The translations under genes were made by a program, and so were the position numbers. Below, in pieces: positions 1 to 64,000 of a stretch of DNA of 64,000 nt. The stretch comes from Gammaproteobacteria bacterium. GTDB taxonomy: Bacteria > Pseudomonadota > Gammaproteobacteria > Steroidobacterales > Woeseiaceae. The notes below the pieces were generated by a model. The model saw only the letters and a program-made list of their open reading frames with translations. It was not told the DNA's origin and made no database searches. The stretch spans positions 28,575 through 92,574 of the forward strand of contig JAHEGH010000002.1 of the NCBI GenBank assembly GCA_024639825.1. Reading direction: 5' to 3'. The stretch's first letter is position 1. Every line of letters starts with the position of its first letter.

Positions 1-822
1 GCAGGCCCGGTAGGCAGTCTTGACGCCTATATCCAGGCTGTCGGCTCGATAGCTGTTCTGTCCAAAGAGGATGAACAGTCGCTCGCAACGCGTTATCGCG
101 ACGAAGAAGACCTCGACGCCGCACGCGAGCTCGTTATGGCGCATCTGCGTTTTGTTGTGCATATCGCCAAGGGCTACACGGGCTATGGCCTGCCACTGAA
201 TGACCTCATCCAGGAAGGCAACGTCGGTCTCATGAAAGCCGTCAAACGTTTCGACCCGAGTTATGACGTACGACTCGTCTCGTTCGCCGTGCACTGGATT
301 CGCGCCGAGATTCACGAGTTCGTACTCAAGAACTGGCGCATCGTGAAAGTTGCCACGACCAAAGCCCAACGCAAGCTGTTCTTCAATCTTCGCGGCAAGA
401 AAAAGACGCTTGCCTGGCTCTCTGCTGCCGAAACGAAAGCGGTTGCTGATGATCTGGGCGTGAGCGCCAAGGAAGTCACGGAAATGGAAAAGCGTCTGCA
501 CTCGCGCGACGCAATCTTCGATCCAACTCCGGACCTCGATGACGACCATAATTACACGCCAGCGGCCTACCTGCCGGCACCGGACTCCGATCCGGCCAAG
601 CAGGTCGAGACCGCAGACTTCAACCATGACGCGACGACACGAATGACCGCCGCGTTGAACGTCCTCGACGACCGTGCCCGCCACATCATCGAGGCTCGCT
701 GGCTGACAGAGAGCAAAGCGACGCTGCACGAGCTTGCCGATGAGTACGGCATCTCAGCTGAGCGTATTCGCCAACTCGAGGCCAACGCGATCAAGAAGCT
801 GCGTAACGCGATGGCCGTGTAA
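1..822 (+). CDS. rpoH: RNA polymerase sigma-32 (heat-shock sigma factor RpoH), 5' end cut by the window edge
   Basis: Frame 1 is open from base 1 (AGPVGSLDAYIQ...). It contains the region 2 motif QEGNVGLMKAVKRFDP, the RpoH box QRKLFFNLR and a region 4 HTH (ISAERIRQLEANAIKKLR). Confidence 0.93.
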   Translation, partial: AGPVGSLDAYIQAVGSIAVLSKEDEQSLATRYRDEEDLDAARELVMAHLRFVVHIAKGYTGYGLPLNDLIQEGNVGLMKAVKRFDPSYDVRLVSFAVHWIRAEIHEFVLKNWRIVKVATTKAQRKLFFNLRGKKKTLAWLSAAETKAVADDLGVSAKEVTEMEKRLHSRDAIFDPTPDLDDDHNYTPAAYLPAPDSDPAKQVETADFNHDATTRMTAALNVLDDRARHIIEARWLTESKATLHELADEYGISAERIRQLEANAIKKLRNAMAV

Positions 823-844
823 GGCCAGCCCGCAAGAAACAAGG

Positions 845-870
845 AAAGGCCGCCTCGGGCGGCCTTTTTT
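845..870 (+). terminator. Rho-independent terminator after rpoH
   Basis: GC stem GGCCGCC / GGCGGCC with a 3-nt loop, followed by TTTTTT. Confidence 0.75.
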
Positions 871-885
871 GTGCCCTGATCTGCT

Positions 886-2739
886 ATGTTGAGCAGCTGT
901 CAGGATCAGAAGGAATACCGGGACTTGAGTCAGCTCTTTGAAGAACTAAGACGTCGCAATGTGTTTCGCGTTGCCATCGCGTACCTCGCCATTGCATGGC
1001 TGGTTCTCCAGGTCTCCGATATCGTTCTCGACAATATCGCTGCGCCGGAATGGCTGATGAAGGCGCTCATGTTTTTCCTGGCCATCGGCTTTCCAATTGC
1101 CGTGCTGTTCGCCTGGGCCTACGAGATGACGCCTGAGGGCATCAAGCGCGAGAAGGACGTCGATCGCTCCGCCTCGATTACTCAGAACACCGGACAGAAA
1201 CTTAATCGCACGATCATTGCGTTACTTGCTGCCGCCGTAACGTTCCTGCTGATCGACAAGTTTGTATTAGAGGACGAATCGCCCGCGGTAACGATCACCG
1301 ACAAGTCTGTGGCCGTACTGCCATTCGTCGCCATGAGTCGTGGAGAAGACGACGAGTACTTTGCGGATGGCCTCACTGAGGAAATTCTCAACTCGCTAAC
1401 CCGAGTTCCGGAGCTGCTTGTAACGGCACGGACATCAGCTTTTCACTTCAAGGGACAGGACATCCCGATCCCGGAAATCGCAGAAAGACTGGGCGTCGAC
1501 AACATTGTAGAAGGATCGGTACGCCGTGACGGCGACCGGCTCAGGGTAACGGCCCAGCTGGTTCGGGCCGCCGATGGATTTCACCTCTGGTCAAAGAATT
1601 ACGATCGTGACACATCAGACACGTTTGGCGTGCAAACCGATATTGCCGAGGAAATATCCTCAGCGCTCGGCGTCGTCCTGAACGATACGCAGCTTAAGCT
1701 AATGCGCGAAGCCGGAGTACGTGATCCAGACGCATTTATTGCATTGCAGAAAGGCTATGAGGCCTTCGACGCCGCCCACGGAACGGCGGACCAGATTAAC
1801 CTCTTACGGGAGGCAAATAGCTGGTTTGAAAAGGCACTGGCTATTCAACCTGGAATTTCCGATGCGTATTTACTGCACGCGGATCATTACACCCACCGGC
1901 TGCTATCTTCAGTCGACAATCCGGAAATCTCGGTGGCAGAACAGAATGCCGCGTACGAGAAGCTCGTTGAAGACCTCGACAACGCCATACGAACGGCCGC
2001 TGATAAGTCGCGCAGCGCCTCGGCTGCTATTGATCTCGCGATCATATCGGGTAACTGGAGAAGCGTACCGGAACTGATGCCGCAATTGGCCGTGAATGGC
2101 GGCTGTACGACATCCTCGTGGGCTGAGGTCGTCAGTGCCCCCTACGGAGGGGCGCGTGAGCTGGGCCTCATCGCGCAGCAGGCCGTTGACTGCGATCCGC
2201 TTTCATTCAATGGCTGGCGGTGGCTCTCGCTGTCCCAGCTATGGGCCGGCGAATTTGATGCCGCCGTGGAGACCGCTCTACGCGGATTCGAGGCTACGTC
2301 ACACGTCCGGCTCGCGCAGCAGTTGTTTTTTACCTACCTCGCCGCAGGTCGTATTGACGACGCTGAGCAACTCATCGCGACACACATTCGGACCGAACGA
2401 AATAAACTTGGCCTTCAACGCGCCATCGCCGCAATTAGAGGTGACGCAGCGCTGGCGAAGAAACTGCATACTCGCCTCATCGACAGCGAGGCTCAATTAA
2501 CGGTTGGCATCATCACCAGCCTTGCAGTCATGGGCGATCGCGAAGCAGCCAACAGGCGGGCGTCGGAGGTCGATGCGCATCCATATGGCCACCTTCGCCT
2601 GATGCTTGTTCCTGTCACCTGCTACTGCGGCGCGCCATGGGATCTTGAGTACACGCCTAATTTCGCCAAGCTGCTTGAGGACGCGGAGCTGCCCTGGCCA
2701 CCTGCATCACCGATCCACTGGCCGCTCAAAGACTGGTAG
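886..2739 (+). CDS. Membrane-anchored TolB-N-like / TPR-type protein of unknown function
   Basis: N-terminal RRRNVFRVAIAYLAIAWLVLQV helix, then VAVLPFVAMS..DDEYFADGLTEEILNSL, the pattern I associate with TolB-N-like modules, then a helical repeat-like C-terminal half. Function unknown. Confidence 0.5.
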   Translation: MLSSCQDQKEYRDLSQLFEELRRRNVFRVAIAYLAIAWLVLQVSDIVLDNIAAPEWLMKALMFFLAIGFPIAVLFAWAYEMTPEGIKREKDVDRSASITQNTGQKLNRTIIALLAAAVTFLLIDKFVLEDESPAVTITDKSVAVLPFVAMSRGEDDEYFADGLTEEILNSLTRVPELLVTARTSAFHFKGQDIPIPEIAERLGVDNIVEGSVRRDGDRLRVTAQLVRAADGFHLWSKNYDRDTSDTFGVQTDIAEEISSALGVVLNDTQLKLMREAGVRDPDAFIALQKGYEAFDAAHGTADQINLLREANSWFEKALAIQPGISDAYLLHADHYTHRLLSSVDNPEISVAEQNAAYEKLVEDLDNAIRTAADKSRSASAAIDLAIISGNWRSVPELMPQLAVNGGCTTSSWAEVVSAPYGGARELGLIAQQAVDCDPLSFNGWRWLSLSQLWAGEFDAAVETALRGFEATSHVRLAQQLFFTYLAAGRIDDAEQLIATHIRTERNKLGLQRAIAAIRGDAALAKKLHTRLIDSEAQLTVGIITSLAVMGDREAANRRASEVDAHPYGHLRLMLVPVTCYCGAPWDLEYTPNFAKLLEDAELPWPPASPIHWPLKDW

Positions 2740-2743
2740 CCAA

Positions 2744-3061
2744 TCAGGCGAAGGTCTTGCGCCGAAAACGAACCCAGCCACCGTCTTCGATGCCTTTTGG
2801 ATCGTGATGCGTCCAGTGCACCAGGCCACCCAGATCGTTCCACTCGTACATGCCTCGCACACGCACGCGGTCACCCATCCCGAGCGGGATGCGTTCGGCA
2901 AGATCAATATTGTGCGCTATGAGCAGCGTCCGGTTATTCCCGACGTCGATGATGAAGCGCTGGTGGGGTGAGCCGTCGTCGTCATCCGACAGCAGGCGCC
3001 GCACGAAGCCAGTGACTTCGATCCACTCGCCTTCATCGCGCTTTGTGAATGCTCTGCTCAT
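2744..3061 (-). CDS. DUF3465-like small protein
   Basis: HQRFIIDVGNNRTLLIAHNIDLAERIP...YEWNDLGGLVHWTHHDP matches my memory of the DUF3465 signature. The start is questionable because the ATG directly abuts an upstream terminator T-run. Confidence 0.55.
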   Translation of the reverse strand: MSRAFTKRDEGEWIEVTGFVRRLLSDDDDGSPHQRFIIDVGNNRTLLIAHNIDLAERIPLGMGDRVRVRGMYEWNDLGGLVHWTHHDPKGIEDGGWVRFRRKTFA

Positions 3062-3099
3062 AAAAAAAGCACGGTGGGCCTTCCCTGGCCACCGTGCTT
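3062..3099 (-). terminator. Rho-independent terminator after the OmpA-family gene
   Basis: 11-bp stem AAGCACGGTGG / CCACCGTGCTT. On the minus strand it is followed by a 7-nt T run (A-run 3062-3068). Confidence 0.65.
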
Positions 3100-3118
3100 C
3101 CTTGATCTTTGCTGAGCG

Positions 3119-3796
3119 CTACCCTTGGGTAACCGGCACCATCGTGATTTCCACGCGGCGGTTCGCCTGGCGGCCCGCTTCTGAGCTGTTGTCAGCGACC
3201 GGGCGAGACTCACCCATGCCCACCGTGATCAGACGTTGCGACGTGACACCTCGACCCTGCAGGTAGGCCGAGACCGCTCCGGCGCGACGCTCCGAGAGGC
3301 TCTGGTTGTAAGCGTCCGTCCCCGTGCTGTCCGTATGGCCTGCGACCTCAACAACGGTCTTGTCGAACTCTCCGAGCACTTTGCCAACCGAGTTCAGTAC
3401 ATCAAAGAAGGCCGGACTGAGGTCAGAGCTGTTTGTCGCGAACGTAATGTTTCCAGGCATATTCAGCGTGATGTTGTCGCCGTCACGATAAACGCTGACG
3501 CCAGTGCCTTCGAGTTCTGCGCGAAGCTCGGCTTCCTGTTTGTCCTGGTAGGCACCAACAGCCCCACCGGCGAGCGCCCCAACTCCGGCGCCAATCAAGG
3601 CATGCTGACGGCGCTCTACCGCGTCATCACCCGAGATCAGGCCAACAACGGCCCCAATACCAGCGCCGATCAGGGCACCCTTGGTCGCCTGGCTCGTCTG
3701 CTCTTCGCGAGTGTATGGGTCGAGTGTCGTGCAACCGCTCGCAATGACCGTCATGACGGTCATTGCGAGAATAATCTTTCCAGATCGCTTGTTCAT
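3119..3796 (-). CDS. OmpA-family lipoprotein (glycine-zipper plus OmpA-like C-terminal domain, YiaD-like)
   Basis: Lipobox VIASGC, Gly-zipper GALIGAGIGAVVGLISG / GAGVGALAGGAVGA, and an OmpA_C-like domain (NITFATNSSDL...GHTDSTGTDAYNQSLSERRA...NRRVEI). Confidence 0.85.
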   Translation of the reverse strand: MNKRSGKIILAMTVMTVIASGCTTLDPYTREEQTSQATKGALIGAGIGAVVGLISGDDAVERRQHALIGAGVGALAGGAVGAYQDKQEAELRAELEGTGVSVYRDGDNITLNMPGNITFATNSSDLSPAFFDVLNSVGKVLGEFDKTVVEVAGHTDSTGTDAYNQSLSERRAGAVSAYLQGRGVTSQRLITVGMGESRPVADNSSEAGRQANRRVEITMVPVTQG

Positions 3797-3925
3797 GATC
3801 TTTCCTTTGGCTTACATGGGTTTTGCGAATTGTAAGCTGCATTGTAATACGCGCCTACCTGAACGCACGCTTAATCGACCTTCTTATGTCGGGAGAATTC
3901 AAAGAAACCGCGTAAACTGTGACGT

Positions 3926-4393
3926 ATGACCGAAATCGACAGCTGGCTGGACCGCTACGAACAGGGTCACCAGGGCCTCACAAACCCGGTCGTCTACTGG
4001 GCGGCCGTTCCAATGGTCGTGCTCGGCACGATAGGCCTGCTCTGGTACCTGCCTGTTCCTGAGGAGTTCTATGAGATCTCCCCGCTTCTCAACTGGGGCA
4101 GCGCTTTCCTGATGGCCGCCGCCGTCTACTATTTCATCATCTCGCTGTCACTCGCGATCGGGATGCTGCCGTTCCTGCTCGGCATCGCCGCGCTGCAGCT
4201 CTGGCTGGCGCAGTCCCCCTATCCGCAGCTGGGCGTTTCGGTCGGCCTTCTGGCCGCTGGCACTGTCGGGCTGTGGCTGGGTCGTCGTGGCCCGGGCAGC
4301 TTGCGCGGTGTCTTGCAGGATTTCCAGCTCATGATGATCGGCCCGGCCTGGCTTCTGTCGGTGATGTACAAGCGCTTCCGCATACCGTTTTAG
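3926..4393 (+). CDS. Small integral membrane protein, possibly DUF962/Mpo1-like
   Basis: Four predicted hydrophobic helices. The N-terminus (YEQGHQGLTNPVVYWAAVPMVVLG) resembles DUF962, from memory only. Confidence 0.45.
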   Translation: MTEIDSWLDRYEQGHQGLTNPVVYWAAVPMVVLGTIGLLWYLPVPEEFYEISPLLNWGSAFLMAAAVYYFIISLSLAIGMLPFLLGIAALQLWLAQSPYPQLGVSVGLLAAGTVGLWLGRRGPGSLRGVLQDFQLMMIGPAWLLSVMYKRFRIPF

Positions 4394-4462
4394 AGCTAGT
4401 GCCGCGGGCGTGAAACTCGTCTAGAATCTACGCCCCAAATCCCAAATCCCAGGAAGAAACCC

Positions 4463-5635
4463 GTGGGCGCAAAAGTACTCGATCCGCTCGATCTCTATGA
4501 TATCCGTTCCGAACTCAGCGAAGACGAGGTTATGGTCAAGGATACCGTTGGCCGCTTCGTCGATGATCGGGTCATCCCGCTCATGCGCGAGGCATTTGAG
4601 CAACATACATTCCCGATGGAACTTGTCGGCGAAGTCGCCGGGCTCGGTCTTTTCGGCAGCTCCATTGAAGGCTACGATTGTGCCGGCCTCAATGGCGTCA
4701 GCTACGGCCTGATCTGCCAGGAACTCGAGCGTGGTGACAGTGGCCTGCGCAGCTTCGTGTCTGTGCAATCGAGCCTGGTCATGTTTCCGATTCACGCCTA
4801 TGGCTCCGACGAGCAAAAAGAGCGCTGGCTGCCTGCCATGGCGCGCGGCGAAGCCATCGGTTGCTTTGGGCTTACCGAGCCACACGGCGGCTCCGATCCG
4901 GGCAACATGAAAACGCATGCAAAACGCGATGGTGATGACTGGATCATCAATGGCGCCAAGATGTGGATCACCAATGCGACGATTGCGGATGCTGCCGTTG
5001 TCTGGGCGAAGACAGACGAGGGCATCAAGGGCTTTATCGTCGAGAAGGACATGCCCGGCTACGCGACGCAGGAAATCGAAAACAAATTTTCCCTGCGCGC
5101 ATCGGTCACCGGCGCTCAGTTCTTTGACAACGTACGGGTTCCCAAGGAAAGCGTCCTCCCGGGCGTGTCGACACTCAAGGGTCCATTGAGCTGCCTGACC
5201 CAGGCACGTTACGGCATCGCCTGGGGTGTCATTGGCGCCGCTCAGGCGTGCCTCAGCGAAGCGCTGAACTACTCGCAGGATCGTGTGCTGTTTGGCAAGC
5301 CCGTTGCGCACACGCAGTCCATGCAAATTCGCCTGGCCGATATGGCGCGGCGCATCACGACTGCACAACTGCTGGTACTGCGCCTGGGTCGCCTCAAGGA
5401 CAAAGGCGAGTTAACGCCATCACAGGTATCGCTCGCGAAATGGAACAACTGCCGGGCCGCACTCGACATCGCCCGCGACGCACGTGACATTCTCGGCGGC
5501 GCAGGCATCAGTGCGGAGTACGTGCCTATTCGTCACATGCTGAACCTCGAAAGTGTGATTACCTACGAAGGCACCGAGACCGTTCACCAGCTCGTCATCG
5601 GTAAGGAACTGACGGGCGTCAACGCATTCGGCTAA
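4463..5635 (+). CDS. gcdH: Glutaryl-CoA dehydrogenase (acyl-CoA dehydrogenase family)
   Basis: GLTEPHGGSDPGNMKTHA, KMWITNATIAD, CLTQARYGIAWGVIGAA and NLESVITYEGTETVHQLVIG are typical GCDH motifs. GTG start preceded by AGGAAG. Confidence 0.85.
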   Translation: MGAKVLDPLDLYDIRSELSEDEVMVKDTVGRFVDDRVIPLMREAFEQHTFPMELVGEVAGLGLFGSSIEGYDCAGLNGVSYGLICQELERGDSGLRSFVSVQSSLVMFPIHAYGSDEQKERWLPAMARGEAIGCFGLTEPHGGSDPGNMKTHAKRDGDDWIINGAKMWITNATIADAAVVWAKTDEGIKGFIVEKDMPGYATQEIENKFSLRASVTGAQFFDNVRVPKESVLPGVSTLKGPLSCLTQARYGIAWGVIGAAQACLSEALNYSQDRVLFGKPVAHTQSMQIRLADMARRITTAQLLVLRLGRLKDKGELTPSQVSLAKWNNCRAALDIARDARDILGGAGISAEYVPIRHMLNLESVITYEGTETVHQLVIGKELTGVNAFG

Positions 5636-5652
5636 CACCAACCAATCAGGAC

Positions 5653-6921
5653 ATGTGGCGCATAGCTGCGCCCATGATCCTGTCGAATATTTCCGTGCCG
5701 TTGCTCGGCATGGTCGATACCGGCGTCACAGGGCATCTCGAGAGTCCCGCGTACCTCGGCGCCGTCGCGATCGGCGGCACTATCTTTACGTTCCTGTACA
5801 TGAGCATGAACTTCCTGCGCATGGGAACGACCGGCATTGCCGCACAGAGCTACGGTGCCGGAGACAATGACGGATTACGTGTGTCGCTGGGGCAGGCGCT
5901 CATTGTCAGCCTGGCGATCGCTTTCGCCATTCTTCTGCTGCAGCTTCCGGTTGGCCGGTTCGCTATTGCGCTTCTGGGTGGCGATGCGGAAACGCAGCAG
6001 CATGCAGCGACGTATTTTTCGATACGCGTGTGGAGCGCTCCAGGCACGCTCGCCAACTATGCTCTGATCGGCTGGTTCCTCGGCCTCCAGAACGCGCGCG
6101 TGCCGCTGTTAATCTTTCTCACGATCAACATCATCAATATCGTGCTCGATCTGCTGTTTGTGATTGTGTTCGGCATGAAGGTGGACGGCGTCGCACTCGC
6201 CTCGGTTATTGCGGAGTACTCCGGTCTGCTGGTGGGCGGCGCGTTTGCCATTAGCGCATTGCGAAGCCATGAGGGCCACTGGCCGCTCGCACGACTGACC
6301 CGGCTATCAGCGTACAAGTCGTTTTTTTCTATGAATGCCAGCCTGTTCGTTCGCTCGATGGCCCTGATGTTCACGTTTGCTTTCGTCACCGCGCAGGGCG
6401 CGCGACTTGGCCCCGCCATCCTCGCGGCGAACGCCGTACTGTTGAACTTCCAGAACCTGACGTCGCTGGGCCTCGACGGCCTGGCTCATGCCGCGGAGGC
6501 TATGGTGGGTAAAGCGGTGGGTCAGAAGGACCGGGATATGCTGCAGCATACGGTGCGGCTCACACTGAAGTGGTCGCTGATTTTTGCCGTGGGCTTTACC
6601 GTCACCTACCTGATCGCCGGGCCGCTCATCGTTCGTACCCTTACCGACCTGCCGGACGTTCGTAAGACGGCGATGGTTTACCTTCCGTGGCTCATCGTGT
6701 CACCGGTGATCTCTGTTTGGTGTTTTCTCTACGACGGCGTCTACGTCGGAATGACCCGTGCCCGGGAGATGCGCAACATCATGGTGTTCTCGACGTTCGC
6801 TGTATTTCTGCCGGCGTGGTATCTCACCCAGTCATTCGGCAACCACGGGCTGTGGTTTGCGTTCATGCTCTTTTTCGCGAGCCGTGGCATCGGCATGCAT
6901 TTTGTATACAAGAAGTTCTAG
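5653..6921 (+). CDS. MATE family efflux transporter (DinF-like)
   Basis: IAAPMILSNISVPLLGMVDTGVTGHL N-terminus and about 12 hydrophobic helices. Confidence 0.8.
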   Translation: MWRIAAPMILSNISVPLLGMVDTGVTGHLESPAYLGAVAIGGTIFTFLYMSMNFLRMGTTGIAAQSYGAGDNDGLRVSLGQALIVSLAIAFAILLLQLPVGRFAIALLGGDAETQQHAATYFSIRVWSAPGTLANYALIGWFLGLQNARVPLLIFLTINIINIVLDLLFVIVFGMKVDGVALASVIAEYSGLLVGGAFAISALRSHEGHWPLARLTRLSAYKSFFSMNASLFVRSMALMFTFAFVTAQGARLGPAILAANAVLLNFQNLTSLGLDGLAHAAEAMVGKAVGQKDRDMLQHTVRLTLKWSLIFAVGFTVTYLIAGPLIVRTLTDLPDVRKTAMVYLPWLIVSPVISVWCFLYDGVYVGMTRAREMRNIMVFSTFAVFLPAWYLTQSFGNHGLWFAFMLFFASRGIGMHFVYKKF

Positions 6922-8270
6922 GCCACTTTCTCGCAAAGTCTATGCGCGTTAGCTTTTGCCCAGAAGTATCCCAGGGTTCCTGAAAGAATATTAGCAACCG
7001 CGTAGGCACCGAAGATGCCCGCAATACCGAACAGCTCTTTGCCGATGAAAGCCAGCGGTATATACAAAACCAGGATTCGGGTAACGCTGATCACCACGCC
7101 GGGCAGCGGGTTCCCGAGGCCGTTGAACGCTGCATTGACGACCATGACGAGGCCGTAGGCACCGTAGCTGATCGGCGCGATCCACATGAACAGCCGGGTC
7201 ACATCCGTAACGGCCGGGTTGTCGCTGAATAGTCCCGGTACGACGCCGGACAAAAGTGCCAGAACCACTGCAATCACGAGGCCGCTCAGGAGACAGAAGC
7301 TCGCACACAGTCGCAGCGAGTGCTGAATTCTGTCTTCCTTACCCGCAGACAGGTTCTGGCCAACAAACGGACCGATGATCGACGACATCGCGTAATACAT
7401 GACGAGCACCATCGACTCAACCCGACTCGCGACACCGAAGCCGGCAACGGCTTCCGGTCCAAAGCGAGCGATCATCGCTGTGATCAGCGCCATACCGACA
7501 GGAACGATAGCGTTTGTCCCGGCTGCCGGCAGGCCAACATGAAGGATGTCGCGCCACGAGCGACGTATCTCGCCAGGCTCGGCATCTTTGAAACTGATCA
7601 TGTCCAGACGGTAGGCCAGGAAATAGATCGTGCCGACGAACATCGCACCCCGCGCGAGAAGCGCCGCGATCGCTGCACCATTGAGACCCAGCGCCGGGAC
7701 CGGCCCGAGACCGAAAATGAATATCGGATCGAGGCACACGTTCAATACCGCACCCGCAACCATGAGCTTGCTCGGCAAAACCGTATCGCCGGTTGCTCGC
7801 ATGCTACTGGTGCCCACCATGCCAATGACGAGGAAGGGCACGCCGCAGTAAAGAATCGTCATAAACGTGCGAATCATCGGAATCATGTCGTCCGGCGCAC
7901 CGAGCAGACGAAAGAGCGGATCGATCGTGAGAATCCCAATGAAGGACAACGAGGCCGTTATCAGGAACGACAACAGCAGGCTGTCGGTCGCAAGCCGCCT
8001 GGCTCGCCGGTGATCGCCGGAGCCGATCGCTCGCGCGACCACGGATGACGTACCGGCACCCAGACCGATCGCCACACTGGTGACGATCATCAGGATTGGA
8101 AAACCAAAACTGTAAGCCGCCAGCGCGCGGTCACCGACCATACCGAGAAAGTAGGTGTCGATAAACGACTGAGCCATCAACATGGTGATGCCAAGAAGCA
8201 CGGGCAAGGCCATGTTGACCAGGTGGGAGCCTACAGGGCCCTGCGTCAGTCTGGCCGGTTGGGAATTCAT
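6918..8270 (-). CDS. MATE family efflux transporter
   Basis: Start chosen at the internal ATG (MNSQPARLTQGPVGSHLVNMALPVLLGITMLMAQSFIDTYFLG). The longer ORF extension overlaps the NUDIX gene. Multi-pass membrane protein. Confidence 0.8.
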   Translation of the reverse strand: MNSQPARLTQGPVGSHLVNMALPVLLGITMLMAQSFIDTYFLGMVGDRALAAYSFGFPILMIVTSVAIGLGAGTSSVVARAIGSGDHRRARRLATDSLLLSFLITASLSFIGILTIDPLFRLLGAPDDMIPMIRTFMTILYCGVPFLVIGMVGTSSMRATGDTVLPSKLMVAGAVLNVCLDPIFIFGLGPVPALGLNGAAIAALLARGAMFVGTIYFLAYRLDMISFKDAEPGEIRRSWRDILHVGLPAAGTNAIVPVGMALITAMIARFGPEAVAGFGVASRVESMVLVMYYAMSSIIGPFVGQNLSAGKEDRIQHSLRLCASFCLLSGLVIAVVLALLSGVVPGLFSDNPAVTDVTRLFMWIAPISYGAYGLVMVVNAAFNGLGNPLPGVVISVTRILVLYIPLAFIGKELFGIAGIFGAYAVANILSGTLGYFWAKANAHRLCEKVA

Positions 8271-8318
8271 TCGAGCTCGTTGCGTTATGATCAGACAGGA
8301 CGAATACAGGTAATAGCC

Positions 8319-8867
8319 ATGAAACTCAAGTGGAAGCGCCTCTCCCGAAAAATTATCTACGAGAACGACTGGATGACGGTTCTCGAAGACGAGGTAATCA
8401 ACCCGGGCGGCGGTCGTAATCATTACGGCCATGTTCATTTCAGGAATCGCGCCGTCGCGATTATCCCCATCGATGAAGACGGCAATACGTGGCTGGTCGG
8501 GCAGGAGCGTTACACGCTTGGCGAGTATTCCTGGGAACTGCCGATGGGCGGCGCACCGCTCGATGAGAACCCGCTCACAGCCGCACGCCGTGAACTCAAG
8601 GAAGAAACCGGCCTGAGCGCCGGGCAGTGGTCGGAACTTATGCAGCTGCACACAAGCAACTCGATAACCGATGAGGTTGGCTATGTATATGTGGCGACCG
8701 AGCTAACTGAAGGCGAAACCGCTTTTGAGGAAACGGAGGATCTGACCATTCGCAAACTCCCACTGCGGGAGGCTGTACAAATGGTGATCGACGGTGCCAT
8801 TACCGATGCGATTAGTGCTGCTGCCTTACTTCGTCTGCACGCAACTAGAACATCATCCTCGCCGTAA
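8319..8867 (+). CDS. NUDIX hydrolase (ADP-ribose pyrophosphatase-like)
   Basis: Nudix box GGAPLDENPLTAARRELKEETGL. Start taken at MKLKWKRLS. Confidence 0.8.
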   Translation: MKLKWKRLSRKIIYENDWMTVLEDEVINPGGGRNHYGHVHFRNRAVAIIPIDEDGNTWLVGQERYTLGEYSWELPMGGAPLDENPLTAARRELKEETGLSAGQWSELMQLHTSNSITDEVGYVYVATELTEGETAFEETEDLTIRKLPLREAVQMVIDGAITDAISAAALLRLHATRTSSSP

Positions 8868-9423
8868 CCACATAGCGAAGTGGCCCACCGGCCTCAAGCG
8901 CATCGAAGGGATAGCACGTGACCAGCGTCAGCATGGCGGCATCCGTATCGAGAACGAGACTACCTCTACGCGAGTCAACGATATCGATGCCGACGACCTT
9001 GTAGATATGACGTTGGCCGCGCGTGGTTTCCATGCCGAGCAATTCGCCAACCTCGAGTTTTCTTAGAAATAGAAAGTGGGTGTCGCGATGTCCACCGATA
9101 ATTGCGTTACCCGTCTCACCCGGCATCGCGCTCGCGCTCAGGTGGCCTGGACCAAACGCCAGCGTTCGTCCCGAGCCACCGGCGAGCACAATCAGGTCCA
9201 CGTCTCGCTGCTTTGCCGTCAACCGGGCTACCGGCCAGGTATCGGCCCACGGCCAGGGCGTGGCGCGTTCCTCGCCGGCGCCGGCACGAACCCAGGCGCG
9301 TTGCATCAGTTCCTGAGCAAGCCATGCCTTGGCAGGAATGTACGCGCCCTGACCGAACTGCCAGAAGCCCAGGCACAAGAGGGCAGACACAACCCAGCCC
9401 CCGAGCCTACGCGCGCCGGCCAC
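8845..9423 (-). CDS. Class GN (marine proteobacterial type) sortase
   Basis: N-terminal TM helix (WVVSALLCLGFWQF), catalytic His context IIGGHRDTHF, TLxTC motif MLTLVTCYPF and conserved Arg LRYVVTA. GTG start proposed at 9423; there is no ATG before the TM helix. It lies immediately downstream of its predicted target. Confidence 0.8.
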   Translation of the reverse strand: MAGARRLGGWVVSALLCLGFWQFGQGAYIPAKAWLAQELMQRAWVRAGAGEERATPWPWADTWPVARLTAKQRDVDLIVLAGGSGRTLAFGPGHLSASAMPGETGNAIIGGHRDTHFLFLRKLEVGELLGMETTRGQRHIYKVVGIDIVDSRRGSLVLDTDAAMLTLVTCYPFDALEAGGPLRYVVTARMMF

Positions 9424-11476
9424 GTGACCGTCGCCTGCCGGTTCGAAGCATGACCATGAAGAGGAACGCAGCGAGTAACCATGCCGCCCCCATGATGCGC
9501 ATTGCCGGCGCGCTCGTGGCCGTCGCCGGGAAACCGAAGATCGCATTCGCGCTTTGCCCGTACGGCATCAGGTTTGGTACCTGCTCGCTGGACAGCGGAT
9601 CGCCGGCTGGACGCACCGGGGTCTTGTCCACCGCGATCAGGCTCGTGTATTTGCTGACGAGATGGTGGGTCAACGCCGCCTCAAGAATACCTGCACGTAA
9701 CGCTTCGGCATTTCCGCCCCGGCGCTCCTGATCCATCAGCTCACCGATCCGCGCTCTTGCCCACAGCGCCGCGACACCCTCGCTCTGTACCGGCACATCG
9801 AGCACCAGGTCGGCCGTCCAGGCGCCCGCCACCGAGTTGCCGGTTATGCGCACCTCGTCGCCACGGCGAAACTTGTTCGACGCCCGCACTTTCACTAGCA
9901 CCGGTTCGCCCAGGTACAGGTCGGGTACGGTGGCTGGATAGCTGTCCACGATCACACCACTCGGCCAATGCATGTTGATGTCTGTGACCTGCGGGTGCTC
10001 GAGTTTCCGAAACAGCGCTTCCATCTTTTCGCTGACCTCGTGCAGCGCGCTTATCAATGTGTAGGAACCTCGCCCGGCCTCCGCGGCCTTGCGCATGAAC
10101 AGGCTGTTGGGTGCGGAACCGATGCCCACCGTAAACAGGCGCGCGGCGCCAAGACGTTGTTCGATCATCGAGAACATCTGGTCTTCGTAGCCAACGCTGC
10201 CGTCCGTAATGAAGACGATCTGCCGAAGATGGGATTCCTGGGCCGGCGTGCTTAAAGCGAGCTTAAGCGCCGGGCGCATTTCGGTACCACCGTCAGCCTG
10301 CAGCTTTTGCACAAAGTTGAGCGCGGTCGCAACGTTGCTGGCCGACGCCGGCATGCTGTGTGGGGATAGCGCGGTGGTGTAGGAGTTAAACTCGATGACG
10401 TTGAACAGATCGCCTGGCTGCAGCGCCTTGATCGCCAGATCCACAGCGCGTTTTGCCTGCGACATTGATACACCGTGCATCGAACCCGACGTATCGACAA
10501 TGAATATAGTCTCACGCGGCATTTGTGCCGGCGACGCGTCTTCCTGATCTGGCGGCATGACCATGAGCAGGTGATACGGCTTGCCATCGATCGTCTCGGT
10601 GAATGCCATCGCTCGCGGCTCAGCAGAGGGTACGGGTTGCCACACAAGCTCGAAGTCGTGGTTCATGATCGTTTTCTGGTCGGACAAGGCAACGGTGTAT
10701 TGCCCCTCCTTTTCCGACACGCTAACCGGGTGGTAACGGCTGGCGATGATCTTGAGAGGCATGCCAGCATTCACGTGGGCGTTCAACGAAATCTTGTGGT
10801 TCGAAGAACGGCTGACCTGCGGTGGCGTAATCAGCGATGCGTCGGCGACCTGATCGGTGTCTGCCGACCAGCCGTTTCCCTGTTTGTCCGGCAGCGCCTG
10901 TCCCGGGATATAGCGCGGCGTCAGTGTCATTGGGAATCGGATACTGAAGCGGCCATCTTCGTAGCGAAGATCTTCCAGGTACTCGATTTCGACAACCACC
11001 CGTTCGCCGGGTGCGACATTTGCCACTGACGTTGTAAACAGGTTGGCACGCTGTTGCTGCACGAGGCTGGCTTTCCTGCCGCTCTGCCTGGCCTGCTCGT
11101 ACTCCTTTTTTGCCTGTTCCTTTTCACGAATTTCTCCCTCGATGAAGCGATCACCTATGTGCAGGCGCATGCGATCAACTGCTGCCTTGTCGGGCAACGG
11201 AAAAACGTAGATGCCTTCCACCCACTCGCCACCCTCGTTGCGGAATTCCTGTCGAACCTTCACGCGCGCTACGAGACCGCTGATATCCATACGGACGTCG
11301 GTGTTAAGCGTGGTGGCGGTCGCGTACCCCTGTTCCATGCGCCACAAAAGACTGCCAGCCTGTGCAGCCCCGGGTGTGGCTTCATTGGCCGATACAGGCT
11401 CCGGAAACGCCTGCAGCACGAACAACAGTGCGAGAATCCATAGCCAGGATCGAAGATCGGATTTGATGGTTTGCAT
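9407..11476 (-). CDS. Sortase target protein with VIT and von Willebrand factor A domains (marine proteobacterial sortase target family)
   Basis: Signal peptide, a VIT-like region (GIYVFPLPDKAAVDRMRLHIGDRFIEGEI) and a vWA MIDAS motif (IFIVDTSGSMHG). The C-terminus carries FPATAT, a hydrophobic helix and an RRRSRGRRA tail. The ATG at 11476 is preceded by AAGGGAGG. Confidence 0.87.
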   Translation of the reverse strand: MQTIKSDLRSWLWILALLFVLQAFPEPVSANEATPGAAQAGSLLWRMEQGYATATTLNTDVRMDISGLVARVKVRQEFRNEGGEWVEGIYVFPLPDKAAVDRMRLHIGDRFIEGEIREKEQAKKEYEQARQSGRKASLVQQQRANLFTTSVANVAPGERVVVEIEYLEDLRYEDGRFSIRFPMTLTPRYIPGQALPDKQGNGWSADTDQVADASLITPPQVSRSSNHKISLNAHVNAGMPLKIIASRYHPVSVSEKEGQYTVALSDQKTIMNHDFELVWQPVPSAEPRAMAFTETIDGKPYHLLMVMPPDQEDASPAQMPRETIFIVDTSGSMHGVSMSQAKRAVDLAIKALQPGDLFNVIEFNSYTTALSPHSMPASASNVATALNFVQKLQADGGTEMRPALKLALSTPAQESHLRQIVFITDGSVGYEDQMFSMIEQRLGAARLFTVGIGSAPNSLFMRKAAEAGRGSYTLISALHEVSEKMEALFRKLEHPQVTDINMHWPSGVIVDSYPATVPDLYLGEPVLVKVRASNKFRRGDEVRITGNSVAGAWTADLVLDVPVQSEGVAALWARARIGELMDQERRGGNAEALRAGILEAALTHHLVSKYTSLIAVDKTPVRPAGDPLSSEQVPNLMPYGQSANAIFGFPATATSAPAMRIMGAAWLLAAFLFMVMLRTGRRRSRGRRA

Positions 11477-11596
11477 TACGGCCTCCCTTTGGCGTGATAA
11501 CCATTTAAAGGGGGCAATGGGCCGGACCGCGGCCTGTGTCATGGCAATGCACGGGCGGAATGTGGCAAATTGTGACGGACCAACAAGGGGACCCAG
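11477..11596. promoter_or_regulatory. Divergent control region between the target/sortase operon and the two-component operon
   Basis: 120-nt intergenic spacer. It has direct repeats TGGCAAT (11542-11548) and TGGCAAAT (11563-11570), 21 nt apart start to start. Promoter elements were not confidently identified. Confidence 0.3.
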
Positions 11597-12289
11597 GTGG
11601 CCAAACGAATAGCAATCGTCGAAGACGAAGCAGCAATACGGGAAAACTATGCGGCAGCGTTCAGCCGGGAAGGCTATGTCGTCGACGGCTACGAGGCGCG
11701 ACGGCCGGCGCTTGATGCATTCGAAAGCCGCCTGCCCGATCTTGTCGTCATTGACATCAATCTGAAAGATGATGTGGAAGGCGGGTTTGAGCTATGCCGC
11801 GAACTTCGGGCACGCGCTGCCGATCTGCCGATCATCTTCCTGACCGCAAGGGACAGCGAATTCGATGCGGTGTCAGGCCTGCGCCTCGGCGCTGATGATT
11901 ACCTCACGAAAGACATCAGCCTGCCGCATTTGATGGCGCGCGTTGCGGCGCTGTTTCGTCGCCTCGACGCGATGCAGAAGCCGCAGGGTACCGAGAGCCG
12001 CATAACGCGCGGTGACCTGAGTATCGATACAGAGCGCATGACGATTCGCTGGCAGGACGAGCCGGTCGGGCTGACTCTGACGGAGTTCTGGTTGGTCCAT
12101 GCTCTCGCGCGTTACCCGGGACATGTGAAGAATCGGCAGCAGCTTATGGATGCCGCGCAGGCGGTACTCGACGACAACACGATCACGTCTCACGTCAAAC
12201 GTATTCGTCGCAAGTTCCACGCTATCGATGAGAGTTTCGATTCCATCGAGACGGTTTATGGTATGGGCTATCGCTGGATCAGCAATTAG
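11597..12289 (+). CDS. OmpR-family response regulator of the dedicated sortase system
   Basis: Receiver domain (IAIVEDE...DLVVIDINL, with the phospho-accepting Asp context) plus a winged-helix output (LTLTEFWLVHALARYPGHV...VYGMGYRW). GTG start. Confidence 0.85.
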   Translation: MAKRIAIVEDEAAIRENYAAAFSREGYVVDGYEARRPALDAFESRLPDLVVIDINLKDDVEGGFELCRELRARAADLPIIFLTARDSEFDAVSGLRLGADDYLTKDISLPHLMARVAALFRRLDAMQKPQGTESRITRGDLSIDTERMTIRWQDEPVGLTLTEFWLVHALARYPGHVKNRQQLMDAAQAVLDDNTITSHVKRIRRKFHAIDESFDSIETVYGMGYRWISN

Positions 12290-14334
12290 TGAATCTTCGG
12301 CGCCAGCTGCTACTCGTCAGCCTGCTGACCCTGATGTTGCCCTGGGCTGGCTGTGAATTCATTCGTGAAACCGAGATTGCGCTGCGCTCGGGTCAAGAGC
12401 AGATGCTGGCTGGAACGGCCAGGGCGATTGCCGGCTCAATGGTTCAGTACCGCGACGAGTTTCCCGTCCGTGACAGGTCCTATAGCGTCGGTGATCAGCT
12501 GTACATATACCGCCTCGATTCGCGGCCCGAGATCGACGGGTATTTTGACGACTGGGCACTCCCGTCCGCGTCGTTGCGTTCATTACGAGGCAGCGATGGT
12601 CTCATCCGTTTTGCCGTTGCGTCGTATGCGGAGGCAACCTATCTCTACGTTGAAGTCGCCGATCGCGATGTTATCTATGCAACCGCACAGTCGCTTCTGG
12701 TCGATGGTGCATCACAATTTGCCGATCGGGTTACGCTGGTAAGCAACCGCCCATCCAAATTCAGCGAGGCATTTACGTTCGCGGCGGAAGCGCCCGGCAG
12801 AATAATAAGCTATCGCCAATCGCCCTTTGGCTTTGAAGCTCAGGCCACTATCACAGCGTTCTGGCAGGATATTCCTGGCGGGTATCATCTGGAGGCCCGT
12901 ATTCCATCAGGACAGCTTGGTCCACGCCTCGGCCTGGTCATTCAAAATACAGCCGACCCGTTGCAGGCAGGTACTCGCAGCAGCTCATTCTCGGGTCGCA
13001 TACCGGGCTTGGCGATGAGCAAGATTGCCGAGCTGGAGCAGGTCGCGGAAGAACTCGTAGGGCCTGACATGCGTCTGATCCTCACAGACGCTGATGGCTG
13101 GCGTGTTGCTGCAGCCGGTGAGCTCGGATCGGGCGCGGGAGAGCCCTCGGACAACGGCTTCGCGCGACGCCTGTACGACTTGCTTGTCGAGCGAGGCAAG
13201 GAGGCGGCTTTCGCAGAGCCCGATCCGCAGGGGCGCGAGCAGCAACCCTACGTCAGTGCGGCACTGGAGGGCCGGGAAACAGGGACGTGGTTCAGAAACG
13301 TCGATACCGGGACGGCCATCGTTGCGGTTGCTGCGCCAATAAGCGATGGCGTCGAGGTGATCGGCGCGGTCATGTTACAGCGTGGTACAGACGCCATCCT
13401 GAGCCAGAGAAACGAGGGCTTGTCCCGACTCATCAACGTCACACTGATCACCACACTGGTGGTCGCGGGCGCGCTGCTCGGCTATGCGACCTGGCTGTCG
13501 CGTCGCATTCGAGCACTATCGATTGCCGCCGAAGATGCGCTGGAAACGGAAGACCTGGCTTCGGCATTGCCGAGCGCCCTCGCCGAGGACGAGATTGGCG
13601 ATTTGTCGCGGAGCTTCTCCTGGGTGTTGCGGCAGCTCGGCGAGTACAACGAGTACCTGCGCTCGCTCGCGTCCAAGCTGTCGCACGAACTACGCACGCC
13701 GCTCGCAATTGTGACCTCATCGCTGGAGAACCTCGAGCATGAAGCGCTCAACGAGGCGTCGCTCGGCTACACGGCGAGAGCGCGCGAAGGTGCCGATCGC
13801 TTGCGGCGAATTCTCAGCGCTATGAGCGAGGCAAGCCGGGTTGAGGAGCTGATGAAGCATGCCGAACCCGAACAGTTCGACTTACGGGCCGTTCTCGACT
13901 CGACGACGCGGGCCTATCGCGACGTCTACAGGAATCGGGCGTTTGAATTTACCGGGCGTATTGAGTCGGCACAGACCACGGGGTCACCGGAGCTGTTGAT
14001 CCAGATGCTCGACAAACTGGTTGATAATGCTGTCGACTTTAGCGAGGACGATGACACCATCACGTTGTCGCTGGAAGAACGGGATGATGAGTTCCTCATT
14101 GCCGTTACCAATCCCGGACCTGAGCTTCCGGAGCGCATGCGCTCGCAGCTGTTCGACTCAATGGTTTCGGTGCGCAGCGGCAAAGACTCGCGCCATCTCG
14201 GTCTGGGCCTTTATGTTGCGCGCCTGATCGCAGAAGGGCACGGCGGCCGTATCAGTGCGGACAACGTCGAGGGCGGCGTCTGTTTCACCGTATCGATACC
14301 CTCCGGTTGCAATCTCGATGCAACAAAGCGATAA
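12289..14334 (+). CDS. Sensor histidine kinase of the dedicated sortase system
   Basis: N-terminal TM helix, a periplasmic domain of about 360 aa, a second TM helix, a HAMP-like linker, an H-box (LSHELRTPLAI), an N-box (LDKLVDNAVDF) and a G-box (GLGLYVARLIAEGHGG). The start overlaps the regulator's stop codon by 1 nt. Confidence 0.87.
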   Translation: MNLRRQLLLVSLLTLMLPWAGCEFIRETEIALRSGQEQMLAGTARAIAGSMVQYRDEFPVRDRSYSVGDQLYIYRLDSRPEIDGYFDDWALPSASLRSLRGSDGLIRFAVASYAEATYLYVEVADRDVIYATAQSLLVDGASQFADRVTLVSNRPSKFSEAFTFAAEAPGRIISYRQSPFGFEAQATITAFWQDIPGGYHLEARIPSGQLGPRLGLVIQNTADPLQAGTRSSSFSGRIPGLAMSKIAELEQVAEELVGPDMRLILTDADGWRVAAAGELGSGAGEPSDNGFARRLYDLLVERGKEAAFAEPDPQGREQQPYVSAALEGRETGTWFRNVDTGTAIVAVAAPISDGVEVIGAVMLQRGTDAILSQRNEGLSRLINVTLITTLVVAGALLGYATWLSRRIRALSIAAEDALETEDLASALPSALAEDEIGDLSRSFSWVLRQLGEYNEYLRSLASKLSHELRTPLAIVTSSLENLEHEALNEASLGYTARAREGADRLRRILSAMSEASRVEELMKHAEPEQFDLRAVLDSTTRAYRDVYRNRAFEFTGRIESAQTTGSPELLIQMLDKLVDNAVDFSEDDDTITLSLEERDDEFLIAVTNPGPELPERMRSQLFDSMVSVRSGKDSRHLGLGLYVARLIAEGHGGRISADNVEGGVCFTVSIPSGCNLDATKR

Positions 14335-14366
14335 AGTACTGCTTCGATCTCGTCAGGAGCAAGACA

Positions 14367-14912
14367 ATGATGTTACGTAACGGTTCTTCCTTGCTTGTCC
14401 TCGCGATTCTGATGTTTCCTGGCGTCGGTCAGGCCGCCCCCTCCAATTACGATGAATGCATTCTCGAATCGTTGAAGGGTGTGTCGAGCGACATCGCCGC
14501 CCAGGCAATCATTTCAAGTTGCCGCAACCTGTATCCCGAACAGAAGGAAGTCGCCGCCCGGGTAGAAAACACGGCTCCGCCGCAAACCACTGCGCCCATT
14601 CCGCAGCCGGTCCCGGTTGCTACGGGACCAGGCAGAAGTTTGACGGCTGCAGAACTCGACAAACTCAGAGCCACAATCAAGGCGTTTGGCAGTAGCTACA
14701 CCGCTACCATTCAGAACAAGAATGAGAATCTTACGGTTACCGAAGTGACCATAGCGGTCTGGGACGATTCCGACTCAAGCTCGTTGCGCGAGTATCCGCA
14801 GGAAGTGATGATTGCCCCGATGGAATCGGTGAAATCCAGGTTTACTGTCCACTACAGAGGCAACGAACTCACCTGGGCCTGGAAGGTTGCCTCAGCTAAA
14901 GGCTACGACTGA
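14367..14912 (+). CDS. Hypothetical secreted protein
   Basis: Signal peptide MMLRNGSSLLVLAILMFPGVGQAAP and a Pro-rich linker. No family recognised. Confidence 0.45.
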   Translation: MMLRNGSSLLVLAILMFPGVGQAAPSNYDECILESLKGVSSDIAAQAIISSCRNLYPEQKEVAARVENTAPPQTTAPIPQPVPVATGPGRSLTAAELDKLRATIKAFGSSYTATIQNKNENLTVTEVTIAVWDDSDSSSLREYPQEVMIAPMESVKSRFTVHYRGNELTWAWKVASAKGYD

Positions 14913-15319
14913 TTCGGGCTCGCAAATCGCCGTGGACGAACCCAGAACCAGCTGGCAACCACGATCCCGGCAAAAACCGTGTAGCAAACCGCGAACACCC
15001 ATGCGGGAGCCTGGTAGTACAGAATGGCGTCAAGCCAGTGAGAGATGAAGGCGCCAGAGTACGTAGCGTCTCCGGCGCGCTCGCGAAGCGCCATCTCCCA
15101 GGTCGTCAACGGACAGATCATCCCAAACCAGGATTGCAGTGTGACGACGCCAATGGCAGCAAGGTGTGTAATTCGAAACCCCGGGTTTCGAACCCAGCCC
15201 CAATTCCGGAACTTACCCGCAAAGATGAGCACCAGACCGAGAACCACGAACGTGACAAATAAGACGTGACCGAAGAGCAACGCGTCTGCGGCCAGCAGCA
15301 ACAGGGAGGCACGGTCCAC
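14903..15319 (-). CDS. DUF2784-like membrane protein
   Basis: LLFGHVLFVTFVVLGLVLIF...GMICPLTTWEMALRERAG resembles the DUF2784 pattern, from memory. Four hydrophobic helices. Confidence 0.6.
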   Translation of the reverse strand: MDRASLLLLAADALLFGHVLFVTFVVLGLVLIFAGKFRNWGWVRNPGFRITHLAAIGVVTLQSWFGMICPLTTWEMALRERAGDATYSGAFISHWLDAILYYQAPAWVFAVCYTVFAGIVVASWFWVRPRRFASPNQS

Positions 15320-15321
15320 CG

Positions 15322-15633
15322 TTATGCGCCGGGGGTCTTACGCGGGAGACCCGCCTCCGCCTTGACCTCAAGGGGGCCAAAGCGCGCCTTGATATAGCTC
15401 ATGGCGCCCACGGGAACCGAAAACCAGATTAGTGCACCGTAGAGTCCCAGCTCCACCAGGACAACGAAGGTGGTCGCCGCGGTAACCAGGAAAGTCACCA
15501 CGGAGAAGAATGCGGTGACCGCCGATTTAACTCCGACACTTCTCCGGCACTCAGGACATCGGGTATCCCGAAACAGTATCGCCTTGATTTGTATCGAGTC
15601 GCTGGAGCAGTGCGGACATCTTCTGCACATCAT
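15322..15633 (-). CDS. Hypothetical zinc-ribbon membrane protein
   Basis: CxxC...CxxC (CRRCPHC ... CPEC) followed by two hydrophobic helices. It lies 2-3 nt from both neighbouring genes. Confidence 0.4.
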   Translation of the reverse strand: MMCRRCPHCSSDSIQIKAILFRDTRCPECRRSVGVKSAVTAFFSVVTFLVTAATTFVVLVELGLYGALIWFSVPVGAMSYIKARFGPLEVKAEAGLPRKTPGA

Positions 15634-15636
15634 CTT

Positions 15637-16098
15637 CTACACCTCGGTCACCCGCTTACACGAAGAGCTACTCCCGAAGCCTGACATTCGGATCCAGGTA
15701 AAACATCTTCTTCCACCCCTGCGTCTCGGTATCCAACCGCGAGACACGAACTCACCGAAAGTTGCCAGTGAAGCATCCATGTGAGCGTAATAATGAAATC
15801 GCCATTTTGGTCCGAGGACAAGGCTAACGTTCCCCCCGCGACTGTTGTTGCCGCTGAAGACCACCAGCCCTCCGGTTGCGGCCAGAACGTGTTTTCCTTT
15901 TGGAGCGAAAATATCGATCCCTTTGTGAACGCCCGATGCACCCCAGGGCTCGTACCAGAAGGTCGCGTCGTTCCAGTCAGGGGTCGTAGCGCCCTCCACT
16001 GGAATCACCAGGCGCTCCGGCACCAGGTAGCCTGCGAGAAAAACCACCAGTATTGTGACGCCGATACGTTTAGCCAGACGTCTCTTTCGTTCAGCCAT
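15637..16098 (-). CDS. M23 family metallopeptidase, membrane-anchored
   Basis: HxxxD (VHKGIDI) and HxH-type (FHYYAHM) motifs, with an N-terminal TM helix (IGVTILVVFLAGYLV). Start taken at MAERKRR. Confidence 0.75.
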   Translation of the reverse strand: MAERKRRLAKRIGVTILVVFLAGYLVPERLVIPVEGATTPDWNDATFWYEPWGASGVHKGIDIFAPKGKHVLAATGGLVVFSGNNSRGGNVSLVLGPKWRFHYYAHMDASLATFGEFVSRGWIPRRRGGRRCFTWIRMSGFGSSSSCKRVTEV

Positions 16099-16609
16099 GA
16101 TCGGCACCGCACTTGATAATAGACTCAACCAATTCCCATTCTTTCCGGCTACGCTGCGGGTCGGGGTCCTGGCAACATTCCACCTTTCGAACCCGGGCAA
16201 TGTAGTCCTCGGGAAATTGATTGAACTCGCATCCCAGCACTACGTATTCCCGGTACCAGTCTGTCGGAACCAGTGACTCGTCTATTGCTCCCTCGTCGGC
16301 AATATAGGACTTGCACCAGCCGAACCCGGGGACCTCGAGTGTCAGGCTGTTATAGCCCGACCCCAGGCCTTCGCAACGATCAAGAATGACTTCTTCCGCG
16401 GTGGCAATCTCGTAGACCGCCACGTACACCCCGTCACCGTCCTCGGAGATCGTACATTTGCCCGTACCGTCCACATGGCTTGTCTTCGAAAAATTGAGGG
16501 ACCAGGTCGGAAGAAAGTCCGTGCCGAGAAGTGTTGCAGATGGCACTCGCCTGTCCAGTCGAACAGGATGGAGGTTAGAGCCGTAGGCTGCGTAGCGGTA
16601 CTTGTTCAC
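16091..16609 (-). CDS. Gamma-glutamylcyclotransferase-like (GGCT/AIG2-like fold) protein
   Basis: The N-terminal YAAYGSNLHPVRL matches the YGSN(L/M) motif of GGCT-like proteins. The rest is unassigned. Confidence 0.5.
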   Translation of the reverse strand: MNKYRYAAYGSNLHPVRLDRRVPSATLLGTDFLPTWSLNFSKTSHVDGTGKCTISEDGDGVYVAVYEIATAEEVILDRCEGLGSGYNSLTLEVPGFGWCKSYIADEGAIDESLVPTDWYREYVVLGCEFNQFPEDYIARVRKVECCQDPDPQRSRKEWELVESIIKCGADHG

Positions 16610-16651
16610 AATATGGTCATGGTAGATTTGTCGAACGTCGATACGACCCGG

Positions 16652-17209
16652 TTAATCCGCCTCACAACCGACCAACCTGAACGACGTCTCGTAGACCGAT
16701 TCGGCGTTTACGAATACGTTGACTGTCACAATGCCATCAACGTAATCCACGTCTCGTAAGTTGAGACCAGTGCTAACGAATGTTAAAGCGTAGTGTGGGT
16801 GTATTCGATTTTTCCACAGATACCGACCACCCGTTTCATCATGCTCGGAGTGCGACCAGACATACTCGACGAGGGTATCTTTGACTCTGCTCGTTGGATA
16901 CCGATGGCCGACGAAACGACTGTGAACGTCTGTAAAACGAATGGCGAGTGTGACTCCGATCCGACGCACCCTGCGACAATCGACGAGCACTGAACCGAGC
17001 GGCAACACCGGATTCCTGAAGGTATTGTCGTACACAGCCGTACCCTTGATCACCGACTTCTTGAATTCCTGGTAGGCACGCAATTTCTTTTGGTCACTAA
17101 CGTACCGGGCGACAGGAACGACCTCGAGAACTTCGGGAGCCGACAGGCATTCATTTGCCAGCAGGAGAACAGAGCAAACCGGGATCGTGAAGATGACCTT
17201 TCGCATCAT
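16652..17209 (-). CDS. Hypothetical secreted protein
   Basis: Signal peptide MMRKVIFTIPVCSVLLLANECLSA. The gene is AT-richer than its surroundings and starts 12 nt after the gltD stop. Confidence 0.4.
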   Translation of the reverse strand: MMRKVIFTIPVCSVLLLANECLSAPEVLEVVPVARYVSDQKKLRAYQEFKKSVIKGTAVYDNTFRNPVLPLGSVLVDCRRVRRIGVTLAIRFTDVHSRFVGHRYPTSRVKDTLVEYVWSHSEHDETGGRYLWKNRIHPHYALTFVSTGLNLRDVDYVDGIVTVNVFVNAESVYETSFRLVGCEAD

Positions 17210-17221
17210 CCCGCCATCGTC

Positions 17222-23091
<5,870 letters not shown>

Positions 23092-23221
23092 GAGAATCGC
23101 CCGCTGGCGGTCCTCGACAGAGGTTGTGTTGCTTTGAGATGGCGCAGAACGCCGTGAACCACTCAGTATAGGTTAGGAACCAGCGCCTCGCATCTGTTGC
23201 TTTCGCAACCAAACACGCGCT

Positions 23222-23686
23222 CTAGTTCAGTCGAATGGTGCCCTGCGTGCGGTAGGCGACAGGTGGCGTCAGCGGAATGTCGATGCCGAGCTGGCCATCG
23301 AGCTGATAGGGGACCTCACGTCGCGTGCCATCGCGCATAATGGAAAGTAACTGCGGTCCCGTCGTCAGCAGGTCAAGTTCAACACTGATTACAAACTGGG
23401 CGTCACCGCTCGCCGGGACGGAAAAGTCGCTCGCGGTCTTGCCGCTTGCGAACCGCTGGCCGTCGAGCCGCACACCGTAGCTGACATGATTAACCGGCAG
23501 CGGGAACGGATTCGGGTTGTGGATATCGAAGGACAGCAGGAATGTCTGATTATTAAAGCCCAGCCCGACCATCTGCACATCGCGCAGCTGGACGTCAGGC
23601 TTGCTCATGAGGTTCTCGGGAAGCGACGCGCAGCCAGCGAGCGCCAGCATGATCCCCATGATCGCCAGTCGTCTACTTGATTTCAT
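23222..23686 (-). CDS. LEA type 2 (Water stress/Hin1-like) lipoprotein
   Basis: Lipobox LALAGC, then VQMVGLGFNNQTFLLSFDIHNPNPFPLPVNHVSYGVRLDGQRFASG, typical of LEA_2. Confidence 0.65.
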   Translation of the reverse strand: MKSSRRLAIMGIMLALAGCASLPENLMSKPDVQLRDVQMVGLGFNNQTFLLSFDIHNPNPFPLPVNHVSYGVRLDGQRFASGKTASDFSVPASGDAQFVISVELDLLTTGPQLLSIMRDGTRREVPYQLDGQLGIDIPLTPPVAYRTQGTIRLN

Positions 23687-24134
23687 CACCCAATTCTCCC
23701 CAGCGTGCGGCGATAAGCTGCCAGTCATCGCCATCCTTTTCCAGCTCCAGCTCAAAACGGTACGCGTCTGCGCTGAACCCCAGGACCCCATCATTGGTGC
23801 CAGCCATGCCGACCGTCATGACAATTCTTGCTGCGGTGTCGCCGTACACCACAGTCTCTTCGATGTTCGGCAACAACGTGATGTTGTTCTGCCTGAGGAA
23901 ATACAGGCGCAGCAGGTTTTCTATGTCACTGCGTTCATTCCCTCGACCATCGACATATGACTCCGAGATCATGCCGACCAGGTTACGGCGCTCCTTACTC
24001 TCTGCCGCCTCAACGCCGTCGGCAACCCAGGCGCGCAGCTCAGCCTCAGGCGCGGAGGGCGGTTCACCGCAGGCCACCAGCGCCATCAGGGCGACGCTAA
24101 CCGTGCACAGCGTTCGAGTGAGCGGGTTCATCAT
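23673..24134 (-). CDS. Hypothetical lipoprotein
   Basis: Lipobox LMALVACG. Its end overlaps the downstream LEA_2 gene's start by 14 nt. No family recognised. Confidence 0.45.
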   Translation of the reverse strand: MMNPLTRTLCTVSVALMALVACGEPPSAPEAELRAWVADGVEAAESKERRNLVGMISESYVDGRGNERSDIENLLRLYFLRQNNITLLPNIEETVVYGDTAARIVMTVGMAGTNDGVLGFSADAYRFELELEKDGDDWQLIAARWGELGDEIK

Positions 24135-24236
24135 CTGCTAAAGTCTACTGACAACCACGGCCTGTGTGGTCAAAGACGCCCAAATTGTGACTCAGTTCGC
24201 ACTTTGGCCAGCGAGGCCACAGCTGAGATCACAATA

Positions 24237-24899
24237 ATGTCCGTAAAACTGTATAGCGAAAGCATGGGCGCCACGATCACCGACGAAGATCTGAGTCGGA
24301 TCGAGGCTATCCTCTCCTTCTGGTTCAAGGAACAGGAGCTGTCGGCGCCGCAGATTGATCGGCGTATGGATATCTGGTTTGGCGAAGATCCGGTATTCGA
24401 CCGCGAAATCGAGGAGGAATTTGCGGATGATGTGGAGCGCGCCTGTGAGGGCAAGCTCGACCACTGGGCTGCCGAGCCGCACGGACGTCTCGCGCTTATC
24501 ATTCTCATCGACCAGTTTCGCCGTAACATCTACCGCAACAGTGCCGAGGCGTTTTCCAAGGACAGGCTGGCGCTTAAGCTGTGCGTCGAGGGCGCGATGG
24601 AGAAGAAGGACAAGAACCTGACGCCCATCCAGCGCGTGTTCTTTTATATGCCATTGCAACACGCCGAGTCCGCCAAGGTTCAGGCCAAGGCGGTCGAATT
24701 GTACAATCGCCTCGCCGAATCAGTATCACCGACTTACCAGGAGACGTTCCTGACGGTGGCGCAATTCGCTGAACTCCATAAAGACATCATCGACCAGTTT
24801 GGCCGCTTTCCGCACCGGAATAAGCTGCTGGGCCGCGAGAACACCAGCGAAGAAGACGAGTACCTCGCCAGCGACAGCCCCGATTTCGGGCAGGGTTAG
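24237..24899 (+). CDS. DUF924 family protein
   Basis: WFKEQ..WFGEDPVFDREIEEEF...GRLALIILIDQFRRNIYR...FFYMPLQHAES..HKDIIDQFGRFPHRN is the DUF924 pattern. Start uncertain (24237 or 24264). Confidence 0.6.
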   Translation: MSVKLYSESMGATITDEDLSRIEAILSFWFKEQELSAPQIDRRMDIWFGEDPVFDREIEEEFADDVERACEGKLDHWAAEPHGRLALIILIDQFRRNIYRNSAEAFSKDRLALKLCVEGAMEKKDKNLTPIQRVFFYMPLQHAESAKVQAKAVELYNRLAESVSPTYQETFLTVAQFAELHKDIIDQFGRFPHRNKLLGRENTSEEDEYLASDSPDFGQG

Positions 24900-26236
24900 A
24901 CTCGCGACAATTTATTGAAGCGCCACGTCAGCAATATTGCTGCGACGCCCAGACCGGCGATGAACGCCGCCCATATCTGGTTGGCGGGCAGCCGGTAGGT
25001 AATCGCGGCCAGGTAGCCAAGCGGAAACGCCACTACCCAGTAAGAGAAGATGTTGATCGCCATCGGAAACGCCGTGTCCTTATAGGCGCGCAGTGCCGCT
25101 GCGGCCCCGATCTGAATACCGTCCGCGACCTGGAAGATCGCGGCAACCAGCATCAGGCTCAGCGCGATGCCCGTAACGACAGGGTCATCGGTGTACAGCG
25201 TCACGATCACGTCACGGAAGACCAGCAGCACGATCGCCGATACCGCCATGAAAGCGGCACACATGGTGATACCTGTAATTCCGGCAATGCGCGCCTGTAG
25301 CGGATTGCCCGCACCGAGCATGTGGCCAACCTGCACGGTCGTCGCCGAGCTCAGCGCGAGTGGGATCATGAACATCGACGACGCGTAACTGAGTGCGATC
25401 TGGTGTGCCGCCGTGATCTCGGCACCGCGCGTACCGACAAGTATCGAAACGGCGGAGAACAACCCGACTTCTGCCGTGATCGTTATCGATATCGGCACAC
25501 CGAGAACGATGATCTCGCGGAATAGCGACGGTCGAAACTGGCCGATGCGCGTGAAGATTTTCAGTCCGCGCAGACGCGGGCTCAACAACATGTACAGACC
25601 CAGTGTTACGGCGACTATCCACATCGTTATGGCACTCGCATAGCCGCAACCTTCGACGCCCAGCGCCGGCGCGCCGAAATGCCCGAACATGAGCACATAG
25701 TTCAGGAACACGTTACAGATCAGCGAGAACACCGATGTGAACATGATCGGCCGTGTATAGCCCACCCCTTCGGTCGTAAAGCGCAGCGCGAGGAAAACAA
25801 AAATACCCGGGGCGCCGAGCAGCACAGCGCGCGTGTAATCGAGCGTCAGGTCCCGAAAGCCCGTATCGATACTCATGACGTCGAGAATCGCGTGCATCAG
25901 TGTGCGGCCCACGAGCAGCACCACGACACCCAGGACGATGCCGAGATACATCCCGTGTCGCGTGTACCGGCCGATCTTTCGCGACTGCCCTGCACCATAG
26001 AGCCGTGCAATGATCGGAGAGATCGCCATGAGGATACCCAGGCACGCGGTGAAATTGAGCATCCATACGCTGTGACCAACGGCGACAGCGGCGAGTGATG
26101 AAGCCCCGAGCCGGCCAGACATCAATGTGTCAGCCAGCCCCATTCCTGCAACCGCAAGATAGTTGACGATCAGCGGTCCGCCAAGGCGCAAGATCGATCG
26201 AGCCTGGGGCCGCCAGAGCTGCGAGGCGACTGGCAT
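24896..26236 (-). CDS. MATE family efflux transporter (NorM-like)
   Basis: 446 aa, 12 hydrophobic helices and an N-terminus of the form LGGPLIVNYLAVAGMGLADTLMSGRLG. Confidence 0.85.
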   Translation of the reverse strand: MPVASQLWRPQARSILRLGGPLIVNYLAVAGMGLADTLMSGRLGASSLAAVAVGHSVWMLNFTACLGILMAISPIIARLYGAGQSRKIGRYTRHGMYLGIVLGVVVLLVGRTLMHAILDVMSIDTGFRDLTLDYTRAVLLGAPGIFVFLALRFTTEGVGYTRPIMFTSVFSLICNVFLNYVLMFGHFGAPALGVEGCGYASAITMWIVAVTLGLYMLLSPRLRGLKIFTRIGQFRPSLFREIIVLGVPISITITAEVGLFSAVSILVGTRGAEITAAHQIALSYASSMFMIPLALSSATTVQVGHMLGAGNPLQARIAGITGITMCAAFMAVSAIVLLVFRDVIVTLYTDDPVVTGIALSLMLVAAIFQVADGIQIGAAAALRAYKDTAFPMAINIFSYWVVAFPLGYLAAITYRLPANQIWAAFIAGLGVAAILLTWRFNKLSRV

Positions 26237-26322
26237 CAGAGCATCTTAACCTACGGTTAAGTCTTTGAATGGTGTAAAGTTGCGTCGCGTATAAAGTAAC
26301 CGGACGGAATGGAGATTTACGT

Positions 26323-27609
26323 ATGTTGCATGACGGACGGGCAATTCGGGTTGCCATTGTTGGTGGATCGCGAATTCCATTTTGTCGGTCGCATTCAGCG
26401 TATCGACACTGCTCAAATCAGGATCTCATGACGGCCGCGTTAAATGGCCTCGTCAATAAGCTGGACCTCAGGGGACAGACCCTGGGTGAAGTCGCACTGG
26501 GTGCCGTTGTTAAACATTCCAGGGACTGGAACCTCGCACGCGAAAGCGTTATCGAGTCCAGTTTGTCGATCCGCACACCAGCGGTGGACCTGCAGCGCGC
26601 CTGTGGCACCAGTCTTGAGGCGGCCATTATGATCGCCAACAAGATCTCGCTCGGCCAGATCGAGTCCGGCATTGCCGGCGGCACCGATACGGTCAGTGAC
26701 GCGCCTATCGTGTACTCGGATCCATACCGCCGCATGCTCCTCGACATGCATGCGGCGCACTCTACCCTCGAGCGCATCAAGCCGTTGTTTCGTTTTCGTC
26801 CGAGTTTCCTGAAACCGGCATTTCCGGGCGTTAAGGAACCGCGCACCGGTTTATCCATGGGAGAGAGCTGCGAGATCACTGCCAAGGAGTGGGACGTGCA
26901 GCGCGAGCACCAGGACCAGCTCGCTTTGGCCAGCCATATGAAAGCGGCCGCCGCCTACGATGAGGGTTTCTACGACGATCTCGTCATTCCGTTCGAAGAT
27001 GTGGAGGAAGACAACAACATTCGTCGCGATACCACGTTCGAAAAGCTGTCGTCACTCAAGCCTTCGTTCGACCGCAGTGAGGAAGGCACGATGACGGCCG
27101 GCAACAGCACGCCGCTAACCGACGGTGCCGCTGCGGTGTTACTCGCATCGGAAGACTGGGCGCGCAAGAAGAACCTGCCCATCCTTGGCTATCTCACGTT
27201 CGTCAAAGCCGCAGCCGTGGACTTCATCAGCGATGAGGGCCTGCTGATGGCACCGGCGTACGCGGTGTCAGACATGCTGAAACAAGCCAATCTGCGCTTA
27301 CAGGACTTCGATTTCTACGAGATCCATGAAGCTTTCGCCGCACAGACCATTGCGACGCTCAAGGCCTGGCAGTCCGAGAAGTTCTGCCGCGACCGGCTCG
27401 GCCGTAATGAAGCGATGGGACCGATCGACCTGTCTCGCCTGAATGTGAAGGGCGGAAGCATCGCGATGGGTCACCCTTTTGCCGCGACGGGTGCGCGCAT
27501 TATTGGCAGCATTGCCAAGATGCTCGGCGAGAAAGGTTCGGGACGTGGCCTGATTTCCATTTGCACAGCCGGCGGGATGGGCGTCTCCGCGATTGTCGAG
27601 GCCGCTTAG
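26323..27609 (+). CDS. Acetyl-CoA C-acyltransferase (thiolase, FadI-like)
   Basis: Active-site Cys context DLQRACGTSLEA and C-terminal motifs NVKGGSIAMGHPFAATGAR and CTAGGMG. Confidence 0.85.
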   Translation: MLHDGRAIRVAIVGGSRIPFCRSHSAYRHCSNQDLMTAALNGLVNKLDLRGQTLGEVALGAVVKHSRDWNLARESVIESSLSIRTPAVDLQRACGTSLEAAIMIANKISLGQIESGIAGGTDTVSDAPIVYSDPYRRMLLDMHAAHSTLERIKPLFRFRPSFLKPAFPGVKEPRTGLSMGESCEITAKEWDVQREHQDQLALASHMKAAAAYDEGFYDDLVIPFEDVEEDNNIRRDTTFEKLSSLKPSFDRSEEGTMTAGNSTPLTDGAAAVLLASEDWARKKNLPILGYLTFVKAAAVDFISDEGLLMAPAYAVSDMLKQANLRLQDFDFYEIHEAFAAQTIATLKAWQSEKFCRDRLGRNEAMGPIDLSRLNVKGGSIAMGHPFAATGARIIGSIAKMLGEKGSGRGLISICTAGGMGVSAIVEAA

Positions 27610-27634
27610 CAGGAACGGCCAGGCACGAGCGGCT

Positions 27635-28063
27635 TTAGCCGTGATTCCTTCGCTTCTTCATAGCGGCGAGCGCTTTCTCCAGGCGCTCTCGTGCCTGCGC
27701 CGTAATGCCGCCCCGCTTTTGCTCGTCGACCACAAACGCTTCGATCTTGCCGACAATATCGTCCATATCGGCATCCGGAAACGGCAGCGAGTGCTCGAAG
27801 TCGGCCGTAGCGTTACGCAATGCGCCAAACAGGTTGATCCACCGCTCGCTCTGCTTGCCGACACCAAGCAGCCGATAAAATTGCGTGCCCGGCTTGCCGT
27901 CTGACCCGGAGGCGAGGCTGATGATGCCGGCGATCAGCGATGCGGGGACAAGCAGCAGATCCCGCAGGCCATCGACGATCAGCTTGGCCTGGAATACCGC
28001 GATATCCCGCACCAGGTTCAGGCGCACATTGGTTTCCTGCGACGAGCCGGGTAGTTCATCCAT
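27635..28063 (-). CDS. Hypothetical protein
   Basis: ORF with coding-like composition and one hydrophobic segment (LLLVPASLIAGIISLA). No family recognised. Confidence 0.4.
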   Translation of the reverse strand: MDELPGSSQETNVRLNLVRDIAVFQAKLIVDGLRDLLLVPASLIAGIISLASGSDGKPGTQFYRLLGVGKQSERWINLFGALRNATADFEHSLPFPDADMDDIVGKIEAFVVDEQKRGGITAQARERLEKALAAMKKRRNHG

Positions 28064-28089
28064 AGCGATTCACACGATAACTGCAATTA

Positions 28090-28115
28090 AGACAAGCAAT
28101 TATAGCTGCTTGTCT
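28090..28115. promoter_or_regulatory. Perfect 9-bp inverted repeat in the divergent hemH control region
   Basis: AGACAAGCA-n8-TGCTTGTCT, between the 27635-28063 gene (minus strand) and hemH (plus strand). Candidate operator; function unknown. Confidence 0.25.
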
Positions 28116-28172
28116 GGAACGAAGCGGACCTTTGCAGTACTGTTGACCCCGATATAGCAGCCCGCCGGAAAA

Positions 28173-29255
28173 ATGCCGAAATACCAATCCACGCCCGACT
28201 ACGAACACGGATCATCCGACTGCACGGGGATTCTCCTCGTCAACCTGGGAACCCCGGAAGCCCCGACGACAGGCGCTGTCAGGCGATTTCTCAAGCCATT
28301 CCTGTCCGACCCGCGAGTCGTCGAGTATCCGCGCCTCCTGTGGTGGCTAATACTGAATGGCATCATCCTGCGAATACGGCCATCGCGGTCCGCCGAGGCT
28401 TACCGCAAAGTCTGGACCGACGATGGGTCCCCGCTGATGCTCTTTTCAAAAAAACTGACCGAAGGCGTTCGCAGGCGGCTCGAGGCTCACTCACCGGGCC
28501 GGTATCGCGTGGAACTCGCCATGACTTATGGTGACCCTTCGATCGCGTCGGCTATCGACACGCTCCAGGCAGCGGGCGCACGTCGTCTGCTCGTCTTGCC
28601 GCTGTACCCGCAGTACTCGGGTACGACGACCGCGTCAGTGTTTGATGGAGTGACCAGCAAGCTGCGATCGATGCGCTGGATTCCGGAAATGCGTTTCATA
28701 AATCAGTATCACGACGCGCCAGGCTATATCGCTGCACTCGCCGCAAGCATCAAGGAACACTGGCAGCAGAACGGCAAGGGCGACCACCTGTTGTTCTCGT
28801 TTCATGGTGTTCCGAAATACACGCTCATGGGCGGCGATCCCTATCACTGTCAGTGCCAGAAAACCGGGCGCCTCGTTGCAGAGGCTCTGGAGCTCGGCGA
28901 CGACGACTGGACGCTGTCTTTCCAGTCGCGCGTTGGCCGCGAAGAATGGCTGCGCCCGTACACCGATGAAACGGTAAGCGAGTTGGGGGGCAAGGGTGTC
29001 GGGCGGCTCGACGTTGCCTGCCCGGGTTTTTCAACCGACTGCCTTGAGACGCTGGAAGAAATCGCAATGCAGAACGCCGAATTCTTCGAAGAAGCCGGCG
29101 GAAAGTCACTGCAATACATACCAGCACTCAATGCGCGAGATGACCATATTCAGTTCCTGAGCACATTGCTTGAGCAACATGCGTCTGGATGGACCAACGC
29201 CGAGGAGAGCCCCGACAGCCGTCAGCGGGCGATCGCCATGGGCGCGTCAAAATGA
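28173..29255 (+). CDS. hemH: Ferrochelatase
   Basis: GILLVNLGTPEAPT, LPLYPQYSGTTT, FSFHGVP and the C-terminal FSTDCLETLEEI motif. Confidence 0.92.
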   Translation: MPKYQSTPDYEHGSSDCTGILLVNLGTPEAPTTGAVRRFLKPFLSDPRVVEYPRLLWWLILNGIILRIRPSRSAEAYRKVWTDDGSPLMLFSKKLTEGVRRRLEAHSPGRYRVELAMTYGDPSIASAIDTLQAAGARRLLVLPLYPQYSGTTTASVFDGVTSKLRSMRWIPEMRFINQYHDAPGYIAALAASIKEHWQQNGKGDHLLFSFHGVPKYTLMGGDPYHCQCQKTGRLVAEALELGDDDWTLSFQSRVGREEWLRPYTDETVSELGGKGVGRLDVACPGFSTDCLETLEEIAMQNAEFFEEAGGKSLQYIPALNARDDHIQFLSTLLEQHASGWTNAEESPDSRQRAIAMGASK

Positions 29256-30019
29256 GCACCATCGGCCGCTTCCTGGAGTTCGCGATCGAAACGCCGAACA
29301 TCCTGGAGTCGCTGTATTTCTACAAGACCCTCGGCTTTACCGAACTCGAGTGCTCCGATGTTTTCACGCATAAGTACGCGGTGGTCAGTGACGGCGAATT
29401 AAACATCGGCCTGCACGACAGGCAGTTCAACTCGCCCGCCGTGACTTTTGTACAGCAGGATCTTGCGACCCACGCGCGTTCAATGACTGACCACGGGTAC
29501 GACTTCGATTTTCTACAGCTCCATGAGGATGCGTTTAACGAGCTCGGCTTCACCGATCGTGACGGTCACGCCATCATGATGGTTGAGGCGCGCACCTTCC
29601 ACATGAGTGAAGACGCCGAACATGACTCCGCCTGCGGGAGCTGGTTTGAGCTGTCCCTGCCCGTACGCGATACCGTTCGCGCGGCAAAGTTCTGGGCTCC
29701 GATGGCGCCGGCGGTGCTGGAGGTGCGGGAAGAGCCAACCATGCACATGCGCTTCGACGCCACAGGCGTGGCCCTTGGCCTGTCCGAAAGCATCGCGCTT
29801 AAGGCGCCGTCGCTGTGTTTCCGCAACCCCGATCGCCACGGCCTGATGCAATTAATCCAGCAACGTGGTCTTGATTACGAGAAATACCCGGGTTACGAAG
29901 GGGCTTTCGTGGCGATCAAGGCGCCCGAAGGCACCACGCTGTTTGTCTTCGAAGAAGACTTCCTTGGCGAATCCTACGAAGTCGACGAGTCTGGCGACGC
30001 GGCCGACTTCCCCGGCTAA
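29252..30019 (+). CDS. VOC (glyoxalase/bleomycin-resistance fold) family protein
   Basis: Two-module layout (FLEFAIETPNILESLYFYKTLGF ... WFELSLPVRDTVRAAKFW). ATGA overlap with the hemH stop. Confidence 0.5.
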   Translation: MSTIGRFLEFAIETPNILESLYFYKTLGFTELECSDVFTHKYAVVSDGELNIGLHDRQFNSPAVTFVQQDLATHARSMTDHGYDFDFLQLHEDAFNELGFTDRDGHAIMMVEARTFHMSEDAEHDSACGSWFELSLPVRDTVRAAKFWAPMAPAVLEVREEPTMHMRFDATGVALGLSESIALKAPSLCFRNPDRHGLMQLIQQRGLDYEKYPGYEGAFVAIKAPEGTTLFVFEEDFLGESYEVDESGDAADFPG

Positions 30020-30549
30020 CGCTCCGGGAACTCTACCCAGAATACGCCGCGGAAATCACCGGCCTTGAATCCGGTTGCGCGATCGTCCGGATAGCTCTCA
30101 GCAATTTTTGCTGCAACCTCAGGTTGCAGGGCTTCGCCATGACACACCAGGCACATTGGCTGCACCATAATCGGCTCGACATAGCCCATGCGTCCACCGT
30201 CAATTGACAGGGCGACCGGCGAGAGGTCCGACGATCCACCCGCGAAGCTACGAAGAACCGGTGCGAGCCACTCCGGCGCTGCGTTTTCCAGGTTACGCAG
30301 CCTGTGGCTGCTGCGTCCCATAACGACTCCGTCGACGGACAACGCCGCCGAAATTTGTCGCGCTTCGACGCTGCAGACACTGATCGCCTCGACCGGGCCC
30401 GACTCCATGCCCTTCACGAGGGCCGACTTCAGGTTGGTCTTGAACGGCGCCAGTAGTTCAGCACCCCTCGCTTTATAGTCGACAGGTGGCGGCTGACAGG
30501 CGGCACACATCGCAAGCACGATGACTGCGACGATCACACGGGTATTCAT
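30016..30549 (-). CDS. DUF3365-like periplasmic haem-binding protein
   Basis: Lipoprotein-type signal (LAMCAAC), a single CxxCH motif (CLVCHG) and a C-terminal FKAGDFRGVFWVEFP. Confidence 0.6.
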   Translation of the reverse strand: MNTRVIVAVIVLAMCAACQPPPVDYKARGAELLAPFKTNLKSALVKGMESGPVEAISVCSVEARQISAALSVDGVVMGRSSHRLRNLENAAPEWLAPVLRSFAGGSSDLSPVALSIDGGRMGYVEPIMVQPMCLVCHGEALQPEVAAKIAESYPDDRATGFKAGDFRGVFWVEFPER

Positions 30550-30558
30550 TACCGGTTC

Positions 30559-31398
30559 CTACAAAAGTTTTTTGATCAACTCCTGCGCCCGGCCCAGGTA
30601 AGCACTCCCGAACAGGTTCAGGTGGTTGAGCACATGATACAGCTGATACAGGTCATTGCGATTGTGGGAACCCGCAGCCGGGGGCGTGTGCGCCGCGTAG
30701 GCGTCATAGAACGCCGGTCCGAAACCGCCGAACAGCCTTGTCATGGCGAGGTCGGATTCCGGGTCGCCGTAGTAAACAGCCGGATCGAAGATCACGGGAG
30801 CCCCTTCGCAACTTCCCCAGTTACCGCCCCACAAATCGCCATGCAGCAACGCGGGGCGTGGTTCATGGTTCTCGAAAAACACCGGCAGGCGTTTCAGCAG
30901 GCGGCCACCCTGTTCCTGCAGCGAACCGGAAAAACCGTTCTTGGCAGCAAGCCGCAGCTGAAACCCAAGACGCCGTTCGCGAAAGAAGTCGACCCAGTCA
31001 TCCGACCAGTCATTGTGCTGTGGCGTCAACCCGATCGTATTGTCGCGGTACCAACCGAAGCGATCCCGGGTTGTTTCGTGCAATAACGCGAGCTGCTCGC
31101 CGAGCTTCACTTCGGTGTCGCGGGTCGGCCGATCCAACTCCAGCCATTCGGTAGCCAGGAACGCCGTGTCGCCATGTACGCCACAGGCAACCACCTTAGG
31201 TAGCCGTATCGCACCCGGTACCGCAAGCTCTTCTAATCCGTCTGCTTCGGCGCTGAACATATCGCTCGACGAAGCCGGGCCGGTCTTCAGAAACAAATCG
31301 CCGACGCGCCATGCGGCACTGATATCGCCGCCACTAACGGGTTGGGGCGTCTCGTTATTGAGGCCGAGTTCGGCAGTGATTGCAGCCCAGTCAGGCAC
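30559..31398 (-). CDS. Fructosamine kinase family protein
   Basis: LLHGDLWGGNW catalytic loop and a C-terminus of the form YQLYHVLNHLNLFG. Confidence 0.8.
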   Translation of the reverse strand: MPDWAAITAELGLNNETPQPVSGGDISAAWRVGDLFLKTGPASSSDMFSAEADGLEELAVPGAIRLPKVVACGVHGDTAFLATEWLELDRPTRDTEVKLGEQLALLHETTRDRFGWYRDNTIGLTPQHNDWSDDWVDFFRERRLGFQLRLAAKNGFSGSLQEQGGRLLKRLPVFFENHEPRPALLHGDLWGGNWGSCEGAPVIFDPAVYYGDPESDLAMTRLFGGFGPAFYDAYAAHTPPAAGSHNRNDLYQLYHVLNHLNLFGSAYLGRAQELIKKLL

Positions 31399-31406
31399 GA
31401 TGTGTC

Positions 31407-32297
31407 TCAGTGGCGATAGATATCCGAAACGCGTTCGGCCTGGCGCCTTAGCGCCATTCCGATGCCAGCTTCATCAAACAGCGCGTTGATTTCACCGAGC
31501 TTCGGCGCGGATGGCCGCATGGCGACTTCCGCATTATCGATGGGGGCATCGCAAGCAATGCCTGTCAGCTTGCGCGCCAGCATGGCGGCGCCGCGATGCG
31601 TTTCCAGCTTCATTGCCAGCGTCTTGGCGCCGCGAACATTCACTTCGTGAACGCGGTCAAGATTCTTATAAATGTCGTCGAGACTACCGAAATGCTTGAG
31701 CAATCCTTCGGCCGTCTTTTTGCCGACGCCCGGGACGCCCTTGATGTTATCAACGGCATCGCCGGCAAGCGCCAGGAAGTCCGCAATCTGTTCGGGCCAG
31801 ACACCGAATGAACCAGGAATTTCTGCGTAGCCTAATTTCCCTTTGCCCGCGAAGTCCCAGAATACGTCGTCCTTGCTCAGGAGTTGTGTGAGGTCTTTGT
31901 CCCGGCTGACTATGGTCGACGCACGTCCCTGGCGCCGGCCGTGCTCGACGAGCGTTCCTATCAGGTCGTCCGCCTCGTAGCGCGGGCTTGCGTGTTCCAG
32001 CAGACCCATCGCACGAACGAAGCGGCGGCACTGTCCAAACTGGCGTTTGAGTTCGGGCGGTGCCGGGTCACGGTTTGCCTTGTACTCGGGGTAGATCTCC
32101 GTGCGAAACGACTTCGACAAGCTCTCGTCGAAAAGGACAGCAACATATTCGGGCGTAACCTGTTCCATGAAGTCGCCGATAAAACGGCAGAACCCGTATA
32201 ACGCGTTAATGGGGTTGCCAGCATCGTCGACCATGTCTTCGGGCATGGAGTAGTAGGCCCGGAAGACATAGACACTCGCGTCGATCAGGTACTGCAC
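31407..32297 (-). CDS. 5'-3' exonuclease / flap endonuclease family protein (Xni/ExoIX-like, stand-alone)
   Basis: PIN-like N-terminus (LIDASVYVFRAYYS, FDESLSKSFRTEIYPEYKANR, EADDLIGT) and an H3TH motif (GDAVDNIKGVPGVGKKTA). Confidence 0.8.
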   Translation of the reverse strand: MQYLIDASVYVFRAYYSMPEDMVDDAGNPINALYGFCRFIGDFMEQVTPEYVAVLFDESLSKSFRTEIYPEYKANRDPAPPELKRQFGQCRRFVRAMGLLEHASPRYEADDLIGTLVEHGRRQGRASTIVSRDKDLTQLLSKDDVFWDFAGKGKLGYAEIPGSFGVWPEQIADFLALAGDAVDNIKGVPGVGKKTAEGLLKHFGSLDDIYKNLDRVHEVNVRGAKTLAMKLETHRGAAMLARKLTGIACDAPIDNAEVAMRPSAPKLGEINALFDEAGIGMALRRQAERVSDIYRH

Positions 32298-32303
32298 TGG
32301 GCC

Positions 32304-32957
32304 CTAATCATGGAAATGGACTTCCACGATCTCCTCACCATTCGCAAGATGTCCGCTCAGGCGGGCATGCAGCGGACTGGAGCGCGGAATGTGCGCAAGC
32401 AGGTATTGCATCTGATCGGTAAGCACGCGCCGACCCTTGAGATAAATGTACTCAGCGTAGTTCGGCGTGAATGGTACGGCGATCAACTCCATCGCCGCCT
32501 GCTCCGGCGTTCTCCCGCCCTTGTAGTTGTTACAGCGCCGGCAGGCCGTCGCAACATTGGTCCACGTGTCGAGGCCGCCCCGCGAAACCGGTGTGATGTG
32601 ATCCCGCGTCAGGTCTCGCGTCATATAGCGCATGCCACAGTAAAGACAGAGATTGGCGTCGCGCTTGAACAGCGTGCGGTTGTTCAGCGGCGGCGTGTAT
32701 TCATCACGATTGCGAGACAGGCTCTTACTCGTACCGTGCGTGGCAATAATGGAATTAACATCGATGCGGCTGCGGGTGCCGTCGATCGAGCTGTAGCCCC
32801 CAAAGACCGAGTAAAGCCGTGTGCCGCAGTCATACGCAACCTGCTCCGCGTGGTAGAGACGTACCGCTTCACGATAGTCAATCCACTCGAGGGGCATACC
32901 TGCAACGTCTGTTCGAAGAACCTGTTGCGAGATGTCGCGTGCGCGTCCTGCGAGCAT
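32304..32957 (-). CDS. HNH endonuclease domain protein
   Basis: CLYCG...DHITPVSRGGLDTWTNVATACRRCNNYKG (a complete HNH/zinc motif). Confidence 0.72.
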   Translation of the reverse strand: MLAGRARDISQQVLRTDVAGMPLEWIDYREAVRLYHAEQVAYDCGTRLYSVFGGYSSIDGTRSRIDVNSIIATHGTSKSLSRNRDEYTPPLNNRTLFKRDANLCLYCGMRYMTRDLTRDHITPVSRGGLDTWTNVATACRRCNNYKGGRTPEQAAMELIAVPFTPNYAEYIYLKGRRVLTDQMQYLLAHIPRSSPLHARLSGHLANGEEIVEVHFHD

Positions 32958-32995
32958 AAGCGTCTCCTGAGCTTATGCTCGCATTATTACAGCAT

Positions 32996-34405
32996 TTAGA
33001 GGTTCTTTAAAACCTCGTCGAGCGTCGCCTTCGCATCGCCGAACAACATTCGCGTGTTGTCCTCGAAGAACAGCGGATTTTGCACACCGGCATACCCCGT
33101 CGCCATGCTGCGTTTCAGTACGATCGACACTTTGCCTTTCCAGCACTCAAGAACCGGCATGCCGGCAATCGGGCTGTTCGGATCAGTCAGTGCAGACGGA
33201 TTAACGATGTCGTTCGCGCCGATAACGACCGACACGTCAACTTTCGGGAAATCCTCGTTGATCTCGTCCATCTCGAACACGATGTCGTAAGGCACCTTGG
33301 CCTCCGCCAGCAAGACATTCATGTGGCCAGGCATGCGGCCGGCAACCGGATGAATGCCGAAGCGCACATTGACGCCCTTCTCGCGCAGCGTACGGGTGAT
33401 CTCGAAGACGGTGTGCTGTGCCTGCGCAACGGCCATGCCGTAACCGGGGATAATCATGACCTCCTTCGCGTCCAACAGCAGCTCGGCCGTCTCGAGCGGC
33501 TCGATCGGTACGACTTCGCCCTGGTCTTCGCCGCCTGCGGCTGCCGGCGTACCGCCACCGGTACCAAAGCCACCGGCGATCACGGCCAGGAACTTGCGGT
33601 TCATCGCACGGCACATGATGTAACTCAGGATGGCGCCACTCGAACCAACGAGAGCGCCCGTCACGATGAGCAGGTCGTTGCCAAGCATGAAGCCTGTGGC
33701 CGACGCCGCCCAACCCGAATAACTGTTGAGCATCGAAACAACAACCGGCATATCCGCACCGCCAATCGCCATGACCATATGAATGCCGAACAGAAGCGCG
33801 ATGACGGTCATGATAATAAGCGGTGTCATGCCGGCGCCTGCCGCCGAATCAACCACGAACTGGTAGCCGTACCAGATCGCGCCAAGCAGAAGCAACAGGT
33901 TGAGCCAGTGACGCGCCGGCAAGGCCAGCGGACTGCCGCTGATGCGGCCCGAAAGCTTACCAAAGGCGATGACCGAACCCGAGAAAGTGACCGCACCGAT
34001 GAGGATGCCGAGATAGGTTTCCACATCGTGAATGGTGAGCTCGACCCCAACATAGTGGGCAAGCCTTTCCGGGTCCATGAAGTTGGCGAAGCCAACGGCT
34101 ACCGCGGCCATGCCGACCAGGCTGTGCAGCATCGCAACCAGTTCCGGCATCTGCGTCATCTGGACGCGTCGGGCAGCGACGATACCGACGGTGCCGCCAA
34201 TCAGGAGCGCCACGATCAGGTATCCCATATTCTGCGTGACATCGCCTACCAGCGTCGCAACAAGCGCAATCGCCATGCCGATGATGCCGTACCAGTTGCC
34301 GCGCCTCGCGGTCTCCTGGTTGGACAATCCACCAAGGGCGAGAATGAAAAGAATGGTCGCGATGATGTACGAGACCTGGATAATTCCTTCGTTTACCTCA
34401 AACAT
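32996..34405 (-). CDS. pntB: NAD(P) transhydrogenase subunit beta
   Basis: Multi-pass N-terminal domain and a dIII NADP(H) domain ([14 protein letters not shown]...[18 protein letters not shown]...[10 protein letters not shown]). Start taken at MFEVNEG. Confidence 0.92.
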
Positions 34406-34412
34406 CACGACC

Positions 34413-35954
34413 TCACTTCCTGAACATTTCAAGCATGCGGCGAGTGACCGCAAAACCGCCAAATATGTTGACGGAAGTTATTAGCACGGTGCCCACCGCG
34501 ATCCACTTGATGATGGGAACGTCCGAACTGATCTGCATTAGCGCGCCGATCACGATGATGCTCGAAATCGCATTCGTGACACTCATGAGCGGAGTGTGCA
34601 GGGCCGCGGTAACGTTCCAGATAACCATGTAACCGACGAAACAGGCCAGAACAAAGACCGTGAAGTGCGCCATGAACGAAGCGGGCGCAACGGCGCCGAG
34701 CCCGAGCAGCGCGAGACCGGCGGCAGCCATGCCGATGGCCGGACCGACAAAGGATCTGGGTTTTTCTTCCTTCGCCTTGACGGGTTCAGGCGCAGGTGCC
34801 GCTTTTGGCGGTGCCGCCGACAACTTCGGTGCCGGTGGTGGCCACGTTGTCTCGCCATCTTTGCAGACGGTCGTACCACGAATGACCTCATCTTCCATGT
34901 CGACGACGATGTTGCCGTCTTTTTCAGGAGTGAGATCGGTCAACAGGTGGCGCAGGTTAGTCCCGTAAAGCTGGCTCGACTGGGCGGCGAGACGGCTCGG
35001 CAGGTCGGTGTAGCCGATGATCGTCACGCCATCGACCTGTGCAACTTCGCCAGGCACCGTCAACTCGCAATTGCCACCCTGTTCGGCGGCAAGATCGACG
35101 ATAACGCTGCCGTCCTTCATCGAGCGAGCTGTCTCGGCCGTGATCAGTTTAGGAGCCGGCCGGCCTGGAATCAGCGCTGTCGTGATGATGATGTCGACAT
35201 CTTTAGCCTGCTCGGCGAACAGCTCCATTTCGGCCTTGATGAACGCTTCGCTCATCACTTTGGCGTAGCCCCCTTCACCGGCGCCGTCCTCGTCGTCCTC
35301 GAAATCGAGCATCAGGAACTCGGCGTCCATGCTCTCGACCTGCTCTTTGACTTCCGGGCGAGTGTCGAAAGATCGGACAATAGCACCCATGCTCTTGGCT
35401 GCGCCGATGGCGGCAAGGCCGGCAACGCCAGCACCGATGACGAGCACTTTGGCTGGCGGAACCTTGCCCGCAGCCGTTATCTGGCCCGTGAAGAAACGTC
35501 CGAAATGCTGGGCTGCCTCAACAACCGCACGATAACCGGCGATGTTTCCCATCGAACTGAGCGCATCGACCTTCTGTGCACGCGAAATACGGGGCACACT
35601 GTCCATGGCCATGACCGTGGCGCCGGTATCCGTCAGCTGCTTCAGCAGCTCGGGGTTCTGGGCGGGCCAGAGGAAGCTGATCAGGGTCTGGTTGGAACGC
35701 AGCCGCGCGGCTTCGTCACTCTCAGGGGCCCGGACTTTCAGGATGAGATCCGACTTCGACCAGAGATCGCTGGCCGAGTCGATGACTTCACACCCGGCTT
35801 CCCGGTATGCGTCGTCGGAAAAACTGGCTTTCTCACCAGCCCCGGACTCGACAGCTACGTCAAAGCCAAGCTTTTTCAATTGGGTAACTACGTCCGGTGT
35901 TGTCGCAACGCGGCACTCACCGTCGTAGATCTCTTTTGGTACTCCGATTCTCAT
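34413..35954 (-). CDS. pntA: NAD(P) transhydrogenase subunit alpha (dI plus membrane dII part)
   Basis: [20 protein letters not shown], Rossmann motif [17 protein letters not shown] and C-terminal TM helices. Confidence 0.92.
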
Positions 35955-36014
35955 AAGAACCCCTCCAAATAGACTGCGGCAGTGTATCGGAGCGCCTCCA
36001 TGGGCACAAAGAGT

Positions 36015-36038
36015 AAAGGCCCCCAAGTGGGGGCCTTT
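36015..36038 (-). terminator. Hairpin terminator after the ECF sigma operon
   Basis: AAAGGCCCCC-AAGT-GGGGGCCTTT, a GC-rich stem. On the minus strand it is followed by a TTTACTCTTT tract. Confidence 0.5.
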
Positions 36039-36058
36039 TAATAAGGACTTTCCGTAAC

Positions 36059-36541
36059 CTAGCGGCCGTCTCGTGGACGTGGCGGGGGCCGTTGGTGCAC
36101 GCGGTCACGCAGGCGCTGCCGCTGCTCGGGTGTCATCCGCCGGTAGCGGTCGCGGAGTTTCTGACGGCGATCCTGGTTCATCTGCCGGTAGCGGTGGTAA
36201 TTGCTGCGGATGCGCTCCTGCTCATCGGGGGAGAGGTTGCGAAATGCCTCCGCGCGTTCTCGAATGGCCTCTCGCCGGCTGTCATCGAGCTCGCGCCACG
36301 CCCGGAAACGACCCTGGGCCTGCTGGCGTTGGTCGTTCGTCATATCGGCCCAGCGCTCGGCGCCACGCGCCAGCAATGCCTGGCGTTCCTCGGGGAGACG
36401 GCTCCAGGTATCCGCGAACTGGCCCAGCACCTCGCGCTGTCCCTCGCTCAGCGATTCCCAGCTGACGCCTTGATTGTCAGCAATAGCCGTGCCGAACATC
36501 AGCAGGCAGGCCATTGCGGCGATCCAATTAGCTTTCATCAT
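36059..36541 (-). CDS. DUF3106-like periplasmic protein
   Basis: Signal peptide and repeated W/R-rich helices ([60 protein letters not shown]). Confidence 0.62.
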
Positions 36542-36767
36542 TCATCTCCGTCGATTCTTCGCCTTCCGGCACGGGATCGCTCCGCTCATCCAGGTCCGTC
36601 ATCTGTATTTGTTCGAGCAGCAGCCAGTCCTCATCTGACTCCTGCCACATGCCGAGATACTCCAGGAAATCGGCATCAGGGGCCGGTTCCTCCTCGGCCA
36701 TTGCGGTGGTGCCGAGGCACAACCCGCAAGCGACCATTACGAGTGTCCGCTCAGCCGACATCGTCAC
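36528..36767 (-). CDS. Hypothetical small acidic exported protein
   Basis: Signal-like LVMVACGLCLGTTAMA followed by an acidic tail. Its reading frame overlaps both neighbouring genes. Confidence 0.35.
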   Translation of the reverse strand: MTMSAERTLVMVACGLCLGTTAMAEEEPAPDADFLEYLGMWQESDEDWLLLEQIQMTDLDERSDPVPEGEESTEMNDES

Positions 36768-37113
36768 CTTCGTCGATCACATCGAGCATGCTGTAAAACT
36801 CAAGCTCCTCGAACATCTCGAGGCTGTCCTCACCAAGCAGGATTTCCATATCAGCAACGGCCGACGGCATAACCTCGACAGGGCCCGGACCCGGCAGGGT
36901 CACCATGACGCCGACCAGCACCGCAGCCGCGACACCGGCGGCCGGAACCCAGCGCAACAGTTCGCCGCGTGGCGACCGCGCCTCTTCCAGTGCGCGATGG
37001 CGGCCCTGGTTCAGGGTCGACAAGGTTGCGGCATCGAGTTCGTCGACCGATGCGTCAAAGAGCGCTTTCGCCTCCCGCGCGATCTGTTCGTCGGACTTTC
37101 TCATCTCATCCAT
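36751..37113 (-). CDS. Putative anti-sigma factor (single-pass, DUF3619-like)
   Basis: Positioned directly after the ECF sigma gene with an 8-nt overlap. It has a cytoplasmic N-terminus, one TM helix (AAGVAAAVLVGVMVTL) and an acidic periplasmic tail. Confidence 0.5.
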   Translation of the reverse strand: MDEMRKSDEQIAREAKALFDASVDELDAATLSTLNQGRHRALEEARSPRGELLRWVPAAGVAAAVLVGVMVTLPGPGPVEVMPSAVADMEILLGEDSLEMFEELEFYSMLDVIDEGDDVG

Positions 37114-37750
37114 CCTCAGACCCCTCAGGTCCGTGTTCTCCCAAAGTCTCCCTGAGCGAGTGTATCGCACGGGAATAGTGCGTCTTGACGCTGCCCTGCG
37201 AACAGCCCATGGCCATCGCAGTCCCCGCAACATCCAGACCCTCAAACGCGCGCAGCATGAACGCCTCACGCTGGCGCGCCGGCAACGCCTGTACGGCCGC
37301 TTCCAGGCTGACCATCGCTTCGCTGTTTTGTAGCTCTTCGTCCGGTGATCGACCGGTCGGGTCGGGTGCGGCTGCCACGACATCGTATTCGTCATCGCCG
37401 CTCGCGCCACGTCCAAACCACACCATGACGCGGTTACGCACGGCCCGGCGGCGGTGCCAGTCACGAACGCCGTTTTGCAGAATCCGGTAAAACAGTGGCG
37501 CCCACTCGTTACTCGGGCGGTCGCCGTACTTGCGGACCAGCTTGATCATCGCGTCCTGCACGAGATCCAGCGCATCATCCCGATTACGCACGCCAATTTC
37601 GGCGATGCGCAGGGCGCGTCGCTCCACCTCGGCCAGAAACCGGTTGAGTTGCTGTTCTTGTTGCAGTGCTCGCGTCCCTGTCGATTGCTCGCTGACCCAC
37701 GATACCGCATATGTTGCGGTTTCGGTGTTCATATCCCTTGACTCCATCAC
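37106..37750 (-). CDS. ECF-type RNA polymerase sigma-70 family factor
   Basis: Region 2 (DALDLVQDAMIKLVRKY...WAPLFYRILQNGVRDWHRRR) and region 4 (LPARQREAFMLRAFEGLDVAGTAMAMGCSQGSVKTHYSRAIHSLR). Start uncertain (37750 or 37732). Confidence 0.85.
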   Translation of the reverse strand: MMESRDMNTETATYAVSWVSEQSTGTRALQQEQQLNRFLAEVERRALRIAEIGVRNRDDALDLVQDAMIKLVRKYGDRPSNEWAPLFYRILQNGVRDWHRRRAVRNRVMVWFGRGASGDDEYDVVAAAPDPTGRSPDEELQNSEAMVSLEAAVQALPARQREAFMLRAFEGLDVAGTAMAMGCSQGSVKTHYSRAIHSLRETLGEHGPEGSEDG

Positions 37751-37826
37751 AAGGTCATCTAAGTTGTCTGTCCTGTTCTAACGCCTGAGAAATGGCCTCG
37801 TTGACATCAGGGGCAGAAGAAATCAG

Positions 37827-40067
37827 GTGCATTATGTTAATTCGGTGAGCAATATCTCAAACAGCCAGCAGCCCGTACTCAAGGTCGCGGTCAACGTGCC
37901 GCTGTCCCGCGAGTTCGATTACCTGCCCCCGACGGGTGCACCGGTGCCGGCACCGGGCTGCCGTGTACTCGTGCAGTTCGGGCCACGGCGCCAGGTGGGC
38001 CTCGTGGTCGGGCACGCGGACGGCTCGGACCTGCCGCACGAGAAGATTCGGCGCTGTATCGAGGTACTGGACGACAAGCCCCTGCTTGGCAAGGACGATC
38101 TGGCTCTTGTCCGATTTACGAGCAACTATTATCACCACCCTGTCGGCGAGGTCGTAGCCGCCGCCATGCCCGCGATCCTGCGGCAAGGCAAGGCTCTGCA
38201 CCCGGTTGTCGAAATGACTGCGATTACCGATCTTGGTGCCGCTGCCGACATAGCGGCCCTTACCAAACGGGCTCCCAGGCAGGCAGAGCTCCTCGAAACC
38301 CTGTGCGATGCTGGCGGTGACGGACTCGATGCAGAGCAGCTGACCGAACTGCTGCCAAACTGGCGCCGTGCAGCCAGGTCGTTGTTCACAAAGGGTCTCA
38401 TCGAGCGTTTCGAGACCCGCTGCGCGGAGTTCGACGAGACGCTCGCACCAGCGGCAACGCCCGGGCCCCAACTTAACGACGACCAGTGTAAGGCGCTCGA
38501 AACGCTGCGAAGCGACCTCAGCGTAGGGGCGTATTTGCTGGAGGGCGTCACCGGCAGCGGCAAGACCGAGGTCTACCTGCAGCGCATGCAGGACATGATC
38601 GAGCAGGGCAAACAGGTGCTCGTACTCGTTCCCGAAATCGGGCTGACGCCCCAGCTCGTTTCACGATTGCGAAAGCGGCTCGGTATCGAGCCGGCATTAT
38701 TGCATTCAGGCCTCACGGATATTGAGCGGCTTGCCGCCTGGCGGGCTGCCCGCTCAGGTGCGGCCCGACTCATTGTGGGTACGCGCTCCGCGATATTCAC
38801 ACCGCTGAAGAAACCGGGACTGATCATCGTCGACGAGGAACACGATCACTCATTCAAACAGCAGGAAGGCCTGCGTTACTCGGCGCGTGACCTCGCGATT
38901 GTGCGCGCCAAGCACCTTGGTGTTCCGGTCATCCTGGGCACCGCAACACCCACCCTTGAGATGCTGCACCATTGTCGCAGCGGCGCTTACAAGCTCATTC
39001 GTTTGCCGCGGCGAGCTGGCGGCGCAAAACCACCGACCCTGCGCCTTATCGATACGACGCGCGCGCCAGCCAGCGACGGACTCAGCGAGCCGCTGATCGA
39101 CGCAATCCGCAGCCACCTGCAGGCGGATGGCCAGGTATTGATATTCCTCAACCGGCGCGGCTTCGCCCCGACCCTGATTTGCTCAAGCTGCGGTCATGTC
39201 GCCGGGTGCGATCGCTGTGACTCGCGCCTGACCGTGCACGCGCGCCAGGGACAGCTGCGGTGCCACCACTGTGGTTTGACGCGCCCACTCACGCCTGCCT
39301 GCAGCGAATGCGGAGAAACGGTCAAGCCCCTGGGAGAGGGGACCGAGCGGCTCGAGGAGGCACTACGCAGCCACTTTCCCGACCGCACCATCATGCGGAT
39401 CGACAGCGACAGCACGCAAAAAAAGGGGGCCATGCTCGATGCCCTCGATCAGGCGAAAGAGGGACAGGCGGAGATTATTGTCGGCACACAAATGCTGTCC
39501 AAGGGGCACCACTTTCCGAAGTTGTCGCTGGTTGGCATCGTCAATGCGGACCAGGGCCTTTTCGGCGCCGACTTCCGCAGCAGTGAACGTATGGCACAGT
39601 CGATCGTGCAGGTCGCTGGCCGGGCCGGGAGGGAGCTCCGGGCTGGAGAGGTTCTGATCCAGACCGCGTTTCCGGAACACGCTTTCTGGTCGACGCTGAT
39701 CAACGGCGGTTATGAGCGCGTCGCTGAGGAAGCGCTTGCTGAACGCGAGGCCACACACTGGCCGCCCTATACGCGCCTTGCCCTGATTCGTGCGGCTGCC
39801 CACCGGCGGGACGACGCGATCCGCTTTCTTGAGATCGCGCAACGCTCATTGCAGCAACATTGCGGCGACCAGCTGCGTGTTCTCGGCCCCGTCGATGCGC
39901 CCATGGCACGCAGGGCCGGACGACATCGCGCACAGCTGTTGCTGCAATCTACCGATCGCCGAACCTTGCACGTCTTGCTGCGCGAGCTCCGATTACTCCT
40001 CGAACAGGAGCCAGCTGCTCGCAAGGTTCGCTGGTCAATCGACGTGGACCCGATCGAATTGTTCTGA
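37827..40067 (+). CDS. priA: Primosomal protein N' (replication restart helicase PriA)
   Basis: Walker A (GVTGSGKTEVY), DEEH box (IIVDEEHD) and a Cys-rich zinc region (CSSCGHVAGCDRCDSRLTVH...CHHCG...CSECG). The exact start (GTG 37827 or GTG 37845) is uncertain. Confidence 0.92.
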   Translation: MHYVNSVSNISNSQQPVLKVAVNVPLSREFDYLPPTGAPVPAPGCRVLVQFGPRRQVGLVVGHADGSDLPHEKIRRCIEVLDDKPLLGKDDLALVRFTSNYYHHPVGEVVAAAMPAILRQGKALHPVVEMTAITDLGAAADIAALTKRAPRQAELLETLCDAGGDGLDAEQLTELLPNWRRAARSLFTKGLIERFETRCAEFDETLAPAATPGPQLNDDQCKALETLRSDLSVGAYLLEGVTGSGKTEVYLQRMQDMIEQGKQVLVLVPEIGLTPQLVSRLRKRLGIEPALLHSGLTDIERLAAWRAARSGAARLIVGTRSAIFTPLKKPGLIIVDEEHDHSFKQQEGLRYSARDLAIVRAKHLGVPVILGTATPTLEMLHHCRSGAYKLIRLPRRAGGAKPPTLRLIDTTRAPASDGLSEPLIDAIRSHLQADGQVLIFLNRRGFAPTLICSSCGHVAGCDRCDSRLTVHARQGQLRCHHCGLTRPLTPACSECGETVKPLGEGTERLEEALRSHFPDRTIMRIDSDSTQKKGAMLDALDQAKEGQAEIIVGTQMLSKGHHFPKLSLVGIVNADQGLFGADFRSSERMAQSIVQVAGRAGRELRAGEVLIQTAFPEHAFWSTLINGGYERVAEEALAEREATHWPPYTRLALIRAAAHRRDDAIRFLEIAQRSLQQHCGDQLRVLGPVDAPMARRAGRHRAQLLLQSTDRRTLHVLLRELRLLLEQEPAARKVRWSIDVDPIELF

Positions 40068-40071
40068 TTCA

Positions 40072-41829
40072 ATGCGCGCCATGAAACATATCGTCGCCGA
40101 ACTTGTACAAACCGCCCTGTCTGGCCTGCCGGAGCTCTCTGAGGCCGCTGCCGATCTTGCGATCGAAGGCACCGTGGAGCGCACGCGTGACGCCAGTCAC
40201 GGAGACTTCGCCAGCAACGTCGCGATGCGCCTGGCAAAGCCTGCCCGCAAGAGCCCGCGCGACGTTGCTGCCGCTATTGTGGAGGCGCTGGGCGATAGCC
40301 CGGCCGTGGACAAGATCGAGATCGCTGGCCCGGGGTTCATCAACTTCTACCTGAGCCCCGCCGCCTTTCATGCCGAACTCGAGGCCATTCTGACTGCCGG
40401 TGAGCACTACGGTCGGCAGGCGCCAAAAGAACACCCGAGGATACTCCTCGAATTTGTATCGGCTAATCCAACCGGACCGCTGCATGTCGGGCATGGACGC
40501 GGTGCGTCCTACGGCGCCACGGTAGGCAATCTTCTCGAGGCCGTCGGCTACCCCGTGCACCGGGAATACTACGTCAACGATGCTGGCCGCCAGATGGATA
40601 TTCTCGGCGCCAGCGTCTGGCTGCGCTGGCTTGAAGCGAACGGAGTCGACGTCGATTTTCCACGGGGCGGTTACCGCGGCGAGTACATTCGCGAAATTGC
40701 GGCGGCCATCGATACGAGCGGCATCGAGCCGGTTTCGGCCGACGCTGTGTCAGAGGGGCTACCGGAAAACACCGACGAGAATGCCGACGCCTACGTCGAC
40801 GCCCTCGTTGCACGCTGCAAGGAACTGCATGGCGAAGACGGCTTCGACAGGATGCGCCAGCAGGCTCTCGAATCGATTCGCGATGAAATTCGTGACGACC
40901 TCGAGGAGTTCGGCGTGCATTTCGACGAGTGGTTCTCCGAGCAAAGCCTGACAAAGGCCAATCGTGTCGACGATGCACTCGCTGTACTCGAAGAGCGCGG
41001 CATGCTGTACAAGAAAGATGGCGCTACCTGGTTTCCGGCCACGCAGTTCGGTGATGAAAAAGATCGCGTCGTCGTACGTGACAACGGCGTCAAAACCTAC
41101 TTTGCCTCGGACATCGCCTACCACTTTGACAAACGCGAGCGTGGCTACGATCACTTGATCGACATACTTGGCGCAGACCACCACGGCTATGTCACTCGTG
41201 TGCGCGCGGGGCTCGAGGCGATGGGTTACGAGGCGGACGACCTTGAGGTCAAACTTGTGCAGTTCGTGACACTCTATCGCGGCGGGGAGCGGATGCAGAT
41301 GTCCACGCGTTCGGGCCAGTTCGACACACTGCGCCAGCTGCGCAACGAGGTCGGCAACGACGCGGCGCGCTTCTACTACGTGATGCGTTCAAACGACCAG
41401 CACCTGGATTTCGACCTCGACATTGCGACCTCGCAGTCAAACGACAATCCGGTGTACTACATTCAGTATGCACATGCGCGCGTTGCGAGCGTCTTTCGCC
41501 AGCTCGACGAAAAGTCGCTGCAGTGGAACGAGGCGAACGGTCGCGACCGATTGAGCCTGCTTATAGAGCCGCAGGAAAAAGCGCTCATGACGACATTGAG
41601 CCGCTATCCCGAGGTCGTTGAACTCGCTGCGAACAATCGAGCGCCACAACATCTGGTGCATTACCTGCGCGATCTTGCGAACGATTTTCACACCTATTAC
41701 AACGCGCACGCATTTATCGTTGACGATGTGGCGTTGCGCGACGCTCGCCTCTACCTGATCTGTGCAACTCGCAATGTCGTTGCCAATGGCCTTCGCATCC
41801 TTGGCGTCTCGGCGCCTGAGAAAATGTAA
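40072..41829 (+). CDS. argS: Arginine--tRNA ligase
   Basis: HIGH-type motif (NPTGPLHVGHGRG), DALAVLEERGMLY and the C-terminal anticodon-binding DALR domain. Start at 40072 or 40081. Confidence 0.92.
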   Translation: MRAMKHIVAELVQTALSGLPELSEAAADLAIEGTVERTRDASHGDFASNVAMRLAKPARKSPRDVAAAIVEALGDSPAVDKIEIAGPGFINFYLSPAAFHAELEAILTAGEHYGRQAPKEHPRILLEFVSANPTGPLHVGHGRGASYGATVGNLLEAVGYPVHREYYVNDAGRQMDILGASVWLRWLEANGVDVDFPRGGYRGEYIREIAAAIDTSGIEPVSADAVSEGLPENTDENADAYVDALVARCKELHGEDGFDRMRQQALESIRDEIRDDLEEFGVHFDEWFSEQSLTKANRVDDALAVLEERGMLYKKDGATWFPATQFGDEKDRVVVRDNGVKTYFASDIAYHFDKRERGYDHLIDILGADHHGYVTRVRAGLEAMGYEADDLEVKLVQFVTLYRGGERMQMSTRSGQFDTLRQLRNEVGNDAARFYYVMRSNDQHLDFDLDIATSQSNDNPVYYIQYAHARVASVFRQLDEKSLQWNEANGRDRLSLLIEPQEKALMTTLSRYPEVVELAANNRAPQHLVHYLRDLANDFHTYYNAHAFIVDDVALRDARLYLICATRNVVANGLRILGVSAPEKM

Positions 41830-42440
41830 TGGCGCAGAGGAAAAAGAAGCGCCGTTCGACGCGCACGCCCGCCAAGTCGGGAACATCGCCCGTCGTTTCC
41901 ATGTTGTTCGGTCTCGCTGTCGGCCTGTCGGTTGCCGTCGCCGTGTACGTCAAGGACCGTCGCCCGGAACCTTTGGGAAGGCCTTCCGGCCCGGCTCCCG
42001 CAATGGCCGAAACCGCCCCCACACCTGCGAGCATGCGAGACGTGCTCGATGATAACGGTGAGTCCAAGGGAGGCTCCTCAGGCCCGAGCGAAGAAAAAGA
42101 AAAGCGCTTCACCTTCTACGACATCCTGCCAAATGTCGAAATCGTTACGCCTGAGGAAGCGCCCGAGACCCAAACAGATGCGGCACCACAGGCTGTAATC
42201 GAACCTGGCCTCTACGTTCTGCAGGCCGGCTCATTCTCGACTAACGCCGATGCCGATCGCCGCCGCGCTGAACTTGCGTTGCACGGTATCGAATCAATCA
42301 CCCAGCGCGTCAAGGTCAATGACCGTAATTACCACCGCGTGTACATTGGTCCGACCGACGATCTTGATGAACTGAATATGCTGCGCAGCCGTCTGCGTGC
42401 AGCCAAGATAGACGTTCTCCGAATTCGACTCAGTGATTAG
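41829..42440 (+). CDS. SPOR domain-containing cell-division-type protein
   Basis: N-terminal basic segment plus a TM helix, a disordered linker and a C-terminal SPOR domain (YVLQAGSFSTNADADRRRAELALHGI...YHRVYIGP). TAATG overlap with the argS stop. Confidence 0.8.
   Translation: MAQRKKKRRSTRTPAKSGTSPVVSMLFGLAVGLSVAVAVYVKDRRPEPLGRPSGPAPAMAETAPTPASMRDVLDDNGESKGGSSGPSEEKEKRFTFYDILPNVEIVTPEEAPETQTDAAPQAVIEPGLYVLQAGSFSTNADADRRRAELALHGIESITQRVKVNDRNYHRVYIGPTDDLDELNMLRSRLRAAKIDVLRIRLSD
41966..42022 (+). repeat. Degenerate copy of the REP-like element, read in frame within the SPOR gene linker
   Basis: GGAACCTTTGGGAAGGCCTTCCGGCCCG matches 42555-42582 at 25 of 28 positions. The right end (GGCCGAAACCGCCCCCAC) resembles GGCTGAAGCCGCTCCCAC. 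Confidence 0.4.
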
Positions 42441-43623
42441 CGCCCGCACAACGCTCTTTCTTCTCGCGCTGTCGTTGCTGGCAGCCTGCGCTACACCGCC
42501 GGAACCTGTGGCAGGGCCTGACCCTGTGGCAGGGCCGGAACCTGTGGGAGGGCCGGAACCTGTGGGAGGGCCTTCAGGCCCGAAGGGCGTCGCGGCTGAA
42601 GCCGCTCCCACGCTGATTACTATCGCCTCGGTTGGCGACATGATGATCGGCACCGAGTTCCCGCAGAACCACCTGCCCGACGACGATGCGGTTAGTTTCC
42701 TCGCCCACGTTACACCGATACTTTCCGCTGCTGACATTGCCTTTGGCAATCTCGAGGGCGTGTTGATGGATGGTGGCGAACCCGCCAAGAAGTGCAGCAA
42801 TCCAAGCGCGTGTTACCTGTTCCGTTCCCCAACCCGCTATGCACAGCGTTACCGCGACGCGGGTTTCGATGTCCTCAGCCTTGCGAACAATCACGCACGG
42901 GATTTTGGCGAAGAGGGACGCACCAGCAGTATGGAGGCGATTGCGGCGGCCGGCATGCACCACTCCGGCCGGGTGGATGACTTTGCGAGCCTGGAACAGG
43001 ATGGCCTGAAGATCGCCGTGCTCGCTTACGCAGTTACCAAGAATTCGAACATGCTGCTCGACTATGAGCTCGCGTTCACAACCGTGGCGGAATTTGCCGC
43101 GACGCATGACATCGTCATCGTATCGTTTCATGGCGGCGCGGAAGGCGCGGACGTCACCCACGTGCCATTCGCTGAAGAGGAGTACTACGGTGAACCCCGC
43201 GGAGATATCGTCTGGTTTGCCCGTGGTGTTGTCGATGCGGGGGCAGATCTTGTCATCGGTCATGGCCCACACGTCGTGCGCGGCATGGAGCGTTACAAGG
43301 ACAGGCTGATTGCCTACAGCCTGGGTAACTTCGCCACCTACTACGGCATCAGCGTCGCGGGAATCAAAGGCATCGCGCCCATTTTGACCACGACGCTGGA
43401 CGGTGAGGGGAAATTCATCGAGGGAAACATTGTCTCAACTATCCAGCTGCGGCCCGACGGCCCCAGCATTGACCCGAAGAATCGAGCATTGAACCTGATT
43501 CGCGGATTATCTGTTGAGGACTTCGGCGAACCGGGCCTGGCCTTTTTGCCGGATGGCAGCGTGCTCCCGGTCGATCGACCCGACGTACCGAACCATGAGT
43601 TAGCGCCTAGTCGTCCGAACTAA
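42433..43623 (+). CDS. CapA family (PGA_cap metallophosphatase-like) lipoprotein
   Basis: Lipobox LSLLAAC, a Pro/Gly repeat linker, and CapA motifs (SVGDMMIG, LSLANNHARDFG, VSFHGGAEG, IGHGPHVVRG, YSLGNF). Confidence 0.8.
   Translation: MISARTTLFLLALSLLAACATPPEPVAGPDPVAGPEPVGGPEPVGGPSGPKGVAAEAAPTLITIASVGDMMIGTEFPQNHLPDDDAVSFLAHVTPILSAADIAFGNLEGVLMDGGEPAKKCSNPSACYLFRSPTRYAQRYRDAGFDVLSLANNHARDFGEEGRTSSMEAIAAAGMHHSGRVDDFASLEQDGLKIAVLAYAVTKNSNMLLDYELAFTTVAEFAATHDIVIVSFHGGAEGADVTHVPFAEEEYYGEPRGDIVWFARGVVDAGADLVIGHGPHVVRGMERYKDRLIAYSLGNFATYYGISVAGIKGIAPILTTTLDGEGKFIEGNIVSTIQLRPDGPSIDPKNRALNLIRGLSVEDFGEPGLAFLPDGSVLPVDRPDVPNHELAPSRPN
42502..42573 (+). repeat. Tandem repeat, 4 x 18 nt, coding (PEPVAG/PDPVAG/PEPVGG/PEPVGG)
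   Basis: The units are GAACCTGTGGCAGGGCCT, GACCCTGTGGCAGGGCCG, GAACCTGTGGGAGGGCCG and GAACCTGTGGGAGGGCCT, arranged head to tail. Confidence 0.85.
42559..42611 (+). repeat. Partial REP-like palindromic element copy inside the capA-like gene
   Basis: GTGGGAGGGCCTTCAGGCCCGAA (23 nt) and GGCTGAAGCCGCTCCCAC (18 nt) are identical to the inner and right-arm parts of the element at 49335-49398. Confidence 0.6.
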
Positions 43624-44977
43624 CCGACTTGAAGTCGACGCCCAGCGACCGGAGCTTCCGGTACAGGTGCGTTCTCTCCATACCAACACGTTTCGCCAAA
43701 TGCCCCACCTTGCCACCGCATAGCACCAGCTGTTGCTGCAGGTAGGCCCTTTCGAACTGCTCGCGAGCTTCACGCAATGGCAGAGCCAGCAGGTCCTGCT
43801 TGACGAGCGGTTCGTCGAGCAGCGGCGCGCTAGCGGAAATTTCCGCTTCCACTTCTTCGAGCGCAATGTCATCACTGCTGCCCGACAAGAGCAGGCGACG
43901 CACGAGGTTCTTCAGTTCGCGAACGTTATCCGGCCACGGGTAGTTGCGCAGCCTGTTCTGGGCAGCAACGCTGAAGCGCCGGAAGGTCAGGCCTTCCGAA
44001 TCGACCAGCTTGTCAACGTAATACGTCAGTAACTCCGGAACGTCTTCGGCGTAGTCCCGCAATGGCGGAATACGCAAAAACAAATCGCTAAGATGCGAAA
44101 TGAGATCACGGCGTAACTCGCCGGCTACAATGCGCGCCTCGTACTCGGGTCCGACGGTCGCTACGACACGAGCATCGACCCTCATGGGCGACGTGCCCCC
44201 GATACGGGTGAACCTGCCGCTCTCCAGAATCCCGAACAGCACCCTCTGCGCGACGAGCCCGAGGTCCGAGAGTTCGTCGATAACGAGTGTGCCGCCCGAT
44301 GCTCTTTCAAAGGCGCCTGCGGTCACTTCGCCGTCGCGCTCGCTGCCGAGGAGCTGCTCTTCGCAATTTGCGTCCGTTATCGACGCAGCGGTCAACGTCG
44401 TCAGCGGTTCGTCGGCACGACGACTGAGTCCATGCATATAGCGGGCGAACGCGCCACGACCCGTGCCGGGTTCGCCACTCATCAGAACCGAACCCTCATG
44501 ACGTGCGTATTGTTGAACGCGCTCTCGCAGGCCCTGCATGAGCGCGCTGCGCCCAACCGGAGCAAGCAATGACGGCAACAGACTGCGCGCCGCTCTCGAT
44601 TGCTTGCCCGCCGATTCGAGGGCGGCCTCCACCGTGCGCAATAGCTTGGCGAGGGACAGCGGTTTCTCGACGAAATCGAAGGCGCCGAGACGGGTTGCTT
44701 CGACAGCGGTATCAACGGTGCCGTGGCCCGACATGATGACCACCGGGCAATTAAGCTCGCCATCGTCGGACCACTCTCTGAGTAACGTGATGCCATCAGT
44801 GTCCGGCATCCAGATGTCGAGGAGAATCAAGTCGAACTTGTGGTCCGCTCGTGCACTACGCGCTTCCGCCGCATTAGCGGCAACCGTAACGCCGTAACTC
44901 TCGTCCGCAAGAATATCCTTGATCAACGTGCGGATATCCGCTTCGTCATCGACCACCAGTACATGAGGATTACTCAT
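43607..44977 (-). CDS. NtrX-like response regulator (receiver + degenerate AAA+ + Fis-type HTH)
   Basis: Receiver domain (VLVVDDE...[10 protein letters not shown]), a sigma54-activator-like core without GAFTGA and with GEPGTGRG as its Walker A, and a C-terminal HTH ([23 protein letters not shown]). Confidence 0.8.
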
Positions 44978-47208
44978 GCTTGTTCCCTCCTTTTCTCGGC
45001 GCGTCCAGGCGCTTTGGCAATCATCAGTTCACGTGCCGCCTCATTGAGTGGCAACCGTATGCTAATCATCGCTCCCCCGTCTTTGCGATTCCTGGCCCTG
45101 ATCGAGCCGGCATGTTCTTCCACGAGCTTCTTAACAATCGCGAGGCCCAGGCCAGTGCCTTTCGGCTTGGTTGTGACGTAGGGATCGAAAATCTGGCTAA
45201 TCGAGCCCGTCTGGAACCCCGGCCCGTTGTCTTCTACTTTGATCTGCACAATCTTGACGGCGTCGACTTCGGCCACGCTTACCTGCACATCAATCTGGCC
45301 GTCAGCTGAGTTCTCGAGGGCCTCGACGGCATTGCGAAGAAGGTTGTGCAGCATCTGCCGTATGCGACCCATGTCCGCCTCGATCATCGGCATGGTCGGG
45401 TCCGATGTGAGGACGATCCGTATTTTGTTCTCCTGCGTGCGGTACAGGTCGACGACCTCATGCACGAGCTTGTCGAGATCAAAGAGACTCAAATCCATGT
45501 CCGGTGCGCGCGCGTAGTCACTGAACGCGTTGACCATCTCCTTCATCGCCTCCACCTGTTGCACGATAGTGTGCGTTGCACGATCGAGAATCTGCGCCTC
45601 TTCTGCGGGCATCGTGTGCAGGTATTTGTGGCGCATGCGCTCAGCTGACAACTGAATGGGCGTAAGCGGGTTCTTGATCTCGTGCGCCAACCTCCGCGCC
45701 ACCTCGCCCCAGGCCGCATCGCGCTGCGCTTGCAGCAATGCCGTGATGTCGTCAAAGACGACCACGTAACCGGCGGCATGGTCCTTATCACCCGGGAGCG
45801 CGGTGCAAGCGCAGGTCAGGACCCTTCTGCCCACCTCGCCGCGCAGCACAATCTGTTCGCGCCACTCTGTTTCCCCGGCGTCCAGATGCACTTGAGCAAC
45901 ATCGACAAATTGTTCCAGTAGCGCGTGTCCCTTAGCCACCTCAGCCAACGGCTCTCCCGTGCGATGCTCAAGATTAACGCCGAGGATCGATCCGGCAGCC
46001 TGGTTAGCATTCCGTATCCGCAAGTCTGACTCCAGCGCGAGTACGCCCGTCGACAGGCGCGCCAGGATAACTTCGAGGTTCGTACGCTCTGCCTCGACCA
46101 GCGCCTGGCTAAGGCTGGCCTCGCGTCGCGCCGTCGCAAGGCGCTGTGTCATATCGTTGAATGAGCTGATCAGGAAGCCAATCTCGTCGCGCGTTGGCGT
46201 TGGCAGTCGCATGTCAAAGTCACCCATTGCAACCGCGCGCGTACCGGCCACGAGATCCTGGATGGGCGCGACCAGCCGGCGGGACAGGACGAACGCGCCA
46301 GCGATCGCCGTCAACAGGCTGAGCAGTAGTACGAACGCCAGCGTCCAGGTCAGGAGGTCTTTCAGGTCCTCCCGGAAGAACACCAGTTGCTGGTACTCCT
46401 GATATGAGCGCTCGACGCTGCTCACCATCTTCCCGAGTCGATCGGCCACCGGGTAGTGCCCCTGCAGGACGCGCGCCTGTTGCGCGCGGCCACCGCGATA
46501 GGTGAAGACAACGGCAGTACGCACTTCGACGCGACCAGAGGACATCGATTCGAGGCTGACGAAAGGGCGTGCCTGCTGCATCTGCAGTACGACTTCTTCG
46601 GTCAGCGGCTTCGGCAGACTTGCGGTTGCGCTGTCGGTACTGGTTGCAAGCACGGTGTTGTTGTCACCGTAGAGCGTCATCTCGCTCGCGCCGCTTTCTC
46701 GGCGCAACATGCCGAGCTCAGAAACCAGCCGTCGCTCGTTGGCCACAGCGAGACGCTGCGCAGCCAGCTGCGTTGACTGCAGGTTGCGGCGCTTCTGGAA
46801 TTCAAGCGCAGCCCTGCTCAGCGCAAGCGCGTTGTCGAGGCCATCTTCGACTTCCACGTTAAACCAGCTGTCGATGCCGCGGTTGATAAACTGCGTGGAA
46901 AAGTAAAAGACGACGATGAGCGGCAGCACCGCAAGCCCGACGAACATACCCACCATGCGTGCTTTGAGTTTTGCGCCGGGTACGTTGTTGCGATAATCAC
47001 TGAACAGGCGCGACAGATTGCCAATCAGCAGCGCGATCAGCAACACACCGCCGACAATATTGGTCCACAGGATAATTTCCTGCATGCGATCGAAGTCGGC
47101 CGACCTCTGCACCGTTTGGGTCAGCAGAAACAGCGCCGCAAGGGCCATGCCGACACCAAGCGTCGCAATCAGGATATAAAAGGCTCGTTTCAGTGTTCGA
47201 GCAACCAT
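44974..47208 (-). CDS. NtrY-like sensor histidine kinase
   Basis: Four N-terminal TM helices, HAMP and PAS domains, an H-box ([17 protein letters not shown]) and an HATPase domain (DNGPGF...[20 protein letters not shown]). ATGA overlap with the regulator gene. Confidence 0.85.
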
Positions 47209-47789
47209 TCAAACCATTCGCTTTGTAACTGCCATTCGCCGCGCCAGAAAAACAGCACACGCAGTGCGGCGGGATAGCGTTCCGTATTGAGCATGGCCCG
47301 CAGCCGCACGCGGTATTCTGCTTCGGCATCGAGTAAGGCATCGTCAATAACGGGCAATCCCTGGACACGGCCCAGGCTGTTCAGCGCGGAGTAGAGCGTC
47401 GCGAAGGAGTCCTGATCTCCACTATTGTTGTTGCGAACGATGTAACGCTGACTGACCGGCGAGTACTCTAGTTCGTAACGAAGCGTGAGTTCCGCCTCGA
47501 TATCGTCGGGGATAAAGCGACGCGAGCGTATCACCTGCAGCTGCAGCTCTATGGTCAGCGTGACGCCACTCTCCAGCGCGGCGAGCGCTTCGGAGGACAG
47601 GACCAGCTGCAGTCGTGCGTCCAGCCTGTGCACGCCATTAGCGAGTTCAGTCGATGCCGAGCGGACTTCGAAATAGCCCTCGCGCTCAACATCCTGCGCC
47701 AGCCCCGTACCCAGGGCGAGCGTAGCCAGCAGTACGAGCAAGGCGTACTTGTTGCCTGATTTCGTTGTTCCAGCGGGTTTGAGTGACAT
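47190..47789 (-). CDS. DUF4390-like exported protein
   Basis: Signal peptide ([15 protein letters not shown]). It sits between rsmB and the NtrY-like kinase, the position I recall for DUF4390. Contains [21 protein letters not shown]...[10 protein letters not shown]. Confidence 0.55.
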
Positions 47790-47797
47790 CGTCTTCT

Positions 47798-49123
47798 TCA
47801 GGAGGCCTTCTTGACGAGGCATGCGTAGTAAAAACCATCGAGTCCTGCCGTTCCGGGCAGAATCTGATAGCCACACGCCTTCCTCCGCATTAGATCGCGG
47901 ATGTTGTTATTTGGCAACACGCTGTCTTCCACCGCGTCGTCATTGGCCTCAAGGAATCCCTGCACTACGCCATCGTTCTCCGCTGCGAGAACCGAACAGG
48001 TGACATACAACAGCCGCCCGCCGGGTGCCAGCACCTGCCATAACGCGCTCAGTATGGCCCCCTGCAGGACCCTGAGATCGTCGATATCGCTCGCTCGCCG
48101 CAGCAATTTGATATCGGGATGGCGGCGAATCACTCCTGTCGCCGAACAGGGCGCATCGAGCAAAACCGCGTCAAACGGTGTGCCATCCCACCATTCTCCA
48201 GGTTTTGATGCATCGGCGATCTTAATGGTTGCATCCAGCCCAATACGCGCATGATTCTCTCGAACAAGCTCGATGCGCCTCGCATCACTGTCGATAGCCG
48301 TGAGTTCGAACCCGGCACCACCCAACTCCAGCAGGTGGCCGCTCTTGCCGCCGGGCGCGGCGCAGGCATCAAGCACCCGCCTCGGGTTATCCGCCATGAG
48401 CCAGCGCGCAGGAATCTGCGCCGCTGCATCCTGTACCGACGCGTCACCGTCCATGAATCCAGGCAGTTCCTCAACGCTGCAGGGCTCGGTGAGTCGCACA
48501 GCATCCGGTATGCCTTCGAGCAGCTCAGCCGCCTTATCGTCACCAGCGAGGCGCACCAGATACTCCGGCGCAGACTGGCGCGCAGAATTTACCCGCAACC
48601 ACATCGGTGCCCGTGAATTATTTGCTTCGAGAATGGCCTGGTAGTCATCAGGCCAGTCCTTGTGCAGCTTATCCAGGAGCCATTGCGGGTGGTTCCAGCG
48701 GACCGCTTCGTCACCCGCGACCTGTTCGGCCATTTTTTCCCGGGTGAAACGACGCAGACAGGCATTCAACAGGCCCGCGAGTTTTGGGCGACGTAACTGA
48801 CGCGCGGCTTCCACCGTTTGCGACACCGCGGCGTGATCGGGAATGCGTGTATCGCAGAGCTGAAACAACCCCACCGCGAGCAGTGCATTGATGACGCTGT
48901 CCCGTTTTTTTAGCGGACGGCCTAGTAGCTGGCCGATCCAGTGCTGTAGTTGCCAGTGCTTACGTACGGTGCCGAAACACAGCATGCGCAGCAGCGAACG
49001 GTCCGCCTCAGAGACGCGTCCCTCGCACCCGGCGATCGCCGCATCCAGCGACTGTCCGCCGCTGACAACCGCGTCGACAACTTCCGCCGCAACTGCCCGT
49101 GTCTTCGCCCCCGAATTCGCCAT
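47798..49123 (-). CDS. rsmB: 16S rRNA (cytosine967-C5)-methyltransferase
   Basis: NusB-like N-terminal domain, SAM motif (VLDACAAPGGKS) and catalytic motifs (VLLDAPCSATGVIRRHPD, LLYVTCS). Confidence 0.92.
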   Translation of the reverse strand: MANSGAKTRAVAAEVVDAVVSGGQSLDAAIAGCEGRVSEADRSLLRMLCFGTVRKHWQLQHWIGQLLGRPLKKRDSVINALLAVGLFQLCDTRIPDHAAVSQTVEAARQLRRPKLAGLLNACLRRFTREKMAEQVAGDEAVRWNHPQWLLDKLHKDWPDDYQAILEANNSRAPMWLRVNSARQSAPEYLVRLAGDDKAAELLEGIPDAVRLTEPCSVEELPGFMDGDASVQDAAAQIPARWLMADNPRRVLDACAAPGGKSGHLLELGGAGFELTAIDSDARRIELVRENHARIGLDATIKIADASKPGEWWDGTPFDAVLLDAPCSATGVIRRHPDIKLLRRASDIDDLRVLQGAILSALWQVLAPGGRLLYVTCSVLAAENDGVVQGFLEANDDAVEDSVLPNNNIRDLMRRKACGYQILPGTAGLDGFYYACLVKKAS

Positions 49124-49125
49124 GT

Positions 49126-50115
49126 TTATTCGAGCCTCTGTCCCGAGAGATCCAGCTGACCCGCGAATTCCTGCGCCGTCGCGCGACGCTTACCGGGCAA
49201 CTGCAATTCATCAAGGCGCAGCGCACCGGCGCCACTCGCAACGATAATGCCGTTGCGATCACTTCGCAGGACCGTACCGGGCTCGGCCGACCCATCGACG
49301 GCCGTGGCTCGCCAGACCTTTAGTCTGCAACCCTGTGGGAGCGGCTTCAGCGGTGGGAGGGCCTTCAGGCCCGAATTGGCGGCTGAAGCCGCTCCCACGA
49401 AACAATAGGCACCCGGGAACGGGTTGTAGGCACGCACTCGTCGTACCAGTTCGGCCGCCGGCAAAGACCAGTCGATGGCCGCATCCTGCTTCTCAATCTT
49501 GGGCGCGTAGGTCGTCCGGGCTTCGTCTTGCGCTGCCGAGACCAGCTCGCCCGCGAGAATATCGTCCAGGTGCGCTATCAGCGTAGCGCCACCGAGTGCG
49601 GCGAGCCGGTCGTGCAGCTCACCGGCAGTCTCATTGACGCCGATCTCGATCTCTTCAATATGAAATACAGGACCGCAGTCCAGCCCGGCCGTCATTGCCA
49701 TCAGGCTGACGCCCGTTCTGGCATCGCCTGCGAGTATGGCGGCCTGGATCGGCGCCGCACCCCGCCACCGCGGGAGAACAGAGGCATGCACATTCAGGCA
49801 ACCCTGCACAGGAATATCCAGAACGTTCTGCGGCAGGATAAGACCGTAGGCGGCGACGATCATCAGATCGGGCCGCAACGCCGCAAGGTCCGCCACCACG
49901 CTCTCGTCGCGCAACGTGACCGGCTGCATAACGGGAATCCCCCGCTGCTCCGCATACTGCTTGACCGGGCTTGCCGTAAGTTTCTTGCCGCGGCCGGCAG
50001 GGCGATCCGGTTGTGTCAGCACTGCGATCGGCACTCGCCCGGATTCGACCAGTGCCGTTAGCGACGCAAGCGCGAAATCCGGCGTGCCGGCGAAAATAAT
50101 CCTGGGAGTGGTCAT
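49126..50115 (-). CDS. fmt: Methionyl-tRNA formyltransferase, carrying an in-frame palindromic insertion
   Basis: IIFAGTPDFA, QPDRPAGRGKK, CLNVHASVLPRWRGAAPIQ. It is 329 aa, and residues 240-260 are encoded by the repeat at 49335-49398. Confidence 0.93.
   Translation of the reverse strand: MTTPRIIFAGTPDFALASLTALVESGRVPIAVLTQPDRPAGRGKKLTASPVKQYAEQRGIPVMQPVTLRDESVVADLAALRPDLMIVAAYGLILPQNVLDIPVQGCLNVHASVLPRWRGAAPIQAAILAGDARTGVSLMAMTAGLDCGPVFHIEEIEIGVNETAGELHDRLAALGGATLIAHLDDILAGELVSAAQDEARTTYAPKIEKQDAAIDWSLPAAELVRRVRAYNPFPGAYCFVGAASAANSGLKALPPLKPLPQGCRLKVWRATAVDGSAEPGTVLRSDRNGIIVASGAGALRLDELQLPGKRRATAQEFAGQLDLSGQRLE
49335..49398. repeat. Nested palindromic REP-like element, full copy
   Basis: A 17-bp perfect outer stem (GTGGGAGCGGCTTCAGC / GCTGAAGCCGCTCCCAC) encloses an inner hairpin (GGGCC-TTCA-GGCCC). 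Confidence 0.8.
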
Positions 50116-50142
50116 TGGTCTGTTTGCCGGAGCGCTGCCCGC

Positions 50143-50655
50143 CTAGACCGGGACCGCCGCGTTGCGCCGCTCTTTTTCCAGCTTCTTGCGAATTCGCTGG
50201 CGCTTCGCCTCGGACAGGTAGTCCACGAACAGCTTGCCATCGAGATGATCCATCTCGTGTTGTATGCAAACCGCGAGCAGGCCCTCGGCCTCCATCTCCA
50301 CCGCCTCGCCCTTGCGATCCAGGAAACGAACGCGAATATGTTCCGCACGCTCCACCGACTCGTAGTACCCGGGGACGGACAAACACCCTTCATCCGTCAC
50401 GGTCACGCCGTCCTTCTCGATAATTTCCGGGTTGATCAGCGCGAAGGGCTCCGATTTGTCCGATGACACATCAGCGACGAGCAGGCGCTTGTGGACGTCG
50501 ACCTGCGTCGCGGCCAGACCAATACCCGGTGCGTCGTACATGGTCTCGAACATGTCCCCGATCAGCGCGCGCAGCGCGTCATCCACCACCTCAACAGGGG
50601 CGGCCTTCTTCCGCAACCGCGGGTCAGGAAACTCCAATATCTTCAGTTTTGCCAT
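50143..50655 (-). CDS. def: Peptide deformylase
   Basis: [16 protein letters not shown] and HEMDHLDG metal-binding motifs. Start taken at [14 protein letters not shown]. Confidence 0.95.
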
Positions 50656-50939
50656 AATTTCCGTTGAGCCTTTCGACCCGTTAACCATGCAATATCGCTG
50701 TTTTGCAACATAATAAAACCAGCGTCGTTTTCGCGTGAATTCCTATAAATGCGACCTAAATGTTTGACTTTATTGAATAAGATGTCAGACAATGCCGCCA
50801 GAAATGCACCCTTCCGGACGTTATTTGGGGCCGGAAATGTGACGTAATTAGCAGCCTCGGCAGTACCGGCACGACATAGTATAGCAACGCCTTGAAAGTA
50901 CGGGCCTAAACTGAATTGTTTGTAGGGAGTCCTCGCGAC

Positions 50940-52100
50940 ATGTCACTCAGCAACACTAGCCTGAAATCCAGCCTTCGGCTGACCGCTGCCACACTGGCCC
51001 TGACATTGGCCGGTTGCGGGGGTAATCCGCCCGCATACGAGAGCAGCCCAGCCGCTCCGACAGTAACCTCCGGAGGCACCTCGATGGAGAGCGGCTATGC
51101 CGAGCCCGCGGCTTACGAGCCCGTTCTGCAGCGCATCAATGAACCCGTGCCACTCGCCGAAGGCCATCCCAACGAGTATGTCGTTCAGGTAGGCGACACG
51201 CTGTGGGACATCGCAGGAACGTTCCTCAAAGACCCCTGGTATTGGCCCGAAATCTGGTATGTCAATCCGGACATCGTAAACCCGCATCTGATCTATCCGG
51301 GTGATGTGCTTGGCCTCGTATACATCGACGGCCAGCCGCGTATCACGAACGTCCGCGCGTCGACCTATCGCATGTCGCCGCAAGCGCGCGTAACGCCATT
51401 GACAGAGTCGATCAGCAGCATTCCCTATGAAGATGTAGCCGCGTTCCTGAGTTCGGGCGTGGTTTTGGAGAAGAAACAGGCGGATTCGCTGCCGTACCTC
51501 CTGCAAACCCGCGGTGATCACCTGATTGCTTCAGCCGGCAACGAAATTTATGTTCGCGGTATTACCCAGGACACACCGGGCGTTCGCTTCAGCGTCGTGC
51601 ATGTTGGCGACCCGCTCTACGACCCCGATGACAATCGACTGATCGGCTACCAGGGTATTCCCGTTGGTGACGGGCGTTTGCGTCGCGGTGGGGACCCGGC
51701 CACGGTCGCTCTGACAGACACGAAGATGGAAGCCAAGCCGGGCGACCGTCTGCTTCCCGAGGAAGTCGACATCCCGCTGAACTTCTTCCCACGCTCACCG
51801 AGCAGCGCCATTGATGGCCGTATCATCTCGGTGGTTGGGGGTGTAACGCAGATTGGCCAGTACATGGTCGTTGTGATTAACCGCGGTTCGAATAAAGGCC
51901 TGTCGGTCGGCGATGTGCTGACTGTATTCCAGGTCGGCGAAGAGGTGCAGGACCGCTTCGGTGGCGGCAAAGTGCGCCTGCCGGAAGAAGAAGCCGGTAC
52001 CGTGATGATATTCAAGACCTATGATCGCATCAGCTACGGTCTTGTCATGGAAGCCACTCAAGCCATCCATATTCACGACTCGGTTCGTAACCCAAGCTAA
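50940..52100 (+). CDS. tsaP: LysM domain lipoprotein (TsaP-like, secretin-associated)
   Basis: Lipobox LTLAGC and a LysM motif (YVVQVGDTLWDIAGTFLKDPWYWPEIW..NPHLIYPGDVL). It occupies the conserved position divergent from def and upstream of dprA. Confidence 0.7.
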   Translation: MSLSNTSLKSSLRLTAATLALTLAGCGGNPPAYESSPAAPTVTSGGTSMESGYAEPAAYEPVLQRINEPVPLAEGHPNEYVVQVGDTLWDIAGTFLKDPWYWPEIWYVNPDIVNPHLIYPGDVLGLVYIDGQPRITNVRASTYRMSPQARVTPLTESISSIPYEDVAAFLSSGVVLEKKQADSLPYLLQTRGDHLIASAGNEIYVRGITQDTPGVRFSVVHVGDPLYDPDDNRLIGYQGIPVGDGRLRRGGDPATVALTDTKMEAKPGDRLLPEEVDIPLNFFPRSPSSAIDGRIISVVGGVTQIGQYMVVVINRGSNKGLSVGDVLTVFQVGEEVQDRFGGGKVRLPEEEAGTVMIFKTYDRISYGLVMEATQAIHIHDSVRNPS

Positions 52101-52120
52101 AACTCTTATCTTTCGCAATT

Positions 52121-52159
52121 AATACCGCGCGGCGCTGTGCGCCGACGCGGTATTATTTT
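52121..52159 (+). terminator. Hairpin terminator after the LysM gene
   Basis: AATACCGCGCGGCGC-TGT-GCGCCGACGCGGTATT followed by ATTTTG. It ends 4 nt before the dprA ATG. Confidence 0.6.
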
Positions 52160-52162
52160 GCG

Positions 52163-53263
52163 ATGCAACCAGACCGCCGCCCCTGGCTGATCCTCGCTCA
52201 CGCACACCTTCGTGTTCCCGACCTGCAGGCATTGCTCGAGCTGTTCGGCACCGCGGAGGCCATCGTCGACCAGCCGCGCAGCCGACTTGCCGAGACGGGG
52301 CTGTCAGACGCGAAATGCGCCGCCATCACATCCCCGGACGAACGGGCCGTGGCAGCAGAGCTGTCCTGGCTTGGCGACACCGGGCACCACCTCACCGCGT
52401 GGGGCGACGGACTTTACCCCGAGATGCTCGCGCAAATTCCCGGGGCGCCCCTGCTCCTGTACGTTAATGGTGATATCGAGGCCCTGCACCTGCCTGCCCT
52501 CGCCATCGTCGGCAGCCGTAACCCGACGCAGGGCGGCAGCCGTAACGCGCACGACTTTGCACAACACCTGGCCGCCCGCGGCTTTGCCATCGTAAGCGGG
52601 CTGGCCCAGGGTATCGACGCTGCCGCACACGAAGGCGCGATCGATGCGGGTGGCAAGACGATCGCATTTCTGGGCACTGGCATCGACCGGGTGTACCCAG
52701 CCACCAACCGCAAGCTCGCACACGCCATCGCCGCCAGCGGCGCGCTGGTGAGTGAATATCCCCTGGGCTCAGCGCCCGAACGCTGGCACTTTCCCGAGCG
52801 CAACCGGCTGATCAGCGGCGTGAGTCTCGGCACGCTGGTGGTCGAAGCCGCTCGCCGCAGCGGCTCTCTCATTACAGCGCGACTCGCCGCCGAACAGGGC
52901 CGCGAGGTATTCGCGCTCCCCGGTTCTATCCATAATCCACTGGCCCGCGGTTGCCATGAGCTCATTCGCCAAGGTGCGAAACTCGTCGAAACGGCTGGCG
53001 ACATTCTTGCCGAACTGAGCCCATTGACCGGACATATGCTGGAAACCGCCGAAGAATCGACGTTTGAGAAAGCCTCGGCCCACCTGCCCGATGACGACTA
53101 CGCGGAACTGCGCAGAGTCCTCAGCCACGATCCTGTGAGCATCGACGAACTCGAAAAACGATCTGGATTGACGATCGAGCAGCTTTCCTCCATGCTTCTG
53201 ATCCTGGAGCTCCATGGAGAAGTGGAGTCCTTGTCCGGCGGACGATATGCCCTAGCGGGCTAG
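52163..53263 (+). CDS. dprA: DNA-processing protein DprA
   Basis: IVSGLAQGIDAAAHEGA, IAFLGTGIDRVYP, FPERNRLISG and SGSLITARLAAEQGREVFALPG. Confidence 0.92.
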   Translation: MQPDRRPWLILAHAHLRVPDLQALLELFGTAEAIVDQPRSRLAETGLSDAKCAAITSPDERAVAAELSWLGDTGHHLTAWGDGLYPEMLAQIPGAPLLLYVNGDIEALHLPALAIVGSRNPTQGGSRNAHDFAQHLAARGFAIVSGLAQGIDAAAHEGAIDAGGKTIAFLGTGIDRVYPATNRKLAHAIAASGALVSEYPLGSAPERWHFPERNRLISGVSLGTLVVEAARRSGSLITARLAAEQGREVFALPGSIHNPLARGCHELIRQGAKLVETAGDILAELSPLTGHMLETAEESTFEKASAHLPDDDYAELRRVLSHDPVSIDELEKRSGLTIEQLSSMLLILELHGEVESLSGGRYALAG

Positions 53264-53306
53264 GCCGGACAGCTGAATATCGAATGTGCAAGGAGCCGCT
53301 CCAGGC

Positions 53307-53783
53307 ATGAAAGAAAACGTACTCGACGTGCTCATGTATCTCTTCGAAACCTACGTCGACGCAGAAGAAGACCCCGAACCCGATCAGAACGAACTGCGCA
53401 TCGAGCTCTCGCGAGCCGGCTTTGGCGATGCGGAAATCGAGCGCGCTCTCGAGTGGCTGGACGGTCTGACCGACCAACAGGAATGCCTGGATTACGGCAA
53501 CCAGACGGCGCACGGGACCCGCATATATAACGAGTTCGAACACGAACGACTCGATGCGAGCTGCCGCGGCTATATCACCTATCTTGAGCAAATCGGCATC
53601 CTCTCGCCACCGCAGCGCGAGATCCTCGTAGACCGGCTGCTGGCGCTTGAGACGACCGATATCGATGTCGAACAGATCAAATGGGTCGTACTGATGGTCC
53701 TGTTCAGCCAGCCTGGACAGGAGCTTGCGTATGCGCGCATGGAAGACCTTGTTTTCGAGGAAACTTCGGACCTGCTGCACTAA
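53307..53783 (+). CDS. smg: Smg (DUF494) protein
   Basis: MKENVLDVLMYLFETY... is the typical Smg N-terminus, and the gene has the conserved position between dprA and topA. Confidence 0.85.
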   Translation: MKENVLDVLMYLFETYVDAEEDPEPDQNELRIELSRAGFGDAEIERALEWLDGLTDQQECLDYGNQTAHGTRIYNEFEHERLDASCRGYITYLEQIGILSPPQREILVDRLLALETTDIDVEQIKWVVLMVLFSQPGQELAYARMEDLVFEETSDLLH

Positions 53784-53830
53784 CGCCCAAACCCGAATTC
53801 CTTGACACTCAGCGGTCAAGCATGTAATTC

Positions 53831-53864
53831 AACCGCGGCACAGACCGCGGTTTTTCTTTTTTTT
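53831..53864 (+). terminator. Rho-independent terminator after smg
   Basis: AACCGCGG-CACAGA-CCGCGGTT followed by TTTCTTTTTTTT. Confidence 0.8.
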
Positions 53865-53894
53865 GTACCTACACCCAAGGGTCGTATCTGACAG

Positions 53895-56339
53895 ATGTCA
53901 AAGAATCTCGTAATTGTTGAGTCGCCAGCCAAGGCCAGCACCATCAGCAAATACCTGGGCAAGGATTTCGATGTTCTGGCCTCGTATGGCCATGTGCGCG
54001 ACCTTGTCCCCAAGGAAGGCGCCGTCGACCCTGATAATGACTTCGCAATGAAGTACCAGGTTATCGAGCGCAATGAAAAGCACGTCAAGGCGATAATTCG
54101 GGCGCTCAAGAAGGCTGACGCGCTATATCTCGCGACTGACCCGGATCGCGAAGGTGAAGCCATTTCATGGCATCTGATCGAGCTGCTCAAGGAGAGAAAG
54201 GCCCTCGACTCGAAACAAGTGCACCGCGTGATATTTCATGAGATCACCAAGCAGGCCGTTCGGGATGCCGTCGCCAACCCTCGCGAACTGTCCGGCGATC
54301 TCGTTGGCGCCCAGCAGGCGCGTCGTGCCCTCGATTACCTCGTGGGTTTCAACCTCTCACCGCTTTTATGGAAAAAGGTACAGCGCGGTCTCAGCGCAGG
54401 ACGCGTGCAGAGCCCGGCGCTGCGGATGATCGTCGAGCGCGAACTCGAGATTGAGGCGTTCAAGGCGCGCGAATACTGGACGATCGAGGCTGACGTCAGC
54501 AAGCAGGAACAACCGTTCACCTCGCGTCTGGTCAGCTATAAGGGTGAGAAGGTCGAACAGTTCAGTTTCGAGAACGAAGACGCTGCGCGAGAAGTAGAGA
54601 AGACCCTGCTCGACGCGGCGGGTGGCGAGTTCAATGTTATCGGCGTGACCAAGCGTCAGCGTCGTCGCAATCCGGCCGCACCGTTTACGACGTCAACCCT
54701 GCAGCAGGAGGCCTCGCGAAAACTCGGATTCAACACACAGCGCACGATGCGCGTTGCGCAGAAGCTCTACGAAGGTATGGAGCTTCCGGGTGAGGGCCAG
54801 GTCGGCCTGATCTCCTACATGCGTACCGATTCGGTGACGCTTGCTAACGTTGCCGTCGACGAAATACGCGACGTCATTGCCGAGCGCTACGGCAAGCAAA
54901 ACGTTCCGGATGAACCGCGCACTTTTAAGAATAAGTCCAAGAACGCCCAGGAGGCCCACGAGGCCATTCGCCCCACATCCGTTGCGCTTATACCCGACGA
55001 GATCAAAGGCTCGCTGGATGAGGATCAGTACAAGCTGTACTCCCTGATCTGGAAGCGCACCATGGCGTGCCAGATGGTTCCAGCCGTCTTCGATACGGTC
55101 GCAATTGAGATGGCTGTTGGTGCTGAAGAAGCGGGACATCGTATGCGCGCCAATGGCTCTGTGCTCGTGGAGCCCGGCTTCATGGCTGTGTACCAGGAAG
55201 GCAAGGACGACTCCAAAGACGACGACGGAGATCGCCTGCTTCCCGAGATCGAGGAGGGCGACACGATCAAGCTCGAAGAACTGCGTCCCGAGCAGCACTT
55301 CACCGAGCCGCCCCCGCGCTTCACCGAAGCGAGCCTCGTCAAAACGCTCGAAGAGTACGGCATCGGCCGGCCTTCGACCTACGCGAGCATCATCGCAACG
55401 CTCAAAAATCGCGAATACGTCGAGATGGATGCCAAGCGCTTCATGCCGACGGACATCGGCCGCATCGTGATCGGCTTCCTGACCGAACACTTTACGCAGT
55501 ATGTCGACTACGACTTCACGGCCAGGCTCGAGGACGACCTTGATGAGGTATCCCTCGGTCATAAGGATTGGGTGCCATTGCTCGACGATTTCTGGCGTCC
55601 GTTCACGAAACTTTGCGAAGAGAAGGAAGAGTCAGTCACACGGGAACAGGTTGCACAGGCCCGTGAGCTCGGCACCGACCCGAAGAGCGGCAAACCCGTC
55701 ACCGTGCGCATGGGTCGTTACGGTCCGTTCGTGCAGATTGGCACCAAGGACGACGAAGAGAAGCCCAAATTTGCCGGGCTGCGCCCCGGTCAGAAGATGA
55801 ACGAGATCGACCTGGCCACGGCGATGGAGTTATTCAAGCTGCCGCGCAAGCTCGGCGAGACGTCCGACGGCCTGCCCGTATCCGCCAGCGTGGGGCGCTT
55901 TGGCCCGTATATCCGCTATGGCGACAAATACGTTTCGATGAAGGAAGACGATCCCTACACGGTGGAACTGCCGCGTGCGCTCGAACTCATCGAAGAGAAG
56001 AAGATTGCCGATGCCAACCGCATCATTCTCGATTTCGAGGAACAGGGCATTCAGGTGCTCAACGGGCGCTACGGACCTTACATCACGGACAAGCAGAAGA
56101 ATGCCCGTGTACCAAAGGATCGGGAGCCCAAAACACTGACGCTCGAAGAGTGCATCGAACTCCTTGCGGCGGCACCGGAGCGTGGCCGCCGTGGCAAGAA
56201 GAAAGTCGCCAAGAAAGCCGCCACCAAGGCTGCGACGAAGAAGAAAGCCACCAAGAAGAAGGCAAAGAAGAAGGCGAAGAAGAAAACCGCCAGGAAAAAG
56301 GCCACCAAGAAAAAGGTGGCCAAGAAAAAGAGCAGCTAA
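53895..56339 (+). CDS. topA: DNA topoisomerase I (zinc-finger-free C-terminal repeats and a Lys-rich tail)
   Basis: Toprim N-terminus ([18 protein letters not shown]), active-site region ([10 protein letters not shown]), three GRYGPF/GRFGPY/GRYGPY C-terminal repeats and a 45-aa K/A/T tail. Confidence 0.93.
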
Positions 56340-56428
56340 ACGACGATGTCCGGGTCACTCGCTGCGGATGTTCCGCTGCGCGGCAGGCCTACGGCACGCA
56401 ACTGGAACATCCTGCGACCGCGAACTCC

Positions 56429-57340
56429 ATGAGCAACATCGACGACGTAAAGGCCTACCTCGCGAACCTGCAGAACCGCATCTGTGCAGAGCTCGAGACG
56501 GTGGACGGCAAAGCGACTTTTGCCCGGGATGCCTGGGAACGACCAGGCGGCGGCGGCGGCGAAAGCCGGATTCTGTCAGATGGCGGCGTATTCGAGCAGG
56601 CCGGCGTCGGTTTCTCGCATGTTTTTGGCACGCAGATGCCGCCATCGGCGACCAAAAGCCGTCCCGAGCTCGCCGGCAAGGCTTTCCAGGCTGTCGGGGT
56701 GTCGCTCGTTTTGCATCCGCGCAATCCTTACGTGCCAACAACACATGCCAATTTTCGCTTCTTCACAGCCGGCAAGCGAAATCCTGTCTGGTGGTTTGGC
56801 GGCGGCTTCGACCTTACGCCTTACTATCCATTCCACGATGACGTCGTACACTGGCACACCGTCGCGAAATCGGTGTGCGATCCGTTCGGTAAGGACCTGT
56901 ACCCCCGCTATAAGCAGTGGTGCGATGAGTACTTTTACCTGAAACACCGCGATGAGCCACGCGGCGTTGGCGGCCTGTTTTTTGATGACGTAAACGAGAT
57001 GGGATTCGATAAAAGCTTCGAGTTCATCCGCTCCGCCGCAGACAATTTCCTGAAAGCTTACAGACCGATTGTCGACAAGCGAGTGTCGCACCCTTACGGG
57101 AAACGGCAGCGCGACTTCCAGCAATATCGGCGCGGCCGCTACGTGGAGTTCAATCTGCTCTACGATCGCGGAACGCTGTTTGGTTTGCAGTCAGGCGGAC
57201 GTACCGAGTCTATCCTGATGTCCTTGCCCCCCACCGTTCGCTGGGCCTACAACTGGCAGCCGGAAGCCGGATCGCCCGAGGAAGCTCTGTACACTGATTT
57301 TTTGCGCGCCCGCGACTGGCTTGGGCAAGAAAGCACCTGA
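56429..57340 (+). CDS. hemF: Oxygen-dependent coproporphyrinogen III oxidase
   Basis: [55 protein letters not shown]. Start taken at MSNIDDV; the longer ORF overlaps the topA tail. Confidence 0.92.
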
Positions 57341-57418
57341 TTCGACGCAACTTTTCGTGTCCTGCAGGCATCCAACCATACACGCACAAAAACTGTCACG
57401 CTCAAGGGAGATTAGGGA

Positions 57419-58561
57419 ATGAGACCTGCGCACCTGTTGGACCAACGCCTTATAGCCGCCGTTGTCGGCGTCACCGTATCACTGCCGGTTCTTGCGGAAG
57501 AATACGATGTCGGCGTGTCGAACAGCGGTGCGACCGCGACGCCCGTTGAGCAGCTGGCGCCAGCGTACCCCGAGGGGCAGATGAATACCGGCCAGGAAGG
57601 CTGGGTCAGGATGCATTTTGTTGTTTCTGCTGAAGGCGACGCTATCGATCCCATCGTCGTCGACTCAAGTGGTGGCCCCAGCTTCGAGGCGGAGGCCCTT
57701 AAGGCCGCCGCCGCCTGGCGATTCGCCCCACCCGCATCGGGTAATGAGGACGGGCACAACCTGGCCAACATTCGCTCCGAGGTGAGCGGCAGCCGCGACT
57801 CGGCTACGAAAAGTTTCCGTCGCGAGCACCAGCGCATCGTTCTCGACCTCGTCAACGAGAAAAATGAGGATGCGCGCAACAAGATCGACGAGCTCCGCGC
57901 AGCGGGCGGCTTCAACACCTATGAAGCCACGATGCTGTGGCTCATGATGGGACGTGTTGAGGGCGTCGAGAACAACGACGCCGGCAAGCTCGAGTGTTAT
58001 CGCCGGGCCCTTGCCGTTAGCACGTCCAGTACGCTGCGTATTGAGAACAAGCTGGGCCTGCTTGAGAAAATTTTCCAGCTTGAGGACCAGTTTGGCCATT
58101 ACTCTGCGGCGCTGCAGACCTTCCGTACGCTGGAAAAAGCGAGCGGCAAGACCGCGGTTGACGAAGAATTGTCCGCGCGTGCCGCGGAAATTCAGGCGTT
58201 TGTCGACAGCGAGGCTGATCTCGTCACTCAGGCAACCGTCTACAATCCCTGCGATTGCGATGCTGGCACCCCACTTTGGTACTACAAGCCGGCGAGACGG
58301 ACATTCTCTTTTGCCAACCTGAGTGGTAACGTCCAAAGCTTTGAAGCACGGTGCGAATATCAGCGCGTCCAGGGTCCGGTTGAAGCTGGCACCAAATGGA
58401 CGCTGGCGCCAGAGTGGGGCAGTTGCCGCGTCTTCGTCTTCGGCGATGACGGTGCAACGTTCGAATTCGTCGAACACCCTGCCGGTGCTGAAGATGGCGC
58501 GCCAAATGCGGTAGCGGAAGACGATGTCCTGGATCGAAGAAGTCGAGGTCAGCGAAGCTGA
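57419..58561 (+). CDS. Exported TonB C-terminal-domain protein with a helical-repeat and Cys-containing C-terminal region
   Basis: Signal peptide and a TonB_C-like module (APAYPEGQMNTGQEGWVRMHFVVSAEGDAIDPIVVDSSGGPSFEAEALKAAAAWRFAPP). Confidence 0.6.
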   Translation: MRPAHLLDQRLIAAVVGVTVSLPVLAEEYDVGVSNSGATATPVEQLAPAYPEGQMNTGQEGWVRMHFVVSAEGDAIDPIVVDSSGGPSFEAEALKAAAAWRFAPPASGNEDGHNLANIRSEVSGSRDSATKSFRREHQRIVLDLVNEKNEDARNKIDELRAAGGFNTYEATMLWLMMGRVEGVENNDAGKLECYRRALAVSTSSTLRIENKLGLLEKIFQLEDQFGHYSAALQTFRTLEKASGKTAVDEELSARAAEIQAFVDSEADLVTQATVYNPCDCDAGTPLWYYKPARRTFSFANLSGNVQSFEARCEYQRVQGPVEAGTKWTLAPEWGSCRVFVFGDDGATFEFVEHPAGAEDGAPNAVAEDDVLDRRSRGQRS

Positions 58562-59084
58562 CGGAAATCTGGCAGAAATTTACGCGCAGCTGAAGAAGCA
58601 GCGCGGCAAGGTCTCCAATATACTCAAGGTTCACAGCCTGAACCCGGCTGCGCTGGGTAACCATCTCGATTTGTATATGACGCTGATGTTCGGCAGGTCC
58701 GGCCTCAGCCGCATGGAGCGGGAAGCCATTGCCGTGGTCGTTTCAGCAAACAACGAGTGTGAGTATTGCGTCAATCACCATACCGAATCCCTGCGTCATT
58801 ACATCGAGGACGAGGAAATACTGACCATGCTAGCGACGGCAGACGGCCTCGAGACCCTCGAGCCGCGGCTCAGCAATGTCGTTCGACATGCCGAAAAACT
58901 CACATCCGCGCCGGGCGCCATGACCGAGAGCGACCTCGGCGAGCTGCGTGCCGTGGGCCTGTCAGACAAGGACATCCTCGACCTTACCCTGATTGTCGGC
59001 TACTTCAATTTCGTCAACCGCATTGCTATGGGGCTGGGCGTCGACTTTTCGGCGGACGAATTGAGCGGCTACCACAACGAATAA
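58524..59084 (+). CDS. AhpD-like / carboxymuconolactone decarboxylase family peroxidase-related protein
   Basis: N-terminal MSWIEEVEVSEADGNLAEIY and a CxxC-H motif (NECEYCVNHH). Its start overlaps the end of the upstream gene by 38 nt. Confidence 0.7.
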   Translation: MSWIEEVEVSEADGNLAEIYAQLKKQRGKVSNILKVHSLNPAALGNHLDLYMTLMFGRSGLSRMEREAIAVVVSANNECEYCVNHHTESLRHYIEDEEILTMLATADGLETLEPRLSNVVRHAEKLTSAPGAMTESDLGELRAVGLSDKDILDLTLIVGYFNFVNRIAMGLGVDFSADELSGYHNE

Positions 59085-59088
59085 CGCC

Positions 59089-62000
59089 ATGACCCTGCAA
59101 CGCCTGATACTGCTGAGTACCCTGCTGTCGATCGCCGTCGATGGCCTGGCACAAACCGAGTCCGCACTGCGCGACGCAGGCAATGTAACGGTGCAGTTGG
59201 CCGGCCAGGACAACGCGGACGAAACCAGGGTCTATATAGTGCAGCTGCAGTCGCCCTCGGCCGCGGAGCGCCAGGCGTCGCTGGCGATGCCGCGCATGAA
59301 GTTCGACAAGACCAGCGCCTCGGCTAAAGCCTGGGTTGCTGACATTGAGGCGGAGCAGGAGCGTGTGCTTGCCAAGGCCGGGCCGGGCGTAAAACAGATT
59401 TACAGCTATCGATTCGGCCTGAACGGATTCGCCGCCCGCATGAGTGTCACGCAGGCGCAGAAGCTCGAACATCTGCCTGAGGTACTGCACGTCTGGGAGG
59501 ACGAGGTACGCCCGTTGGCCACAAACTACAGCCCGACATTTCTCGGTCTGTTCGATGCCAACACCGGCCTGCGCAGCGTCGAAGGACTCGATGGAGACGG
59601 CGTAGTCATCGGTGTCATCGACAGCGGTATCGCTCCCGAGCACCCGGCGCTGCAGGACACCCGCGAGGCCGATAAACCGCGTGCCTGTAAGAGCAGCTGG
59701 GGCGAGACAACGATTCTTGGCAAATGGCTGTGCCGTGGGTACAAGAAGCTGCCCGATGTTGTAGCCTTCGAGCCGCCGGAGGGCTGGAACGGTGATTGCA
59801 TAGTCGGCGATCGATTTGAAACGACCGACTGCAACAACAAACTGATCGGAGCACGCTGGTATATCAACGGGGCCCTCGAAACCGGCCCGATTGACGCTGA
59901 TGAAATTCGCTCGCCACGCGATGCGGACGGGCACGGTACGCACACGGCAACAATAGCGGCGGGTAATCGTACGAGCGCGTCGCTGTTCGGAACGCTCGTT
60001 GGTGACGTCGAGGGCGTCGCTCCCAAGGCCCGGATTGCCGTTTACAAGGCCTGCTGGCTCCGCCCGGGCGCTACACGGGCGAGCTGCAATACCTCCGACC
60101 TCGCCAACGCCATCGATGCGGCTGTCGCCGACGGCGTCGATGTCATTAGCTACTCGGTCGGAAGCTCCCTGGCACGAACGACCGCACCAGACGACCTGGC
60201 GCTTCTCGCGGCGGCCAAGGCCGGCGTGCTTGCCGTCGTGGCCGCGGGTAACGAGGGGCCGAACCTCGGAACAATCGGCTCTCCCGCCGGTGGGCCCTGG
60301 GCAATCACCACAGCCGCGTCTACGCGCGATGGCGAATCCAATGTAGAGGCAATGGAGATCACTGCGCCGCCGCGGATTGCCGGCAAATACGCCGTGAAGG
60401 AAGCGAATTTCACGCCGCCCCTACAGGACGTCGATCCGATTGAGGCGAGTCTCGTGGCTGTCGATGACGGTGACACCTCGCTCGATACCGGGGAGATCGG
60501 AACCGAAGCCGACGGCTGCCAGCCGCTGCTCAACGGCGACGAGGTGAGTGGCAATATTGCGCTCCTTCAGCGGACCGGCTGCCGTTTCGACGAAATGGTC
60601 AGGAATGCGGCCGATGCCGGTGCCGTTGCTGCCATTGTGTACAACATCGGTCGTGATCCCATCGTCATGAGCGGGGACTCCGGGCTCTCCGACATTCCGG
60701 CACTCATGATCGGGCAGGCTGATGCCAGTCTGATTCTTGCCGAGTTCGACGAAGGTATCTCCGTCACCGCCGTGCTCGACAAGGGCTTCCTGCTGACATC
60801 AAACGACGCCGGCAACACGATGGCCACGTTTTCAGCGCGCGGTCCCGGACCTGTACCCGATATCTTGAAGCCCGATGTGACCGCACCCGGCGTGAATATT
60901 CTCGCCGGGTTTACGCCGGACTCTGCGCATTCAACACCGGGCGAGTTCTTTGCCTACTTGAGCGGCACATCGATGTCGACGCCACATGTCGCTGGCGCAG
61001 CCGCGCTGCTCCGCCAGGCGCACCCTGAGTGGTCGCCCGCCGCGATCAAGTCCGCGCTCATGACGTCCGCTCGCCAGGACATTACAAGTTCAGCCGGCCT
61101 AAGCGACGCGAGCCCGTTCGATTTCGGCGCGGGTCATATCGCGCCTAACGATGCATTCGATCCGGGTCTCGTCTATGACATCACAAACGCCGAATACGAT
61201 GCATACGTTGCGGACATGTCCGGGCTGGCCCGAAACCTCAACCTGCCATCGATCGCGATGTCGAAACTGGCCAGCGCACAAACCGTTACGCGGCGCGTGA
61301 CCAATGTCAGCGATGAGGCCGGCAATTACACAGTAGAGATTTCCGCCCCGCCAGGCATGGACGTTGCTGTTGTGCCAAGCAGTATTTCATTGGCACCCGG
61401 CGAATCGACAACCTTCGAGGTGACAGTCACCTATTTATCGGGGCCGCTCGACCTCTGGCGCTTCGGTTCGTTTACATGGCGATCCGATACGCGTGACGTT
61501 TACAGCCCGATAGCGGTCAAACCGACATCGATTGTCGCGCCCGAAGAAATTACGACCTTTGGCGGCACCGGCACACTGAACTTCGATGTTGAGTTCGGTT
61601 ATTCCGGCGGCTACTCGCCACAGGTTCACGGACTGAACCTGCCGCTGATTATCAACGGCTTCGTCGACAACGATCCGACAAAGACATTCACATTCCGCAC
61701 GGACTCCGGTGTTACGCGACACATAATTTCTGTGCCTGCGGATCAGCTCTACGCTCGCTTCGCGCTGTTTGATGCTTTGACAGACGGTGACGACGACCTC
61801 GACCTGTATGTCTACTACTGCGGCACTACCGGCACCAGTTGCACGAAAATTGGCGAGAGCGGCGAACCAACCTCGCAGGAACGCGTCGATGTATACCGGC
61901 CCGCCGAGGGTCTCTATGCCGTGTTTGTGCACGGCTTCGAAACCGACGAGATTGCGGGCGGACCGGGCGCGAACTACCAGCTGTTGGGGTGGTCCATTGG

Positions 62001-62181
62001 CATCACCGACGACAAGGGCAACATGACAGCCAGCGGTCCGGCATTTGTCAGTGCCGGCACCTCCGGCACCGTGACCGTCAACTGGTCAAACCTGGGCGCC
62101 AATACGATTTACCTCGGCGGCATCTCGCACAACACGCCGCTGGGCCTGTCCAGCCTGACCCTGATCACGATCGGCAACTAG
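59089..62181 (+). CDS. Secreted S8 (subtilisin-like) serine peptidase with I9 propeptide and PA-type insert
   Basis: Signal peptide and catalytic D (VIGVIDSGI), H (DADGHGTHTA) and S (SGTSMSTPHVAG). 1030 aa with a long C-terminal beta-rich extension. Confidence 0.88.
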   Translation: MTLQRLILLSTLLSIAVDGLAQTESALRDAGNVTVQLAGQDNADETRVYIVQLQSPSAAERQASLAMPRMKFDKTSASAKAWVADIEAEQERVLAKAGPGVKQIYSYRFGLNGFAARMSVTQAQKLEHLPEVLHVWEDEVRPLATNYSPTFLGLFDANTGLRSVEGLDGDGVVIGVIDSGIAPEHPALQDTREADKPRACKSSWGETTILGKWLCRGYKKLPDVVAFEPPEGWNGDCIVGDRFETTDCNNKLIGARWYINGALETGPIDADEIRSPRDADGHGTHTATIAAGNRTSASLFGTLVGDVEGVAPKARIAVYKACWLRPGATRASCNTSDLANAIDAAVADGVDVISYSVGSSLARTTAPDDLALLAAAKAGVLAVVAAGNEGPNLGTIGSPAGGPWAITTAASTRDGESNVEAMEITAPPRIAGKYAVKEANFTPPLQDVDPIEASLVAVDDGDTSLDTGEIGTEADGCQPLLNGDEVSGNIALLQRTGCRFDEMVRNAADAGAVAAIVYNIGRDPIVMSGDSGLSDIPALMIGQADASLILAEFDEGISVTAVLDKGFLLTSNDAGNTMATFSARGPGPVPDILKPDVTAPGVNILAGFTPDSAHSTPGEFFAYLSGTSMSTPHVAGAAALLRQAHPEWSPAAIKSALMTSARQDITSSAGLSDASPFDFGAGHIAPNDAFDPGLVYDITNAEYDAYVADMSGLARNLNLPSIAMSKLASAQTVTRRVTNVSDEAGNYTVEISAPPGMDVAVVPSSISLAPGESTTFEVTVTYLSGPLDLWRFGSFTWRSDTRDVYSPIAVKPTSIVAPEEITTFGGTGTLNFDVEFGYSGGYSPQVHGLNLPLIINGFVDNDPTKTFTFRTDSGVTRHIISVPADQLYARFALFDALTDGDDDLDLYVYYCGTTGTSCTKIGESGEPTSQERVDVYRPAEGLYAVFVHGFETDEIAGGPGANYQLLGWSIGITDDKGNMTASGPAFVSAGTSGTVTVNWSNLGANTIYLGGISHNTPLGLSSLTLITIGN

Positions 62182-62621
62182 CTCAACCAGCCTTTCGCTT
62201 TTGCGGCACGCGTATACCAGATCTCGAATACACAGATCACGATGACAACGATCGGCAGCGCTAACCCGGAAGGACCCCACGCCTCGATGGCGTCGCGCAG
62301 TATGATGGCGTCGAGATCCTGAACCAGCACCCCGACCAGCGATATCACGAACAACGGCATCGCCCAGGCCTTGCGCAGCAATAATAGAATTGCGCCGAGC
62401 ACGCCAGCGTTGACCGCGATCGCGTAGCCGGAATGCCCCCAGGCGGGCGTGTTCGTGATGTGTGCCATCTGCTGTGGCGTGAGGCCGAGATCCATCATGA
62501 TTTCCGGCGTCAGCGTCGACTGCTGGTAATAGAACATCAGGCCAATGACGTTCCAGACCAGCAGTGCGCCAGCAATAACCCAGTAAGCGGTTGACGGTTT
62601 ACTTGTTGATTCTTCTGTCAT
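62178..62621 (-). CDS. Hypothetical four-helix membrane protein
   Basis: Start taken at MTEESTSKPSTAYWVIAGALLVWNVIGL. Four hydrophobic helices. No family recognised. Confidence 0.45.
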   Translation of the reverse strand: MTEESTSKPSTAYWVIAGALLVWNVIGLMFYYQQSTLTPEIMMDLGLTPQQMAHITNTPAWGHSGYAIAVNAGVLGAILLLLRKAWAMPLFVISLVGVLVQDLDAIILRDAIEAWGPSGLALPIVVIVICVFEIWYTRAAKAKGWLS

Positions 62622-62718
62622 TTTATTCCCCTTCAAGCAATTTTTTAGCTCAGCACCTATACTGGATTGTAATCGGTAATTCTGCCGGGAACGCAAAAAT
62701 TAATGTGAGAATAATAAT

Positions 62719-63498
62719 ATGAAGAAGAAGATTCTCGCAGCGCTCACCGCTGCAACGCTTGTCTTTTACAGCTGGACCACTGCATCTGCTCAGGAAGAGG
62801 AACAGGCCCCGTACGTGGTTCCAGTCGATACGTTTACGTGTAACTACAACGAGGGTAAGGGCCCGGCCGATCTCGAAAAGGCAATCGCGAAGTGGAACAA
62901 GTGGATGGATGGCCAGGGTACCGACACCTATGGCGCCATCGTAATGACGCCCTACTATTACGGCGAAGATTCGTTCGATATTGGTTGGCTCGGCTACTGG
63001 ACCAGCCAGGAGGCCATGGGTGCCGGAATGGATAAGTACCTGGCCGAGGGTGGCGAGTCCGCTCAGGGCTTTAACGACGTCCTGACCTGCGCATCACACA
63101 GTCACTGGGCAACGATCCAACTCAAGGCACCGAGCGCCGCGCAGCAGGAAAAGGGCGTGTTGATGTTCTCGGACTGCAGCATTGAGAGTGAAGACGGATG
63201 GGACGACTTATACGCATCGCTGAAGAAGACCGCGGCCTACATGACCGAGCAGAACTACAACAATGGCATGTGGATGATGTGGCCGGTATTCGGTGCTGGC
63301 GGCGAGTCAACGTACGACTTCAAGTCTGTTACTCACTGGGACAACTACACGGACTTCGGCAAGGCCTACCAGCACCGTGCCAACGGTGGTGGCCGCCAGG
63401 CGCTTAGAGAAATCATGGGCGATCGGCTCGACTGCGATACGTCTCGTGTCTACAACACGAAGACCGTTCGCAACGTTCCTCCACCCGCCGCCGACTAG
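62719..63498 (+). CDS. Hypothetical secreted protein with an internal two-fold duplication
   Basis: Signal peptide ending TTASA. The two halves share a pattern (F.C....E.G..DL......K....M......G......P..G......) and each contains a Cys pair. Confidence 0.5.
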   Translation: MKKKILAALTAATLVFYSWTTASAQEEEQAPYVVPVDTFTCNYNEGKGPADLEKAIAKWNKWMDGQGTDTYGAIVMTPYYYGEDSFDIGWLGYWTSQEAMGAGMDKYLAEGGESAQGFNDVLTCASHSHWATIQLKAPSAAQQEKGVLMFSDCSIESEDGWDDLYASLKKTAAYMTEQNYNNGMWMMWPVFGAGGESTYDFKSVTHWDNYTDFGKAYQHRANGGGRQALREIMGDRLDCDTSRVYNTKTVRNVPPPAAD

Positions 63499-63526
63499 GC
63501 AAAATTTGCTGCGCTAACTGATCTTC

Positions 63527-63564
63527 GCGCACGGCAGGTGGCCTGACCGTCACCTGCTGTGCGC
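63527..63564. terminator. Strong hairpin between convergent genes
   Basis: 14-bp stem GCGCACGGCAGGTG / CACCTGCTGTGCGC (one G-U pair) with a 10-nt loop. There is no clear T tract. Confidence 0.45.
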
Positions 63565-63593
63565 CAGATTGCAGTTCGTGCAATCGCGCACAA

Positions 63594-64000
63594 TCACAGC
63601 TTGAGGTCGCCGCTCGCCCTCAGCTGCTCAGCCCGCAGAGCCTGGGCGGCCATATCGTCACGGATGTGTTGCCGCAAACGCTGAAACTCGGGGTCACCAC
63701 GGATCGAATCGAGGTTCGGGTCGTAATCAAGGAGAACCCACGAAAACACCCGCCAGCCCTGATCAATTGCTTCGCGTAACGCCGCCAGCGCCATTTTCGT
63801 ACGGCCCTGCAATGCGTAAATCTCAACATCGATGATCCAGGAACCCTCCGTACCCATACGCGGTACCGTTTCAACGACGGCAAGCGCTCCCTCCAGCAGG
63901 TCGTCGGCCCGCTCGGATTGGTCAAGGTGCATCAGGACAAGCGCCAGATCCACAGCGGCGAAATAATTATCGCGGTCCACAACAGGTCTCTCATTTTCTG
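63594..64000 (-). CDS. C-terminal part of a helical-repeat (TPR-like) protein, 5' end outside the window
   Basis: The frame stays open upstream of the listed GTG to the window edge. The C-terminus (LDYDPNLDSIRGDPEFQRL) is typical of TPR-ended regulators. Confidence 0.5.
   Translation of the reverse strand, partial: ENERPVVDRDNYFAAVDLALVLMHLDQSERADDLLEGALAVVETVPRMGTEGSWIIDVEIYALQGRTKMALAALREAIDQGWRVFSWVLLDYDPNLDSIRGDPEFQRLRQHIRDDMAAQALRAEQLRASGDLKL

Follow-up and report, generated by a model that had tools for sequence, protein, structure and literature searches.

A Woeseiaceae member of the proteobacterial class GN sortase system, with a conserved candidate operator and no PdsO

Genes and sorting signal of the module

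The window analysed here, a stretch of 64,000 nt from a marine-sediment Woeseiaceae bacterium, carries at 8845-14334 an intact copy of a sortase module: a class GN sortase with one VIT-vWA target and, divergent from them, an OmpR-type regulator and a large-ectodomain kinase. The NCBIfam equivalog models TIGR03788, TIGR03784, TIGR03787 and TIGR03785 were run on the four ORFs, and all four genes could be assigned from family HMMs and Pfam domains. Curated cutoffs were passed by three of the four models, and the families named in a first-pass annotation hold; the kinase scored 508.1 bits on TIGR03785, below the cutoff of 612.2, although it aligned end to end (residues 3-671 versus model 1-703). 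The synteny of the four genes is preserved in ~60 Woeseiaceae species-level loci at protein identities as low as 52-62%, with the catalytic and MIDAS residues invariant over 48-80 relatives. The features are as follows.

8845-9423 (-), class GN (Gram-negative) sortase, 192 aa, start GTG 9423 (TIGR03784, 216.7 bits; cutoff 158.25)
8875-8877 (-), sortase catalytic R183
8914-8916 (-), sortase catalytic C170 (TLVTC)
9088-9090 (-), sortase catalytic H112 (HRDTHF)
9407-11476 (-), sortase target, 689 aa (TIGR03788, 760.6 bits; cutoff 551.65)
9410-9532 (-), tripartite C-terminal sorting signal of the target (FPATAT, helix, basic tail)
9410-9445 (-), basic tail, RTGRRRSRGRRA
9446-9511 (-), hydrophobic helix of the sorting signal, residues 656-677
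9515-9532 (-), FPATAT motif
~10058-10507 (-), target vWA domain (PF13768, VWA_3, 87 bits)
~10979-11305 (-), target VIT domain (PF08487, 126 bits)
11387-11476 (-), target Sec-type signal peptide, residues 1-30
11477-11596 (no strand), divergent control region between target and response regulator, exactly 120 nt
11540-11575 (-), candidate PdsR operator, GTCACAATTTGCCACATTCCGCCCGTGCATTGCCATG (phylogenetic footprint)
11597-12289 (+), OmpR/PhoB-family response regulator (PdsR/PghR type), 230 aa (TIGR03787, 386 bits; cutoff 335.7)
12289-14334 (+), sensor histidine kinase (PdsS/PghK type), 681 aa (Pfam HisKA/HATPase_c)
12364-13428 (+), kinase periplasmic sensor, ~residues 26-380
12484-13017 (+), predicted CBM9-like beta-sandwich of the sensor, ~residues 66-243 (AlphaFold model and Foldseek)
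13684-13686 (+), kinase HisKA H466

Translation of the target starts at ATG 11476, 5 nt downstream of a strong Shine-Dalgarno sequence (AAGGGAGG); a longer ORF of 711 aa lacks conservation and begins within the conserved operator. The protein displays the TIGR03788 architecture (signal peptide, VIT and vWA) and is homologous to the VIT-vWA proteins PARP4 and ITIH4/ITIH1 (E 3.5e-31 to 2.8e-17). Its MIDAS is complete (D328-x-S330-x-S332, i.e. DTSGS at 10481-10495, with T398 and D425), and these residues are invariant in 66/66 relatives. The tripartite signal is likewise conserved, with cleavage predicted between T652 and A653, and the window contains no second signal of the sortase type. FGFPATAT is almost invariant among Woeseiaceae loci, LPQTAT, LPKTAT or LPQGAT being found in distant relatives, and 49 of 66 relatives have F instead of L at the first motif position, a clade variant. 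An exported VIT/vWA protein of 689 aa with a DTSGS MIDAS and a tripartite C-terminus had already been described from the sequence, and coordinates, Pfam domains and the FPATAT signal all agree with that description.

The sortase starts within the last codons of the target, also as first described, through a 17-nt overlap shared by the closest relatives. Its alignment to TIGR03784 spans the whole model (1-174/174), Pfam Sortase scores 91.6 bits on this ORF, and the N-terminus contains RR and a hydrophobic anchor (residues 7-24). The His, TLVTC and Arg signatures reported in the first pass are present as H112, C170 and R183, conserved in 79-80 of 80 relatives and aligning with the His/Cys/Arg of the class D sortase 2LN7, the nearest solved structure (E 4e-10). 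The nearest non-GN HMM is NF058671 ('LPxTATN-specific', 80.6 bits, far under the class D cutoffs of 140-165), and class C sortases are detectable too (8T28, E 1e-6; NF033745, 39 bits). Proteobacterial sortases fall nearest class D in classification (PMC8703055), and class D SrtC joins LPNTA proteins to DAP cross-bridges (PMC8225981). We found no published biochemistry (activity, cleavage site or acceptor) in the literature for any class GN member, in line with the earlier remark on the attachment substrate.

Control region, sensor pair and absence of PdsO

The divergent placement of the regulator and kinase 120 nt from the target was correctly read at the outset. No sigma-70 consensus promoter was found in 11477-11596, which fits activator-dependent promoters, and the region has no Rfam match. 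An alignment of 21 intergenic regions displays an invariant block with diverged flanks, and this conserved cis element (11540-11575), unique in the window (shuffle mean 0.08), is our candidate operator. It includes tandem ~11-bp direct repeats (CACAATT / CACATTC / GCATTG) and a pair of TTGCCA hexamers, at 11542-11547 and 11563-11568, which are 21 bp apart. The pattern TTGCCA[CT]A[AT]T occurs 64 times in 1.36 Mb, and approximately 56 of these copies sit in this intergenic region; related motifs are also found in beta- and gammaproteobacterial relatives. The promoter-proximal half-site (11542-11547) is located 66-71 nt upstream of the target ATG, a position typical of an activator site, and the distal hexamer is 29 nt from the start codon of the regulator, which presumably binds this element.

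The regulator combines Response_reg with the winged-helix output domain Trans_reg_C (Pfam), and its phospho-acceptor D53 (11753-11755) is invariant in 58/58 relatives. Its gene overlaps by 1 nt that of the kinase, in which two TM helices (TM1, residues 7-25; TM2, residues 381-403) flank the periplasmic sensor. No Pfam domain was found in this sensor and CBM9_1 is not detectable by sequence, but the AlphaFold model (pLDDT 77) points to a CBM9-like fold, matched by Foldseek to the CBM9 structures 7NWN/7NWO (E ~5e-6, probability 1.0, TMt 0.58-0.60), together with a membrane-proximal alpha/beta subdomain. A DGYxxDW motif and H466 are conserved among relatives. Given the HMM score below cutoff and a sensor lacking any Pfam domain, the kinase ligand could differ from that of Shewanella PghK. 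The sub-cutoff score also shows that present equivalog annotation overlooks the Woeseiaceae clade, whose kinase orthologues are named merely 'ATP-binding protein' or 'hypothetical protein' by NCBI.

PdsO (TIGR03789) was found neither in the window nor at any of the 80 closest loci, and the description of the module as 'complete' is thereby questionable by the Shewanella standard. The sole OmpA-like ORF in the window (3119-3811) was rejected as PdsO (82 bits against a cutoff of 152 on the PdsO model); it encodes a YiaD-family lipoprotein (264 bits, cutoff 175), is syntenic ~5 kb from the module in Woeseiaceae, and had no operator in a scan of the window. Since sortase and target are intact and conserved in loci without PdsO, the latter is not an obligatory acceptor, and it is unnecessary for the proposed target attachment reaction in this lineage.

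A proposed damage-induced anchoring system and its alternatives

The locus is a further member of a catalogued, partly characterised sortase system and not a new one. The first-pass annotation had singled it out as a candidate uncharacterised system whose kinase signal and role were undemonstrated, a view outdated by work in Shewanella, where the pair has been studied as PghKR/PdsSR. The orthologous S. oneidensis pair SO2192/SO2193 (PghKR) is activated by beta-lactams, vancomycin, D-cycloserine or PBP1a loss, needs the CBM9-like periplasmic domain of PghK, and drives a >17-fold induction of blaA, relV and the sortase operon (bioRxiv 10.1101/2023.05.05.539549); the PghK ligand-pocket residues are R177, Y178 and I289. 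In a clinical S. algae pdsS G547W mutant, the sortase, target and pdsO were up 126-, 388- and 799-fold respectively (PMC11580497), and the PdsSR/PghKR system has already been employed as a biosensor (PMC13488354). What is new here is the conserved candidate operator, the modelled CBM9-like fold of the kinase sensor, the Woeseiaceae sorting motif with F in place of L, and relatives whose sensor pair has no sortase nearby.

We favour, with a probability of roughly 0.6 for the mechanism as a whole, a reading in which this Woeseiaceae version of the proteobacterial sortase system anchors its target in response to damage. Judging from the Shewanella experiments and the predicted fold, the CBM9-like sensor of the kinase would detect a periplasmic peptidoglycan-damage cue, probably a fragment that contains glycan, and H466 would phosphorylate D53 of the regulator, both residues being conserved. 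The phosphorylated regulator may then bind the tandem direct repeats at 11540-11575 and activate the target-sortase operon, whose two genes are translationally coupled. The target is predicted to be a Sec substrate that its C-terminal helix retains in the inner membrane, where the membrane-anchored periplasmic sortase, as the conserved triad suggests, would cut FPAT|AT through a thioacyl intermediate on C170 and transfer T652 to an amine. By analogy with class D sortases, the closest characterised relatives, the likeliest acceptor is meso-diaminopimelate of lipid II or peptidoglycan, through its epsilon-amino group. The outcome, more speculatively, could be a cell-wall-anchored, metal-dependent (MIDAS) binding protein made upon wall damage. 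Any physiological benefit is putative, as deletion of the sortase operon (SO2194-SO2196) in S. oneidensis gave no ampicillin phenotype (bioRxiv 10.1101/2023.05.05.539549).

The acceptor might instead be another protein, either outer-membrane/OmpA-like (e.g. PdsO) or further target copies, joined via a lysine side chain as by class C pilus sortases. This would suit the Shewanella OmpA-like gene, which shares a transcript with the target and shows the strongest induction of all members, the detectable class C relatives, and the synteny of the YiaD-type lipoprotein. We consider it unlikely, however, as sortase and target are conserved where PdsO is missing, the YiaD-like gene lacks the operator, class D models outscore class C (80 versus 39 bits), and there is a single substrate with no pilin-like partner gene. 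If a nucleophile is lacking, sortases turn to hydrolysis of their substrates, as known from sortase A enzymology, and the enzyme might accordingly be mainly a processing protease that cuts the anchor with water and releases a soluble VIT-vWA protein to the periplasm or beyond. VIT-vWA homologues with GlyGly-CTERM or PEP-CTERM are handled by unrelated cleaving enzymes (PMC3237569), which suggests anchor removal as a shared requirement. Yet the full transpeptidase triad is invariant, Arg included, a plain signal-anchor protease would have no need of a sortase fold, and amines serve as acceptors for all characterised sortase classes (PMC8225981), making hydrolysis quite improbable as the main activity.

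It is also conceivable, if doubtful, that the two-component system governs the response to cell-wall stress in general and merely adjoins the sortase operon, whose genes would be a minor part of its regulon or, in this lineage, unregulated by it. PdsS/PdsR pairs above both cutoffs (the L081 kinase scores 774.8 bits) are found at loci L081 and L083 together with an OmpA-like gene, neither sortase nor target being encoded within 7 kb, and Nitrospira and alphaproteobacterial loci encode sortase and target with no adjacent two-component system. The Shewanella pair moreover controls genes unrelated to sortase (bioRxiv 10.1101/2023.05.05.539549), so that the earlier description of the pair as the module's 'own' is doubtful. 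Against this reading, practically all Woeseiaceae loci retain the divergent layout and the operator, the half-site occupies a typical activator position, and both Shewanella studies place the sortase operon among the most induced genes. A general regulator is in any case compatible with damage-induced anchoring and chiefly disputes the word 'dedicated'.

Gram-negative sortase genes were first noticed around 2001-2004, and the present locus, from a large and ecologically dominant sediment family, narrows the options for their role in the diderm envelope without answering that question; a Woeseiaceae system lacking PdsO argues against PdsO as acceptor. The candidate operator offers a concrete, testable handle on the regulon of a peptidoglycan-damage sensor. 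More tentatively, this may be a minimal, PdsO-free system that fixes a MIDAS VIT-vWA protein to sacculus meso-diaminopimelate via the lineage-specific FPAT|AT, switched by a CBM9-type damage sensor through the CAYAWTT/TTGCCA operator. If so, PdsO would nowhere be the acceptor, and the system would provide the diderm envelope with a repair or tethering element that is inducible and built by a sortase.

Comparison with known systems

The locus shares the same four NCBIfam families with Shewanella SO2192-SO2196 and the S. algae pdsS/pdsR locus, as well as the divergent two-component and sortase operons, the order of VIT-vWA target then sortase, an OmpR-type regulator, and a large CBM9-like periplasmic sensor, here predicted. 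In Shewanella, however, a fifth member, the OmpA-like PdsO, lies between regulator and target, the intergenic region is 232 bp rather than 120 nt, and the sorting motif is LPxT-type rather than FPATAT; here the kinase falls below the TIGR03785 cutoff with CBM9_1 undetectable by sequence, and blaA, relV and a second operator are all absent from our window.

CreBC is the closest paralogous two-component system, CreB (186.6 bits) and CreC (150 bits) being the next-best HMMs for regulator and kinase, both below cutoffs. CreBC and BlrAB respond to PBP/cell-wall perturbation and control beta-lactamases, and their OmpR-family regulators act on direct repeats, as is putative here. CreC, in contrast, has no CBM9-like ectodomain, and the CreBC cre tag repeat is TTCAC rather than CAYAWTT/TTGCCA.

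With class D Bacillus sortases (B. anthracis SrtC, PDB 2LN7; NF058671 SrtD) the enzyme shares aligned GHRDT, TLxTCYPFD and RY motifs and a substrate motif ending in T-A(-T). Class D enzymes act on DAP-type peptidoglycan and have few, dedicated target proteins, but are controlled by sporulation sigma factors; here the host is diderm, placing the enzyme in the periplasm, the acceptor is putative, and control is by a two-component system.

Eukaryotic ITIH1/ITIH4 and vault PARP4 contain a homologous VIT and vWA module with MIDAS, whereas our target is bacterial and periplasmic. ITI heavy chains are covalently coupled via their C-terminus to a glycan polymer, by an ester to chondroitin sulfate or hyaluronan made by an unrelated enzyme; a sortase amide bond is proposed here. 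Finally, the same passenger family includes VIT-vWA homologues whose tripartite C-terminal signal is GlyGly-CTERM (rhombosortase) or PEP-CTERM (exosortase) and which are often part of one-target 'dedicated' cassettes (PMC3237569), but the motif differs and the processing enzymes are unrelated, the enzyme described here being a true sortase-fold cysteine transpeptidase.

Genes of the module and their conservation

Four intact genes occupy 8845-14334, as the first-pass annotation had described:

8845-9423, minus strand, sortase (192 aa, GTG start)
9407-11476, minus strand, exported sortase target (689 aa, ATG at 11476)
11597-12289, plus strand, OmpR-type response regulator (230 aa)
12289-14334, plus strand, histidine kinase (681 aa)

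The regulator and kinase genes share one base and are divergent from the target-sortase pair, with a gap of 120 nt. A Shine-Dalgarno sequence, AAGGGAGG, lies 5 nt upstream of the target ATG, and the last 17 nt of the target gene also belong to the sortase gene, which opens at the GTG. A longer sortase ORF (233 aa) was rejected because its ATG at 9546 creates a 140-nt overlap with the target and the alignments of relatives begin at or after GTG 9423.

Against the NCBIfam models, the target scored 760.6 bits on TIGR03788 (marine proteobacterial sortase target; cutoff 551.65), the sortase 216.7 bits on TIGR03784 (class GN sortase; cutoff 158.25) and the regulator 386 bits on TIGR03787 (dedicated sortase system response regulator; cutoff 335.7). 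The family assignment made at first pass is right. The kinase was matched end to end by the corresponding histidine kinase model, TIGR03785, yet at 508.1 bits it stayed short of that model's curated cutoff (612.2). Pfam domains were in accord (VIT and vWA; Sortase; Response_reg and Trans_reg_C; HisKA and HATPase_c), the VIT-vWA module of the target being homologous to PARP4 and the inter-alpha-trypsin inhibitor heavy chains.

The sortase residues H112 (HRDTHF), C170 (TLVTC) and R183 were conserved in 79-80 of 80 relatives, and each member of this triad had its counterpart in the alignment with 2LN7, a class D sortase of known structure. Conservation was complete for the MIDAS of the target (DTSGS; D328, S330, S332, T398 and D425; 66 of 66 relatives), for D53 of the regulator (58 of 58) and for H466 of the kinase (48 of 48). 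As judged from these alignments, the motifs named at first pass are real and under selection. The closest relatives came from sediments and were uncultured Woeseiaceae or related Gammaproteobacteria (best sortase match, 87% identity), and the order kinase-regulator/target-sortase, flanked by NUDIX and MATE genes, recurred in about 60 species-level loci with protein identities down to 52-62%.

The C-terminal signal of the target, FGFPATAT followed by a helix and a basic tail, was almost invariant in Woeseiaceae, whereas more remote relatives (Rhodocyclales, Burkholderiales, Nitrospira, Alphaproteobacteria) carried LPQGAT, LPQTAT, LPKTAT or LPRTGT, so that F for L represents a clade variant of a known motif. 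No further sortase substrate was found in the 64-kb window, where this signal was the only one of its kind; within that scope, the expected single-substrate arrangement is borne out. Eight of the related loci compared (L065, L069, L073, L075 and L077-L080; Nitrospira, Burkholderiales, alphaproteobacterial and others) encoded a target and a sortase but had neither a regulator nor a kinase gene next to them, and on this gene content enzyme and substrate also occur together apart from the two-component system.

Kinase sensor and candidate operator

Judged by its sequence, the kinase is a divergent subtype. Its sensor domain gave no Pfam match at E ≤ 10, CBM9 included, whereas another kinase branch scored 775 bits and commonly matched CBM9_1; the Woeseiaceae orthologues are named only 'ATP-binding protein' or 'hypothetical protein' by NCBI. 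The CBM9 resemblance was visible by fold comparison only: residues 1-404, modelled with AlphaFold (pLDDT 77), matched the CBM9 structures 7NWN/7NWO (E ~5e-6, probability 1.0, TM 0.58-0.60 on target) and were also similar to DOMON-like and Cache/WalK-like sensor domains. On this modelled match, the architecture reported for PghK, the kinase of the Shewanella oneidensis PghK/PghR (PdsS/PdsR) pair, is retained.

The N-terminal hydrophobic segment of the kinase terminates in LPWAGCEF (residues 17-24; 12337-12360), which was invariant in 46 close homologues, the Cys being kept in 41 of 48 wider relatives. This lipobox-like A-G-C might mark lipoprotein processing of the kinase or an important Cys at the periplasmic face. 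The sortase-module kinases of four Rhodocyclales loci (L064, L066, L067 and L076) aligned only to window-kinase residues 315-339 to 670-671 and thus lack the large periplasmic sensor, consistent with the report that most betaproteobacterial PghK homologues have no CBM9 (bioRxiv 10.1101/2023.05.05.539549). A homologue search with the kinase of a further related locus, L072, returned no Shewanella-labelled protein among the 120 matches listed.

Alignment of 21 intergenic regions revealed an invariant 36-nt block with diverged flanks (11540-11575), reading GTCACAATTTGCCACATT(C/A)CG(C/T)C(C/G)GTGCATTGCCATG on the minus strand. Within this candidate operator lie tandem direct repeats of roughly 11 bp (CACAATT, CACATTC, GCATTG), together with a pair of TTGCCA hexamers at a spacing of 21 bp, a layout expected for an OmpR/PhoB-family regulator. 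The pattern TTGCCA[CT]A[AT]T occurred 64 times in 1.36 Mb (window and loci), about 56 of these within this intergenic region. The direct repeat has a single copy in the window, where shuffled sequence gave a mean of 0.08, and related motifs were carried by the corresponding regions of remote gamma- and betaproteobacterial loci. The proximal TTGCCA (11542-11547) lies 66-71 nt upstream of the target ATG and is followed by a conserved -10-like TTTAAAT (11509-11503), and the distal one (11563-11568) is 29 nt from the regulator start codon. A promoter scan of the intergenic region detected no sigma-70 consensus promoter, which fits an activator-dependent promoter, and no Rfam structured RNA was matched at E ≤ 0.1 in 8000-15500. 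No binding site was reported in the preprint on S. oneidensis PghKR (bioRxiv 10.1101/2023.05.05.539549), and the predicted operator is therefore a new, testable prediction.

No second operator copy was found in the window; a lone half-site, TTGCCATAAT (50649-50658, plus strand), isolated and with no partner repeat, is probably due to chance. A 711-aa version of the target ORF was rejected, its ATG at 11542 lying within the operator with no Shine-Dalgarno sequence. This ATG (11540-11542) is the final triplet of the conserved block, and longest-ORF gene callers would mis-start the target by 22 codons, burying the operator in coding sequence.

PdsO and the surroundings of the module

The following features surround the module:

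136-822 (plus strand) and 5653-8300, rpoH (TIGR02392, 341 bits), an acyl-CoA dehydrogenase and a convergent pair of MATE transporters, one of them DinF-like
3119-3811, minus strand, YiaD-family glycine-zipper/OmpA-like lipoprotein, about 5 kb from the sortase
14307-14912, plus strand, 201-aa ORF after the kinase, start probably near 14367 with a signal peptide
15637-16200, minus strand, 187-aa protein

To call the module complete was an overstatement, as PdsO, the OmpA-like fifth member of Shewanella loci (TIGR03789), is absent from the window. A six-frame regex search for the OmpA C-terminal motif retrieved a single ORF (3119-3811), which was rejected as PdsO on its NCBIfam scores (264 bits for YiaD against 82 for the PdsO model, cutoff 152), and the 120-nt gap is too short to house pdsO. 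The YiaD-type gene is syntenic in most Woeseiaceae loci and has no operator upstream, which probably reflects a conserved neighbourhood and not a functional link. PdsO was likewise found in none of the 80 closest loci, where the OmpA-like ORFs of related loci were either syntenic homologues of YiaD or, as in L072, L081 and L083, OmpA-like genes of a generic kind.

The 201-aa ORF matched the VF_A0006 four-cysteine family weakly (29.7 bits, cutoff 65); it was rejected as a module member, since none of the 80 related loci carries a homologue, and on this distribution it is a lineage-specific insertion. The 187-aa protein resembled the amidase activator ActS weakly, through a LytM/M23-like match of 29 bits that lies far under cutoff, and is a possible cell-wall-related neighbour. 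GC content was flat across the window (56-63%) and nothing near the module pointed to a mobile element; its surroundings are ordinary chromosome.

Proposed mechanism and comparison with known systems

The working model judged most likely runs in three steps from sensing through activation to sortase transfer. By extrapolation from Shewanella, the CBM9-like ectodomain would sense cell-wall damage, with phosphotransfer predicted from H466 to D53; the regulator would then bind the repeats and turn on the translationally coupled target-sortase operon. The target, presumably exported by Sec and retained by its C-terminal helix, would be cut at FPAT/AT by the membrane-anchored periplasmic sortase, with putative transfer of T652 to an amine. 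By analogy, we favour meso-diaminopimelate (DAP) of lipid II/peptidoglycan as the acceptor, because the nearest relatives to have been characterised belong to class D, the class nearest to proteobacterial sortases (PMC8703055), whose enzymes link LPNTA proteins to DAP cross-bridges (PMC8225981), because both recognition motifs are of the T-A type, and because this lineage can dispense with PdsO, which would be the obvious alternative partner.

Rival readings are that the acceptor is a protein, or that the sortase performs simple proteolytic release of the target. Our literature search found no paper showing the attachment acceptor of any Gram-negative sortase's target, and a 2021 review still described these sortases as not well characterised (PMC8225981); the acceptor question in diderms is real, but not particular to this window. 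Another rival to the sensing-to-transfer model holds that the two-component system is a general stress regulator loosely tied to the sortase. It draws support from the sortase-target pairs with no adjacent two-component system and from PdsR/PdsS pairs that have neither a sortase nor a VIT-vWA target within 7 kb (L081, 6281-10078; L083, 367-4073). It chiefly weakens the word 'dedicated', and to call the two-component system the module's own was likewise too strong. The L081 pair, at 375 and 775 bits, exceeded both equivalog cutoffs. Both pairs have an OmpA-like gene directly downstream, under the PdsO model cutoff and preceded by a CAYAWTT direct-repeat motif related to that of the candidate operator.

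Comparative genomics had defined the gene set, and the same passenger family bears GlyGly-CTERM or PEP-CTERM signals elsewhere (PMC3237569). In S. oneidensis, PghK/PghR (SO2192/SO2193) is activated by beta-lactams, vancomycin, D-cycloserine or PBP1a loss and drives a >17-fold induction of blaA, of relV and of the divergently transcribed SO2194-SO2196 operon, which encodes PdsO, the target and the sortase; the CBM9-like periplasmic domain of PghK is needed for function, and deletion of the sortase operon left ampicillin resistance unchanged (bioRxiv 10.1101/2023.05.05.539549). In a clinical S. algae lineage, the recurrent pdsS mutation G547W raised sortase, target and pdsO 126-, 388- and 799-fold (PMC11580497), and the PghKR/PdsSR system already serves as a biosensor (PMC13488354). 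With the two-component system studied in both species, 'uncharacterised', the term used by the first-pass annotation, claims too much.

The module is a member of this catalogued system with minor variations: unlike the Shewanella loci, it has no PdsO, its sorting motif is FPATAT and its kinase falls below the equivalog cutoff, whereas, like PghK, the kinase as modelled keeps a CBM9-like sensor architecture.

Follow-up and report, generated by a model that had tools for sequence, protein, structure and literature searches.

The methionyl-tRNA formyltransferase gene (fmt) of the window, by which we mean the whole 64,000-nt stretch of DNA analyzed here, contains a 64-nt cluster of REP sequences that is read in frame as part of the protein. 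We consider it very probable that with this cluster a selfish REP/REPIN copy has become fixed in a loop of Fmt that is permissive, where it would be translated as a disordered segment with no required function and rearranged through its own palindromes. The evidence comprises the identity of its units with dispersed REPs, the insert's being present or absent among close relatives, its inversion and step-wise lengths, its location in a loop, and an enzyme core that looks intact. The features concerned are as follows.

49126-50115, minus strand: fmt (methionyl-tRNA formyltransferase, 329 aa), with Formyl_trans_N and Formyl_trans_C domains, in a def-fmt-rsmB arrangement.
50143-50688: def, flanking fmt.
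47798-49123: rsmB, flanking fmt.
49335-49398, minus strand: REP cluster of 64 nt, whose in-frame translation gives Fmt residues 240-260 (V240-P260, VGAASAANSGLKALPPLKPLP).
49379-49398, minus strand (forward on the coding strand): REP head A (GTGGGAGCGGCTTCAGCCGC), exact match, encoding VGAASAA.
49353-49372, plus strand (inverted relative to fmt): REP head B (GTGGGAGGGCCTTCAGGCCC), exact match and the same as 42562-42581, forming the inner hairpin.
49335-49354, plus strand (inverted relative to fmt): third REP head, type A, 18/20 identical to head A, with a 2-nt overlap with the end of head B.

Positions 49335-49398 of the window read GTGGGAGCGGCTTCAGC-GGTGGGAGGGCCTTCAGGCCCGAATTGGCG-GCTGAAGCCGCTCCCAC. 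The two arms, GTGGGAGCGGCTTCAGC (49335-49351) and GCTGAAGCCGCTCCCAC (49382-49398), were paired by the repeat finder at 17/17 positions, 30 nt apart, around a GGGCC-TTCA-GGCCC hairpin at about 49359-49372. The original prediction had described this perfect 17-bp outer stem and inner hairpin, as well as the translation of the element on the minus strand as residues 240-260, and all were found as it stated. The coding (minus)-strand RNA folded at -47.3 kcal/mol, compared with -28.3 ± 3.4 kcal/mol in 200 dinucleotide shuffles (z = -5.5), none of which folded as well (0/200). With up to 3 mismatches allowed, the window contained 6 matches to the 17-mer of the outer arm, the expectation being 0.27.

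The same prediction treated the element as one 64-nt nested palindrome; the palindrome is real, but a REP doublet with one further head is the better description. The element is built from three REP heads of 20 nt that fall into two types, namely head A (GTGGGA-GCGGC-TTCA-GCCGC) and head B (GTGGGA-GGGCC-TTCA-GGCCC). On the coding strand they are arranged as A> CAATTC <B <A', with 0, 0 and 2 mismatches to their respective heads, and the first 17 nt of the third head constitute the outer arm that pairs perfectly with head A. Heads A and B both fit the definition of GTAG-type REPs, an imperfect stem-loop palindrome of 20-40 nt that bears GT[A/G]G at one end (here GTGG, then GA, a 5-bp stem and a TTCA loop), and the inverted doublet that defines REPINs was present both in fmt (A> spacer <B) and at 42562-42611 (B> spacer <A). 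Four of the six frames through the fmt element are open. An Rfam scan of positions 40000-52500 returned no family match, and the combination of TIR and target-site duplication expected of a MITE was absent, there being no flanking direct repeat (TGTTTC ... AGGGTT).

In a scan of one genome per species, GTGGGAGSGSCTTCAGSCSC was found in at least 119 stretches. Hosts among the matches listed included Pseudomonas, Lysobacter and other Xanthomonadales, Woeseiaceae MAGs, Sedimenticola and Aromatoleum, and the typical arrangement among the matches listed was an intergenic inverted doublet, 10-70 nt apart, such as CTGTGGGAGCGGCTTCAGCCGCGA...TCGCGGCTGAAGCCGCTCCCACAG, which is REPIN geometry. The fetched loci contained 30 inverted doublets and 97 matches to the head A 20-mer, the commonest type in them, and L. 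enzymogenes ATCC 29487 and Lysobacter sp. CA199 accounted for 5 of the fetched stretches each. GTAG-headed forms of the heads' cores were present in loci L208 and L111. Within the window, exact 20-mers recurred at 42562-42581 and 42592-42611. A search for a RAYT gave a divided answer: in Arenimonas composti (L111), a Y1_Tnp gene fragment (IS200-like, RAYT-type; PF01797, E = 1.5e-7) was separated by 59 nt from a cluster of the REPs, but none was detected in the 64-kb window by a crude regex for HUH and Y motifs over all ORFs. Because exact 20-mers are dispersed as REPIN doublets and a Y1_Tnp fragment stands beside copies, the fmt element appears to belong to a widespread GT[A/G]G-headed REP family. 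The doublets of locus L033 are intergenic, between ordinary genes; a RAYT between two of them was considered and rejected, the intervening genes reading as a HAD-type phosphatase and a methyltransferase, both housekeeping-like.

We retrieved the 120 closest Fmt homologues (69-99% identity) and compared the segment from NPFPG to R-x-K-V-W. This segment comprised 8 residues in 86/120 homologues (e.g. AFFFAGDT) and 28 in the window. The site was empty in P0005 and P0006 (~89% aa identity, insert gap discounted) and in loci L124-L126 and L128 (~90% DNA identity to the window), all of which carry the 8-residue segment SFFFANEM. The empty DNA of L124 reads TTT TTC GCG AAC GAA ATG CGC, and the occupied DNA of the window reads TGT TTC [GTG GGA ... 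CCA CAG] GGT TGC AGA. The original prediction of 21 extra residues from 64 nt was right about the insertion and wrong about its size: a 24-aa stretch stands in place of a 4-residue beta-turn, and the net gain over empty alleles is therefore 20 aa (60 nt), rather than 64 nt cleanly added. We looked at the fmt insert for a clean signature of a target site or of excision and found none, because the 4-residue turn was replaced and the boundaries are ambiguous; the insertion was thus no clean cut-and-paste. As in other in-frame intragenic REPs, the element lies wholly inside the ORF, the frame is kept, and shorter homologues exist without the insert.

The same Fmt protein occurred on an independent Logan contig (L120), and assemblies from JGI, ENA, Logan and NCBI supplied occupied alleles that clustered into groups of 4, 31 and 12 sequences. 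Across def-fmt-rsmB, the DNA of L121, L127, L124 and the window was mutually ~90% identical, with conflicting segments and no clear branching order, and the empty allele (P0005) may be either ancestral or regained by recombination or secondary loss. Because ~90%-identical loci are empty and the insert peptides are not conserved, the fmt insert appears, to judge from these sequences, to be recent and dispensable.

When aligned with the window protein, the solved Fmt structures 3tqq, 5uai and 1fmt/2fmt showed a 20-residue gap exactly at the insert. Residue numbering was the same as in E. coli Fmt up to residue 237. In an AlphaFold2 model built on a 38-sequence alignment (mean pLDDT 85.7, pTM 0.85), the insert was flanked by strands 237-243 and 264-273 and had a pLDDT of ~52 (whether taken over residues 241-260 or 244-263), falling below 50 at residues 246-255. 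It is thus predicted to form a loop, of low confidence, at a beta-hairpin tip of the Fmt C-terminal barrel, which agrees with the earlier suggestion of an insertion between two strands of the C-terminal domain. The enzyme core looks intact in the model, because it superposes on 2fmt, 5uai and 3tqq (TM-scores 0.83-0.89) and because N108, H110 and D146, which we take to be the catalytic residues of E. coli Fmt, are invariant in the homologue alignment (A1). The insert-flanking residues R264, K266 and W268 were also invariant in the alignment. The original prediction called fmt essential, which is stronger than known biology allows, loss of fmt being severe yet not lethal in several bacteria.

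The interior of the element was inverted in other alleles. At the same fmt position and between the same derived flanks, L121 (P0002) and L127 (P0003) carried a 64-nt element whose interior is reverse-complemented relative to that of the window. When the 64-mers of the window and L121 were compared, 34/64 positions were identical directly and 58/64 as the reverse complement; over the inner 30 nt the values were 5/30 and 29/30, respectively. The derived flanks TGTTT(C/T) and AGGGTTGCAGA were common to the window and L121 elements, the outer arms had decayed in L121 and L127, and the encoded peptide read AANSGLKALPP in the window orientation versus AVGGPSGPNSR in the inverted one. A second clade (~76% identical to the window) also had both orientations, with the following head orders.

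Loci L129 and L213: A> <B.
Locus L211: A'> B> <A.
Locus L212: composite A'> A> B> <A.

Arrays of 18-nt heads were present in L129, L212 and L213, and 6-residue differences within 90% identity clusters (P0124 vs P0002; P0168 vs P0170) corresponded to one 18-nt truncated head. Inserts ranged from 14 to 40 residues in length. The 18-nt periodicity was also seen upstream of a second REP doublet of the window, in a PGA_cap lipoprotein gene (4.2 copies), and in the SPOR gene of L121. From these comparisons we infer that the interior inverts via the inverted arms, by recombination or replication template switching, and that slippage gains or loses head units; neither change would disturb the frame, since 18 is divisible by three and the element is open in four of its six frames.

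The probable origin can be put as follows. A copy of a resident REP family (GT[A/G]G heads, normally intergenic doublets) would have landed in the Fmt hairpin tip and replaced the 4-residue turn, entering by RAYT-mediated transposition or (illegitimate) recombination. Because no stop interrupts the frame and the net difference in length is divisible by three, the element would be transcribed and translated, and about 20 extra, probably disordered residues would protrude from an otherwise unchanged enzyme, the protein presumably being made and active. The element would have no required function, would be neutral, and would persist because the Fmt loop tolerates it. Later, its interior would flip between the inverted arms by recombination or template switching, 18-nt head units would be duplicated or lost in 6-codon steps, and the arms would decay or become re-homogenized. 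Against this account stand the failure of the crude motif scan to reveal a RAYT in the 64-kb window, the intragenic position of all three REP loci of the window (few as these are), the unclean insertion, and the frequency of extra residues at the same turn in related Fmt proteins.

Occupancy of this turn was not confined to the window and its nearest relatives. More than 8 residues were found at exactly this turn in 34/120 homologues (all ≥69% identity), and the occupied homologues were scattered over at least 8 branches of an NJ tree with the insert masked, a tree that is poorly resolved. Several REP-like peptide families occupied the turn (VGAASA... / VGGPSGP...LKPLPQ; ...RPQGGLPQ; VGARHAGD...GRAQGALLQ; VGGGLPAT), and every insert checked at the DNA level was palindromic, began or ended (or both) with a GT[AG]GGA head, and folded at -24 to -51 kcal/mol. 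In L208, a MAG contig, the A>/<B doublet was intergenic at 8078-8121 (between dprA and a LysM gene) and also present in fmt at 10712-10757. In L209, GT[A/G]GGAGCCCGCCTTGCGG, which belongs to another REP family, was found directly after a response-regulator gene and also inside fmt. Among 69 more distant Fmt genes (≤66% identity), 56 had the 8-residue segment and 7 a 13-residue non-REP variant, and a REP-like insert at the turn was found in none (0/69). Because no such insert occurred in these 69 genes, occupancy appears to be specific to the uncultured clade around the window Fmt. Members of the occupied clade are labelled by NCBI as Gammaproteobacteria or Chromatiales MAGs, and the same REP 20-mers occur in Woeseiaceae MAGs.

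This repeated occupancy could reflect any of three processes: a preferred target that received independent insertions, a once-seeded site at which one REP replaced another, or survival through tolerance only. With extra residues at one turn in 34 of the 120 homologues, pure chance and tolerance may perhaps be an insufficient explanation. That the Fmt hairpin tip is an active hot spot, to which REPs have been directed repeatedly and independently in this clade, is possible though doubtful. The number of extended homologues and of branches that they occupy argues for it, as do the several unrelated REP cores at the turn, the identity of the resident REP family with the insert family in L208 and L209, and the retention of the 8-residue or 13-residue non-REP segment by nearly all homologues at ≤66% identity; REPs are known as targets of further insertions, in the account given in PMC1525189. 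One possible cause would be a resemblance of the turn codons A-G-E/D (GCN GGN GAN, e.g. TCGGGAGAA in L130) to the REP head GTGGGAG; alternatively, a resident REP might attract more REP insertion or ectopic gene conversion. However, the empty site is only partly like the REP head, and in L124 (GCGAACGAA) the likeness is absent. The four closest lineages are equidistant at ~90% in the poorly resolved tree, and one old insertion followed by recombination with empty alleles could yield the same distribution. A survivorship filter, under which inserts are seen only in tolerant loops, would equally concentrate them at this turn. We therefore regard a true targeting effect at the Fmt turn as rather doubtful. 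The fuller proposal of a lineage-specific hot spot, with several REP families entering, flipping and expanding in 6-codon steps and perhaps with directed entry, seems to us unlikely. If the hot-spot reading were true, the turn would be a natural, ongoing experiment in making protein segments from selfish palindromes.

It is improbable that the insert has been kept by selection, either as an adaptive extension of the tRNA-binding C-terminal domain or as an mRNA hairpin regulating the def-fmt-rsmB operon. Such a role would fit the commonness and stability of occupied alleles across dozens of assemblies, the invariance of the three residues beside the insert and the very stable RNA hairpin, and REPs can influence mRNA decay and termination in the cases that 10.64898/2026.03.23.713779 describes. 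It is difficult to reconcile with relatives that lack the insert at ~90% DNA identity, with a peptide that is wholly different between orientations and between REP families and so variable in length, with the disorder predicted by the model, and with the lack of an Rfam match. Moreover, the long hairpin is not conserved, because the outer arms have decayed in L121 and L127.

A fast, possibly programmed inversion resembling phase variation, which would give two Fmt isoforms per population, is very improbable. Both orientations do occur in two separate clades (window vs L121/L127; L129/L213 vs L211), and the 17/17 pairing of the window arms is as expected after recent intra-element exchange. However, orientation was fixed per 90% identity cluster (4/4 in the window cluster, and every full-length sequenced member of the clusters of P0003 and P0004), and an invertase or recombinase gene was not noticed among the neighboring genes. 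A dedicated system is also unnecessary, since replication template switching can, at evolutionary rates, invert a 30-bp spacer between 17-bp arms. An artefact, of assembly or by chimera formation, can be dismissed, and so can a lineage-specific loop with a chance palindrome: the window comes from a metagenome-type assembly and misassembly can create palindromes, but the identical protein in Logan and NCBI data, the occupied alleles in dozens of JGI and ENA contigs, the intact reading frame, the failure of any shuffle to fold as well and the exact 20-mers that recur in hundreds of REP copies elsewhere all contradict these readings.

A selfish REP copy in a tolerant loop has precedents. Intragenic REPs of the GTAG and CGTC types were catalogued in O. 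terrae, Thauera, Thioalkalivibrio, Xanthomonas, S. maltophilia and others (PMC3733652, Di Nocera 2013). In that catalogue, intragenic REP dimers encode 20-30 residues, their hosts include tRNA synthetases and truA/truB, recB of two Xanthomonas species carries different REPs at about one site, and the GTGG head variant is known for O. terrae; fmt is absent from its supplementary list of intragenic REPs (PMC3733652). The fmt case shares with these the 20-30 extra residues and the housekeeping hosts, and differs in adding empty and occupied alleles, inversion, 18-nt expansion and many lineages at one turn. Compared with GTAG REPs and REPINs in general (Nunvar 2010, PMC2817692; Bertels & Rainey 2011, PMC3116915; Di Nocera 2013, PMC3733652), the family has the same G+C-rich stem-loop behind a GT[A/G]G head, the same inverted doublets, 10-70 nt apart and able to form a longer hairpin, and the same wide spread over many Gammaproteobacteria and Betaproteobacteria, with a Y1 transposase gene beside copies in one genome. 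It differs in that the fmt copy and two other window loci are intragenic and in that the single-unit stems are short (5 bp and a TTCA loop). With the BIMEs of enterobacteria the element also shares REP units that alternate in orientation, heads of more than one type (A and B in this case) and defined spacers of short length (GAATTC). BIMEs are extragenic, with REPs of the Y/Z1/Z2 types and sites for IHF or gyrase.

It was in Rickettsia that palindromic repeats lying in frame within genes were first described (RPEs), according to the account in PMC10969869. As RPEs are presented there (Ogata 2000, 2002; PMC10969869), both they and the fmt element are selfish palindromes in frame in unrelated metabolic or housekeeping genes, at fold-compatible positions. 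The best-known RPEs, in the same account, are ~100-150 bp, form Rickettsia-specific families and encode a conserved peptide, whereas the fmt element is 64 nt, is made of 20-nt heads and encodes a peptide that is not conserved. Its size, unit structure, variable peptide and gammaproteobacterial hosts set it apart from the RPE families as so described. Intragenic ERIC/MITE sequences likewise are small repeats that add peptide segments to genes, but those treated by Delihas 2007 (PMC2759123, in PMC10969869) are >100 bp, TIR-bounded and usually accompanied by target-site duplications, an architecture that the fmt element lacks. The original prediction likened the element to RPEs and presented it as novel in its lineage and core gene; the likeness holds, but the novelty was overstated, since cases in free-living Proteobacteria were catalogued in 2013 (PMC3733652).

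In-frame intragenic REPs are thus already known, and the understanding of REPs or of Fmt is unchanged. What is new is that fmt serves as a host, that close relatives between them carry empty, occupied, inverted and expanded alleles, and that one turn is occupied repeatedly. The case provides a population-supported example of selfish palindromic DNA turned into protein sequence in a core translation enzyme. Its allele set makes testable the tolerance of an enzyme to inserts, the rearrangement of a palindrome within a reading frame, and the site preference of REPs.

The window contained 5 exact or near-exact heads at 2 loci and decayed copies at a third. Besides the fmt element, the following REP-derived features were found.

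42562-42611, plus strand: second REP doublet, B> GAAGGGCGTC <A (10-nt spacer), in frame as VGGPSGPKGVAAEAAPT.
42498-42572, plus strand: 4.2 tandem copies of an 18-nt truncated REP head (TRF period 18, 91% matches).
41973-42085, plus strand: decayed stretches of REP origin, at 41973-42022 and 42066-42085, within the linker of a protein with a SPOR domain (ORF 41829-42440).

Each of the three REP loci of the window falls within an ORF that has Pfam domains, and none is intergenic, which departs from the extragenic position that defines REPs; this all-intragenic pattern is unusual for a REP family, three loci being too few for conclusions. The second doublet sits in the tether right after the lipobox Cys of the PGA_cap lipoprotein (ORF 42433-43623), and the tandem array, which encodes (E/D)PV(A/G)GP repeats, runs into it. 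In the SPOR gene of L121 the doublet region is better preserved, and farther along comes a REP-B head preceded by additional head repeats of 18 nt. In L040, a Woeseiaceae MAG, head A is read as AAEAAPT in the linker that joins the E3-binding domain of a 2-oxoacid dehydrogenase E2 to its catalytic domain. Long ORFs across REPs in 22 loci from Woeseiaceae and other Gammaproteobacteria were set aside as mostly spurious Arg/Ala-rich frames; the only real-looking REP-spanning genes in these 22 loci were the E2 acyltransferase of L040 and one with the REP in the C-terminal tail of a histidine kinase (L048). The intragenic copies in the PGA_cap, SPOR and E2 genes all lie in flexible regions, which is consistent with a tolerance filter. 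For annotation, peptides of the VGAASA, RLKPLPQ or AAEAAPT type in Gammaproteobacteria are to be read as REP read-through and not as functional motifs.

REP-family matches in the 64-kb window fell at three loci, all of which were intragenic (3/3), with none in intergenic DNA. REPs are usually distributed in the reverse way, although a sample of three loci is too small for statistics. At the PGA_cap lipoprotein gene, the tether-coding region contained the following feature:

Window 42498-42572: truncated REP head of 18 nt, present as four tandem copies in the tether of the PGA_cap lipoprotein

Translation of these truncated-head copies yields the (E/D)PV(A/G)GP repeats of the protein. In L121, a relative whose def-fmt-rsmB DNA is ~90% identical to that of the window, the counterpart of this linker carries PAAPT repeats, placed after the REP doublet, instead of the (E/D)PV(A/G)GP repeats. 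The PGA_cap linker is therefore evolving fast through repeat expansion.

Two further inverted structures were observed in the window. A perfect 32-bp palindrome at 3738-3769 (CTCGCAATGACCGTCA|TGACGGTCATTGCGAG) showed no sequence relationship to the REP family and lay within the signal-peptide-coding portion of ORF 3119-3796 (-), whose translation, MNKRSGKIILAMTVMTVIASGCTT..., suggests a lipoprotein. The second, an inverted repeat at 40209-40273 (16-nt arms, 94% complementary, 33-nt spacer), was located within the long ORF 39790-41829 (+) and is also outside the REP family.

Among the Fmt homologues, P0166, a member of the P0009 cluster of similar sequences, reads ...SGLKALPQSSGLKALPQTAFLRQWKVTAAAGPC and then stops at 290 aa. 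Either this allele is a variant that has been frameshifted and has its <B unit (head B inverted relative to fmt) duplicated, or it reflects a contig-end or assembly error.

In a Woeseiaceae MAG (L040, ~6553-6572), head A is translated as AAEAAPT, a peptide that falls within the linker between domains of a 2-oxoacid dehydrogenase E2; this is a further case of an in-frame REP in a flexible linker. In Arenimonas composti, locus L111 contained two adjacent features:

L111 2-322: fragment of a Y1_Tnp (RAYT-type) gene, lying at the edge of the locus
L111 381-511: four REP heads of the window's REP family, directly after the Y1_Tnp fragment

Together, the fragment and heads look like a REPtron-type arrangement.
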